64,000 nt of DNA from assembly GCF_902713615.1 (NCBI RefSeq), contig NC_052157.1:61654146-61718145 (forward strand), read 5' to 3'. The notes under the pieces are model-generated. The model was given only the letters and a program-made list of their open reading frames with translations. It was not told the origin of the DNA and ran no database searches. This DNA is from Scyliorhinus canicula. Taxonomy: Eukaryota. Made by a program: the position numbers and the translations under genes. The stretch's first letter is position 1. Each line of letters opens with the position of its first letter. This document shows positions 1 through 64,000 of this stretch, one piece after another.

Positions 1-800
1 CCCTCTTGCACCCTATCTCAAGCCACAAATTCATCTTATCCATCCTGTCATTCCCAGTCTGACTAGCACATGGCACTGGTAGCAATCCCGAGATTACTAC
101 CTTTGAGGTCCTACTTTTTAGTTTAGCTCAAAACTCCCTAAATTCAGCATAGAGGACCTCATCATGTTTTTTTGCCGATATCGTTGGTGCCTGTATACAC
201 CACAACACCAGGCTGTTCATCCTACCGCTTGAGAAGGTCCTGCAGCCGCTCTGAGACATCCTTGACCTTACACCAGGGAGTCAACATACCATCCTGGAGT
301 CTCGTTTGCATCCTCAGAAACGGCTGACTACTCCCCATACAATTGAATCCCCAATTACTATAGCTCTGCCATTCTTTTTCCTGCTCTCCTGCTCAGCAGA
401 GCCAGCCACGGTGCCATGAACCTGGCTCATGCTGCCTTCCCATGGTGAGCCATCTCCCCCAACAGTATCCAAAATGGGATTCATATTTTGGAGGGAGATG
501 ACTGCTGCAGGGGACCCCTGCTCAGCCTTCCTACTCTTCCTCTGTCTGTTGTTCACCAATTCCCTATCTCCCTCAGTACTCTGCAGTGTGACCAACTCAC
601 TAAACGTGCTATCCATGATTTCCTCAGCATCATGGATGCTCCAAAGTGAGTCCATCCGCAGCTCCAAAGCCATCAAGCGGTCTAACAGGAGCTGCAGCTG
701 CACACACTTGTTGCATGTAAAGGAGTCAGGGACAGTGAACGTTGCCCGAACTCCCACATTGCACAAGAGGAGCATGACACGGGTCTGGGATCTCCTGGCA
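1..800 (-). mobile_element. CR1 LINE 5' fragment (ORF1: Zn-finger/leucine zipper and start of SGNH esterase)
   Basis: ORF 314..844(-) contains C..C..CNKCVQLQLL..ALELRMDSL and AIVIGDSIV, typical of CR1 ORF1 esterase proteins. Confidence 0.8.
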
Positions 801-957
801 TCATTAGCCGCAGTGTCTGTGGAATCACAATCTGATGATTTCACAAAAAAAATCCATTAATGTCACTTAATTCTGCTTGAATGTTATAGAAACTCAAACA
901 TGATCCTTTGGGCCATCCTTCATGGATGTACTTTATCACTTTCTGCAACATTAGGTC

Positions 958-2600
958 TGTGATGATAGGCAGACTATCACCTATATATAATATGAGTAGT
1001 TCATCATCACTGTAAATTCTATGATCTATGATCTCCAGATCTGCATGAGTATTATAAGTTATATATTTTACTTTTGTAGTTCCAGCATCCGACCAGCAGG
1101 TGGGGTGAGTACGGAGTCCCAGGACCCGGATGCACCATGTGTTCCTTCAGAAGGTGTTTGTAAAGAGTTGATAGCAGTCGCAGATTAGTGTTCGACATTT
1201 ATTTCCAACTGTATTCATCATAGACATTTTAGTTATTCGTTAGTATAGTGTTCTTAATAAATAACTTTGTTTATAAAACAAAGTCTAATGTTTTTTGTTC
1301 ACACGACAATATCGAGTTCCCACATCACCCCAATCAAAGAATATTTGTGGTACCTTGGAGTGGATGGTGAAAGAGAACAGTTGGGGAAAGTTAGATACGT
1401 CGAGAATACACAAGAGAGCAAGCGGAGATTCAAGAAATAAAAATCAGCTGTAAAACAAAATACTACCAGGATCGTTGAGCAAGATGGAAACATAAAAGAT
1501 TCCCAGCCAATTGCTCACGACTGGTAATGTAGATGTGAACTGGCGTGCTTTCAAACTACAGTTCACTTTTTACGGCATGCTCTTGGTCTCCAAGAAGTTT
1601 TGGACGAGAATAAACTAGCACTCCTAATGATAGTAGCCGGTCCCCAAGCAAGTGATCTGTATAATACTTTTCAGTTTGCTTCAGAGAAAGACAAGAAGCT
1701 CTACTCAAAAATAATCGAGCAATTCGATAACTTTTGCCATCCGGAAAAGAACAAAACTTTTGAGCGTTATGTATTCAGGATGAGACTGTAGAAATCGAGC
1801 GCAACATTTGACTGTTTTGTCACGGATCTACGTCTCAAAGCGCAGTCCTGCAATTTTGCAGACCTCCATGGTTCATTGATAAAAGACTAAATTGTGTGCG
1901 GTCTGCAATGTGATAAATTACGTGAGCGATTGCTGAGGGAAAGCGATTTAAAACTAGCAGATGCCATTAAAATCTGCAAGGCCTGTGAGATAGCACAAAA
2001 GAAGATCACTGAGATCCAAACCCGAGAAAGTGGAAAACGAGGGTGGGACTGACGCCATCTTGGCTGTGTAGCAGCAAAATCAGAAATGTGGTCCAGCCGG
2101 CGGCCATTTTAAAAAGATTTCGGAGCACGTATTGTGTGCTGGAGATAAGGCAGAACGCACGGTCCAAGAAAATGACCTGCATTCGGCAAAACCTGTGCCA
2201 GATGTGCAAGAAAAAATCCCTTTGGGCAGTAATCCCTGTTCAAGGAAAGAAGACAATAACCAAAGAGTTTGAATGTAGTAGCCAAGGCAACAAAAACTAG
2301 CGATTCATCAATTATACAAAGTGCAGCCTTGCACAGGTAACATGAAATAAATGATGAACCAAATGGCCCTGAAGGTACTGACTTGGTAAAAATCATTAAT
2401 GAAAATGCTGGTTGGCAAAAAAAAAACTAAAAATTCAGATGGTGAAAGCAGCGGATGAGTGGACTATACTGCCCAAAATAAACAGGACCATTGTGAAAGT
2501 TAAGTTAAATACCAGGGCTTGCGCAAACTTAATTAACAAATTCCGATTTGAGGAATTTGAAAATAAGACCGAATATCCAAAACACAGATTGCGACTATAA
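958..2600 (+). mobile_element. Gypsy-type LTR retrotransposon remnant: 5' LTR (from 958), degenerate Leu-type PBS (1348-1363), decayed gag
   Basis: TGTGATGA start; TGGTACC..GGAGTGG after the LTR; gag motifs GNVDVNWRAFK, FDNFCHPEKNKTFERYVF, DLRLKAQSCNF, KLRERLLRE. Confidence 0.75.
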
Positions 2601-3850
2601 GATCATAAGGCATAAGACATAGGAGACGAATTAGGCCTCTCGGCCAAAAGACCATAAGACATAGGAGTCGAATAGGCAACTCGGCCCATCGAGTCTGCTC
2701 CGTCATTCAATCATGGCTGCTATTTTTCAGATCCCCATTCTCCTGCCTTCTCCCACAACTTCTGATCCCCTTATTTTTTTTTTCTATAAATTTAGAGTAC
2801 CCAATTCATCTTTTCCTATTACAGGTCAATTTAGCGTGGCCAATCCACCTACCCTGCACATCTTTTGGGTTTTGGGGGCGAAACCCATGCAAACACAGAG
2901 AGAATGTGCAAACTCCACACGGACAGTGACCCAGAGCCGTGTTTGAACCTGGGACCTCGGAGCCGTGAGGCAGCAGGGCTAATCCACTGCTCCACCGTGC
3001 TGCCCTGTGAGACCATTATTAATCAAGAATTTATATATCTCTGTCTCAAAGACACTCAATGAGTTGGCCTCCACAGCCTTCTGTGGCAGAGTTCCACAGA
3101 TTCACCACCCTCTGGTTGAAGAAATTCCTCCTCATCTCTGCTTTGAAGGATCGTCCTTTAATCTGAGATTGTGTCCTCTGCTTCTAGTTTGTCCGACAAG
3201 TGGAAACATCCTCTCCAGATCCACTATATCCAGGTCTCGCAGCATCCTGTAAGCTTCTATAAGATTCCCCCCCTCACGTTTGGAGGGCCGAAGGGCCTGT
3301 TCCTCTGCTGTATTGTTATTTGTTCTTTGAGTACAGACCCAGAGTCCTCAACTGTTCTTCGGTCCAAGGATCATACTTGTGAAACTCCTCTGGACCCTTT
3401 CCAATGCCAGCACATCTTTCCTTAAGATACATGGTCCAAAACTGCTCACAGTACTCCAAATGGGGTTTGACCAGAGCCTTATGCAGCCTCAGAATTACAT
3501 TCCTGGTCTTGTATTCTAGCCCTCTTGACATGTAAGCTAACATTGCATTTGCCTTCCTAACTGCCAACTGAACCTACACGTTAACCTTAGGAGAATCGTG
3601 AACAAGGATTCTCATCCCTTTGTGCTTCTGATTTCTGAAGCAATTCCCCATTTAGAAAATAGTCTGTGCCTCTATTCCTCCTTCCAAAGTGCATAACCTC
3701 ACACTTTCATATCCTTGTATATTTAGATCCCAGCCCTGAGCCCCTTGCAGCCATGACTCTGTGATGCCCACAACATGGCCAATTTCAATGTGCACAACTA
3801 GCTCATTTCCCTTGTTCCATACACTGCACGCATTTAGGCACAACACCCTC
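2601..3850 (-). mobile_element. CR1 (HER1-like) LINE 3' fragments
   Basis: ORF 3316..3567(-) KANAMLAYMSRGLEYK..LVKPHLEYC is the CR1 RT C-terminus; a CR1-type 3' tail lies at the left end. Confidence 0.8.
2790..3005 (-). mobile_element. HE1/V-SINE-like tRNA-derived SINE
   Basis: Minus strand reads GGCAGCACGGTGG..GGTCCCAGGTTCAA..GGTCACTGTCCGTGTGGAGTTTGCAC..TGGATTGGCCACGCTAAATTG; the same unit recurs more than ten times in the window. Confidence 0.85.
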
Positions 3851-3929
3851 AGTCCTGCATTGATCCCTTCTCCCACTTTTCACCTTTTTTGCTCTTCCTG
3901 AGGGTGAAGTTGTTCTCATATTTTATAAT

Positions 3930-5760
3930 GACAAATATATCACAGACTTCATCAGTATGTGTGTCGAGGATTGCGTGCAAAAGAAGACAAAACAGGTGTT
4001 GCCCAATCGGAAACCCTGGTTTAACCAAAGGGCCCACTCCCTGCTGACGTCCCGGATGGAGGCGTTCAAGTCTGACGACCCTGACCTATGTAAGAAATCC
4101 TGACGCATGTAATGTCATCAGAAACATTAAAAGACAATACCGCATCAAACTAGAGTCCCAGGCCAACGACACAAACCCACAACATCAATGTCAGGGCTTA
4201 AAATGAGATCACAGGCAAAAAGCAAGGTCAGGCGGATTCTCTGGGGCTGGAGCATCCCTCCCCGATGAACTGAACAAGTTCTATGCCCACATTGAACAGT
4301 CAGCCAATACATCACTGCCAGCCGCCCCAACAACCCTGGACACACCCATACCCACTATTGCAGCCTCGGAGGTAAGAGCTGCCTTCTTGAAAGTTAACCC
4401 GCGGAAAGCAACGGGCCCCTGGGCAAGATCTCAGAGCCTGCGCTGACCAGCTGGCCAGTGTATTCGCAGATATATGCAACACCTCACTTCTCCGCTCCGA
4501 GGTCCCCACCTGCTTCAAGGAGACCATCATAATACCAGTACCAAAGAAGAACAAGGTAGCCTGCCTCAACGACTACCGACTGGTAGCCCTACGTCTGTTA
4601 TCATGAAATGCTTCGAGCGGCTAGTCACGAGATGGATCAATGCCAGGTTTCCAGACGGTCTCGATCCATTACAGTTCGCCTACCGTGGCAACCCATCCAC
4701 GGAAAATGCTATCTCTATGGCCCTACAATCAACACTCGAACATCTCGACAACAAGAACACCTATGTAAGACTGCTGTTCATAAACGACAGCTCTGCCTTC
4801 AACACCATTATCCCGACAAGACTACTAACCAAACTCTGCAACCTTGGACTTGACCCATCCCTGTGCAGCTCGATCCTTGACTTCTTCACCAACAGAAGGC
4901 AATCTGTCAGGATAGGTAACACTACCTCCTCCCCAATAGTCCTCAATAGTCCCCGCAAGGATGTGTGCTCAGTCCTCTACTGTACTCCCTATACACACCC
5001 AACTGTGGCAAGATTAAACTCCAATTTGATCTAAAAGTTTGCAGATGATACGACTGTGGTGGTATCTCAAACAACGATGAATCAGACTACAGAAGGGACA
5101 TAGGTCATTTGGTTGCATGGTGTACCGAAAACAACCTCTCTCTAAATATTGGAAAGGCCAAGGAACTGATCATCGACTTCAGGAAGCGTAGCACACCCCC
5201 CCCCCCCCCCCCCGCCCCCCCCCCCCCCCCCCCCGCCCCCCCTCCCCGATGGCTCCGAAGTGGAGATGATCGATAGCTTTAAGTTCCTGGGAGGTCACCA
5301 GACCTACAGTCTGGCCTGGTCCACTCACGTTGATGCAACAGACAAGAAAGCTCAGCAATGTCTCTACTCCCCACAGAAGCTAAAGAAATTCAGCATGTCT
5401 GCATCGACTCTCACAAACCTCTACAGATGTGCCAGAGCGAGCATCCTATCCGGCTGCAACGCAGCTTGGTACGGCAACTGCTCGGTCCAAGATCGCAAGA
5501 AACTGCAGAGTGTGGCACACTCAACCCAACGCATCACACAAGCTTGTCATCCTCCCATTGATTCTGTCTGCACCTCCTTCTGCCTCAGGAAGGCAGACAG
5601 CATTATCAGAGACCCTTTACACCCAGGCTTTGCCCTCTTCTAGACCCTTCCATCAGGCAGAAGATGCAGACGTCTAAAGACCCGCCCATCTAGATACAGG
5701 AACAGCTTCTTCCAGACAGCTACTAGACCCCTCAACAACTCTCACCTCAAACTGATCTGT
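3930..5760 (+). mobile_element. Rex1/Babar-clade LINE, degenerate ORF2 (RT)
   Basis: [60 protein letters not shown] and SFKFLG across frameshifts. Confidence 0.8.
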
Positions 5761-6013
5761 TCCTTGTAAGCACACTATTCACATCACCCTGTGCTGGTCT
5801 TGCTCATATATTTGCTTGTTTGGCCCTTGTTCTAACCGCATTGTAACCAATCACTATTTGTTGATGTCCCATTTGTCAATGTACTCTGTTGATTCTTCTT
5901 TTGTCTACTATGTACGGACTGTGTATGTTCCCTTGGCCGCAGAAAAATACTTTTCACTGTACTTCGGTACATGTGACAATAAATATCAATTAATCAATCA
6001 ATATCATTGAGGA

Positions 6014-6560
6014 TGTGAAGCAAGGGTTAATAGCTAGAAAGAGCCAGAATGACCGGGATACATTAGTGGAAAATCACAAAGTAGAGGAATGTGTTATTGA
6101 AGCCATTGAAGGAGAATGAACTTGCTCAGATAAGGGAGTGATGTTTGAAGTCGTGAGCCGATTCATGACTATAAGCTGAACAGCCTTGAGAAACAAGGAG
6201 CATGGCCGGATGACAGGATATGTAATATGGGAGCTGCTTGCAACTATAGCTAACACCTGTTAATTAAGCTAAAACTGATACATACTCATGTGCCAATAGA
6301 TAACCTCAAAGTCTGGAACTATTGCAATAACAAATCTATGCTTTGTAATGTGGGCAAGCTCAAGTGAATGTAAGAGACAACCCCTTAAAAAACATATAAA
6401 AAAGGGATGTTTTGAGCAAGTCTTTGGCACTCTCAGAGGTGTTTCTTCGAAATACCTAGAGAGCGGCCCCGATCGTAATAAAGAATATTCTGAAGTACGG
6501 ACGTGTTCGAGACCATTTATTCCGGACTGAGAGACAAGTCACATTAGAGACGCATTCACA
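6014..6560 (+). mobile_element. Endogenous retrovirus 5' LTR (547 bp)
   Basis: TGTGAA...TTCACA inverted termini, AATAAA near 6477, immediately followed by a tRNA PBS. Confidence 0.75.
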
Positions 6561-6563
6561 TTT

Positions 6564-6582
6564 TGGTGGCAGCGGTGGGATT
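6564..6582 (+). promoter_or_regulatory. Primer-binding site complementary to the tRNA-Leu(AAG) 3' end
   Basis: TGGTGGCAGCGGTGGGATT is the reverse complement of ...AATCCCACCGCTGCCACCA and starts 3 nt after the LTR CA. Confidence 0.85.
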
Positions 6583-8419
6583 TCAAAGAGTTTCCACTGA
6601 GACTGGCGGCATAAGTGACTGATCGAGTTCGGGAGCGAAGGAGGAATTGGGGAGGGTGTGTAGCCCCTTCAGTTATAGCTACAGAAGAGGTTTCGGCATC
6701 ATCATGATCCTTGCTTTTGTCTAAAAGTGCCCCCGCGATAAGAGGCTTTAGAAGGGTGCGTGATCAACCCTAAGGTAATAATATAACAAGGACATTATAA
6801 CCTTGTAGTTAGATAGGCTTGCAGGCACGGATGAGCCTACTTGAATTGGCCAACGGAGCAGGATAACTCCATTTAAATTCATGATTGGATAAAGTGGTCC
6901 AGGACCATTTCGCCAAATAAACAATAATCGCAAGGATCATTAACTGCCAATAGTGTTAGAGATGGGTAATACGTTAGATACAACCTCTGATAGTGGAAGC
7001 GCGCTTCAAACCTTGTGTGAACAATATCCGGAATATTCCAAACAACTGAGACAATTGTCAGGAGAATTGCATAAAAATTTAGGAGAAGAAAAATGGCCAC
7101 TGGGGGGAAAACTAATGCATTAAAATTGGGTATAAAATTGACAGAGAAAGGAATAGTTAAAACAGCCAAGGTCTTAAAAAAAAAGGAATGCGCATATGGG
7201 AAAATAACCAAGTCATTAGGCTATCCGCCTTGAATCTGTATATTAATCCATGTGAGTTTAAGCTTAAGTGGGATAAGATGCTGTCAGGGACTGCGGAGTT
7301 CACAGAACGTATCTCCCAGAATTCTGACATAATAAACTGCTTTGTTACTGATACTCAGGCCTTGGTGTGAATATTTTCACCCCTAACATTTAGTGTAAGT
7401 CTGGAAGGATTTGCTGAGCTGGACGCCGCTCGAACCGGTGAACAAGGCGAGTAGTCAAACCTTTGTCCACCAAAAATTAGAATCACTCGGCAAGGCGGAC
7501 AGACGGTGAAGTAATATCCAACAAATCTGTTATCAAGGCCAAATGAGTAAAAGAGTCAGTTTTAAATTTTTTTTTTGGTTTTTGAAAAGCAAAATACTCT
7601 GGTTAAAAAAACAATGATCAAAGATGGGTGTGATTTCTGTGGAACAGAGAAAAATGGTGAGATACACAGAAATAAAGATAAGACAAATAAAGTTAGAAGC
7701 ACAAATGTCATAAATTAAACCTTCACACCATTTGGAAGACAGGCTGGTTTAAAGGAATTGAGCTCTAACTCCTTTAAGTATAGCAATAAAGTGGGTAAAG
7801 ATAGCGTAAAGACATCACAAAACTGCCAACAACTACGGCTAATGGCTGTCCCGGAATGTCTCAAGGAGGAAAAAAAAAAATCAAATTAAGTGAAGTCCAA
7901 AAGATCAGAAAGGGGCTAAAACACTCCATTAGTTTTGTTCAGGAATATCTGAGGATGACTAATCCCCCCTCCCAAAATGAAAAAATGGGGAGGGAAATCA
8001 GTACAAGATTACGGTTACAAACTTAACAATGGCTACATGTCGAGAATAACTTCAGATAAATTCGGCAGTAATTCAACTCATTTGAAATAAAAGAAAAATA
8101 AACATCCAGTAATGTCTCTTTCCAAAAAACGGTTAAATAACGAACATTGAAAATTGAAAGAAAGGATGGATAATGGTTGAGGTCACGTAGCGGATGGAGA
8201 TGGCATCATGCCAAGTTCTCCACCACTTTCAATTCTGTACAAAAATTTAACCATTTCAGCAAGCAGGTCACCTGCACAAAGAAATATACGTCTCTAAGAA
8301 TAGCTAATGCCTCAAAAATTAATCAGTGGAAATGGACTTAAATGGAATAACACAGATTAAGTTTTCGAAGGAGAATGAAAAATGTTGTTCAGTAATTTAA
8401 TTGAGCTCCATTTTAGAGA

Positions 8420-8650
8420 AAGAGTGAGAGGGTTAGAGAGCGAGAGAGCCAGAGACAGAGAGAGGGACTGATAGAGACAGCAAAAGTTGAGAGAGCGAAA
8501 GAGAGCGAGTCAGGGAGAGACAGAGACGGGGAGGGGTAGTTAGATAAAGAGAAAAAGCGACAAGAGTTCCAGAGACAGAGTTACGTAGATAGATAGACAG
8601 AACGAGAGAGAGAGAGAGAGAGAGTTTTAGGCATCTATAGAGAGGGAGGG
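8420..8650. repeat. GA-rich degenerate microsatellite
   Basis: Imperfect (GA)n/(GAGACA)n run. Confidence 0.85.
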
Positions 8651-9561
8651 AGTTTTAGGCATCTAAACTTTGTTCTGAACTATTCACTGTCTCTGTTTTT
8701 AGACTTTGACTTCAGACTTTGACTTTTAAAAGTTTTGTTCCAAGCTGTGATTATTTGAAAGCTTCAAATTGTCTACGCATTGCCTTTAAAGATTATAGTT
8801 TGAGTACAGTTAACATTTTTTTCTTTTCAAAGGCTATCATTGGCATTTCCAGGGTAATTTTGATACACAAGGAATTTTAATCACGTATGTAAGAATAAGA
8901 AAATATTAGTTTTATGGTGTTCAGTGGAAGTTAGGATAGCTGAAATACATATGACAAATATGATCAAGCCGGTGTTTCACTAGTTCAGGGTTAAAACTTC
9001 CCTGACACAAATAATCATCAGTAGGGTGAAACTAACCTGTCTCACAACGCAGATGTTTTAAATATGAGATTGCAGAATTACTTATAAACAGATGGGTAAA
9101 TGAAATATGTCCATGATCACGCAAAATTGGTTCACTCAAGAGTTTCAATAACATATTGTGTTCGCTGAAAGACTTGATAACGGGAATTTGGCAGCACTCC
9201 AACTTTTACTCCCAGTCCATTTGAGTGAAAAATATAAAAAAAAGTTTAGAGATGCGAATGGCATCATTCCAACTTATCCACCCACTATACGCCCCTTTTT
9301 GTCTCTGCAAGAAAATTAACCCTTTCAGCAAGCTTTTGTGTGTAATCCAGAAGATGTCTTGACACTCCCATGCTGGGTTTTCCTGCGAGCTCTGGCCCTT
9401 TTAATTCTGATAAAGTAATGAACAGTCCACACAGCTGAAGATGCATTTTAATTGGAACTTACAAATCTTAAGTTTTGAATTTTCACCCTCTTAACGACCC
9501 AGACCTGACCATGTTCACAGATGGAAGTGCTTCCATCGGTGAAAGGGGGGAGCGGTTATCA

Positions 9562-9790
9562 GGAGACAGTAGAATCAGCAGCATTTGAAACTGGGGAGAC
9601 AGTAGAATCAGCAGCATTTGAAACTGGGGAGACAGTAAAATCAGCAGCATTTGAAACTGGGGAGACAGTAGAATCAGCAGCATTTGAAACTGGGGAGACA
9701 GTAAAATCAGCAGCATTTGAAACTGGGGAGACAGTAGAATCAGCAGCATTTGAAACTGGGGAGACAGTAGAATCAGCAGCATTTGAAACT
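9562..9790 (+). repeat. 33-bp tandem repeat (about 7 copies) encoding ETGETV(E/K)SAAF inside the ERV RNase H
   Basis: Unit GAAACTGGGGAGACAGTA(G/A)AATCAGCAGCATTT repeated nearly perfectly. Confidence 0.95.
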
Positions 9791-9889
9791 CCATTCTCGG
9801 CCCAACAAGCAGAATTGTTCGCACTAATACGTGCATGCGCACTAGGAGCAGGCAAAAAATTAAATATTTATACAGACTCCAGATATCAT

Positions 9890-10916
9890 TACTGACATAA
9901 TCCAGCTACAGGAGGACGCTCCTGCTAGCGATAAGAGTTCGCGATGCGGGGCCGGGCTGCCGGGGGTGTTAGGACTGGCCGCAGAAATAGCAGGGTAGCC
10001 CCCCCATGGTGGGCGGGCGGCCGCGCAGCACAGGCCTGGGGTAGCCTTTGGTTGGAGGTCCACAAGGGGGTCGCGTGGTCAGCCGGGAACGCGTTAAGGC
10101 TCTGGAGCACTACTTCCAGAGAGGAGGCTAACTTTACCGTCTGATCCAGGTCCCGGGCCCCTTTCTCGTATATGCGTTATCTCACGTAGTTGGACTGGAC
10201 TCCTGCCACGTAGACGTCTCAGACGGCGAGTTCCATATGTTGAGTGGCTATAACAGCCTGGTAGTTGCAGCTGCGTGCGAGGACTTTGAGTTCGCATAGG
10301 TAGTCTTCTAGCGATTCCCTGGGACGCTGGCGGTGGGTGGTGAGGATGTATCGCGCATAGACCTCTTTCACGGGCCGTATATAGAGGCCTTCGAGCATCG
10401 CGAGGGCGTCTGTGTAGGAGGAGGCCCCGTCGAGTTGAACAGAGATTCGATGGCTCACCCGTGCGTGGAGGAGGCTGCGAGATAGGCCTTGAAGCAGCGG
10501 AACCAGTGCGAAAAAATTTATTTCGCCTCCGCGGCCTGCGGATCGAGTTACAGTTGGTCAGGTTTGAGGGCCGATTCCATATTTGCGATTAAGTTGATTA
10601 AATTGATGCGACCATCAATTCACTCGAGACATGAGTAGAAGTAAACCGTGGCTTTAATCAACTTAGAACAGTACCTGCCTGTGACTAATCCAATTCTGAG
10701 ACCCGCCTCCAGGTTGACTGCTCTTTATACCTCCCTTCAAGGGAGTAGCCATGAGCAGAGCCCATACATGCCCCAACATGTTCCCCTGTGGATAATGCCA
10801 TACAATGGCCCATAGGTGGAGCCCACAAGGGCAACAGCATAGCACAGATACAAATACAAGGACAACAGCATAGTACATATACAATGGTGGATTATTGGTA
10901 GAATACATTCACCACA
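9890..10916 (-). mobile_element. Gypsy element: 5' LTR (10604-10916) and truncated gag (ATG at 10580)
   Basis: LTR TGTGG...GCATCA; gag MESALKPDQL.., YARYILTTHRQRPRESLEDY, HMELAV.DVYVAG is homologous to the gag at 62041. Confidence 0.85.
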
Positions 10917-13689
10917 ATGTTTTCATTGGGTTTTGGTGTACATAACAAATATAAATATAACAATGAGAATTTTGCAAGGGAACTCCGAGGCAGTACCCTT
11001 AAAGTTAAAATGATTTACATCGAGATTGGTTTTAGCTATTCACATGATTTTACAGTCTCCTCTTTCCGTTCCTTCATCCTTTCCTCGCGGCGTTTGCTGT
11101 GGCTGTTGTGGTCTCCTGTGTTTCCCTGCCCATCGTTTTCCCCCTCTCTTTTCTACCCCCTGGTTCCCATTGTTTTTGCACCTGTCCTCCCCTCTGAACC
11201 TTTCTCTGGTTGGGTTTGCTTGTACTTTCCTATTTTCCCGATCCCTCCCCTTCCTCTCCCCTGCCCCTCCCTTCCTCCTTCTGTGTCATGATAACTCTCC
11301 CTTTGTCCTTGGCTACCTAGTTGTTGGCCACAAAGAGATCCTGGAACAACCGAGTGAATGGCTCCCAAGTTCTGTGGACGCCCTCTTCCGACCCAGTCGT
11401 CTGTACGTGTCGCTACGGTTCCCTTTGCCTAAAATGTCCACATCCAGCATTTCATCTGCCAGTGATTGTTGTGGCAGTCGTGGGTACGTCCTTGTTTCTT
11501 TGCACTGAAAGTTTTTAAGCTGCAGGTACCTGAATTAGTTACCACCAGTTAGGTGGAATCTTTCTGTCAGCTCATCCAGCGTTGTTATTCTACCGTCAGT
11601 TTGCAGATCCCTAACTGTCAGCATCCCCCCATCCTGCCTCCACCTTTCGAAGGGGGCATCTGTGAGCACTGCCAGGACCCTGTGGTTGTTGAAGATGGGG
11701 GCCTTATCGGACATTTTGGTTACGCCAAAATGTTGTCGCAGTTGATTCTACGACTGGAGTGTTGCCACCATCTCTGGGCTGGTTGATTGCTTCTTGGGTG
11801 GAGATGGGAGTTCCACCGTGGCTGGGACCTGGAGGAAGTTCCTCCTCCATGAGCACCCACTCAACTTCCGGCTCCTTTATCCACCCCTTTATTCTTTCTG
11901 CTGTCGCTGCCCAGAGATCGTATCTTAGGTTTGGGAGGACTAGTTCCCCATGGATTTTAATCTCAGTAGAGCCTTCTTTGGCATCCTTGCATTCTTCCTC
12001 CCCCCCACCACCCCTGGCTTGCCTCCACACGAACACCATAATTAGTTTGTCCTGTGAGTTGACAAAAGCCTTGGGGATTTTGATCGGGATGGATCTAATG
12101 GATCTAAATAGGAAAAGGTAGATTGGCAGCACATTCATTTTTATCATCTGCACCCTCCCCGCTTGGGAGAATGGGAGTGTGTTTCATCTCTGCAGGCCCT
12201 TTTTAACTTTCTCTGTCAGACTGGTCAGGTTCTATTTGTGAACCCCTGTCCAGTCATGAGCGAATTGAATCCCCAGGTAGCAGAATTTATGCCAGGTCCG
12301 TTTGAATGGCAATCCCACCAGCTCTGCCCCTCCTCTTGCAGGCTTACTGGGAAGATCTCGCTTTTGCTCATGTTGAGCTTGTCACCCAAGAAGACTCCAA
12401 ATTTGTTCAAGAGCGCAATGATTCCTTCCATGCTGCTTTGAGGGTCTGTTATGTAATAATCTTTATTGTCACAAGTAGACTTACATTAACACTGCAATGA
12501 AGTTACTGTGAAAAGCCCCTAGTCGCCACATTCCGGCGCCTGTAGAGGAGCAGGCCATCTACACAGAGCAAGACTCTCTGCTCTCTGCCTCTCTTCAGAT
12601 CACCTTCCAATTATTTGCCATGTTAAGGAATGGGTTAAGAGACATTCCAATTAAATGTCTCATTTATGTTAAGTATCCAATAATTGACACTGATATGGAA
12701 GAAGCTTCAGGTGGCCTTTGAGGCATGTGATGTTATGATAGAGTTTTTTGTACAGAGTTGTGTTGAAGGAAAATAAACGTGTTTGTGAGAAGGAGCAGAA
12801 CTTTTGACTCTTTATACAACAGCAGCTAAACGGCTAACTGTGGTAGCAGAGGACAGTTGCTGTGCAAACGTGAAGGGTTAAAAGATACTACTTTTCCAGC
12901 CCCAACCAAGGGGTGAGTGAAAAAAAAGTACATATGATAAAGATGGCTGGATATGACTATCCCCCCTTATTTTCTGAAAGGGGATCGTACGACCAATGGA
13001 GAAGTGCAGTTGTTATGTGGACTAAGGTAACTGCATTGGGAAAGAGGAAAAAAGGTATGGCATTGGCTCTTTCTCTATCTTATGAGAGTAAATTCCGAAG
13101 CAAAGTGTTTTCTGAGCTGGAATTGGAAGAGTTAGACTTAGAAGAATAATGAGGTATAATGAGTGCACATACACACTGTGATACATTTAATTCTGTTCAA
13201 CTTTTTATAATATGTTTTCAAATGAGGCATGTCTGGTTAAGCTGTTTTAATCTGAGCCTGGTCTCATGACTATATTTCTAAATTTATTACGTTATATGGA
13301 TAAAATTTATCAAAAGAGTGACTTGTTAAGTGAGTATGAAGCCTGGTCAGATTTTGACAGATCCCGGAAAACAGAGGATGTCTCCAATGAAGACTATATA
13401 ATGGAATGTAGCAGACTATATAAAAGGCTGCAAAAATACAGCCTGGAATTTCCACAGTCTGTGTTGGCATTTAAATTACTGGACTGTGCGAGAGTGAGTA
13501 ACATGAATAGGCTCCTGGTTTTGAGAGGAGTTCAGTTTGCGGATAAGGAGACCTTATTCGATCATATGACAGATGCATTAAAAAACTTTTCTGGGGAAAC
13601 ATTCCAGTCGTATGGCTCTGATGACCCAAATAGGACAGTCAACAATAAAACAGACTATGGGAGATACACTACTTTTTTTCTTTTTTTCC

Positions 13690-13910
13690 ATAAATTTAGA
13701 GTACCCAATTCATTTCTTTCCAATTAAGGGGCAATTTAGCGTGTTCAATCCACCTACCTCGCACATCTTTGGGTTGTGGGGATGAAACCCACGCAAACAC
13801 GGGGAGAATGTGCAAACTCCACATGGACAGTGATCCAGAGCTGGGATCGAACCTGGAGCCTCGGAGCCGTCAGGCAACAGGGCTAACCCACTGCGCCACC
13901 GTGCTGCCCG
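13690..13910 (-). mobile_element. HE1-like SINE nested in the Copia element
   Basis: Same consensus as the copy at 2790-3005. Confidence 0.85.
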
Positions 13911-15647
13911 GACGATACACTTCTGACAAGATGGCGAAATGGGACGGCTACAAACAGGTTGCAAGAGTATGGAAGGAGATCGGGACCCGGAAAGTATGAG
14001 GACAGAAACCCATTTAGAGCCTCTAATAGGAGGAGGGACGTGTAAAATGGAAATAGCAAGATGAACCCCAGAAATGTAGGTATGATAAATCAATGTTTTC
14101 GTTGTGACTCTCAATACCATTAGGCTTTCAACTGTCCAACACATTATAATAGAGTGTTTGAAGTGACACATGACATGGAAGAGTCAGAAGAGGAAAAAGA
14201 TAGTGACCAGAAAGAAGGAATTGTCCTAATAACATGCAGTTTTACTCCGGTAATTAGGGTGTTGGTTGCATAATCCTTCAACTGTGCTGTATTGTACAGT
14301 GGCTGAACATCTACTGTGTGTGGGATTGACTGGTTAAAATGTTACCTGAACTCTTTGAATGCTGAAAATCGTAACAAGGTTAAGGAATTTGAAAGTTCTA
14401 TAAGTCTCAGGTTTGGGGATGATAATACTCTGAAGTCGCTGAAAAGAATGGAGATCCCTTGCAATATTGCCGGAGTGAATCATTTCGTTAGCACGAATGT
14501 TGTATCAAGTGAGCTACCTTTGCTTCTGAGCAGACCGTCGATGAAGAAAACACACATGAAATTGGATATGGACCAGGATAAGGCAACAGTTTTTGGAAAG
14601 ACGGTGGACTTACAATTTACACAGTGGGGACACTGTTGTATTCTATTACTGACAAATAATATTTCAGGTGCAGTTGTTAAGGATGTGTTAATGGCAGTTG
14701 GAAATGGAACTTTAGTTGATAAAAAGCTTGTATTAAAACTGCATAGACAATTTGCACATCCGTCTCCTCGGAGACTGAAAAATGTATTAAAGGATGCAGG
14801 GGTAAGGGATGAAGACAATACTAAGCTGATAGAACAGGTTAGTGATCGCTGTGAAGTTTGTGGGAAGTAGAGAAGGACACCATCACGACCGATAGTAACC
14901 TTACCTTTGGCCAGGTATTTTAACAACATTGTGGCCATGGACCTTAAGGTCTGGGATAAAGCTAACAATATATTTATTTTGTAGATTTAGCAACCAGATT
15001 TAGTCAATCAACTATTGAACGAAGTAAAGAAAAGAGAATAATTCTGGATCAAATCGTGGAAAAATGGATAGGGACAGGAATGGACCCTCTGGTAAAATTC
15101 CTTCCAGACAATGGGGGAGAATTTGCTTATGATGAATTTAGGGATATGTGTGAAAACTTGAATATCACAGTTCTGAATACGGCTGTGGAAAGCCCATTTG
15201 GTAATGATGTGTGTGAATGAAACCATGCTGTAATAGATGACATGCTCCAGAAAATTTTGGGAGATAGACCAAACTGAAAGTTAAATTCAGCTTCAGCATC
15301 GGCGGTACATGCAAAGAGTTCATTGCAGATGGTTGGGCGCTATAGTCCCTGTCAATTAGTGTTTGGTAGAAATCCTAAAATTCCGTCCATTTTGGATGAA
15401 CTGCCTCCAGCTTGGGAAGGGACTACGATTAGCTGTGCTTTTGCTGAGCATTTAAATGCATTACATAGCAGTAGAAATGCTGTTTTGGAAACAGAAGTCT
15501 CTGATAGAATTCACAGAGCTTTATGGCATTATGTACGGCCGTCAAATACCGTTTTTCAGCAAGGAGACATATGAGAGACAATTTTAATGAATGGAAAGGC
15601 CCAGGGAAGATCACAGGCATAGATAGCAAAACAATTATTTAGCAACA

Positions 15648-16000
15648 TGGGCAGCATGGTAGCATTGTGGATAGCACAATCGCTTCACAGCTCCAGGGTC
15701 CCAGGTTCGATTCCGGTTTGGGTCACTGTCTGTGCGGAGTCTGCACGTCCTCCCCGTGTGTGCGTGGGTTTCCTCCGGGTACTCAGGTTTCCTCCCACAG
15801 TCCAAAGATATGCAGGTTAGGTGGATTGGCCATGCTAAATTGCCCTTAGTGTCCAAAATTGCCCTTAGTGTTGGGTGGGGTTACAGGGTTATGGGGATAG
15901 GGTGGAGGTGTGGGCTTGGGTAGGGTGCTCTTTCCAAGAGCCAGTGCAGACTCGATGGGCCAAATGGCCTCCTTCTGCACTGTAAATTCTATGCAAATCT
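15648..16000 (+). mobile_element. HE1-like SINE (long form with CR1-type tail)
   Basis: GGGCAGCATGGTAGC..GGTTCGATTCC (B-box)..GGCCTCCTTCTGCACTGTAAATTCTATG. Confidence 0.85.
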
Positions 16001-16166
16001 ATGTAAACATGGCAATCAAACTGTGAGGGTACATTCATCAAGGATAATGGGTCCAGATTACAAATTTTCAAATTTAGACAGAGGCATGACGAGGAACCGG
16101 ACTCATCTTGTACGCATGTATTACAGAACCATGAGGACCAGGTTAATTGATATAGACAGGGGGCGG

Positions 16167-16635
16167 GAATCTCTGACCCTGAGGCGTAAGTGTTGACGCC
16201 ATCGTAAACGCAGTCGCATTTCCTGACGTTATCAACATGGCCTCAGGATCAGCGATCTGACCCCTGCAGGGAGCCAGCATGGCACTGGAGTGACCCACGC
16301 CGCTCCAGCTGCCGATTGCGACGTCAGATGTGCGCCGCGGGTCTGCGTATGCGCAGAGGTTCCCTTCTCCGCACCGGCTCCGACGCAACATGGCGTAGGG
16401 CTACAGGGGCTGGCACAGAACAAAGGAGGCCCCCAGCCCGAGAGGCTGGACCGCCGACCCGTAGGCCCCGATCATGGGCCAGGCCACAGAGGAGCCCCCC
16501 CCGGGGTCGGAACCCCCTACCCCGCCAACGGATACATTCACACCGAGGTCACACCAGGTAAGACCAGGTTAGAACGGCGTCGGCAGGACTCGGGTTTTTT
16601 GTACGGTCGCTCGCCCATCCCGTGCCGAGAATCAC
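16167..16635. mobile_element. Harbinger-derived non-autonomous element (MITE)
   Basis: GGGGCGGGAATCTC start and GC-rich body, resembling the other GGG..GGAATTCTCC-ended copies in the window. Confidence 0.55.
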
Positions 16636-16799
16636 CGGGGGGGGGGGGGGGGGGGGGGGTGCGTAGAGCAATTGACAATAAATCCCTGTGGGAAAATGTG
16701 CACTCTCCAAAAAGTGTCAATGAGAAAAGGTTAAGGATAGACATCGCAAGTTTGAAGCAGATGTTGGACAAAGGGGAGATAGCAAAAAATTAAATGAAA

Positions 16800-16986
16800 T
16801 AAAATGAAATGAAATGAAAATTGCTTATTGTCACAAGTAGGCTTCAAATGAAGTTACTGTGAAAACCCCTAGTCGCCACATTCCGGTGCCTGTTCGGGGA
16901 GGCTGTTACGGGAATTGAACCATGCTGCTGACCTGCCTTGGTCTGCTTTCAAAGCCAGCGATTTAGCCCTGTGCTAAACAGCCCCT
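16800..16986 (-). mobile_element. Second tRNA-derived SINE family
   Basis: Minus strand GGGGCTGTTTAGCACAGGGCTAAATCGCTGG..GGTTCAATTCCCG..; the same family occurs at 27965-28136. Confidence 0.75.
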
Positions 16987-19900
16987 AGCTGGGTCGACAG
17001 TAGCTATCAATTGTCCGACTGTTTTACGAAAAGAGGGGCTAGTTCACAGAAACTTTTGGATATTATTAATGAAGGGCGTCTGTTTCTATGACTTTTTTTT
17101 TCCTTCCAAACACTGGAAAAAAAAGGAAGGGGGGAAATTGCGTGTGTTTTTGAGTTTCTTGTGATTTTGTTTTCACCAAATTATTTGTTTTCTCCAAGGA
17201 AGGGGAGATGTTAAGGAATGGGTTAAGAGACATTCCAATTAAATATCTCATTTATGTTATAATTATCCAATAATTGACACTGATATGTAAAGAGCTTCAG
17301 GTGGCCTTTGAGGCATGTGATGTGATGATAAAGTTTTTGTACAGAGTTGTGTTAAAGGAAAATAAAGGTGTTTGTGAGAAGGAGCAGAACTTTTGACTCT
17401 TTATACAACAGCAGCTAAACGGCTAACATGCCACTCTGAATGCAATCGCTAATGGCTCTATCACAAATGCAAACAGCAGCAGGGATAGCAGGTATCCCTG
17501 TCTCGTGCCCTTGTGCAGCTGGAGATACTTTGAGCTGGTGGTGTTTGTCCGAATGCTCGCCATGGGGGCGTTATACAGGAGTTTTACTCAGGCGATGAAT
17601 CCTGTTCCGAGCCCGAACCGCTTCATCTCGAAGGGCTTTTCTGCTTCCTGGGAGACGATCACCTCAGGTTTTCTCTCCCCGGATGGGGTCATGATCCCGT
17701 TCAGCAGGTGCCTGATGTTTGATGTGAGCTGCCTACCTTTGACAAAGCCTATTTGGTCTTCTGCGACCACCCCTGGTACGTAGTCCTCCAGCCATTTGGC
17801 TAGGATCTTGGCCAGTATTTTTGCGTCAACATTCAGTCGTGAGATGGGTCTGTAGGAACCGCACTCTGTTGGGTCTTTGTGCTTTTTCGGTATCAGCGAG
17901 ATTGAGGCTTGTGCCAACGTGGGCATTAGTGTGCCCCTCGCCAGTGAATCTGTGAACATCTCCCACAGGTGTGGGGCCGGTGTTGTCACAAATCATTTGT
18001 AGAAGTCCGCCGGGAAACCGTCCGGACCCGGCGCCTTCCCTGACTGCATGCAGCTAATGATCTGGATGACCTCTCCCAGTTCTAGCGATGCTTCCAAACC
18101 GCATTTCTATCCTATCCACAATTGGCAAGTCCAGTCCATCAGGGATCTGCTTCATTCCCAAGTCCCGTGCTGGGGACTCCGAGGTGTATAGCCCCTGGAA
18201 GAAGGTCTCAAAGGCTTTGTTGACCTTGTCTGGGTCCGTTACTAGTGTGCCTCCGCTATCCCTAATTTGTGCAATCTCCCTTGCGGCTGCCTGTTTTCTC
18301 AGCTGGTGAGCCAGCAGACAGCTGGCTCTGTCTCTGTAGGGTCCCCTGTGCCCGGCGGAGTTGGTGTACCGCTCTCCTCGTGGAGAGCAGGTGAAAGTCC
18401 ATCTGTAGTTTTTTTTCTTTCCGCCAGGAGCTCTACGGTCAGAGCCTCGGAGTATCGCCAGTCCACCTCCGGTATGGAGTCAACTCGCTGTCACCTGGCC
18501 ACCCTCTCTTTCCTGTCTCTTCTTGCTTTAAAAGCGATAATTTATCCCCTGATCAAAGCCTTCAGCGCCTCCAAGAACGTGAAGGGTGAGACCTCCCCGT
18601 TCTGGTTGTTCTTTATATATTCATTTGTGGCCTGTGATATTTTCTCACAAAAAGCTTTGTCAGCCAGTAAGCCCATGTCCAACCTCCATGTGAGGTGTTG
18701 GGCACGGCCTGTCTCCAATCTCACATCCATGGAATGTGGAGTCTGCTCTGAGATTACGACTGTGTAGTAGTCTGCCCTAACCAGCCCTGGAAGCACCGAT
18801 TTCCCCACCATAAAGAAGTCGATCCTTGAGTAAACGTTATGCACTTGGGAGAAGAAGGAGAACTCTTTCTCCTCTGGGTGGGTGAATCGCCATGGGTCCA
18901 CTGCCCCTAGCTGCTCCGTAAAAAGGCCAAGTTCCTTAGCCATGCTGGAGGTCTTTCCCATTTTGGGGTTCGACCTGTCCGTCTGTGGGTCCTGTATGCA
19001 GTTAAAATCTCACCATGATCAGTCGGTGCATGTCTATGTCGGGGATTTCTGTCATGGTCTTCTTTATAAACTCCGTGTCGTCCCAGTTGGGAGAATTAAT
19101 GAGGACTACCGGTGCCCCGTCTAGGATACCGATGACCATGACGTACCGTCCCCCTGGGTCCGTTACCGCCTTTGCCACTGTGCACATCGTCCACTTATTA
19201 ATTAGAGTGGTTACCCAACTGGCCCTCGTTCCGTAGCAGGAATGGTAGATCTGTCCCACCCTGCCCTTCCTTACCCGGTCGGTCCTTCTCCCTCAGGTGT
19301 TTCACTTGGAGGAAGACTATGTCGGCTCTCATATTCCTCAGGTAAGTGAAGACTCTGGATGTTTTCACTGGGCAGTTAAGTCCCCTGACATTCCAGGTGA
19401 ATATCCTGATGGGGATTTTTTGTCCTTCCGCTCCTGTGGGATTACCCAGATTCATTCAGTGGATGTGCCCCTGCACTCCAGGCTTTCCCTTTGTTAGGGG
19501 ACCATCCAAAATGGCCGTGGTCACTGTTCTCCCCATGTGGTCGGGCCCCTCCACTCCGGTGTCTCCTTTTGCCCAGGGACCCTTCTAAGTGGTTGCTTAG
19601 CCCACGTGTGGCCTGCTGCAGCCAGTCTGCCATTTTTGATCTGTCCTTTCCCCTTGCTGGGGGCACACCGCAGCCATTGTCCTTCACACGAGTCCTGGTG
19701 CTAGCTGTCTCGGTAGTGAGGTGGCTCCCCTCCCAGGAGTTACTGTGGTTGCCTCCCTCGCCCGTTGTCTGAAATTTTGCTCACTCTGTCCCCTCTCTTA
19801 CACTGTACTTGTACGGACGTCACTCACCTTTCCCTTTTTCGCTACCTTCGTTTTTCAGAACGAGGCCCGGTTCTCCCACGTAAAGCGGTCTCGTTGGTGC

Positions 19901-21129
19901 TGGTTTGATGTTGGTTACAGGTTGTAGAGGTTCTTTTCTCTCCCCCCAATCTGCTGTCAGCACATTGCCGAGTTACCATCTAGCTCTGTTGGTTCCTCAT
20001 CGTTTCCCCTGTTGCTGCTTTTCCAGCCCGCACTATACGACAAACTTATCCACCTCAGCGGGGACTGTAAAAAGTGTTCTTTGCCTTTGTATGTGACCCA
20101 GAGCTTGGCTGGGTACAGCATACCAAATCTTACATCACTCTTGTACAGCATGGCCTTTGCCTTGTTGAATTTAGCCCAGCGCTTGATCAGGTCATCCCCA
20201 ATATCCTGGTATATCCGGATCCGGATCTGATGTCCTTCCCAGCTGCAGATTTTAGACCGTCTGACCCAGCACAGGATTCTCTCCCAGACTTAGCACCGGT
20301 GCATTTTCTCTATAATCGCCCTTGGCTGGTCCCCGGCTTTGGGCTTTTAGTTTGTGTGCCCTGTATATTTCTGGTGGGTTGGGAAAGGTGTCCCTTCCCA
20401 CCAAGTTGCCAGCATTTGGGCCACATACTCTGTAGGGTCCCTACCTTCGATCACCTCTGTAGGCCCACGATTTGTAGGTTTGCCATCTCGACCGGTTCTC
20501 TTGGTCCTCGACCTTTCCTGTTGGGCTGTCCTGTGTTGCGATCAGCCTCGCCACCTCTTTTTGTAGGGCGACGATTCAGCCGCTCTGGTCCGTTGCGGCC
20601 CTTTCCAGTTCTGTGATCGTCACCTCCTGGGCCTCAAATCTCTTTACTGCTTCATCCAAGGCGAGCTGCATGTGCACCAGGGCTTTGGCTCCCGCGTCCT
20701 TCCCCGCTGCCTGGATGTCCGATTTTGTCTCGTCCCTGTGCTCCTTTAGTGCTCTCGAGAGGAACGCCGTCCAGCCATTCCCCACCCTCGGTGAGGGAGG
20801 GCTTCGTGCGCGACTGGTCAGGCCCTCTCGTTCCGGTGAAGTTTGGGTTTCGCTGCCTCGTGCGCTGATCAGTTTGTCCGTTCGCATCTGCTCCAGGCTC
20901 GTCTGACTCCTGGTCCCTGCTCGGCCCCTGGATTGAGTTTTGCCCGACATCCGTTCTTTTTTCTTTTGTCCCCTGTTGTCCTGTTCAAGCCGAGGGGATA
21001 AATTGCTCGGTTTTTAGGCATTTTTCCAGGTTCACGGGGGGAGAGTCTCCTGATGTGCAAATTCTCAGCATATGGTCATCATCGGAAGTCTTGAAGCAAA
21101 TTTCTGTTTATTCACTGCAGGATGTTGGA

Positions 21130-23020
21130 TAAGATGTCCGATAATTAAAACAGTGGAGGAGTCAAGAGAGGTTGGGGGGGGGGGTAGAACTGGGTGTCGT
21201 TCAGTGTACATGTGAAAACTAACACTGTTCAGATGATGTTGCAAAGCCATTACAAGTAATTCTCTATCTAGGATTAGACAGCAATGGAACCAGGTTAGAG
21301 CAGCCCCACCCAGCTGGACAACATTGTACAGAACCATTGGAGGGGTAGGTGTGGTTAATCATGTCAAAGGCTGCAGAAAGGTCAAGAAGGGCAGGTTTCT
21401 CTTCCTCACAGTCACATAAGGTGCCATTAGTGACTTTCTTTTTATAAATCTGGAGTACCCAATTCATTTTTTTCAATTAAGGGGCAATTTAGTGTGGCCA
21501 ATCCACCTACTCGGCACATCTTTGGGTTGTGGGCTGAGACCCACGCAAACACTGGGAGCATGTGCAAACTTCACATGGACAGTGGCCCAGAGCCGGGATC
21601 GAACCTGGGACTTCAAAGAACAAAGAACAAAGAAAAGTACAGCACAGGAACAGGCCCTTCAGCCCTCCAAGCCCGTGCCGACCATGCTGCCCGACTAAAC
21701 TACAATCTTCTACACTTCCTGAGTCCATATCCCTCTATTCCCATCCTATTGCCATAGAATTTACAGTGCAGAAGGAGGCCATTCGGCCCATCGAGTCTGC
21801 ACCGGCTATTCATGTATTTGTCAAGATGCCGCTGAAATGTCACGATCGTCCCTGCTTCCACCACCTCCTCCGGCAGCGAGTTCCAGGCACCCACTACCCT
21901 CTGTGTAAAAAACCTGCCTCGTACATCTACTCTAGACCTTTCCCCTCGCACCTTACACCTATGCCCCCTAGTAATTGACCCCTCTACCCTGGGAAAAAGC
22001 CTCTGTCTATCCACTCTGTCTATGCCCCTCATAATTTTGTAGACCTCTATCAGGTCGCCCCTCAACCTCCGTCGTTCCAGTGAGAACAAAACAAATTTAT
22101 TCAACCGCTCCTCATAGCTAATGCCCTCCATGCCAGGCAACATCCTGGTAAATCTCTTCTGCACCCTCTCTAAACCCTCCACATCCTTCCGGCAGTGTGG
22201 CGACCAGAATTGAACACTATACTCCAAGTGTGGCCTAACTAAGGTTCTATACTGCCTTGGCACCGTGAGGCAGCAATGCTATCCACTGTGCCACCGTGCT
22301 GCCCCGTCATTAGTGACTTTAATAAGAGCTGTTTCAGTACTGTCACCGTGGCAGAAACCGGATTGGAAGGGATCAAATATGGAGTTCCTGGAGAGATGTG
22401 AACGGATTCGGAAGATGAAAACATGTTCAAGGATTTTGGAGAGGAAAGAGAGGTTGGAGATGGAATGGGAGTTTATAAGGACAGTGGGGTCAAGGGTTGT
22501 TTCTTTGAGGAGAGAGTTGTTTGAGGCAGATTTGAAGGAGAGAGGGATGACACATGAAAAGCGAGAACTGTTAACAATATCACTTGATATGAGGATCAGG
22601 AGGGGAAGTTGTGTGGTCAGCAACTTACTGGGAATAGAGTCAAGGGAAGAGGAGATGGCTCTGATGGAAAAGATGTGTTCACAAAGGACATGAGGGAAGA
22701 CAGGTGAGAAACTGGAAAAAGATGTGAGTTCAGGGATAGGGCGGGGGGCATCAGTGGCGGTTGTCATAGTGGATTATTGGAAGGGAGGGTCAAGACAGAG
22801 GCAGCTGATTCGATTGTCTCAATCTTCGTGACACAGAATCCAGCGTTTTCTTTGAGAGGATGTTTTCCCTGTAGACATCAGGAGGATCCTGAACCCAGAG
22901 GAGAGAAAGCAAGATGAGTTAAGATGGAGGTTGAAACCTCCGAGGATAGGAATGTATTCAATGCAGACAGAGTGAGGAAGGCAGTGAAGATATCTTGGTG
23001 AGAAATAGAAAATCATTAAA
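21130..23020 (-). mobile_element. L2 LINE RT fragment interrupted by a SINE/CR1 stack
   Basis: ISNLSFLSKILE..DPFQSGF..STETALIKVTND and LLDLSAAFDMINH on either side of the insertion. Confidence 0.8.
21438..22307 (-). mobile_element. HE1-like SINE with 13-bp TSD (CATTAGTGACTTT), itself split by a CR1 3' fragment (~21612-22255)
   Basis: TSD at 21425-21437 and 22308-22320; ORF 21700..22263(-) LVRPHLEYSVQFWSPH is the CR1 RT C-terminus. Confidence 0.85.
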
Positions 23021-23128
23021 AACAGTGATGCTGGTTAATACGGCCATAAAACAAGCAAATCAAACACTAGGATGTATTATTTCCCATTGAGTGTGAATTG
23101 TTGAGGAATTATATAACACAGCACTTAC

Positions 23129-23491
23129 CAGAAACCTGAAGCCGGGTTCCAGGTTTGTAGTTGAATTTATTACCGTCATCAAATTCTATTCTGAAATAAT
23201 ATCTTCCTACATCTTGCCATCTGACGTTGTTTATAATCAGGGAACAGTTGTCATCATTCAGGTCTCCAGACAGCCGGGTCCGATGCTGGAACTGTGGTGA
23301 TATAATATTGTGATCCTTGGAATGAAAGGCTGTAGTCACTGTTCCACTCTTATCGTAATGCCAGATTCCAACACGCGGTCGGTTTGCCAAGTACATTGGG
23401 TAACTGTAATTACATGGAATCTGTACACAGGAACCTTTCTCCGCTGTCACCTCTTCTGGAGTGTTGGCTTTCGAATCTTGTGACAGTCCAA
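23129..23491 (-). CDS. Siglec/MAG/CD22-like V-set Ig domain exon (phase 1-1, 363 bp, intact)
   Basis: Acceptor ...ctctctgcag| and donor |gtaagt; VGLSQDSKANTPEEVTAEKGSCVQIPC...DLNDDNCSLIINNVRWQDVGRYYFRIEFDDGNKFNY shows the CxxxPC pattern and the YxFR arginine typical of Siglec V-set domains. Confidence 0.85.
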
Positions 23492-23999
23492 CTGCAGAGA
23501 GAAATATCAACATTTAACACTGCATAGTTTGTAGATACACTCGACTCAACATCTACCCCTTCCGTCATTGATGCACATGACTGCAGTGTGGACAATCTAC
23601 AGGACACCAAAGGAACTCCCCAAGATTTTACAATGGATGGAAGATAATCCTGGATACAGGAGTGGACAAGTGTATCCTACATTGTCTCATGGTCCTCAGA
23701 CCCGGTTTAGTTAAGTCAGTCTTCCACCCTACTCAGTGTCTACAAGATGAAATCAGATACATGCAGACAAAACAATGGATTAGGAGCCCTCAGAACTCCC
23801 ACCATTATCACCAATCATGAATCACTCATTTGCCTCACCTTCCTGGATCCTCACTGTCTCAGACCGCAGTTCCTATTGTAATATGTGTTTGAGGGCTAGC
23901 AGCATGACATCATGAGAGTGGAAGTGTATCATGTGATCCAATCTCAGTTTCACTTTGGCCTGTGAGCAGAACATAGCACACACAGCTCTGTTACTGGGG

Positions 24000-25095
24000 T
24001 CTTCCAGCTTTCATCCATTTTGATCGGAAAAATGGAAAGGCAACTTATCTAAATGGGGAGAGACTTTGGGTGCTCCAATGCAGAGGGATCTGGGTGTCCT
24101 TGTTTATGCATCACAGAAAACTAGCTTTTATAGCTGAAGAAATAGAGTATAAAGGTAAGGAAGTGTTGTTGCAACTTTACAAGGCATTGGTGAGACATGG
24201 AGCATTGTGCACAGTTTTGGTCCCATTAATTGCGTAAAGATGTAGTGGCATTGGAGGCAGTTCAGAGGAGGTTCACTCGATTGATTCTAGAGATGGGCAG
24301 CATAGTAGCATAGTGATTAGCAAAGTTGCTTCACAGCTCCAGGGTCCCAGGTTCGATTCCTGGCTTGGGTCACTGTCTGTGCGGAGTCTGCACGTTCTCT
24401 CCGTATCTGCGTGGGTTTCCTCTGTGTGCTCCGGTTTCCTCCCACAGTCCAAAGATGTGCGGGTTAGGTAGATTGGCCATGTTAAATTGCCCTTAGTGTC
24501 TAAAAAATGTTAAGTGGGGGTTACTGGGTTACGGGGATAGGGTAGATACATGAGCTTCAGTAGGGTGCTCTTTGTAAGGGCAGGTGCAGACTCGATGGGC
24601 CGAATGGCCGCCTTCTGCACTGTAAATTCTATGTGATTCTGTGAGATGAAGGATTTGATTTAAGAAGAGAGATTAAGCAGTTTAGGCCTATACTCGAGTT
24701 ATGAAGAATGAAGGGAGGTTAAATTGAGATATATAGGGTGTGATAAGGTAGACATGGAGCAGATTCTTCCTCTTGTGGGGCATTCTAGAAACATCTAGGT
24801 CATAGTCTCAGGGTAAGGGGGAGCAAACTAAAACAGAGATGAGGAGAAAGTACTTCTCACAAAGGGTTTTGAATCTGTGCAATTTGCTTCCCCAGTTTGC
24901 CGTGCAAGTTGGGAAAGTGAATAAATTTAAGGAAAGGACAGACAGATTTTTAATTCGCAATGGGTTGAAGGGTAATGGAGAACGGGCAGGACAATGGAGT
25001 TGAGGGCATGATGCGATCAGTCATGATCGTATTGAACGATTGAGCAGGCTTGAGAGGCTAAATTATCTACTCCTCCTCTTAGCTCTCATGTTCTT
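24000..25095 (+). mobile_element. CR1 LINE 3' fragment with nested HE1-like SINE (~24295-24635)
   Basis: QRDLGV, LQLYKALV.., VQRRFTR remnants and a CR1 tail. Confidence 0.75.
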
Positions 25096-26855
25096 ATTGT
25101 TACATCACCCTGGGTGAGTTCACGGTCAATTCCAGCCCACAGACCCCGGCGTCCCAACATAAGTGAATTAACCAATAATTTGCGCTTTCTGAAGACCGTT
25201 AACCCTTCACTGGTCCAATGAGTTACAGACACCAGATTTATAAGTAAAACAGGAACAAAATATTTATGAATAAAAAGGAGAAAAGAGGAACATAAATAAG
25301 GCAACAACAGGACAGCCGTCTCCCAGTTTACCCAATCCCAAGATTCCTTCCCACCCTCTACCCAGATACACACAAGATAGACACAGGGCAAGGGTCGGCG
25401 GGGAATTAAATAAAATAGGGATTAAAGAGGTAGGTTTTGAAATGAGACTTCACTGCTGTGGTTGCAGTCTCTGGGAAATAGGTTTACTTGAGAGGTTCAG
25501 GTTGGCGCAATTCTGACCTTCGACCACCAGATGGCGCTTCACCTAAGAATTCTCGGTCGATGTGATCCCACTCTTTTTTTATTTTTAAAATCTTTTTATT
25601 GTCACAAGTATGCTTACATTAACACTGCAATGAAGTTACTGTGAAAAACTTTCATCCCCACATTCTGGCGCCTGTTCGAGTACACAGAGGGAGAATTCAC
25701 AATGCCCAATTCACCTAACAGCACGTCTGTGGGAGGAAACCAGAGCACCCGGAGGAAACCCACACACTCACGGGGAGAACATGCAGACTCTGCACAGACA
25801 GTGACCCAAGCCGGGAATCGAACCTGGGACCCTGGAGCTGTGAAGCCATAGTGCTAACCACTATGCTACCGTGCTGCCTATCTTTAGCCATCAGGTGGAG
25901 CAAAGGCCGGGGAGTTCAGATCAGTGCCATTCTCATTGTCGGCCACCAGACGGTGCTGTACACAGGATGTTCAGATCGATGCACTTCTGCCTTTCTACCC
26001 CCAGATGGAACTTTCACCTCCCTGCGAGGACAATACAGCTCTGATCCTGGAATTTAGCAGTTTTGATTGGCCTGATTCCTGTACAACACTGGCGGTTTTA
26101 TCGCAAATGCTGCGACTTAAAGCTTTAATTCTTCAGCACTTCCCAGCCTTTGACACACACATTTAAAGGTTGCTGATCTGTGGGAAAACTTGTATTTTTA
26201 CCACTCAAGTTCTCTTTCCCAGTTCTGTTGGCTGTCTTTGCTCCTTTCACAGATTTGCCTCGGATGCTTTTAAAATCGACCTGCAGAGAGAGGTAAGAGA
26301 GAGGCAGTCCTCAGGATGCTTGCTCGTTGGCTTCTTAACAGGACTGAGCAAAAGATAGCACTCTCCAGAAGACCCGCCTGTGATGAGATGCCGATGTGTT
26401 ATATAATAGTTGGATGGTGTGAGACCTCCAACCAGCAGGTGGTGGTACAGATACACCATGCTGTCTTCAGACCAAGGTCATGTGACCTGGGACCCGGATA
26501 TAAAGGGAGACACATCCAGCCATCTTCAGAAGAAGATTGAGAGGTTACTAAGACGTGCGTGTGATTGGCCAGTGCGATGTAAGTTCCAGAGGACTAGCAA
26601 TACTCCATGATAACGTGCTCTGTATCAGATTGCCATCTTACCACAAGACACAATAAAAGGATCCTGGTTTGGACATATCGAAATGTTTGGTGAGTTACTT
26701 CATAAAGTACAAGGGACCAAACACAACATGGTACCACGAGTGCTGAAGATTTGAAATGGCAATGGCAGTGACAATGTTAGGCAATCGGCTTGAAGACTGG
26801 TCTGGTGAACTGCAACCTGAGGCAACCCAACGTTAAAAAAATACTGAAGTTTGAG

Positions 26856-28270
26856 ATGGACGGACTGAGGGCCCCCCACCAGCTTCAGATGTCCAGTAAC
26901 GTAAGTGAGAACAGGCGGCTGTTCAAATAGCAATTCGAACTTTGTTTCGGCTGTCAGACTGCAGGCCCAGCCTGATGAAAGGCTAATGAACTGGCAAATC
27001 TGGCAGTTTCACTCCAATCACTCAAACTTATAACTCGTTTGTCTTTGAACGTGACGGGTGTCAGAAAAATTCTGATGAAGTTCCAAAGCGCTTTGAGCAG
27101 CATTGTCCCCCCCAAGAAGAATGAAACTTTTGAAAGCTACATGATTTATATGCGTCCCCAGAGACCTGGCGAATCATTTGACAGTTTTGTCACAGACTTG
27201 AGGCTGAACGCCCAGTCATGCAACTTCGGGGACTTAAAATTTGCCTTAATCCACAACCAAATTGTCTTTAGTTTGCTTGATAATAAGCATAAGGTGATAT
27301 TATTGCGGGAGGAAGCTTTGGTATTGGAACAGGCAGTGAAGATTTGCCAGGCGAGCGAGATTGCTGCACAAAGAGTCGGCGCACTCTGCTCAAAAGGTTT
27401 TGGTGTCAACGTGGATGAAGATGCCAGTGTCATTCGTGCTGTGACGCACATCATAAAGAAACATGGTCTCAGTCCGGTGGCCATTTTAAGCAGCCGATCA
27501 GAGCCGCCGCCATCTTGTGCCAAAAATGTGGCACTCGACATCCTCCAGGGCAATGTCTGGCCTATGGAAAAGTTTGTTCCAGGTGCGGTGAGACTTTGCT
27601 GATCGGTCAGGGATCAAGATAGACTTCGGCACAAGACTCTAGAGACCTTGTATCTTTGCAAATTAGTGGGGCAGCACGGTAGCACAGTGGGTAGCACTGT
27701 TGCTTCACAGCGCTAGGGTCCCAGGTTCGATTCCCGGCTTGGGTCACTGTCTGTGTGGAGTCTGCACTTTTTCCCCGTGTCTGCGTGGGTTTCCTTCAGG
27801 TGCTCCGGTTTCCTCCCCAAGTTCCGAAAAATGTGCTGTTCAGTGAATTGGCCATTCTGAATTCTCCCTCAGTGTACCTGAACAGATGCCGGAATGTGGT
27901 GACTCGGGGCCATTCACAGTAAATTCATTGCAGTGTCAGCCTACTTGTGGCAATAAAGATTATGAAAATCGTTTATTGTCACAAGTAGGCTTTAAATGAA
28001 GTTACTGTGAAAAGCCCCTAGTCGTCACATTCCGGCACCTGTCCGGGGAGGCTGGTACGGGAATTGAACCGTGCTGCTGGCCTGCCTTGGTCTGCTTTAA
28101 AAGCCAGTGATTTAGCCCAGTGTGCTAAACCAGCACATATTATGGTGTTCTCAGTGGCAGGTATAAAGTACACAATACTCTTTCATTTTGTAGATTTGGA
28201 TGTGGACTTAGTCATTGGTATGAAATCGTGTGAATCCTTGAATATAATCGAGCGGATAAATCTCCTCGGA
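26856..28270 (+). pseudogene. Decayed gag and protease C-terminus of the composite element (with SINE insertions at 27667-28136)
   Basis: MDGLRP..QLQMSSNVSE, KNETFESY..QRPGESFDSFVTDLRLNAQSCNFGDL, C..CGTRH; ..LFHFVD..VIGMKSCESLNIIERI resembles the end of a Gypsy protease. Confidence 0.75.
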
Positions 28271-28279
28271 GACAGCTGG

Positions 28280-29977
28280 TCACCTGAGCACAGTGAATCA
28301 CTGTGTGCACAGTGCATCACGGTGAGCACAGTGCATCACGGTGAGCACAGTGAATCACTGTGTGCACAGTGCATTACGGTGTGCACAGTGCATCACGGTG
28401 TGCACAGTGCATTACGGTGTGCACAGTGAATCACTGTGTACACAGTGCATTACGGTGTGCACAGTGCATCACGGTGTGCACAGTGCATTACGGTGTGCAC
28501 AGTGAATGACTGTGCACAGTGAATCACTGTGTGCACAGTGCATTACGGTGTGCACAGTGCATCACGGTGTGCACAGTGCATTACGGTGAGCACAGTGAAT
28601 CACGGTGTGCACAGTGCATTACGGTGTGCACAGTGAATCACTGTGTGCACAGTGCATTACGGTGTGCACAGTGCATTACGGTGGGCACAGTGCATCACGG
28701 TGTGCACAGTGCATTACGGTGAGCACAGTGAATCACTGTGTACACAGTGCATTACGGTGTGCACAGTGAATGACTGTGTGCACAGTGCATTACGGTGTGC
28801 ACAGTGAATCACTGTGTGCACAGTGCATCACGGTGTGCACAGTGAATCACTGTGTGCACAGTGCATCACGGTGTGCATAGTGAATGACTGTGTGCACAGT
28901 GCATTACGGTGTGCACAGTGAATGACTGTGTGCACAGTGCATTACGGTGTGCACAGTGCATCACGGTGTGCACAATGCATCACGGTGTGCACAGTGCATC
29001 ACGGTGAGCACAGTGAATCACTGTGTGCACAGTGCATTACGGTGTGCACAGTGAATCACTGTGTGCACAGTGCATTACGGTGAGCACAGTGAATCACTGT
29101 GTGCACAGTGCATTACGGTGTGCACAGTGAATCACTGTGTGCAGTGCATTACGGTGTGCACAGTGCATCACGGTGAGCACAGTGAATCACTGTGTGCACA
29201 GTGCATTACGGTGTGCACAGTGCATCACGGTGTGCACAGTGCATTACGGTGAGCACAGTGAATCACGGTGTGGACAGTGCATTACGGTGTGCACAGTGAA
29301 TCACTGTGTGCACAGTGCATTACGGTGTGCACAGTGCATCACGGTGTGCACAGTGCATTACGGTGAGCACAGTGAATCACTGTGTACACAGTGCATTACG
29401 GTGTGCACAGTGAATGACTGTGTGCACAGTGCATCACGGTGTGCACAGTGAATCACTGTGTGCACAGTGCATCACGGTGTGCATAGTGAATGACTGTGTG
29501 CACAGTGCATTACGGTGTGCACAGTGAATGACTGTGTGCACAGTGCATTACGGTGTGCACAGTGCATCACGGTGTGCACAATGCATCACGGTGTGCACAG
29601 TGCATCACGGTGAGCACAGTGAATCACTGTGTGCACAGTGCATTACGGTGTGCACAGTGAATCACTGTGTGCACAGTGCATTACGGTGAGCACAGTGAAT
29701 CACTGTGTGCACAGTGCATTACGGTGTGCACAGTGAATCACTGTGTGCACAGTGCATTACGGTGTGCACATTGAATCACGGTGTGCATAGTGCATTACGG
29801 TGTGCACAGTGAATCACTGTGTGCACAGTGCATTACGGTGTGCACAGTGAATCACTGTGTGCACAGTGCATTACGGTGTGCACAGTGCATTACGGTGAGC
29901 ACAGTGAATCACTGTGTGCACAGTGCATTACGGTGTGCACAGTGAATCACTGTGTGCACAGTGCATTACGGTGTGCA
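28280..29977. repeat. 1.7-kb minisatellite of ~19-bp variant units (GTGCACAGTGCATTACGGT / GTGCACAGTGAATCACTGT)
   Basis: Direct reading; units interleave and contain the near-palindrome CACTGT(GT)GCACAGTG. Confidence 0.95.
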
Positions 29978-30590
29978 GTGTATGAGGATTCAGATGAAAT
30001 CCCAGTGGAATATGACAAACGAGGCACAGCGACGGAACTGCCAGCGAGCATTCCTCAATTCTGGTTAACAGTCTTGAAGAACGTGAATAGACTCAATGGC
30101 ATGATATGAGGATATGATGAACCCGTATTAAAGCATCTGTGAGATGTGAGTGTTAAATGGACAGAGATTGACAAGCCATGGAGCTTCACTCATGACTCAC
30201 GACCACTGAAATCATGTGTGGATGAGCCGCAGATCATCGGCTGCATTGGCTGCACAATTGATTGGAGAGGGGGAAAACATGTAGCAGTACAAACAATTCA
30301 AACAAAACCAAAATACAGAGGTCGGACCGATCCATGAACCATGACCGATCCATGAACAGTGACAAGACCCATATCCAAGGAATCGTTCTTCAACTTCTTT
30401 GGCGGTCAAATAAAAGACTGATTTTGAATTTGGCGCAGTTTCAAAAACAATTAATTCCGTATGCAAAGTCATATTTTTCAGGTGAAAAGACTGACGATGA
30501 TACTGAATCCAAGGCCGACTACTATGAAAATCTGTTTGAGATTACTGACGATGGTGAAGGTGAGACGGATGAGGAACACTATGAGCTGCT
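29978..30590 (+). pseudogene. Intronless NAP1-like (nucleosome assembly protein 1 family) sequence with stops, a deletion and frameshifts
   Basis: SIPQFWLTVLKNV..MI*GYDEPVLKHL*DV.VK, IIGCIGCTIDWRGGKHV, TVTRPISKESFFNFF, DFEFG..QLIPYAKSYFSGE and an acidic tail are collinear with NAP1L1/L4 motifs (GIPEFWLTVFKNV, EHDEPILKHL, GCTGCQIDWKKGKNV, DSFFNFF, DFEIG, YFTGE). Confidence 0.85.
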
Positions 30591-30675
30591 TGTACAAGCC
30601 TTCTCCAGCGGCACAGATGAGGCTCCAGTGGCACGGCTCCAGTGGTCGGCAAGCAATGACAAGGTGGTCACAGGG

Positions 30676-32365
30676 AACATACAGGGTGAGATTCTTAATG
30701 AGTACTTTGCATCGGTATTCACCAAGGAGAGGGACAAGACGGATGTTGAGGCTAGGGATGGATGTTTAAATACCCTTGGTCAAGTTGCCATACGGAAGGG
30801 GGACGTTTTGGGTATTCTAAAAGACATTAAGGTGGACAAGTCCCCAGGTTACTGAGGGAAGCGAGGGTCGAAATAGCTCGGGCCTTAACAGATATCTTTG
30901 CAGCATCCTTGAGCACGGGTGAGGTCCTGGAGGACTGGAGAATTGCTAATGTTGTCCCTTTGTTTAAGAAGGGTAGCAGGGATAATCCAGGGAATTATAG
31001 ACCTGTGAGCTTGACGTCAGTGGTAGGCAAACTGTTGGAGAAGATACTGAGGGATAGGATCTATTCATATCTGGAAGAAAATAGACTTATCAGTGATAGG
31101 CAGCATGGTTTTGTGCAGAGAAGGTCATGTCTTACAAACCTAATAGAATTCTTTGAGGAAGTGACAAAGTTAATTGATGAGGGAAGGGCTGTAGATGTCG
31201 TATACATGGACTTTAGTAAGGCGTTTGATAAGGTTTCCCATGGCAGGTTGATGGAAAAAGTGAAGTCGTATGGGGTTCAGGGTGTACTAGCTAGATGGAT
31301 AAAGAACTGGCTGGGCAACAGGAGACAGAGAGTAGTGGTGGAAGGGAGCGTCTCAAAATGGAGAAGGGTGATTAGTGGTGTTCCACAGGGATCCGTGCTC
31401 GGACCACTGTTGTTTGTGATCTACATAAATAACCTGGAGGAAGGTATAGGTGGTCTGATTAGCAAGTTTGCAGATGATACTAAGATTGGTGGAGTTGCAG
31501 ATAGCGAGGAGGACTGTCAGAGAATACAACAAAATATAGATAGATTGGAGAGTTGGGCAGATAAATGGCAGATGGAGTTCAATCCAGGCAAATGCGAGGT
31601 GATGCATTTTGGAAGATCAAATTCAAGAGCGGACTATATGGTCAATGGAAGGGTCTTGGGGAAAATTGATGTGCAGAGAGATCTGGGAGTTCAAGTCCAT
31701 TGTACCCTGAAGGTGGCAACGCAGGTTGATAGAGTGGTCAAGAAGGCATACAGCATGCTTGCCTTCATCGGACGGGGTATTGAGTACAAGAGTTGGCAGG
31801 TCATGTTACAGTTGTATAGGACTTTGGTTCGGCCACATTTGGAATACTGCATGCAGTTCTGGTCGCCACATTACCAGAAGGATGTGGATGCCTTGGGTGC
31901 AGAGGAGGTTCACCAGGATGTTGCCTGGTATGGAGGGTGCTAGCTATGAAGAAAGGTTGAGTAGATTAGGATTGTTTTCATTGGAAAGACGGAGGTTGAG
32001 GGGGGACCTGATTGAAGTCTACAAAATTATGAAAGGTATGGACAGGGTGGATAGCAACAAGCTTTTCCCAAGAGTGGGGGTGTCAGTTACAAGGGGTCAC
32101 GATTTCAAAGTGAGAGGGGGAAAGTTTAAGGGAGATGTGCGTGGAAAGTTTTTTACGCAGAGGGTGGTGGGTGCCTGGAACGCTTTACCAGCGGAGGTGG
32201 TTGAGGCGGGCACGATAGCATCATTTAAGAGGCATCTAGACAGGTATATGAATGGGCGGGAACAGAGGGAAGTAGACCTTGGAAAATAGGAGACAGGTTT
32301 AGATAAAGGATCTGGATCGACGCAGGCTGGGAGGGCCGAAGGGCCTGTTCCTGTGCTGTAATTTT
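30676..32365 (+). mobile_element. 5'-truncated CR1 LINE (RT) inserted in the NAP1-like tail
   Basis: ORFs 30909..31943 and 31726..32289 (NYRPVSLTS, YMDFSKAFD, GVPQGSVLGP, KFADDTK) and a (TTCTTTG)n tail. Confidence 0.95.
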
Positions 32366-35300
32366 CTTTGTTCTTTGTATACCAGACCCCGCTGGACTCT
32401 GTGGAGTGTGGGAGTTTGGAGATGGCGAGCTCTACGATGTCTCCCTGCTAGCTCCCAGCAAAATGGAGAATCTGTGGCCATTTGACGCCAGTTTCCCTGG
32501 TGTGAAAGACCACAGTTTTCACAACGGTGTGGGGACTTAGACCCAAAACCGGAGAATCCAGCCCCACATACCTCTGAGGGCAGCATTTCCAAGATCGGTA
32601 CAATTTCTTGCGCCTTTGGTTCCCTCAATAGCCGATCTTCAGCAGTATCAGCAGCCTTGAATTCTACATGCGACATCTCCAAACTCTCGCTCTCCACAGA
32701 ATCCAGCGCGGTCTGGGCGTCCCCCGTGACCACTTCGTCATTGCTGCCAGAACACTGGAGCCTCATCCGTGCTGCTGGAGAAAATCGGGAATTCAGCCGG
32801 TTTTCGGGGGGGGCAAAGAATTTTAAAACCGGCGCCGCTCCCGATTTCGGCACCAAAAGGATTCTCTTTGGGGAATCCAGCCCCAATGTCCCGCCACGAG
32901 TCCTTGAAACAGCTCCAGTAATTTACTCCCAGGCAGTCTGCTTGGGAGTAAATGACGAGTGGGAGGATATAGATGAAGATGCTGATTGCAGCGTTGTGGG
33001 GGTTGCAATATGAGGCGACTCTGACACTGACTCCGAGAATGGCCTAATGACCATCTCATTATGCAGCTCCTTGGACCACTGACACATTTGCGAGTTCGAT
33101 CTGGAAGACCCAGGGCTTGGATCAGCTAAGCCAGACACTATAGTCATCTGCAGTGATGACAAGCAAGTCACCAATGCTCCAGCCTCCGTTTCTGCACTAG
33201 TAACCAAGGTGATCCAGCATGTTGATGAGGCCGCAGAAATGGGCGTTCTCACACCAAACAGAGATCCAGAAACGCCGAGACCTCTTCGGATACCTCACCA
33301 CATGACAACAGCCAGTGCCACACCAGAGGCTGTTACAAAGAAGACAACCAAGAGACACACTAGAATACTTCAACGTGTCCAGAAAGTGAAAAAGTAAAGG
33401 AAAAGACTGGGATGACCACCGCATCCCGCCAGCCAACCAGTATCGAAAGCACTGGCAGGTAACAAGCAGCAACATGCCAGAAAACGAAAGAGAAAGTGAC
33501 TGGTAACGCAAATCTAGCAGTCTTGGACACAGGCCTTTCAAAAGCACAGGGCGAAGCGTAAGAAAAGCAAGCAACCGATAAGCAAGCCAGATTCTGCGGA
33601 GGTGAGAACCAACTTGAAACAATGGCATCTACGTAGAATGCAAATGGACACTTTTTGTAAAAACTTGTTCACTGTACCAGCTGCATACCAGATCTATATA
33701 AAATGTAATGTGTAACGTTGCCTGTAAAAATAATTTAATATAAATGTTAGATGGATTGACCATGCTAAATTGCCCGTCGTGTCCTAAAAAGTAAGGTTAA
33801 GGGGGGGGTTTGTTGGGTTACAGGTATAGGGTGGATACGTGGGTTTGAGTAGGGTGATCATTGCTCGGCACAACATCGAGGGCCGAAGGGCCTGTTCTGT
33901 GCTGTACTGTTCTATGTTCTATGTTCTATGTTTTGTGAGGAAGTAGGAATGTGGTGATATGCCTACGGGCAATATCATAGTTGGAAGGTGTGCGGCCTTT
34001 AACCAGCAGGTGGCGGTACAGACACACCATGCAGTCTATAGACCAAGGTCATGTGACCTGGGACCCAGATAGAAAGGGAGGTACATCTGGCCATCTTCAG
34101 AAGAGGTTTGAGAGGTTAATAAGACATACATGTAATTGGTCAGTGCTAGGTGTAAGTTCCAGAGGAGTAGCAAGACTCCACGATAATGTGGTTTGAATCA
34201 GATTGCCATCTTACCACACGAGGCACAATAAAAGGATTCTGGTTTGGACATATCAAAGTGTTTGGTGAATTAATTCATAAAGTACAAGGGGCCAAACACA
34301 ACACCGCCTTCTTCCCTGAAGGCTCCTGACTAGCTTCACCAACCTCAGGCCTGACAGTAGAAGGTTGAAAGTCCTATTTGCACTGATTGCCTGCTTGCCA
34401 AGTCTCTCAAACAACATCACAGATTCTGCCACAGTAGCCAAAGGGGATGTTTTTGGACCAGCCCATCTGAAAGGGGGTTTGTCCCAGTGTCCAAAGACTA
34501 CAATTTAAACAGAAAACCCAAAGGCTGCAGTAACTTAGCAGCAGCCAGCCCCGAAGAATGTATATCACAACAGGCAGCAGGATGGGCATGAAAAGAGAAC
34601 ACAGGACAGACAGACAATATCCAAACATTATGCTCTGAGAAGGAACAATTCTGTCTAATTCCACCTTCCAGCTCTTGGTCTGCAGTCCTATAGGTAACAG
34701 CACCTCAAGCACAAATTTGGTGTTCTTGACTAATAAGCAAATTTCTTGATTAATGAGGGGATCAGGGGTTATGGGGAGAAGGCAGGAGAATGGGGATGAG
34801 AAAAATATCAACCATGATCGAATGATGGAGCAGTAACGATGGGCCGAATGGTGTAATTCTTCTCCTGTCTTATGATCTTATGGTCCTTCCATCTCTGCAT
34901 ATCTGTTCACATGTGTCTTGTCTAAATAGGTGAACCCACAACATATTTACACAATCCCTGATGAGTGACTGATGCCCTTATATCATTATAAAAACACAAG
35001 ATAATGTTAAGCGGTTGTCAAACATCCTGGCAGTAAGATTCAGTACAAGTACGACATGGTGAACAGCCTTAGATCATGCTACATGGTATGAGACCACACT
35101 TGATATTTTTCTCAGACCACAATAGAGTCGCAGTGTCAGAGAGTGTTGAAATCGTAGCCTGCTGATTGGGCAGGAAATCTTTGAAAATAGAAACATGGAC
35201 ATAAAGCGATTGGCAATTTAAAACATGACAGTGATGTACACAATGAGGTGACGAGTGTTGATTAATATTTCACTTTACACAAATGTCCTGAAATTAATTG

Positions 35301-35673
35301 AGTACTATAACCCATAATGATCTCTCGAGGCACTTCAAAGTAACAAAAAATATCAGAGTTTGTTCAACGGTTGTGCTTCACAGTTATGATGCAATTGTTG
35401 AAAAATTTCACATTTCAAACTGTTGATCTCATGGAACACGTAGATACAGTCACACCTTCCGAAGTGTTAGCCAAGATTGGTATTATCTGCCCTCAGACAG
35501 CTGACAAGTTCTGGTCATTGGCCACGATCGACGCAGGGAAAGAGCTAACACACAACTCCTGTGAATTCTAAAAGACATGGAAGGCCATGACAAAACCGAC
35601 TGCTGTGAAACTTTCATTGTACAATGGTTCACTGATTCCATTTGCACGTTCCACAGTCCTGGATTGCAAGTAT

Positions 35674-36241
35674 TGTTATGGGCCAGGGTTTAGAGAACTC
35701 CAAAGTATATTATGGAGATCACCTGACCAACGATTTTTACTAGATTATGGTATGGGGAGCACACAGCCCACTCTCCAGGTGTGGTGCAACAGAAATCTAA
35801 AAGTATTTTTTTAAAGCAAAACAATGTTTATTCTATGAACTCAGTTAACCTTTTTAAAACATACAGTGACCATCAAATCAAATACAACCCCCAAGAGTAC
35901 AACACTCTAAGTAATCCATAAACGTTCCTTTTAACATCCAGAAGACAAAAACCCTTTTTACAGAAACACATCAGGTTTAAATTCTCTACTGAGAGCTGTT
36001 ATCACTCTGAATTCACTAAATGATCTAGAGATAGTCTTTAGATGGCAGGGAGATCAAAATTACACCTGTTTTGGCTGGCTGCAGCTCCAACACTGAAACG
36101 TAACTAAAAAACACAGACACACCCAAGCTTTTCCTCAAAGCAAAACTAAAAAGCAGAGCCAGAGCTCAGCTCCACCCACACTCTGACATCACTGCAGCCA
36201 CTTGAGCAGACAAACATTCTTAAAGTGACATTCCCATGACA
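35674..36241 (-). mobile_element. Solo LTR with 4-bp TSD (GTAT)
   Basis: TGTTATGG...CCATGACA termini; GTAT at 35670-35673 and 36242-36245; a fragment of the same family lies at ~58581-58651. Orientation is inferred. Confidence 0.7.
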
Positions 36242-36244
36242 GTA

Positions 36245-36840
36245 TTTAGAAACATAGAAAATGGGAGCAGGAGGAGGCCATTCAGACCTCGAGCCTGCTG
36301 CCATTCATTATGGTGGCTCACCACCTCAATAACCTAATCCCGCTTTCACCCCATATCTTTTGATTCCCTTTGCCTTAAGTGCTCTATCTTACTGCTTCTT
36401 GAAAAGATACAGGGCAGGATTCTCCGTCCATCACACCTGTTTTCTGATGAGGTGCGTCCCTGCCGGCATTGGGATTCTCCGTCCCAGCAGCCGGCCAATG
36501 GGGTTTCTCATTGTGGGCACATCCATGCCGTCGAGAAATTTGTGGGTGTGAGTGCTCTGCCGGTGAAACAGAGGATCCCGCCGATGGAAAATCCAGCCCA
36601 CAATGTTTTGGCCTCAACTACTTCCTGTGGTAATGAGTTGCACAGGCTCACCATTCTCTGGGTGAAGACATTCCTCCTCATCTCTGTCCTAAATGGCCGA
36701 CCCCCGTATCCTCAGACTGTGACCCCTGGTTCTGGACACACCCAAATCGATCCTGGATCTACCCTGTCTAGTTGTGGTAGAATTTTATAGGTTTCTTTGA
36801 GATCCCCCCCCCCCCCCCTCATTCTTCTGACTTCGAGAAC
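36245..36840 (-). mobile_element. CR1 3' fragment with nested Harbinger-type MITE (36413-36598)
   Basis: MITE TIRs GGCAGGATTCTCC / GGAAAATCCAGCC within a CR1 tail. Confidence 0.7.
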
Positions 36841-37067
36841 CTCTCACTTCATGTCCTTCTGAAACATCCATGACTTCATCAGGAATCTGAAGAGTTACTG
36901 ATAAGGGTCTTTGTGATGACCCTTATGAGGCCTAACGGGAATACGTTAATCGATGTCTCGGTGTGACTCGTGGAATACAAACTGCACTGCTAGTGGGTGG
37001 GGGCCCGCACAGCTGGGGCCCGGCCCAGACTGTGACTAGCATTCTGGTAGACCCGACTGGGATTATA

Positions 37068-37905
37068 TTGGCCGTGATTCAATGGCCATGCTGCTCCTGA
37101 AAAGTAGCTCGCTGTGGTGCAGCAGAGCCGATAAAAGCCCGGAGAACTCGCTTCCGGGATCTACCTGGCTCAAAAAACGTCACGAGATCCAACGCGATCT
37201 CACGAGACATTGCGATGTAAATCCCGTCCACAATGGGTCTCACTTTAATGTGCATATTTCTGAGTTACCTGGGGCTTTGAGATTTACCCTCTTCACCGTG
37301 GAGGCCTTGGGCATGCGTTGTTCAATACTGGTCTCCAAATTCCCCAAATTCAGGGACCAGATGGAACGGCACTTGTGCAGGTCTCCCACAGGATCGGAGG
37401 ACCCCAGTTCCTTCCCCCTGAGCAAGACAGTGCCCTGGCACTCCTCGGCACCCTGGCAGTGCCATCCTGGCACCTTCACAGTGCTACATGTGTGCCAAAC
37501 TGACATTACCAAGGTGTCCCAGGTGTACTGCCAGCTGGCATGGGCACTGCCATGGTGCCAAGCTGACATTGCCAAGGTGCCCCATGTGTACTGCCAGCTG
37601 GCATGGGCACTGCCATGGTGCCAAGCTGGCATTTTATTCTGAAAATGTATGATTTGCCAGGGGGTGCCCTGAGGGGTTACGGGTCGGGAGGGGGCTGGGA
37701 CCCTCCTATAGTATGTTTCGGCTGGGAGGGTCGGGTTTCGCTTCGGGGCCTCGGAGATTGAGACGCCATATCAAAATGGAGCCCCGTTCTATCGCTACAC
37801 TGGCGAGTTCCAGCGAGTGGAGCTCCCCAGTGTACAAAACGGGGCTGTGTGTGTCCTTGGCCCTGCTGAGGCCCCTTATACAACGCCAGTCACTGTGAGT
37901 GCTTG
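37068..37905. mobile_element. Non-autonomous TIR element (~0.8 kb) with an internal ~58-bp tandem duplication
   Basis: GGCCGTGATTCAA ... TTGAATCGCGCCC inverted ends; duplication at ~37500-37630. Confidence 0.55.
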
Positions 37906-38082
37906 AAACATGTGGCTAAACGTGCTCGCTATGGGACTTTGTTCCCAATTAGTTGAATCGCGCCCATTGTGTGTACTCCGTCATCATGGCCGTTTTCATT
38001 GGCTTGAATAAACATCCTTTTACTTACCTTCTCTGGTCTCCTGGGTCTTCGTAGTCTTTAAATTATCTGAAATTGTAGAATG

Positions 38083-38300
38083 CTAGGGCAGCGCAGTGGC
38101 GCAGTGGTTAGCACTGCCGTCTCAGGGCACCGAGGGCCCGGATTTGATTCCGGCCCTGGGTCACTGTCCATGTGGACTTTGCACATTCTTCCGGTGTCTG
38201 CGTGGGTCTCACCCCCACAACCCAAAGATGTGCACAATAGGTGAATTGGCTATGCTAAATTGCCCCTTAATTGGAAAAAAATAATTGGGTACTCAAAATT
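38083..38300 (+). mobile_element. HE1-like SINE
   Basis: Matches the SINE consensus seen elsewhere in the window. Confidence 0.85.
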
Positions 38301-39166
38301 TATTTTACAAAGCATTGTAAAGAAGTAAAGAAGGAGGCCATTCAGCCTTTTGTGATTGTGCTAGCTCTTTGAAAGATCTATCCAGTTTGTCCCACTCCAA
38401 AGTTCTGCAAATTTATCCCCTTCAAGTATTTATTCAATTTCCCCATTTTGGAAGTTCCTCTTCAATCTGCTTTCAGCGCCCTTTCAGCCAGTGAGTCAAT
38501 GGTCTCTATCTGAGCTGCAAAGTTCAGAGATTCTGTGAAATTTCAACTTTGCAGCAGATCACAGATAATCTTGAGAACTAGAAATATTTCACACCTTTCT
38601 CCACTGACCGCTTTATCTTCCTTCTCTCTCTCAGGTATCTTGCACCCTTATTGAAGTTTCCAGCATGGTGAGTATGGACAGGAAGTGTGACGCTGAACAG
38701 CCCGTCTATTCTCGGAGCTGCTGTGTTGTCCTCATGGGAAATTCTGACCAAATTTCAGGCCATTAACATTGGAGTCTCAGCATCGGAATAGAATTCATTC
38801 CCCAGTTTTTATCTCTACTCAAACTATCACCTCCTCATTAACTTGCTGAAATACATTGGTGCGCAGTACAGCAGCAGCTCGAGTTTACGATTCTCATCTG
38901 CAATTTTCAAATAGTCCCATTGCCCTCTCCATTCCCCATCTCTGGGCCTAGTCCAGCCCTGGAACCCTCTGAATTATCTGCCCTTTCCCAATTCTGCTGC
39001 CAGACAGGGAGTCAGCATATCTCAGTGAGGGTGATGGGTGAATGGGACTTGGTGTGGGTTTGTCCACTGGGTCACTGCTGAATAGGTTCCCAATCAGAGC
39101 TCAATAAGAATGATCGTTTATAAACACTATTAACGATAAATTTTTTCGAACTGAAGATGATATTAC

Positions 39167-39227
39167 CTTGAAGAAGTGAGAAGAGGAAGTAAGATTTCCC
39201 GATCATTGTCCCCTCCAGATATTTCAT
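39167..39227 (-). CDS. Signal-peptide coding part of exon 39167-39247 of the Siglec-like gene
   Basis: Acceptor ctttctctttcag| and donor |gtaata; MKYLEGTMIGKSYFLFSLLQ ends in phase 1 and joins in frame to the V-set exon (..LLQ-V-GLSQ). Confidence 0.75.
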
Positions 39228-39583
39228 CAGCTTCTCACTCTCAAACTCTGAAAGAGAAAGGAGTTAATGAGATCTCACCTCTTGTCCGATAACCCTCGAG
39301 CAAACTGCTTTTAAAATATTTATTGGATTCTGTGTGGGATGATAGGTGTTCTGCAGAGAGTGACAAGGCTTTAAGAAGAAACCTCAATAAGGGACTCCCA
39401 TTTCTATAGCGCCTTTCACCATCTCAGGATGTCCTAGAAAGATGTTCTGTACAACAGACGTGAGCCTCAAATCCAGATCTCAATGAAAAGCTGAAATCTT
39501 TCAATCATTAGAATCTGTCTTTGTAAAGTCACAACATCCACAATGTGAGCCATAGAAGTGAATTCCAATCGTTAGTTACTTAC

Positions 39584-39700
39584 CCACGACCTTACCCGCA
39601 GCCTTTACCAATAAACCCCCAAACCTCAACTCAGAGGCAGGAAATCTGGCATTCAAGTTTCCAATCCAGAATCTTAAGTTTCATGATCCTGGTAAATACT
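39584..39700 (-). other. Candidate proximal non-coding first exon (donor at 39584); 5' end unknown
   Basis: |gtaagt donor; the flanking intron is paralogous to that following the 43355 donor. Confidence 0.4.
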
Positions 39701-39724
39701 TTCTAGAATAATTACAGGGGGAGA

Positions 39725-40320
39725 ACCAGTACTGAAAGGATGCCACACAGTTAGAAGGTCAGTACTGAGAATGTGCTGCACTGTTGGAGGGTCAGTACAG
39801 AGGGTGCACTGCACTGCCAAAATGTTAGGCATGAAGCGGTGTATCAGTTTTGGTGGACTTGTACTGAGGGACTGTCACAATGTCAGACGATCAGTACTCT
39901 GGGAATACTGCACTTTCTGATAGTCATTAGTAAGGGAGTGCTGCACTGTCGGAGTGTCAGTACTGAGGGAGAGCTGCATAGTCGGAGGGTCAGCACTGAG
40001 GGAGTGCTACACTGTTGGAGGGTCAGAACTGAGGAGGGCTGCATTACTGGATGGTCAGTACTGAAGGAGTACCACACAGTTGGAAGGTCAGGACTAAGGA
40101 AGTGCTGCACTGTCGCCAGGTAACTACGAAGGGAATGTGCACTGTTGGAGGATCAGTACTGAGGGAGTTTGCATTGTAGGAGGGTCAGTACTGAGGGAAG
40201 GCTGCACTGTCAGTGGGTCAGTACTGAGGAAGTGTAGGACTGTTGGAGCGTCAGTACTGAGGAGTACCACACTATCAGGGGGTCAGCACTGAGGGAGTGC
40301 TGCACTGTTGAGGTTCTGTC
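39725..40320. repeat. Degenerate ~33-bp satellite (GGGTCAGTACTGAGGGAGTGCTGCACTGTCGGA)
   Basis: Direct reading of repeated CAGTACTGAGGGA / GCACTGT units. Confidence 0.9.
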
Positions 40321-40324
40321 ACGA

Positions 40325-40620
40325 GGGAGTGCTCCACTGTTGGTGGGTCAATACAGACAGTGTTGAACTTGCAGTCGTCCGGGCAAATGGGGAGCTGGTG
40401 GTAGGCGGATCTGAGGTCCACCGTGGAAAAGACCTTGTATTGTTCAATCTGATTGACCAAATCAGATACGTGGGGAAGAGGGACCGCGTTGAGCTGCGTA
40501 TACCTGTTGATGGTCTGGCTATAATCGATGACCATCCTGTGTTTCTCCCCGGTCTTTACGACCACTACTTGAGCTCTCCAGGTGCTGTTGCTAGCCTCTG
40601 TACTCGAAACCTCTCGCAAT
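40325..40620 (-). mobile_element. Gypsy reverse-transcriptase fragment
   Basis: AQVVVVK..HRMVIDYSQTINRYTQL..PLP..VFSTVDLRSAYHQLP. Confidence 0.85.
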
Positions 40621-40621
40621 G

Positions 40622-42420
40622 AAGGCCAACCTACCATTAACCTTCTTTACCGCCTGCTGCACCTGCATGCTTACCTTCAGCGAATGGTGCACAAGGACAC
40701 CCAGGTCCCGCAGCACACTCTACTCTCCCAATTTCCAACCATTCATGTAGTAACCTGCCTTCCTGTTTTCGCTTCCAAAGTGAATAACCTCTCACTTATC
40801 CAAATTATACTGCATCTGCCATTGATTTGCCCACTCACCCAAACTGTCCAGGTCATGCTGTAGGATCTCTGCATCTTCGTCACAGTTCACCCTCCCACTC
40901 AACTTGGTATCACCTGCAAACTTTGAGATGTTACATCTTGTTCACTCATCCAAATCATTAATACGTATTGTGAATAGCTGGGATACGAACACTTATCCCT
41001 GTGGCACCCCACTGGTTGACCTACCGATCGGCAAGCGGGCTGGTTCCGTGGGGGCCTATTTTCCTCTGCACTGGGCCCCTGTAGGGCTCTGCCATATTTC
41101 CCGGGGACCGGCGCAGAGAAGGGAACCCCCACACATGTGCAGAATCATGCCGACCATAGTGCGCATGTGCGGAATCATGCCAGCCGTTCCGCGCATGCAT
41201 TAACTCGCGCCGGCCATTCTGCGCCGTCTGGAGCTGCGGGGACCACTCTGGCTCCGACCTAGCCCCGTAGGAGCCCCGTAGCTTTTCACGCTGGCATTGG
41301 GATATAGCCCCATTATTGGAGAATCCCACCCGTTATTTTTCATGGCCAATCTGTACGCTTCTTCCTTGGATCGGATACTATTTCTAATTTCCTTTGTAAT
41401 TGATAGATTGGCTCTCTTCCCCATTTTGCTGTTATGCCAGACAGGAATGAACAGTTGCTGCAGTTCCCCTATGCATTCCTTGAATTTTTGACATTGCCTA
41501 TCCATTGTCATCCCTTTAAGTAACTATCCCTAATCTATCAAGGCCAACTCATGCCTCATATCTTCGTAGTTTCCTTTCATAAGATTCAGTACCTGAGTTT
41601 CCGAATCAACTACTTCACTCTCCAATTTGATAAAATATTCTTTCATGTTATGGTCGCTCATCCCCAAGGGGTCTCGCACAGCCAGATTGGCAATGATTCC
41701 CTTCTCATGACACAGTACCCAGTCTAAGATGGCCTGCTCTCCAGTTGGTTCCTCCAGATATTGGTCAAGAAAACCATCCCGTATACATTCCGGGAATTCC
41801 TACTCTACGGCATTGTGGCTAACTGGATTTGCCCAATCTATGTTAAGATTAAAATCAGCCGTGATCACCGATATTCCCTTATTACATGCATCTTTAATTT
41901 TGTGTTTAATGCCATTCCCAACATCACCACTGCAGTTTGGGTGTCTATATATGATACCCACTAATGTTTTTGCCCCTTTGTATTCCTCAACTGTACCCAC
42001 AAAGAATCCACATTGTCAGATCTAATATCCTTTCTCACTATTGTTAATTTCCACTTTAACCAGCAATGCCACACCACCACCTTTTCTTTTATGCCTGTCC
42101 TTCCTAAATACTGAATACCCTGGGACATTCAGTTTCTATCCCTGGTCACCCTGCAGCCACGTCTCCGTAATCCCAATTATATTGTACCCATTTATACCTA
42201 TCTGCGTGATTAGTTCATCCACTTTATTGCAAATGCTCCGTGCATTAAGGCACAGAGCCTTTAAGTTTGTCTTTTTCAAATTGTTTATTCTGCTCCCAAT
42301 ATTTTTATCTTTTGCCCTGTTTGAATTTTGGCGTTGATTTCCCCACCTATCACTTTTCTTATTCCCTTTTCTACCTTTTGTTTTCGTCCTTGTTCCCTCT
42401 TTCTCTGACTCCTTGCATAG
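40622..42420 (-). mobile_element. CR1 LINE fragment (APE to RT end, internally deleted) with nested MITE (~41030-41330)
   Basis: TLVGIIYRHPN, ITADFNL.IDW (APE) and RT C-terminal remnants. Confidence 0.75.
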
Positions 42421-42604
42421 GTTCGCATCCCCCTGGTTTGAGAGCCTCTGTCCATCATAGCCACATCAGTATGTTTCTTCTGTGCGTTATTGTGAAAGAA
42501 AGGACTTGAGCAACTAAACCAGCGATTGTACCTTTTGTTCAGAACTTTGAGATGTCTTGAATTTACCACTTCCTATTTTAGATGATGGTCAGGATTTCAG
42601 CAAC

Positions 42605-43175
42605 TCCCACTGTCAGAGGGTCAATACTGAGGGAATTCTGCACAGTCGTGGGGTCAGTACTGAGCAATCCTCCACTGCACTATCGGAGGCTCAGTACTGA
42701 GGGAATTCTGCACAGTCGTGGGGTCAGTACTGAGCAAGCCTCCACTGCACTGTCGGAGGGTCAGTACTGAGGGAATTCTGCACTGTCGGAGGTCCAGTAC
42801 TAGGGAATTCTGTACTGACGGAGGGTCCATACTGAGAGAGTGATGTACTGTTGGATGGTCAGTACTGAGCGAGCCTCCGCTACTCTGTCGGAGGGTCGGT
42901 ACTGAGGGAGTGCCGCACTGTCAGAACGTCTCTACTGAGGGAGTGCTATACAGTCAGAGGGTCAGTACTGAGAGAGAGCTGCACTGTCAGAGGGTCAGTA
43001 CTGAGGGAGTGCCGCACTGTCAGAGCGTCTGTACTGAGGGCGTGCTGCACTGTCAGAGGGTCAGTACTGAGAGAGTGCTGCACTGTCACAGGGTTAGTAC
43101 TGATGGAATGCTGCACAGTTGGAGGGTCAGTACTGAGGCAATTCTGCATTGTCGGATGGTCAGTACTGAGGGAGT
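42605..43175. repeat. Degenerate ~33-bp satellite, second block
   Basis: Same unit as 39725-40320. Confidence 0.9.
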
Positions 43176-43354
43176 GCTCCTCCGTCGATCAGAAGAATGT
43201 TCTATAAAACAGTTTTGAGCCTCACACCCAGACCTCAATACTAAATAGAAATATTTCAATATCACCAATCATTGGAACCTTTCTTTATAAAGTCACAGCA
43301 TCAACAACGGACAATGTTGGTCATGGATGTAAATTCCATTTGTTTATTACTTAC

Positions 43355-43450
43355 CCAGGATCTGTCCGGCTGCCTGACTGGAGAGCTAGTGTCGACACAA
43401 TCTGCTTGGATTGAATGAAGTCTTCATCTGCTGCTCCCTCTGTGCATTTC
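43355..43450 (-). other. Candidate distal non-coding first exon of the Siglec-like gene; 5' end unknown
   Basis: |gtaagt donor at 43354; non-repetitive sequence; ETS/PU.1-like AAATGAGGAAG at ~43483-43493 just upstream. Confidence 0.45.
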
Positions 43451-43739
43451 ACCAGAAAGGCTTGATCTGTCACTTTGACTCAAAATGAGGAAGCTGTAGC
43501 AAAGTGAGAAAACAGCACTTTTCCCTCTCCTAACAGCAAACCCTGTGGCTATAAAAGAATATCAGAACATAATCGGAACACGAGATGGACATCCAGCCCC
43601 TCAAGCCTGCTCCACCATTTAATCATACACTACCTAACCTGGCCTTAACTCCACTTTCCTGCTTGCCCCCCATAACCTTTGACTCCTGTGATTAATGTAA
43701 GAAATTGTCATATGTTATATTTATTTGCAGTAATGAAAT

Positions 43740-45112
43740 TAGGACACAGAACATACAGTGCAGAAGGAGGCCATTCGGCCCATCGAGTCTGCACCGACAC
43801 ATTTAAGCCCTCACTTCCACCCCATCCCCGCAACCCAACAACCCCTCCCACCCTTTTTGGTCACTGAGGGCAATTTATCATGGCCAATCCACCTAACCTG
43901 CACGTCTTTGAACTGTGGGAGGAAAGTGAAGTATCCGGAGGAAACCCACGCAGACACGGGGAGAATGTGCAGACTCCGCACAGACAGTGACCCAACAGGG
44001 AATCAAACCTGGGACCCTGGCGCTGTGAAGCCACAGTGCTATCCACTTGTGCTACCGTGCTGCCCTGCCTGTGTTCAGATGCATACAGACAGTATGACTA
44101 CTCGAGCTGTGATCAAGGTGTTGTAAAAATGAGCTAATCATTGATTTGCAGCTAAAGCTAATAGATATTGAGAACATTTACTTGTTTACAGATATATAGT
44201 TAATGGAATATTATTTATGTTTGAAAGACCTCTGGGGTGTACATATTTTATGATTGGTATTGTGTTTGGTCTTGGCTAAACGTGTCAAGAGACGTCTTGT
44301 GTGAAGGCACAGAATAACGTCTGATACTTTGAGTACATGATGTGGAGATGCCGGCATTGGACTGGGGTCGGCACAGTAAGAAGTCTTGCAACGCCAGGTT
44401 AAAGTCTAACAGGTTTATTTGGAATCACTAGTTTTCGGAGTGTAGCTCCTTCATCAGGTGAATCATTCTTTGTTTGGTTTGGTCTTACTGAATTTAAAGA
44501 CAGCAAGTCTAAGGAGCTGTGGTTTTCACGCGTTGATACTCTGACAGTTTATCTTAGATCAGAGAATCATATAATTTACACAGGCCCTTGGAAAGAGCAC
44601 CCTACTTTTTCAAAAAATTTATTTAGAGTACCTAATTCATTTTTCCCAATTAAGGGACAATTTAGTGTGGCCAATCCACCTACCCTGCACATCTTTGGGT
44701 TGTGGGGGCGAAACCCACGCAAACACGGGAAGAATGTGCAAACTCCACACACAAGTGACCCAGAGCCGGGATCGAACCTGGGGACCTCGGCGCCGTGAGG
44801 CAGCAGGGCTAACCCTCTGTGCCACCGAGCTGCCTTAAGAGTACCCTACTTAAGCACACACTTCTACCATACCCCCGTTAACCAGTAACCCCACCAAAAC
44901 TATTTTGTGCACTAAGGACAATTTAACATGGCCCCTCCACCTAATCTGCACATCTTTGGACTGTGAGAGGAAACCGGAGCACCCGGACGAAACCCACGCA
45001 GACACAGGGAGAACGTGCAGACTGCAGACAGACAGTACCCAAGCCAGGAATTGAACCTAGGTTCCTGGCGCTGTGAAGCAACAGTGCTAACCACTGTGCT
45101 ACAGTGCGCCCC
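43740..45112 (-). mobile_element. Cluster of three HE1-like SINEs (~43740-44066, ~44600-44835, ~44900-45112)
   Basis: Matches to the SINE consensus. Confidence 0.8.
44335..44460 (-). mobile_element. Penelope-like terminal repeat fragment with hammerhead-type core
   Basis: Minus strand CACCTGATGAAGGAGCTACACTCCGAAA..AATAAA. Confidence 0.5.
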
Positions 45113-45129
45113 AATAGGGCTTAATAGGG

Positions 45130-46510
45130 AGTGACTTCTAAAATGGATCTTTCAGAGGCTAAAGGTGTGATTCAACAATCTTGTCGTGTCAACTCGGAGT
45201 CAAGACCGACGGTTGAATCCTGGGAGCAACCGAAATCGGACTCATAGAGCCCAACGCGATCTAGGTCTCGCCCTCGCTGTTGATAGGCAAGTATTAAATC
45301 TTTTCAAAGATTTTATTTCTGAGGGTAAGATTTACTCATGTGTACAAGGTGGAGTAGGTAAGGAAGTTAAAATCTTAAGAGATTTGGGAGCAAGTTAATT
45401 TTTAATGGTGAGAGTTAAGGAGATATGTAGTTCAGAAGTAGTATTGCAAGAAAAGTGCATATATGTGGGATTGATGGTGAACTGAATAGTCCATTAAGTA
45501 AGCTAAGGTTAGGGAGTGTGGTGAAATGTGTCGAAGTGGTCGTAAGACTAATAGAGAAATTACCTTTTTCAGAGAACAGCTTATCCTGGGTAATGATATC
45601 GCTGGATCACAGGTGGGAGTGATACCGACTGTGGTTGAAAAGCCAATGAAAAGCCAATCAATTGAGTTGTTGCAAGAAGCATGTATGGGGTGTTTCCAGA
45701 TTGTGTGGTAACAGGATCACAAAGCCACAGGGCAAAGATAAGGAGACTGAGGTTCAGTTATCAGAAACAATCATTGACCAGATTGTTGATAAGGAACAAG
45801 AGCGGTGGAGGATGAAGCTGATAACATTAGTTCAGGTAAATTAGTCAAATTGTAACAGAAAGATTTTGAGTTAAAGTGTTGAATCAGAAACCACACACAG
45901 AGATAGACTTTGAGTAGAAATAATGTATTGCTGAGAAAGTGGAGACCTTTATATATTCAGTCAGTTGAGAAATGGACAGGACTTCATCAAGTAATGTTAC
46001 CAGTGGGCTATAGAAAGGAGGCTTTACAGGTAGAACATCAGGGCTGGGAATCCCCCCTACCCAGCAGGGCGGGGGGTCTAAGTGTACCGGAGTGGCGAGA
46101 ACCACTCCGGCGTCGGGCCTCCCCAAAGGTTCGTAATTCTCCGCAACTTTAGGGGCTAGGCCCACGCCGGAGTGGCTCCCGCTCTGCCGACCGACGTCAG
46201 TGCTGGCCGAAAGGCCTTCGCCGGTCGGCGTGAGTCCGCGCATGCGTCAGAGGGTCAGCGGCCGATGATGTCACCCCGGCGCATGCGCGGTGGAGGGGGT
46301 CGGAGAATTCCGTCCCAGGTTCCAGTAGGCAGGCATTTAGGAGTAAGGAAAACTCAAGTGAAAATAAAAAGCATTTTATTGGCCTCGCCTGCATAAGAAT
46401 TTTGTGGATTATGTCACACATGTCAGGTGATAAGAAAACCTCAGGCGGTAATAAAACCTATTTACTTCATAATCATTCTGGCTTTTGAGGAAATTTTTAC
46501 TTGGGTTCAA
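45130..46510 (+). mobile_element. Gmr1-like Gypsy remnant (protease followed directly by integrase)
   Basis: VKILRD.GAS (protease), then LLRKWRP..W..HQVMLP..R..AL..H.VPVGRHLGVRKT..CHTCQ (integrase HHCC) with no RT between them. Confidence 0.7.
46042..46315. mobile_element. Harbinger-derived MITE with CAG TSD
   Basis: TIRs GGCTGGGAAT / AATTCCGTCC; CAG at 46039-46041 and 46316-46318; removing it restores the integrase codons EHQVPVGRHLG. Confidence 0.8.
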
Positions 46511-46519
46511 TGAATTGCG

Positions 46520-49500
46520 TGTGACCCTTTCCTAAGCTGAAAAGTGGGAACCGGTACGGCCAAATCCTTACCATCCCCACATGCCAGCATCCATACCAGC
46601 CTCCATGGGCGGGTGCCCTGGCCACTGAGACCACCAGCTACCCAACCCCCAGGCTGCATACGATGGACCACCTTACAGAGTTGTTGTATGTGTTCGCCAC
46701 CTCCCCACCCCCCATAAGAAGGCCTCGCACAACCGCCTGGAGTGAGAGGAGACCAGAGGGTGACCACCATACCTGCAGCGCCTCACCATGGCTGAGCAGA
46801 GGGCCCTGGAGCAGCTCGGAGGAACTGGAGGTCTCTGAGGTGGAGTGAGGTCATGGGCGAGGAAGTGAGATCCCGCTGAGTTGCGGTTCCTCAAGACACG
46901 TGTGTCGAGATCCCTCCTTCACCCGACATCACCCTCACCCCCACACCACTCTCACCCCACACCACTCTCACCTCACACCACTCTCACCTCACACCACTCT
47001 CACCCCACACCACTCTCACCCCACACCACTCTCACTTCACACCACTCTCACCCCACACCACTCTCACCTCACACCACCCTTAACCCCACCCTCCACTTAC
47101 CCCAACACCACCCGCACCCCTACACCACCCACACACCCCTCCACCAACAACTGCCCTCCCTAACCTTCCCTAACCATTCCTTCCTCAGCCCACTGTCTAA
47201 TCATGCATGTTGTTATGTGTCTTACGGGACCTGCCAGAGATGGGGAAGGTCCATCTGGCAACCCCAGCCGGTGCCAGAGCCAGTTGCCCCTCTCAGCCGA
47301 GCACTGATGTGGAGTGCAGCTCGGATACCAGCCCTCCGCCTGAGATGCAGGAAACCCCGGAGCTCGAGTCTGTGAGTGATATAGATTTCCCGTCACAGCT
47401 GTCTCCAACACCCTCCACCATCCCAGACACACTCACCGCGGTTGGGTACTTGAGTGAAAAGGTTCCTGGAACACACTCTGGTGCGCATCACGCAATAAAC
47501 CCGGGAGGAACTCCCGAAGGGGTGGATGTTCGGAGGGCCGGCCGACCCCAGGAACCTCCTGCTGACCAGACGGGTCCCGGGAATCTGGAAATTCCAGTCC
47601 CACCCACAGTGCAGATGCAGTAAGAGCGCCAGGGACTATTGAGGGAATATCGGCAAGCATCCAGCACCTGTGAGCGCAGGTGGAGGAGTCCAACCGTGTG
47701 CAGGAGAGGGAGATGGTGCTGACAATGCATGCCACGCAAGGCAAGCCAACACCACATGGGTGGCATGTGAAATGGAGGCATAAGGGGCGCCGATTTCGGA
47801 AATGGATCAGCATGTCCAAGGCATGGGGCATTCTGTGCGGGCGCTGGCCGAGATCCAGGACAGAATTGCCCTCTCACAGGCAGCCATGTGGCAGAGCCAC
47901 CTGGACATTGCAGTGGCGCTCCTCAGCATGGCCCAATTACAGCGGGCCATGGGTGAGAACATTGGCGGCATTTCCCAGGGGCTGGCCGGCGTGGTGCAGG
48001 CACTCAGGGAGGTGGCCCAGTCCAAGACGGGGATGGCGCAGCCCCAGAAGGGGATAGTCCACTCCCTGTGCCCCATAGCCATGAGCATGCAGACCCTGGC
48101 TGAGACCAGAGAGGGCCTCCAGGACTGGCAAGTGGTGCCAGGTGGTGAGGCAGGGCCTCAGGGGATGGGTCTGCTTGCAGCCCCATCCCATGGCAAACCA
48201 AGGGAGGGGGAGATGATGTCACACTCAAGGGCCCCTCCAGAATAATCCAGGCACCTGAATCACATCTTCAGGAGGCCGAAGCACGGCTTGAGCACACTGC
48301 TGGTCGCTGCTCGGGTGTCATTGTAGCGGGTCTCCTCATTGGTCTGTGGCTTCCGGATAGGTGACATCAGCCACGGCTACAATGGGTAATCCCTGTCACC
48401 CAGGAGCCAACCCCTCATCCGGGGGGTTGTGTCTCAAACATGCCAGGAATTGCCCAGTGTGCCAGGATGAAGGTGTAGTGCACACTGCCCAGGTTGTATG
48501 ATGTGCAGCTGATGGTCACAGACCAGCTGAGTGGAATCTCTTTCTGTTTGTATAGTGAGGCCTGTTATCGTAGGGGGAATGCATCCCGTCGATCTCCCCC
48601 TGAACCCTTGGGCATGCCGGTGATGGCAGCGAACCCCGCTGCCCAAGCATCCTAGTGGACTCGGTCCACATGGGAATAGATGTATTAATCCGCCTGTGCT
48701 TATAGGGACTCAGTGACAGCGTGGATGTATCTGTGCACCGAGGTCTGTGAGATATGGTACAGGTCCCCAGTCGGCGCCTGTAAGGACCCCATCGTGTAGA
48801 AGTTCGGGGTGACTGTCACCTTGATGGTCGCCGGGAGCCGGTGCCCATCCCCATACCCCTGAGGTACCAAGTGTGCCATCATCTGGCAGATATGCCGCAC
48901 TGTCTCTCTGATCATCCGTCTGCTCTGTCTCTGACAGCATGTTGGTCTGGGAGCTCCTCGAATGGCACGCGGCACCAGTCCACACGAGGCCTGATGTGGT
49001 GCCTCTTTGGCCTGTTGTGCTGCCAGCTGTGCAACCTGGGCAGCTGCCACCTGCCCTTCTGGGCACGCTCCACTGCTGCAGCTTCCACGTCCTCTTCGAG
49101 CGGCTCCCACTCATACGGCCGCAGGGCATTCCGTAGAGCTGCGGCAACCACCAGGGCGGCCACCATTCCTGGTCGAACCCCGAAATCCATTACCTGCAGA
49201 GGGTGAAAGGCCAACATGTTAGCCTGGTGCATATTCCCGTGGCCAACCAGGTTCGACGGGCTACACCTTGGCCCTGGTTGGAAATTGCGGGCTCTGCCCC
49301 TGCATGTTCCCCTCCCAATCCCCTCACTTCTGCCCCGTTGGTGGCTGGCACCATGGGGGCCTCCGGCAGTGGCTCCCGTCCCTGATGCCAGGGGTACCAT
49401 TGGCTGGCACTGCCCTCGCTGGTGGCTGCCGTGTGCGTTGCCTCGGGTGGTCCGCCGGTGTGTGGCGGGCGGTTGGGCAGGTAGATTGAGGCAGGGGGTG

Positions 49501-49870
49501 GCGGTGTGGTGGGAGGTGGGGTGCGGGCGTGGAGGTGGGGGCACCCATACGGCTGGTCCCACTGTGGTGAAGTAGGAGACACGGTGGGTGATCGGTGGGT
49601 GCGCAGCAAGATGGCCACCATAATAGCAGTCATTGCCTGGGTCCCACCCCAGTACCGTGGGGGGGGGGGGTTAAAGCCTGTCCCCGCCCCTCTCCACCCT
49701 CCCCTGGCACAGCCCCTCAGCCAGCACGGCCAGTGTCTGGACTGGCAGCCCGCAGTGGCTACTCTTCGTGTCCCACCTCCATCTCTCTCTCTCTCTCAGC
49801 AGCCACCACATCAGGTTCAAGATTTTTGAGAGCACACGTGGACCCCATTATTAACTCCCCAGTCACATCA
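46520..49870. mobile_element. Degenerate PIF/Harbinger transposon: transposase (-, ~48250-49100) and probable second (Myb/SANT-type) gene remnant (+, ~46520-48245)
   Basis: RETVRHIC..IKVTV..NFYTMGS.Q..GDLYHISQTSVHRYI, G.IDG, GDRDYPL.PWLMSP and CFGLLK are HARBI1-like; the partner gene is inferred from Harbinger architecture. Confidence 0.75.
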
Positions 49871-50989
49871 TCTAAGGGAGCAGAGTTGACTTTATGTACT
49901 CTCTTCCTTTTATATACTCATAGAATCTTTTGCCATCTATTTTTATATTTTGCACCAGATTTCTTTCATAATCTACCTTTGCGTTTTTTATTAATTTTTC
50001 ACTCACAGTCTGTTGGTCTTTAAAGGTTTCCCAATCCTCCAGCCAGCCACTGACATTTGCAAGATGGCATGCCCTCGTTTTTGCCTTTATCTTGAACCTC
50101 CTTGCTTAGCCTCGGATGCAATTTCAGAAGCCGAAACAGTTATCACGTTGTGTCGCCACTCTCTGGAAACCGGGAAGTAAGTGTTTTTTATCAGAATGCG
50201 GAAGGAGATGGTTTAACTGTTTGGATAGGGCAATGCAGTGGAACCAGTAAGGAAAATATTGTGACATTGTTTGTGTTTGACAAGTTGCTTCATCTCGTCT
50301 AAAGTCATCATTTGTTAAGTAAAAAAAAATTGAACTTTTTTCTATACTTGTTTCAATTTCTAAAGTAATAAGTATATATTTAAAATAAAGCTTGTTTGTT
50401 AATGTAAAGATGCGCATGCTCAACTGAAATTGTTTAATTTTCAGCAGTGAAAAGACATGTACTTGGAAAAATCAGGGGTGGGATTGTCTGTCCCACTGCA
50501 CCAGATGCCACACCACTTTGCTGGGGTAGGGCTCCTCCGCCGGCGGTGGGATTGTCCAATAGGGTTAACCATTGTGGGCAGCCCACATCGTCGGCAAATT
50601 CCCGGGTGTGGGTGCGCTGCCAGTATATTGGAGAATCCCAACAGCGGCCTTTAAATATGAACAATGGAGTCTTTCCGCCAGAGGCAGCGCCAGAGATAAG
50701 GTGCCCAGCACGTACACTGATGCCACATGTCCTGTATGTCCGTGCTTTGCCAAACTCATGGAGGAGAGATTCCTCCATTTTGTAGCTGCTACCAAGCAAG
50801 CAAAAGGACTGTGTGAAGCACTGAAGATGTTTTGTAATAAGGAAGAGAGGGCCAGAGACACAAGCAGGCCAGGATCTCACAACTAAATCCGCTGGAGAGA
50901 GCTTCACAGGAGAGTCCATGACAAGACAAAGCAGTGCTGGTGTGAGCTATATACGGAGCCCCAGGGCCTCTGGTGAACAACTCATTGAG

Positions 50990-51240
50990 AAGAAACTGAA
51001 ATCGGGAACAAAGCAGCGTAAAGATGATTTTTTTCAGGTGTGGTTCATTGTGCCAAATCAGAACGCAAAAGCCATTTGTGTTATATTCAGGGAAGTACTG
51101 GCAAATGAACATTCAACACCCTCAAATCTTTAAATGCATTTGAAGACTAAGCAAGGCGAGTTTGAGGACAAACCTCTTGACTTTTTCAAAGGCTGCAGTG
51201 AGAACTTAAACCGTCAGCTGAAGTCCTGAGAAGAAATCTA
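50990..51240 (+). mobile_element. hAT (Buster/SPIN-like) transposase BED-finger fragment
   Basis: KDDF...F....AKAICVIFREVLANE..PSNL..HLKTK.GEFEDKPLDFF. Confidence 0.65.
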
Positions 51241-52006
51241 GCGTTCAATGAGGACGCAAGTGAGATGATGAGGACGCAAGTGAGATGATGAGGACCAAGC
51301 AGGCTCCCCGTCGCACTAATGGTAAGCAATATAGTGTGTTGTGATTGGCGGCCGTCTTGGGTCACGAATGTCAGCTGGCATGGGGTCCAAAGTTCTGTCG
51401 GTTGGTAAGAGTGGGTCCGGGTAAAAAGTTTGAAAAATAATGCTCTATTGCACTCGGCATTAGTATGGGAAGTGTGTGGGGGAATTGATGAGAAATCTGT
51501 AGAAACATCTGCTGCTTGGTTTCAGAGTGTGGGCTGTCTGACCAGTTTGCCCACTGGTTTATATGAACTATGTACTGAGTGTGAACATTAGAGTATGAAG
51601 TGGATTTTGTAACTTGTATTATGGCTCTGAATCTGTATATATCGAAAGGTAGAGTTGCAGAGAAGGAGTGTGTATAATAGTGCATCGAATTTTGTTTCGT
51701 AAATGTTTCATTCTTTTCTTATGAGGACAGCAACCGCCCTCAATGTTTTCAAGCAAAAAATAAAAGTTAGGATCTGCCAAGCCACGTTTCGCCCTGGGAT
51801 CTAACTTGTCCAGTAATAACCCCAGCTGAGAGCATAACATCATTGACATCAAAGTGAATATTGGAGGTTGCTTTAGGACTGAACTGGAAGCTATCACCAG
51901 GTTACTGATCATCAGACATTGTGTTAATGTGGAAAAATCACAATTTGTGTTATTTCCCATTGCGTGTTGGATGTGAATTGTTGAGTAATTATAACCCAGC
52001 ACTTAC

Positions 52007-52351
52007 CAGAAATGTGAAGTCGGGTTACCGGGTAACAGTTATGGCGGGAATCAGGTCAAATTCTATTCAGAAAAAACAAGATCCTGCATCTTTTCGTGTC
52101 GTGTTGTTTGTACTCAGGGAACAGTCGCCAGTTTTCAGGTCTCCAGAACCGGGTCCGATGGTGAAACTCTGCCGATACGTAATTCTGATCCCTGGAGGCA
52201 AAGGATATCAACAGGCTTCCATATTTCTCATCATTTCTCTCCATTGGTTTTCCCAGACACGATGGATAACTGAAATGACACAGAATCTGTACACACGAAA
52301 CTTCCTGCCTTGTCACCTCTTGTGGAGTCTCACCTTTCCACTGAGGTTCAG
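52007..52351 (-). pseudogene. Disabled paralogous Siglec-like V-set exon
   Basis: cccag| acceptor and |gtaagt donor; EPQWKGETPQEV..SCVQILC, HRTR, GDLKTGDCSL..DAG..FF*IEFD with two frameshifts and TGA at the conserved Arg position. Confidence 0.85.
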
Positions 52352-53109
52352 CTGGGGAGAGAAATATCAATATTGTACACTGGATAGTTTGGACATCCAC
52401 CAGACTCAAAATGTACAGTTGGGACTTAATTAGGGAGACATTCAATACTGAGGATAACGGCAATAAATTACAGAAAGATATTAATAAACTTAAAGAATGT
52501 ACAGGTCATTGACAAATTAATTTCAACATTGATAAATGCGAGGTGTTGCATTTAGGTTAGAAAGATATGGAGGGGACTTCCGGTGATGAGGATGTGTTGA
52601 GATGTCACACATCAGGTGGGCCTTCTCCTACAAACCCAAAGATAGGCCCTTTCCTTTGAAATAGTCTGCTAATACGAGGAAAAGAAATATCCTCACACCT
52701 CAACCAACATCCACGCGAAAGGAGATGCCGAACAACAGCCACTCCAGAGGCCGTGTAGAAGCAAGGGGCGGAATTCTCTGATAATGGGCCAAAAGTCCTC
52801 ATGCCCATGAGAAAACGGATGCAAATCACTCTGGGCTTACCTGGAGAAAGTCCACAGTGATTCTCCGTTTTGCAAGGGGCTTATAGGGCCTGGAGTAGTC
52901 CTCGGCAGCTCCGGCAGCCGATACGGGGCCCTGCACTTCCGGACGGAGGTCCGAGCATGCGTGTGGCGGCGGCCCCACGCAACATGGCGGACCCACACAG
53001 CGGACCAGCTCTCACAATATAGCCCCCCCACCCCTCCCAGATCACCCGTGCCTGCCGATCGGTGGCGCCCGATCACGAGCCTGGCCATCCTGGAATATGT
53101 TTGCATTTG

Positions 53110-53870
53110 AAAACAAGGCTGATGGCAGAAGCTTTGAAGAAGTACTTAAAAGATTCAATCAGCATTGCTCCCCAAGAAAAAACTAAACCTTTGAGCGCTA
53201 TAAATTCCCTACGCCCACCCAAAACAAGGGAGAGGTATCTGATAGCTTCCTCACTGACTTGCAATTGAAAGCGCAGTTGAGCAACTTCAGCACACTCCAG
53301 TCATCGATGATACGAGACCAGACAGTGTTTGGAATCTCCAATAATAAAGTGAATGACCAGCTACCATGGGAAACAGACCTGAAACATGAAAATGCCATTC
53401 AAGTACGTCACGCTAGTGAGTATGCTGCAAAGCAGCTCGACACGTTGAATCTCCGTAGTTTTGGCGCAAATGCAGAAGAGGCGGCCGACGCCATTAATGT
53501 GGTGATGCAGCTGAATGGGAAGTGTGCCCCCAGGGCAGATGGCCATTTTGAGCAGCCGACCCGATCCCCCATGATATGCCAGCGATGTGGCACTCATCAT
53601 CCAAATGTGGAAGAGGAAACCACTTTGCCTGGCAATGTTACTCCCGTTGGACACTGGAGCGACCAAGACAGTTCACTTGGTGGAGGAGACTGACAGCGAA
53701 GTCCTGTGTGTCATTGATACGGTTTTTAGTGAGAGCAAATTAATGGCAAACAGCCAACTGGTAATTAATCAAATAATCCCCATTTTGGACAAATTGACTC
53801 CAGAGAAATATGATGAATTAGCCGATGCGCACAGAATGGTTCCTGCAGTGGATTCTCAAATACTCGAGGC
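53110..53870 (+). mobile_element. Gypsy gag remnant
   Basis: QLKAQLSNFSTLQSSMIRDQTVFGI, CQRCGTHH; same gag type as at 1484 and 26856. Confidence 0.7.
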
Positions 53871-55968
53871 CAGTGGCGGACTGGCCAGGGTGTCAGCTTG
53901 CCCGATGGCAAGTGGGCCCCTGATGAAGTGGGCCCCCTATATCAAATAAAAATGCAATAAAGAAACAAACACAGACAACTGTTTTAGTAATAAAAAGGAA
54001 TAAGAAAAAAAAGAGAACAGGACACAAATAAGCAGTGCATGAAAAGGAACGAAGCAGGGGAGGTAGTGGAAGGATGTGGAATGGGGGGCCCGGGTCGGGC
54101 ATAATTAAGGAAATTCCATGTTTTCAGCAAGAGTGTGTGAATTTAAAGATAAAGTTACAATTCGTGATTTGAGATGATTGGCAACTTCAAAGGATATCAA
54201 GCAGTAGTCTTGGTTCAGCCGGTACATCGGTCCGGGGCCCGGAGAGCCAAGAAGGGGCCCGTGAATCTCTGAAGGGCCCTTAAAAATTATAATTAATTAG
54301 ATAAATAATTCTCCAACTTCTTTCCTGAGATTTGTATTCTAACTTAATAAAATATAATTGTTTTTAAAAAGAGCTGTACCAAATAAAAATGCAATAAAGA
54401 AAGAAACAAATAATCACTCAGTGTATGAAGGAATGAAGCAGTGTTAAACGGATGTGAAAAGAAGTGGGGGGGGGGGGGGACGCTGGTTCACCCGGGTCGG
54501 ACATAGTTGGAAATCCACGTTTTCAGCAAGAGTGTGTGAATTTAAAGATAAAGTTACAGTTCGTGATTTGAGATGGTCGGCAACTTGAAAGGATATCAAG
54601 CAGTACATAGGGTCGTGAGGTCACCGAAAAGGAGAAGCGGTACCTTTGACCTTGAATCATGAGGTCAAAGATATTGAAGTGATAAGCCATGATCGGTAAA
54701 CTCAAAGGGTTGCGACTTGTAACACTACACTGGTATTAAACTGGACATGTTAACTTTGGTCGTGGGACCATTCTTAATGTCTTACTATAGTCGGACCAAA
54801 CTTCTAAGTTTCAACAGTTGTCTCAGTTGCTTGCTGGTGTGAACACTGGACAGTGGATTGTCTCCTCTTCTGAAGCTGCATAGGCCACAGTAGTATTGAC
54901 TAATGAACATAGCCTATTGAAGTGTAAGTAAGTTATTTTATATTTTTTATCAAGTAGGGGTTTATCTGGCGTTCCTTCAAGTTATTCTTGCAATCATCAA
55001 TATTAATTTTTCCCAATGTGGGCTATTTTTAATTAAGTTTCTATTTCAGGAATATTACCCCTACCAGCATGGAAAAGAAAAAGCATAAATCTGGGTCACT
55101 AAAACGCAAAGAACAAAAAGAAGCAGAAAGGAAGGAATCAGCCAAGCGATGCAGGCCTATTACAGAGTTTATAATACCACAAGCACAATCCACATCAATA
55201 TCCAGTTCTGCAACAAATAATCAAGAAGCAAGAAACAATGCTCATGGTGATGATGCAATGACATGCGAGTTACAAGAACAGAGAAGAGCTACTTTGAATG
55301 TAGAGACAAATACAAGTGCATCCATTACTAATCAACCCAGGCCCAATATTTCTTCTGGCTTCCTTGTTCCAGTATCTGTACTGCCTGTAGTTGCAACATC
55401 TGAACACATAGCTTCAACTAGTGACAGGGAATCAGATATTCCTTCAAGCATAAATGACTTGGTTTCTGAAGCACATCCTGTAAATGAACCTATGCAAGAA
55501 AATGAAAGATCAATTACTGGAATCTTCCAATATCCATCACGAGCAAAGCTAAAACAGTTTTTTGCTGAACATCCACTTCAGCCACTTGATGATCTGCCAT
55601 TTGATGCTCGTTTGTATGAGAGGAAAATTAAGAATGACTCAGTCCCAAGAAAATGACTAACATATAACAAAGAAAATTGATGCTTATATTGTTCATACTT
55701 GGGACTGAGTCATTCTTAATTTTCCTCTCATACCAACGAGCATCAAATGGCAGATCATCAAGTGGCTGGAACAAGGAAGCCAGAAGAAATATTGCTACAG
55801 TGCAGTTGATGGCAAAATATGACCCCATTATGGCAGCTCACGTTTATAAACAAAGAATCAAACGATTAGAGCAACAAGGAAAGGCTCAAAGTAAAGGCCG
55901 TGGTGGACTTGTTACATTCCTGAGTAAAACAACTATAAACATGATAATCAAAATTATGAAGAATATGA
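53871..55968 (+). mobile_element. hAT (Tip100/ZMYM1-like) DNA transposon 5' part with transposase N-terminus (ORF 55069..55656)
   Basis: CAGTGGCGGACTGG terminus; KSGSLKRK.., HPLQP..; later ..QLMAKYDPIMAAH..TFLSKTTIN.II; ~260-bp subterminal duplication. Confidence 0.65.
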
Positions 55969-55969
55969 T

Positions 55970-58580
55970 ACACCCCTCGCCTTCCTAAGGTGTTCCACGG
56001 CCCTACTCGTGGATAGCGCCCCCAGTTCTGCCTGTAGTCTCTGCCTCTCCCTGAGTAGATCCTCCCCCGGGGACTCCACGTGTTCCTCGTCTATCCGACA
56101 CATTTCCCTAACCAATCTGTCCATTTCTGCCCTGTCCGCCTTGGCACTGTGGGCCCCAATTGAGATCAACTCTCCCCGCACTACTGCCTTCACCGCCTCC
56201 CACAGGGTCGCCGTTGAGACTTCCCCCGTATCGTTCACCTGCAAGTAGTTTTGCATACACCTCCGAAGCCTCTCACAAGTCCCCTCCTCCAACAGTCCCA
56301 CGTCTAGCCTCCATTGTGGGCGTTGGTGATTCGCCCCTCCGACCTGCAGGTCTACCCAGTGCGGGGCATGGTCCGAGATAGTGATTGCCGAATATTCCGT
56401 GTTCTTTACCTCCCCTACACAGTCCCTGCTTAAGACAAAGAAGTCTATCCTAGAATATACTTTATGCACGTGCAAGCAAAACGAGTAGCCCCTTTCCGTC
56501 GGCTGTCTGGCTCTCCAGGGGTCCTCTGCCCCCATTTGCTCCATAAACTCTTTCAGCTCCCTTGCCATTGCTGGGTGTCTACCCGTTCTGGGACATGACC
56601 GATCCAGCCCCGGGTCAGGGACCATGTTAAAGTTCCCCCCCCATTATTAGCCTACGAGAGTCCAGGTCCGGGATCTTCCCCAGCACTCTTTTAATAAAGT
56701 CCATGTCGTCCCAGTTCGGGGCATATATATTCACCAGCACCACTCTTCTCCCTTCCAGTCTGCCCCTTACCATCAGGTATCTGCCCCCCTCTGTCTGCGG
56801 CTATGCCCTCCGCCTCAAATTGCACGCGCTTGTTGATCATGATTGCCACCCCTCTGGACTTCGAGTCCAAGTCCGAGTGGAAGACCTGGCTAATCCAGCC
56901 CTTCCTTAGCCTAGTCTGGTCAGATACTTTCAGATGTGTCTCCTGCAACATAAGTACGTCCGCCTTCAGAGCCCGCAAGTGTGCGAACATCCGTGCCCTC
57001 TTAACTGGCCCATTCAGTCCCCTGACATTCCAGGTGATCAGCCTGGTTGGGGGGCACAACCCACCCCCTCCCCCCACACCGGTCATCCATAGCCTTTCTC
57101 GGGCCGGCCCCCGGCCCGTGCGTCGCGCCATTCTTGGCCCCGCCTCTTGGCTGCCTCCACCCTCGACCTCCTTCCCACTGCCTACTTCAGATCCCTCCCA
57201 CGTCAGCAAAACAACCCCCCCACTCTCCCACCCTAGCAACATCCCCAGGTAACCCCACCCCTGCCATCCACTGGCTGTATTCTCTCCCCCCTCCACCTGA
57301 CTCCCTTGACTAGCCAATCTGCTAGCCCGGTGACTCATCACTCCGGCGCCCCCCTATCTCATTCCCATTGTTTCCCCGTCCTCATCCCCACTCCCCGGTG
57401 CCCCATCTCCCTCTCCAACCCGCTGGAGCAAACTCACTGGCACAGGAAGGCAGGAACACCAATAAAACAAAAACCCCCAACCCACGTCTTTAACCCGCCT
57501 CGCTGACCGGCCACCCTTAGTTACAATACCGGCTCCAGTGCACTCAGCGAGCCCCACAAAAAGTAAAAATCCACACGAAAAGGAAAAAACAGAAAAAAGA
57601 GGGAAAAAAAACAAAAAAAACCAGCAACCAAAAACAAAGAAAAGAGTCCAAATGTCCCGCATGGCACCTTTAACACAGCAAACCGCTGAACAGCGGTCCA
57701 GGCACATTCGGCGTCCCTTCATACGATGGTTTTCGGGTCCTAATTCGTGCCCGTGGGACCTCTTTTCGGGACCAGCCCCTGATCCCTCGCAAAGTCCATC
57801 GCTTCTTGGGGCTTGGAGAAGTAGTGGTGTTGACTCTGATGCGTGACCGAAAGACGGTCCGGGAACAGCAGACCAAACTTCACGTGCTTCTTGAACAGCA
57901 CCTCCTTGACTTGTTTAAAGGCTGCTCGCCGCCGAGCCACCTCCTGGCTTAGGTCCTGGTAAATGCGGAGAACACTGTTGTTTCACGTGCTGCTCCTGGC
58001 GCTCTTCGCCCAGCTGCAGCATCAGCTCCCTCAGCCTCCTCCGGGCGGCCGATGATCCTCAGATTATTCCTGCAGGCTCTATTCTCCAACTCCTCTACTC
58101 TCTCCAGCAGTCTTCTTTGCCGCTCCTTCAGCCCGTCGACCTCTATCGCCGCAATCCACCGCTTCTCGCAGCTCCTTAACTTTAACATCTTGAGCATCCA
58201 GCCTCTGATTCAGCTGATCCACTGCCTTCTGGAGTGGATCCAAGCTGTCCCGCTTCAGCGACTCAAAACTGCTCTTCATCACCTGGAGCATGTTTTCCAG
58301 CGCCTGCTGGATTGCTGAGTCCGAGGTCCGTGTGTCCACCATCTTAGGTTCCAGGTCAGCTTCCTCTGCTCCTTGCCTCTGTCCCTTTCTCTCTCTCTTC
58401 CTCTGCTTCCTGGACTCTCGTGGTTCCATGCACTGCAGCCCGCTCCCCCGCACTTCCGCGGCCGCCTTTTCGCCACTCCGCAGTCCCGCTATCGCAGGGG
58501 AATCAGCCCCTAAAGCCCCGCCGGAGTGAGAGCCCGCCAAATGTGTGGCTCACTCGATCATCGCCGCCACCGGAAGTCCC
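55970..58580 (-). mobile_element. Tx1/L1-clade LINE 5' half (5' UTR, ORF1, APE)
   Basis: GGGACTTCCGGTGGCGG 5' end; ELENRA.RNNLRIIG.PE (ORF1); TWNVRGLNGPVKR..LQETH..SRGVAI, RIDFF, ISDHAP (APE). Confidence 0.85.
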
Positions 58581-58679
58581 AACCTATTAAAAGTTGTGGG
58601 TCAGGTGAACTCCATGATACACTTCGGGGTTCTCTGAACCGCGGCCCATAACAAATCCATGAGGCAGCAGCGAGGGAGA

Positions 58680-61595
58680 TTGGTACAGTGAAGGACGAGA
58701 GGAGTACGGTGGTAGTGGACCGGAGGGGGTGAATGGAGGAATGGAGGCCTTTTATAGGTGGCTGTATGAGTCAGAGCCCTGACAGGGAAGAGGGAATGTG
58801 GCAGTTCCTAGATGGGTTGGAGGAGGGGCAGGTTTCGGACCAGGGGGCCCCCATTGGTAATGGATGGCATGGGTGCGATACAGGCAGAGAAGGCCCTGGT
58901 CTGGATGGGTTCCCAGTAGAGTTTTATAAAAAGATTGGGGTGGAGCTCAGGCCACTGCTGGTTAGGATGTATAATGAGAAGAGGGAGAGAGACCAGCTCC
59001 CCCCTACATTGTCGCAGGCTTCCATCTTCCTGATTTTAAAGAAGGCTAAGGACCCAGAGCAGTGTGGGTTATACTGCCCGGTAACGTTATTGAATGTCGA
59101 TGTCAAGCTATTAGCGAAGGTGCTGGCATCGCAGATTAGGACTGTGTGCCGGGTTAATTGGGGTGGATCAGATGGATTTTGTGAAAGGAAGACAGTTGTT
59201 GACAAATGTGCAGAGGTTACTTACTGTGATTATGATGCCTTTGGAGGGGCATGAGGTAGAGGTCGTGGTTGGGATGGACACGGAGAAGGCTTTTGATTGG
59301 GTGGAGTGGTTGTATTTGTTTGAAGTGTTGGGGCGGTTTCGGTTCGGGCAGGGGTTTGTGGATTGCATCCGGCTGTTGCACAAGGCGCCAGTGGCGAGTG
59401 TGCGGACGAACCGGATGAGTTTGAGGTACTTTGAGCTACATCGTGGGATGAGGCAGGGGTGTCCACTCTCCCCAATGCTTTTTGCCATGGTGATAGAGCT
59501 GTTGGCAATGGTGCTTAGAGCATTGAGGGATTGGAGATGGATTGATCAGGAGGGTGCTGATTATAGGGATATGCGGATGACCTATTGTATATTTCGACTG
59601 TGATGAATGGTTACTGTCATGCTGCATTACTGTACACCTATAATCATGTAGGTGATGCCCCTTTAAGACTGGGTTTGGAACCCGGGGGCCTCAGCCTCCG
59701 GCTCCGCCCACCAGGGAGTTGTATATAAGGGGCCGCTCTGTAGGTGGCACCCAGTAAGCACCCAACTCGGCATCAGGCTAGTTCTCAGCTTATTAAAGCC
59801 TTCTTTTATCGATTTATACTACTGTGTCGTTATTGAGGGTACTACATCGACCCAATGGGCAACATTGGGGGGATTATGGGAATCTTGGGGCAGTTTGGCC
59901 GGTTTTCAGGATATAAATTGAACATGGAAAAGAGTGAGATGTTCCAATCAATGTCAGAGGGCGGGAAGGAGATTAGAGGAGTTGCCATTTAGAGTGGTGG
60001 GGACGAGCTTCAGGTACTAGGTATTCAAGCTGTGCGGAGATGGGCCCAGCTGCATGGATTGAACTTGACTCGATTGGTGGAGGGGACGAAGGTGGATTTT
60101 AAGAGGTGGGATGTTTTGCCGCTGTCGTTGGCTGGGTGGGGGCAGACAGTGAAAATGTGGTGCTGCCTTACACTCTGTGTTTCAGAACCTCTCCATGTTT
60201 TTTTTAAGGAAAGTCAATGGGCTGATCTTGGGGTTTGTATGGGTGGGGAAGGCCGTATGGGTGAGGCGGACTTTTCTGGACCAAGTGGTGGGGGGCTGGC
60301 ATTTCCGAATTTGATAAATTATCATTGGGCGGCAAATATTGTGATGGTGAGAAAAGTGGGCTGTTGAGGAGAGATCAGTCTGGGGACAGATAGAGGCGGT
60401 AAGTGCAGGGAAATGAGTTTGCGGGCTTTGTTGTTGGCGCCTTTGCTGCTCTCGCCGGCCAGGTACTCCATGAGTCCAGTGGTGGCGCTGGTTTTAAAGG
60501 TGTGGGGACAGTGTAGGCAGCATTTTGGGCTGGAGGGTTTGTCATTGTGGGTGCTGATCTGTGACAACCATAGCTTTGTGCCAGCATGGCTGGCTGCAAG
60601 GTTGTGAGGGTGGTGGCAGGTAAGGATTGAGTACTTCAGGGACTTGTTTATCAGGGGCAAATTTGCAGGGCTGGAGGAATTGTATGAGTTGCCCAAGGTG
60701 AATAGTTTTAGGTACCTGCAGGTTTGCGATTGTGTGAGGAGAAAGGTGCCATACTTCCTGGAGATGCCGCCTCCGGTGCTGTTATCGGAAAACCTAATGG
60801 GGGAGGGGTAGGTGTCGGATATTTATAAGGAATTGATGGAGAGGCAGGACGCTCCGGTGGAGGATATTAAAACAAGTGGGAGAGGAAGCTGGGAGGAGAG
60901 GTGAGGGCCGGGATGTGGGCGGAGGTCTTGCGGAGGGTGAATGCATGCTCTTCATGTGCGAGGTTAAGCCTTCTCCAGTTTAAAGTGGTGCATAGGGCCC
61001 GCATGCTGGTGGTGAGGATGAGCAGGTTCTTTGCGGGGGTGGAGGATAGGTGTGGATGGTGGGCCGGAGGGCCTACAAATCATGTCCACATGTTCGGGCA
61101 TGCCCAAAACTGAGGGGGTCTGGCAGGTGTTCTCGGCACGTGGGGTGTGAGGGTGGTTCCAAGTCCGGAGGTGGCAATATTTGGTGTGTCAGAAGTCCTG
61201 GGATTCCAGGGGGGAGAGAGAGCCTGGTGTATTGGCCTTTGCTTCCCTGATTGCCTGGAGATGGATTTTGTTGGTTTGGCAGGACTCGAAGCCACCAAAA
61301 GCAGAGGTGAGGGTGCGCAAATTCCTGAGGTTGGAGAAGGCCAAGTTCGCTCTGCTGGGTTTGGTAAAGGGATTCGACCGGAGTTGGAAACCGTTCATGA
61401 ATTTTTTCAAGGAGAATTGTGGGGTCAGCAAGGGGGAGATAATAAGGGAGTTAAAATGGGGAATGCAGGACGTGGCGGGATGTTGGTGTCGGGAGAGGAG
61501 GGGTGAGGTTGGATAGTTGTGGTTGTTTATTGAGTTGATGTGTTGTTCTTCAGATATTCGTGTATTTTTGTTAAAAGCCTTCAATTAAAATATAT
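58680..61595 (+). mobile_element. Tx1/L1-clade LINE 3' part (degenerate RT to 3' end)
   Basis: PGLDGFPVEFYKK, TLLNVDVKLLAK, MDTEKAFDWVEW, RQGCPLSP, QFKVVHR; A-rich end. Confidence 0.85.
59599..59846 (+). mobile_element. Solo Gypsy LTR with 5-bp TSD (TCGAC)
   Basis: TGTGATGA...GAGGGTACTACA; TCGAC at 59594-59598 and 59847-59851; TATA-like and ATTAAA signals. Confidence 0.9.
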
Positions 61596-61762
61596 TAAAG
61601 GAAAATTGCATCATCTCCGCAAGACACGGGGGACCTTTTACAAACATGAAGACAAAACCAGGCACCTGCTGGCTCACCAGCTGAGAAAGCAAGCAGCGCA
61701 AGGGAAATAGCTCAGGTTAAAGACACATGCAGTAGGATAGTCGCTGCACCAGAAAAGATTAG

Positions 61763-62016
61763 TGTGATGATATGATCTGCATACTCGTCTGCCATTGGGC
61801 CAGAACGTCGGCTTACCATTGGCCCTGGTGCGTCATGTGCCTCTCGACCGATTGGCCGAGAGGATGAGTTAACCACGCCTCTATCAACGAGGTATAAATG
61901 CTCAGAAGCCTGACGATCGTCCCTTTCCACTGTAGACGATCGCCAGGCTGTGTTCTAGTTAATTAAAGCCTGACATTGGTAAATCACTCGCCTCACGTGC
62001 AATCGATGGTGCATCA
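61763..62016 (+). mobile_element. 5' LTR of a young Gypsy element (inserted in a Tx1/L1 fragment, 61600-61762)
   Basis: TGTGATGA...GATGGTGCATCA; TATAAA at 61893; ATTAAA at 61962. Confidence 0.85.
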
Positions 62017-62040
62017 ATTTAATTAACTACAACTTTGAAG

Positions 62041-64000
62041 ATGGAGTTCCGCATCAAGCCCGAATGCCTCCGCATCAGCCCGCAAACTCCGAACTCTACA
62101 GAACTTTTCAAACTCTGGCTGACTTGCCTCGAAGGGTTCCTGGCATCTACAACCACCCCCCCCACCGGGGCACAGAAGTTGCACGTCCTCCACTCCAGCG
62201 TGGGTATTGATGCTTACTCAATAATCGAAGACGAAACAGATTATGATGACGCTATGCAAAAGCTAAAAGGACAATTCATCAAACCGATCAACAGGGTATT
62301 CGCTCGACATCTGCTGGCCACCAGAAAGCAGGTCCCCGGTGAGTCTCTAGACCAATACGCCCGGGCCCTCTGTGCCCTGGGGAGAGGTTGCGCCTGTGAA
62401 GCGGTGTCCGCTACAGAGCACATGGAGCTACTCGTCAGAGACGCTTACGTGGCTGGGATGCTGTCTCCCGTGATCCGCCAGCGGATGCTGGAAAGAGACG
62501 AACTCAGTTTGACGGAGACGCTGACTCTCTCCGCCTCCCTGGAGGTCGCAGATCTAAGCGCTCGCACCTATGACCCTGGCCAGGCCGCCTCCTGGCACGC
62601 TTCCCACCAGCTACCCACCGCTCCCGGCCTCCCTCAGGCTTGTGCCGCGGGGCGACCCGATAAATCCGCGGGGCCCCGCTGCTACTTTTGTGGGTACGCT
62701 AAGCACCCTCGCTCGCGCTGCCCAGCCCGCTCCGCCCTCTGTAAGAGCTGCGGGAAGAAGGGCCACTACTCCACAGTCTGCCAGGCCAAAATGCTGGCTG
62801 CAGCGTTTCTGGAAGCTGCACAGCACTCTCCCCCCCTCCCCCAGGCCTCTGCAAACGGCCTGTGTGCCTCCCTCTCTCCTCCAGGGCCGCCCCAGCTGCT
62901 CCCGACTCGCGCCCCGCCGGCCGACATGCGCACCTCCCCGGCCCCTCCAGGCCTCTGCCTGCCCGCCGCGCACGTTTCTCCCCCCCGCCCCCGGGCCCCG
63001 GCGCCCGACCGGCTCGCCTCTCCGGGCCCCCCTGGTCCCTGCCTGCCCGCAGCGGCCCTGCTTCCCCCGCTCCCGGACCCCGGCTCCCCCCACCCCCGGG
63101 CCCCGGCGCCCGACCGGCTCGCCTCTCCGGGCCCCCCCGGTCCCTGCCTGCCCGCAGCGCGACTCGGCTCCCCCCGCCCCCGGCCCCCCGCACCCGGCCC
63201 GCGCGCCTTACCTCCTCCCACAGCTGATGCACCTAGCCGGCGTCTTGGAGCCGGCCTGCGCGCCTCTCCGCTCACAGCGCCGGCAACGCTAGCTCCACCT
63301 CCAGCGGCCACGAGGGCTTCCTGGGCGCCGCCATCTTGGGGTGCCGACCCCACGTGCGGGTCCTGGGCGCCGCCATCTTGGGGCCCCGACCCCACGTGCG
63401 GGTCCTGGTCGCCGCCATCTTGGGGAACAGACCTCACCTGGGGATCCTGGCCACCGGCTTCCACATCTGCCACGCAAGGTCCCTCCAGCATGGAATCGGA
63501 CAGCGACGACGGATTTTCTCCACGGCTCGCGGCCGTTCACCCCACATATAGATCCTGGCCACCGACTTCCACATCTGCCACGCAAGGTCCCTCCAGCATG
63601 GAATCGGACAGCGACGACGAATTTTCTCCACAGCTCGCGGCCGTTCAGCTCGACCAGTCTCATCCACGCACGCTCGCCAAAACGACTACGCTGATCCACC
63701 TCAACGGCCACAAGACGGACTGCCTGCTGGACTCCGGGAGCACGGAAAGCTTCGTTCACCCTGACATGGTAAGACGCTGCGCGCTCCCTGTCCATCCCGT
63801 AACACGCAAAATCGGTTTAGCCTCAGGTTCGCACTACGTCCACATCACGGGGTGCTGCATCGCGGACCTCACGGTCCAAGGGAAGGTTTTTAAAAATTAT
63901 AAATTCCTTGTCCTCCCTGACCTTTGCGCACCGGCACTCCAAGGACTGGACTTCCAGTGCAACCTGCAGAGCTTGACTTTTCAATTCGGCGGCCCTATAC
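62041..64000 (+). CDS. Gypsy gag-pro(-pol) polyprotein, open to the window end (653 codons, no stop)
   Basis: Manual translation of frame 1 gives MEFRIKPE..FARHLLATRKQVPGESLDQY.., two CCHC knuckles (CYFCGYAKHPRSRC, CKSCGKKGHYSTVC), a Pro-rich spacer and protease LLDSGSTESF. Confidence 0.92.
   Translation, partial: MEFRIKPECLRISPQTPNSTELFKLWLTCLEGFLASTTTPPTGAQKLHVLHSSVGIDAYSIIEDETDYDDAMQKLKGQFIKPINRVFARHLLATRKQVPGESLDQYARALCALGRGCACEAVSATEHMELLVRDAYVAGMLSPVIRQRMLERDELSLTETLTLSASLEVADLSARTYDPGQAASWHASHQLPTAPGLPQACAAGRPDKSAGPRCYFCGYAKHPRSRCPARSALCKSCGKKGHYSTVCQAKMLAAAFLEAAQHSPPLPQASANGLCASLSPPGPPQLLPTRAPPADMRTSPAPPGLCLPAAHVSPPRPRAPAPDRLASPGPPGPCLPAAALLPPLPDPGSPHPRAPAPDRLASPGPPGPCLPAARLGSPRPRPPAPGPRALPPPTADAPSRRLGAGLRASPLTAPATLAPPPAATRASWAPPSWGADPTCGSWAPPSWGPDPTCGSWSPPSWGTDLTWGSWPPASTSATQGPSSMESDSDDGFSPRLAAVHPTYRSWPPTSTSATQGPSSMESDSDDEFSPQLAAVQLDQSHPRTLAKTTTLIHLNGHKTDCLLDSGSTESFVHPDMVRRCALPVHPVTRKIGLASGSHYVHITGCCIADLTVQGKVFKNYKFLVLPDLCAPALQGLDFQCNLQSLTFQFGGPI

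Follow-up and report, generated by a model that had tools for sequence, protein, structure and literature searches.

A NAP1L1-derived domain in place of pol in a degraded LTR retrotransposon of the catshark

Within the window, by which we mean the whole 64-kb stretch of Scyliorhinus canicula DNA analyzed here, there is an LTR retrotransposon with an intronless segment derived from NAP1L1 in the place of pol. The best explanation, to which we give a probability of about two in three, is LTR-mediated capture of NAP1L1 mRNA, with the cargo kept under constraint while it spread as part of a non-autonomous element. The copy in the window would then be a dead member of a non-autonomous Ty3/Gypsy-type lineage of sharks, presumably of the Mag-like clade.

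Structure of the element

The features of the element lie in the following order.

26374-26378 and 34304-34308: target-site duplication CCGCC, left and right copies identical
26379-26728, + strand: 5' LTR, TG...CA, with AATAAA at 26652
26729-26746, + strand: primer-binding site starting TGG, directly after the 5' LTR
26856-27600, + strand: decayed gag-like ORF with a capsid-like part, a Cys/His knuckle region cut short, stops and frameshifts
27664-28130: two nested SINEs, dispersed repeats that many other sequences in the window match at 75-91%
28130-28276, + strand: candidate C-terminal end of an aspartic protease
28288-29977: minisatellite, 19 bp x 89.2, between the candidate protease end and the NAP start
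29978-30500, + strand: NAP1L1-derived domain II ('earmuff'), intronless, 5'-truncated at the start common to its family
30501-30678, + strand: acidic tail and first part of the family-specific tail, containing a 14-nt duplication
30679-32378, + strand: 5'-truncated CR1-type LINE of 1.7 kb with an RT ORF, splitting the family-specific tail
32382-32427, + strand: second part of the family-specific tail
32428-32565: MITE-like dispersed repeat fragment, 65% identical over 127 nt to 52765-52888
32566-32782, - strand: inverted second copy of the family-specific tail, uninterrupted in frame, at K2P 0.17 from the direct one
32783-32883: second MITE-like fragment, with an end motif as in 32428-32565 and no other match in the window
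32884-33737, + strand: coding-like segment, acidic then basic, with 7 stops in 276 codons
33738-33933: SINE/LINE-tail fragment
33937-33949, + strand: polypurine tract, purine at 12 of 13 nt, directly before the 3' LTR
33950-34303, + strand: 3' LTR, TG...CA

The LTRs match in 302 of 354 columns (85.6% identity; K2P 0.15). An LTR retrotransposon is recognized by paired TG...CA LTRs, a target-site duplication of 4-6 bp, a primer-binding site and a polypurine tract, and all of these are present, as a sequence-only reading of the same DNA had claimed. The primer-binding site is presumably of the tRNA-Leu type. A 5-bp target-site match would arise by chance with a probability of about 0.001. The possibility had been raised that the two LTRs belong to separate insertions; the LTR ends and their CCGCC flanks indicate a single one. 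No further copies of the LTR were found elsewhere within the 64 kb, and no tRNA genes were found in the window.

The gag-like ORF is 47.5% identical over 101 amino acids to the gag part of P0024, a Scyliorhinus protein described below. A Retrotrans_gag assignment from the ESM Atlas (0.92) has just 128 of 256 features in common and serves as a lead. A Pfam search named no gag family for this ORF, and its one match among PDB sequences was taken as chance. We take the segment at 28130-28276 to resemble the C-terminus of an aspartic protease; a Pfam search gave it no match. The claim that gag and the protease end are retained is thus upheld for a gag-like ORF, weakly identified, and is without Pfam support for the protease. 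Three gag relics of the kind seen in P0024 and in this element lie within the 64-kb window.

Searches of six frames of 32380-33950 and three of 26730-28291 gave no RT, RNase H or integrase family at E ≤ 1. An autonomous element would encode all three of its own, and the single RT sits in the nested LINE (RVT_1, E = 4.2e-35). The proposed absence of these enzymes holds for an LTR-type pol, but not for RT overall. The LINE is 77% identical to a copy at 21802-22252, and its flanks rejoin when compared with the inverted copy of the tail. LINEs are abundant in the window.

We take the nested SINEs to be of HE1 type. The minisatellite, which had already been recognized, overlies the 5' junction of the cargo. 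Rfam gave 23 sub-threshold miRNA matches, 22 of them in the minisatellite, which we took as chance. About 1 kb of further coding-like and UTR-like sequence had been described up to about 33730. Between the first part of the cargo and that point lie the LINE, the remainder of the tail, the inverted tail and the MITE-like pieces, followed by the weakly coding-like segment at 32884-33737. The 7 stops of that segment are fewer than the 16 and 17 counted in its other + frames but close to the 6, 6 and 8 of the minus frames, a weak signal. It has no Pfam or PDB sequence match, and none by tblastn among 160 proteins. A foldback transposon at 30601-32782 was considered and ruled out once the region was recognized as the tail of the NAP cargo plus its inverted duplicate.

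The NAP1L1-like cargo and its relatives

The NAP stretch matches Pfam NAP (PF00956) with E = 5.9e-24 and 85 bits against a cut-off of 28.6, and its best matches among PDB sequences are to NAP1L1 (E = 2e-30). A NAP1-family coding sequence had been placed at 29978-30590. The family was correctly named but the limits were too narrow, in that homology passes 30590, reaches 30678 and resumes at 32382. The window copy is broken, with four in-frame stops in the first 146 codons, frameshifts, and internal deletions that remove some 24 and some 14 codons. The cargo comprises the earmuff domain and tails and lacks the dimerization helix of domain I. No upstream domain I match was found in the window with seven full-length NAP1 or three named shark NAP1L1 queries, and the canonical NAP1L1 C-terminus was not found in the cargo.

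About 510 bp of the window copy are collinear with 211 canonical residues, and the cargo therefore lacks introns. It crosses without a gap the exon border S|DE, which is marked in 26 of 111 named models. Borders besides S|DE and PPE|VP are marked by 3-4 models each and are absent among the 111 named models; their positions are assumed. Nap1l1 itself is multi-exonic (PMC3107425). The intronless, collinear cargo bears out the proposal of an RNA intermediate. Near the cargo there is no A-run of six or more, and its flanks have no word longer than 7 nt in common. An L1-type retrocopy with its own poly(A) and target-site duplication had been named as a possible refutation, and neither mark of a processed pseudogene was found, although old copies can lose both. 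What is observed, a partial intronless mRNA copy between discontinuous parts of an element and without poly(A) or target-site duplication, is the structure of an LTR-mediated retrocopy.

Five annotated Scyliorhinus proteins (P0163, P0020, P0023, P0252 and P0024), from two species and from five contigs that differ in length, are relatives of the cargo. They are known from their protein sequences; LTR context and the intronless state are seen in the window copy only. Along the 266 positions of the Pfam domain the family proteins start between 56 and 68, and P0163, P0023, P0020 and P0024 start at the same residue as the window copy. A non-canonical tail is common to P0163, P0252, P0023 and the window copy. 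The profile of this tail scores 15.7 bits with the direct and 16.3 bits with the inverted tail in the window, with none of 1000 shuffles as high, and matches no other of 279 compared proteins under E 3; in the tail search 2 of 32 candidates are among the matches listed. The window copy has the 5' start and the tail of the family, and with such relatives in two species the NAP1-like sequence is not single-copy, which had been another suggested ground for refutation.

In P0024, the NAP start is directly preceded by gag capsid-like sequence, a knuckle region and a linker of the kind found in the window. This join, present in one of the five named proteins, could be an accident of the gene model, given three gag relics in 64 kb. 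In catsharks, several of the RefSeq models called 'nucleosome assembly protein 1-like 1' probably represent copies of the element instead of host paralogues.

All five proteins fall into a single clade (100/100) that nests next to Heterodontus NAP1L1 (99/91). They are singletons, 55-71% alike, on long separate end branches. Identity between the window copy and shark NAP1L1 is 48%, against 98% between the NAP1L1 sequences of Heterodontus and Chiloscyllium. The identity of the window copy to the family is 36-46% (six proteins), or 42-46% without the partial P0252, and to canonical NAP1L1 45-49%. Of 23 columns diagnostic for the family, 5 show the family residue in the window copy, 2 the canonical one, and 16 a gap or some other residue. 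The position of the window copy in the tree shifts with the rows used. It groups with the family in one tree (98/93) and is pulled to long branches in two others, for which the family grouping has p-AU of 0.37 and 0.68 and the long-branch grouping is likewise not rejected (0.32 and 0.42). Of 532 phmmer matches in 1.84 billion representatives, the best 150 include no protein more than 52% identical to the window copy, and a word-indexed search among longer proteins gave nothing close among the best 12 of 41.

Constraint and origin of the cargo

Over 80 ungapped columns the identity of the window copy to shark NAP1L1 amounts to 0.73 where sites are conserved and to 0.34 where they are variable, a gap reached by none of 1000 neutral simulations at each of three distances. 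Neutral simulation at half the LTR distance gives an expected identity of 0.84, against the 48% observed. These simulations assume random codon use, a kappa of 3.5 and a CpG factor of 5. Since the identity is 48% instead of about 84%, and the changes are concentrated at variable sites, the half-NAP1 was under protein-level constraint before the copy died, as far as a pattern of substitution can demonstrate it. The divergence had been said to exceed the age of the LTRs, and it does so in a form shaped by constraint. Two other comparisons were set aside. Three named mammalian models, with few changes, give variable/conserved ratios of 1.25, 2.4 and 1.7 against 2.0 for the window and are too little diverged to discriminate. 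Nor does the stop count discriminate as a sign of ORF retention, with P(≤3 stops) of 0.43 under neutrality.

The capture would have occurred once, in a galeomorph-shark ancestor, when RT left the element RNA for a co-packaged NAP1L1 mRNA and then returned. In place of RT, RNase H and integrase the switch would have left a cDNA truncated at both ends and limited to domain II and the acidic stretch. This cDNA would have acquired a new start and a new tail, seen as the structure common to the relatives. The chimera may have kept moving with enzymes from autonomous relatives and would have split into diverged subfamilies, its half-NAP1 staying under constraint. The copy in the window would have died on insertion, and then gained SINEs, the minisatellite, the CR1 LINE and MITE-like pieces. 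The idea of a long-term gene borne by a transposable element gains from the family and from the constraint; that the constraint acted within the element is what we infer.

Alternatively, the half-NAP1 and its tail may have evolved as a host retrogene or small family under host selection, the mRNA being captured at a late stage, in one or a few events, by an LTR element that has carried it as a passenger since. This would explain constraint, common start and tail, and double truncation with no benefit to the element. The Scyliorhinus proteins carry gene annotation, and mammalian NAP1L retrogenes with large structural change exist (PMC3107425). We consider it unlikely, though less so than the other rivals. 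Nothing above 52% identity emerged among those best 150 phmmer matches, singletons 55-71% alike on long end branches have the pattern of decayed repeats, unlike orthologues of congeneric species, and gag lies directly upstream in P0024.

A LINE-made processed pseudogene that landed by accident in an already pol-deleted element is improbable. The element did gather several later insertions amid abundant LINEs. However, the cargo lacks poly(A), target-site duplication and NAP1L1 C-terminus, it lies in the sense orientation of the element at the position of pol, the order gag then NAP recurs in P0024, and its site pattern is not produced by neutral decay.

Least probable of all is a cargo kept for its RNA, with sense tail and inverted copy forming a hairpin for small RNAs or a packaging signal, and NAP1L1-matching small RNAs damping the host gene: the arms do pair (z = -6.9, 0 of 100 shuffles), their age is close to that of the two LTRs (K2P 0.17 against 0.15), and such a role has been proposed for host-gene fragments in Drosophila telomeric elements (PMC13534243), but constraint acts on amino acids at structurally conserved sites, targeting of host mRNA is hardly feasible at 48% protein identity, and the arms sit in the non-NAP tail and would be accounted for just as well by a single inverted duplication.

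Putative function and known systems

A model of P0163 superimposes on ceNAP1 112-293 (Z 20.3, rmsd 3.0, 171 aligned) and on yeast Nap1, where the match covers only 181-365 of the 74-365 construct (Z 19.0, rmsd 5.5, 174 aligned). Model and Pfam match agree on the domain II alpha/beta fold of the NAP1 family. In PMC13255070 a single ceNap1 monomer is described as contacting H2A-H2B with its acidic end and with alpha5/6/8; the NES is placed in alpha2, and Tat is given as a binding partner of hNap1 162-391.

The suggestion that the family propagates its own nucleosome chaperone is overstated, the dimerization helix of every solved NAP1 being missing; the cargo is at most a half-NAP1. As the dimer helix and export signal are lost while the NLS hairpin and H2A-H2B surface are kept, we tentatively predict a monomeric, nucleus-retained acidic shield. 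It could bind basic partners, either H2A-H2B at the LTR chromatin of the element or the element's own nucleocapsid, and might so help expression or integration. At somewhat less than even odds, a vertebrate LTR lineage has lost pol and kept a monomeric, export-signal-free NAP1 earmuff and tail for tens of millions of years, under selection for the lineage's own benefit. The accessory protein would open element chromatin or shield nucleocapsid, and was possibly traded to autonomous helpers for enzymes.

If capture followed by constraint is correct, a chromatin-factor domain constrained while spreading would be a host-derived accessory gene comparable to viral chromatin factors, and would provide a natural test of a NAP1 earmuff working without its dimer helix. 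Of practical importance, the catshark RefSeq NAP1L1-like annotation would be affected by such element copies. Our literature search, which lay outside Repbase, Dfam, subscription journals and supplements, found no report of a NAP-family gene in an LTR element.

Arabidopsis VANC is reportedly an element-borne accessory gene thought to act on host control. Mobile elements with host-derived or accessory sequence thought to act in this way also include Drosophila telomeric elements with piwi/aub fragments (PMC13534243) and planarian Burro (PMC6431247). All three differ in element class and cargo, and no NAP-family domain is described for the latter two in the portions of those papers drawn on here.

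Closer are the animal LTR-mediated retrocopies of Tan et al. 2016 (PMC5131818), partial intronless host mRNAs in LTR elements, without poly(A) or their own target-site duplication, that can move again non-autonomously. The cases compared are young passengers near-identical to their parents, whereas the shark cargo, constrained and present in two species, retains 48-74% identity and has gained a new start and tail. Maize Bs1 (PMC5131818) is likewise an old LTR chimera of captured exons with switch points common across related species; it is a plant element with three metabolic parent genes, compared with one chromatin-protein domain in a vertebrate.

Mammalian NAP1L2, NAP1L3 and NAP1L5 (PMC3107425) are mono-exonic, from multi-exonic NAP1L1/L4, with large structural change and purifying selection. 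Those are fixed host genes outside LTR elements, whereas the shark family comes from shark NAP1L1 and lacks the dimerization helix. The cargo resembles canonical NAP1/NAP1L1 (PMC9128123, PMC13255070) in the fold of domain II (Z about 20), in its NLS hairpin and in its acidic C-terminal stretch. It differs in lacking domain I (dimer helix and NES) and the canonical C-terminus and in its extra tail, and the window copy is broken. LTR capture of host mRNA is thus already known, and a constrained, diverged NAP1 cargo in a vertebrate element would, to judge from sequence, be a new form of it.

The element and its NAP-like cargo

The LTR retrotransposon at 26379-34303 is a single insertion. Its LTRs are identical at 302 of 354 columns (K2P 0.15) and have CCGCC on both flanks; directly inside them lie TGG on the 5' side and a 13-nt purine run on the 3' side. 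The LTRs, PBS, PPT and target duplication of the sequence-only reading are thus confirmed, and these signals, with the TG and CA ends, argue for one insertion rather than two. There is no further match to this LTR within the window.

Features of the element
26379-26728, +, 5' LTR, TG start and CA end
26856-27600, decayed gag-like ORF
Between the protease end and the NAP-like stretch, minisatellite, 89 copies of a 19-bp unit
30679-32378, CR1-type LINE, carrying the element's one RT
33950-34303, +, 3' LTR, TG start and CA end

The internal order is gag-like ORF, two SINEs, probable protease end, minisatellite and NAP-like stretch, after which the 3' part is complex. The gag of the sequence-only reading corresponds to the decayed gag-like ORF; the probable protease end, assigned by general resemblance, has no Pfam match. 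The claimed loss of RT, RNase H and integrase holds for the element itself, with no LTR-type pol domain in nine stop-to-X frames (E ≤ 1), although an RT is present in the nested LINE, which has a 77% identical copy elsewhere in the window. Because their copies are dispersed, we regard the LINE, the SINEs, the MITE-like pieces and the minisatellite as later insertions.

The stretch read from 29978 matches Pfam NAP (E 5.9e-24) and aligns with NAP1L1 chains from residue 148 onward. Over about 510 bp the cargo follows 211 canonical residues collinearly; it has deletions and lacks introns, upholding a contiguous copy made through RNA, and Nap1l1 is multi-exonic (PMC3107425). Upstream there is no match to the N-terminal part of full-length NAP1 proteins, and the canonical NAP1L1 C-terminus is absent from the cargo. 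An independent L1-type retrocopy landing inside the element should carry a poly(A) and its own target duplication; neither was found, there being no A-run of at least six near the cargo and no flanking word longer than 7 nt in common. Partial cargo lacking both marks is the outcome expected of template switching in an LTR particle, as described in PMC5131818. The copy in the window no longer codes, being interrupted by 4 stops within 146 codons and by frameshifts.

In the 3' segment at 32884-33737, one + frame has 7 stops in 276 codons versus 16 and 17 in the others; the minus frames are low too, and shuffling places the low count near 0.03-0.1. At its start lies a 39-nt near-palindrome (32918-32956). 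At 32960-33170 (+, frame of P0002), hydrophobic words with acidic flanks, which we take to resemble SUMO-interacting motifs, precede a Lys/Arg-rich end; this region gave no database match.

Relatives in catsharks

Truncated NAP1L1-derived proteins related to the cargo occur in two Scyliorhinus species, each sharing its start, its tail or both, so the sequence is not single-copy. A phmmer search of 1.84 billion representatives gave 532 matches, and P0020, P0023, P0024 and P0104, among the best 150, begin at the window copy's start. A profile search of 4488 candidates (2167 matches) added P0163 and P0252; its best 120 include P0023, P0024 and P0252 from Scyliorhinus torazame and P0020 and P0163 from S. 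canicula. Each of these five is a single-member cluster, and their contigs all differ in length; in a tree of rows with named species only they form one clade (100/100) beside Heterodontus NAP1L1 (99/91). Such relatives point to an elasmobranch as the likely host of the window. With P0104, the sixth family protein, they are 43-71% alike. RefSeq labels the five NAP1L1 or uncharacterized; all are truncated and mutually diverged. They are probably repeat-derived and not host paralogues.

Upstream of its NAP start, P0024 carries a gag part that shares 47-48% identity with three such relics in the window, the element's included, followed by a knuckle region whose shifted frame is the same as the element's (3 of 1000 shuffles). 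By itself this join could be accidental, since the 64 kb hold three of these relics; taken with the window, the same gag-then-NAP order appears twice.

Gag relics and other repeats in the window
About 950-2600, +, second LTR-gag relic, broadly similar in kind, with an LTR-like stretch that does not match the element's LTR, TGGTACC PBS at 1349, gag and protease start, ended by a SINE
53100-53800, +, third gag relic, the window's closest match to the P0024 gag part (47.9% over 117 aa), with a MITE-like repeat (52765-52888) ahead of it
10090-10344, −, and 62305-62529, +, further gag-like pieces, more distant, that match P0024 weakly (E 0.007 and 0.022)
13251-16793, +, Copia-like fragments; Pfam gag_pre-integrs E 0.068, below cut-off; the remaining pieces presumably Copia-type gag, protease and RNase H
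18200-19000 and 56000-60800, non-LTR endonuclease and RT fragments (Exo_endo_phos E 3e-08 at 56694-57353; RVT_1 E 1.5e-11 at 59115-59600)
39720-40354 and 42608-43218, two arrays, ~2.3 kb apart, of one degenerate 33-bp minisatellite
9562-9790, another 33-bp array
55033-55656, +, 207-codon ORF without Pfam match, presumably resembling the N-terminus of a hAT-type transposase with zinc finger; inverted repeat at 55579-55768

P0163, P0252 and P0023 share a C-terminal tail missing from canonical NAP1L1. The window holds two copies. One is direct and split by the LINE, its first part following the acidic stretch within 30501-30678 and its second lying at 32382-32427; the other is inverted (32566-32782). 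Against a profile of the three tails these score 15.7 and 16.3 bits, values reached in 0 of 1000 shuffles each; the direct tail's start was picked by eye, which favours its score. The inverted tail is the profile's sole six-frame match in the window (E 0.008); among 279 proteins no other fell below E 3, and a database search with the tail found P0163 and P0252 only, among 32 candidates. The two arms can pair as RNA. They differ by K2P 0.17 over 111 nt, about the LTR distance, and thus the inverted tail arose near the time of insertion or stayed matched.

Divergence and constraint

Identity of the window copy to three shark and ray NAP1L1 cores, two of them 98% alike, is 45-49%, and to the six members of the family 36-46%. 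Simulated neutral decay over half the LTR distance leaves an identity of 0.83-0.84, and 0.48 requires ~0.35 changes per site, bearing out the claim of divergence beyond the age of the LTRs. Over 80 ungapped columns, with conserved and variable sites set from distant homologues, identity is 0.73 in the conserved class and 0.34 in the variable class. None of 1000 neutral runs reached this gap, whether at d = 0.075, 0.25 or 0.35, and the six family proteins all lean the same way (ratios 1.8-3.2). Weighing against this are a null that presumes random codon usage with rate ratios held constant, a stop count in the window copy that does not discriminate from neutrality, and three mammalian models whose ratios, on few changes, are 1.25-2.4. 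Our reading is that most of the divergence would have arisen under protein constraint before insertion; its place may have been the element or a host retrogene, the proteins alone fitting either.

In trees of the core domain the window row forms a long branch, grouping with the family (98/93) when other long rows are absent and drawn to those rows when they are present, neither grouping being rejected. At 23 family-diagnostic columns it has the family residue at 5 and the canonical at 2. What ties it to the family is consequently the common start and tail, and it would be a much more diverged subfamily.

The captured half of NAP1

The AlphaFold model of P0163 (mean pLDDT 77.6) matches ceNAP1 112-293 (Z 20.3, rmsd 3.0, 171 aligned) and yeast Nap1 181-365 (Z 19.0, rmsd 5.5, 174 aligned), where we take the yeast domain boundary to lie near 181. 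The modelled match is to the earmuff domain without domain I. Of the proposal that the element propagates its own nucleosome chaperone, NAP domain II therefore stands but a full NAP1 does not, domain I and the canonical C-terminus being missing. Domain I is the dimerisation helix (PMC9128123), which in human Nap1 also carries the export signal; there the NLS is the β5-β6 hairpin, which is retained in the captured part. In ceNap1 the contacts with H2A-H2B are made by α5, α6, α8 and the acidic end, all on one monomer; hNap1 162-391, for its part, binds HIV Tat and raises LTR transcription (PMC13255070). With the earmuff kept, the helix lost and client contacts located in the earmuff, the captured part is the client-binding half. 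Its putative role is most likely that of a monomeric nuclear acidic shield, acting on histones at the element's LTR or on its own basic nucleocapsid. A Met at or adjoining the breakpoint in three of the five Scyliorhinus proteins and in P0104 suggests separate translation, not gag-protease fusion. To the half-NAP1 being an accessory chaperone kept by selection on the element we give a probability of about 0.35. Overall, the original observation is confirmed with additions and its interpretation partly supported.

A literature search of freely available article texts, directed at NAP genes carried by retroelements or occurring in sharks, found no report of such an element. The cargo differs from full NAP1 in not being the whole protein, and from a LINE-made pseudogene by the tested marks, having no poly(A) and no target duplication of its own. 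In its testable features the element is like the LTR-mediated retrocopies and Bs1 described in Tan 2016 (PMC5131818): a retrocopy turned non-autonomous element.
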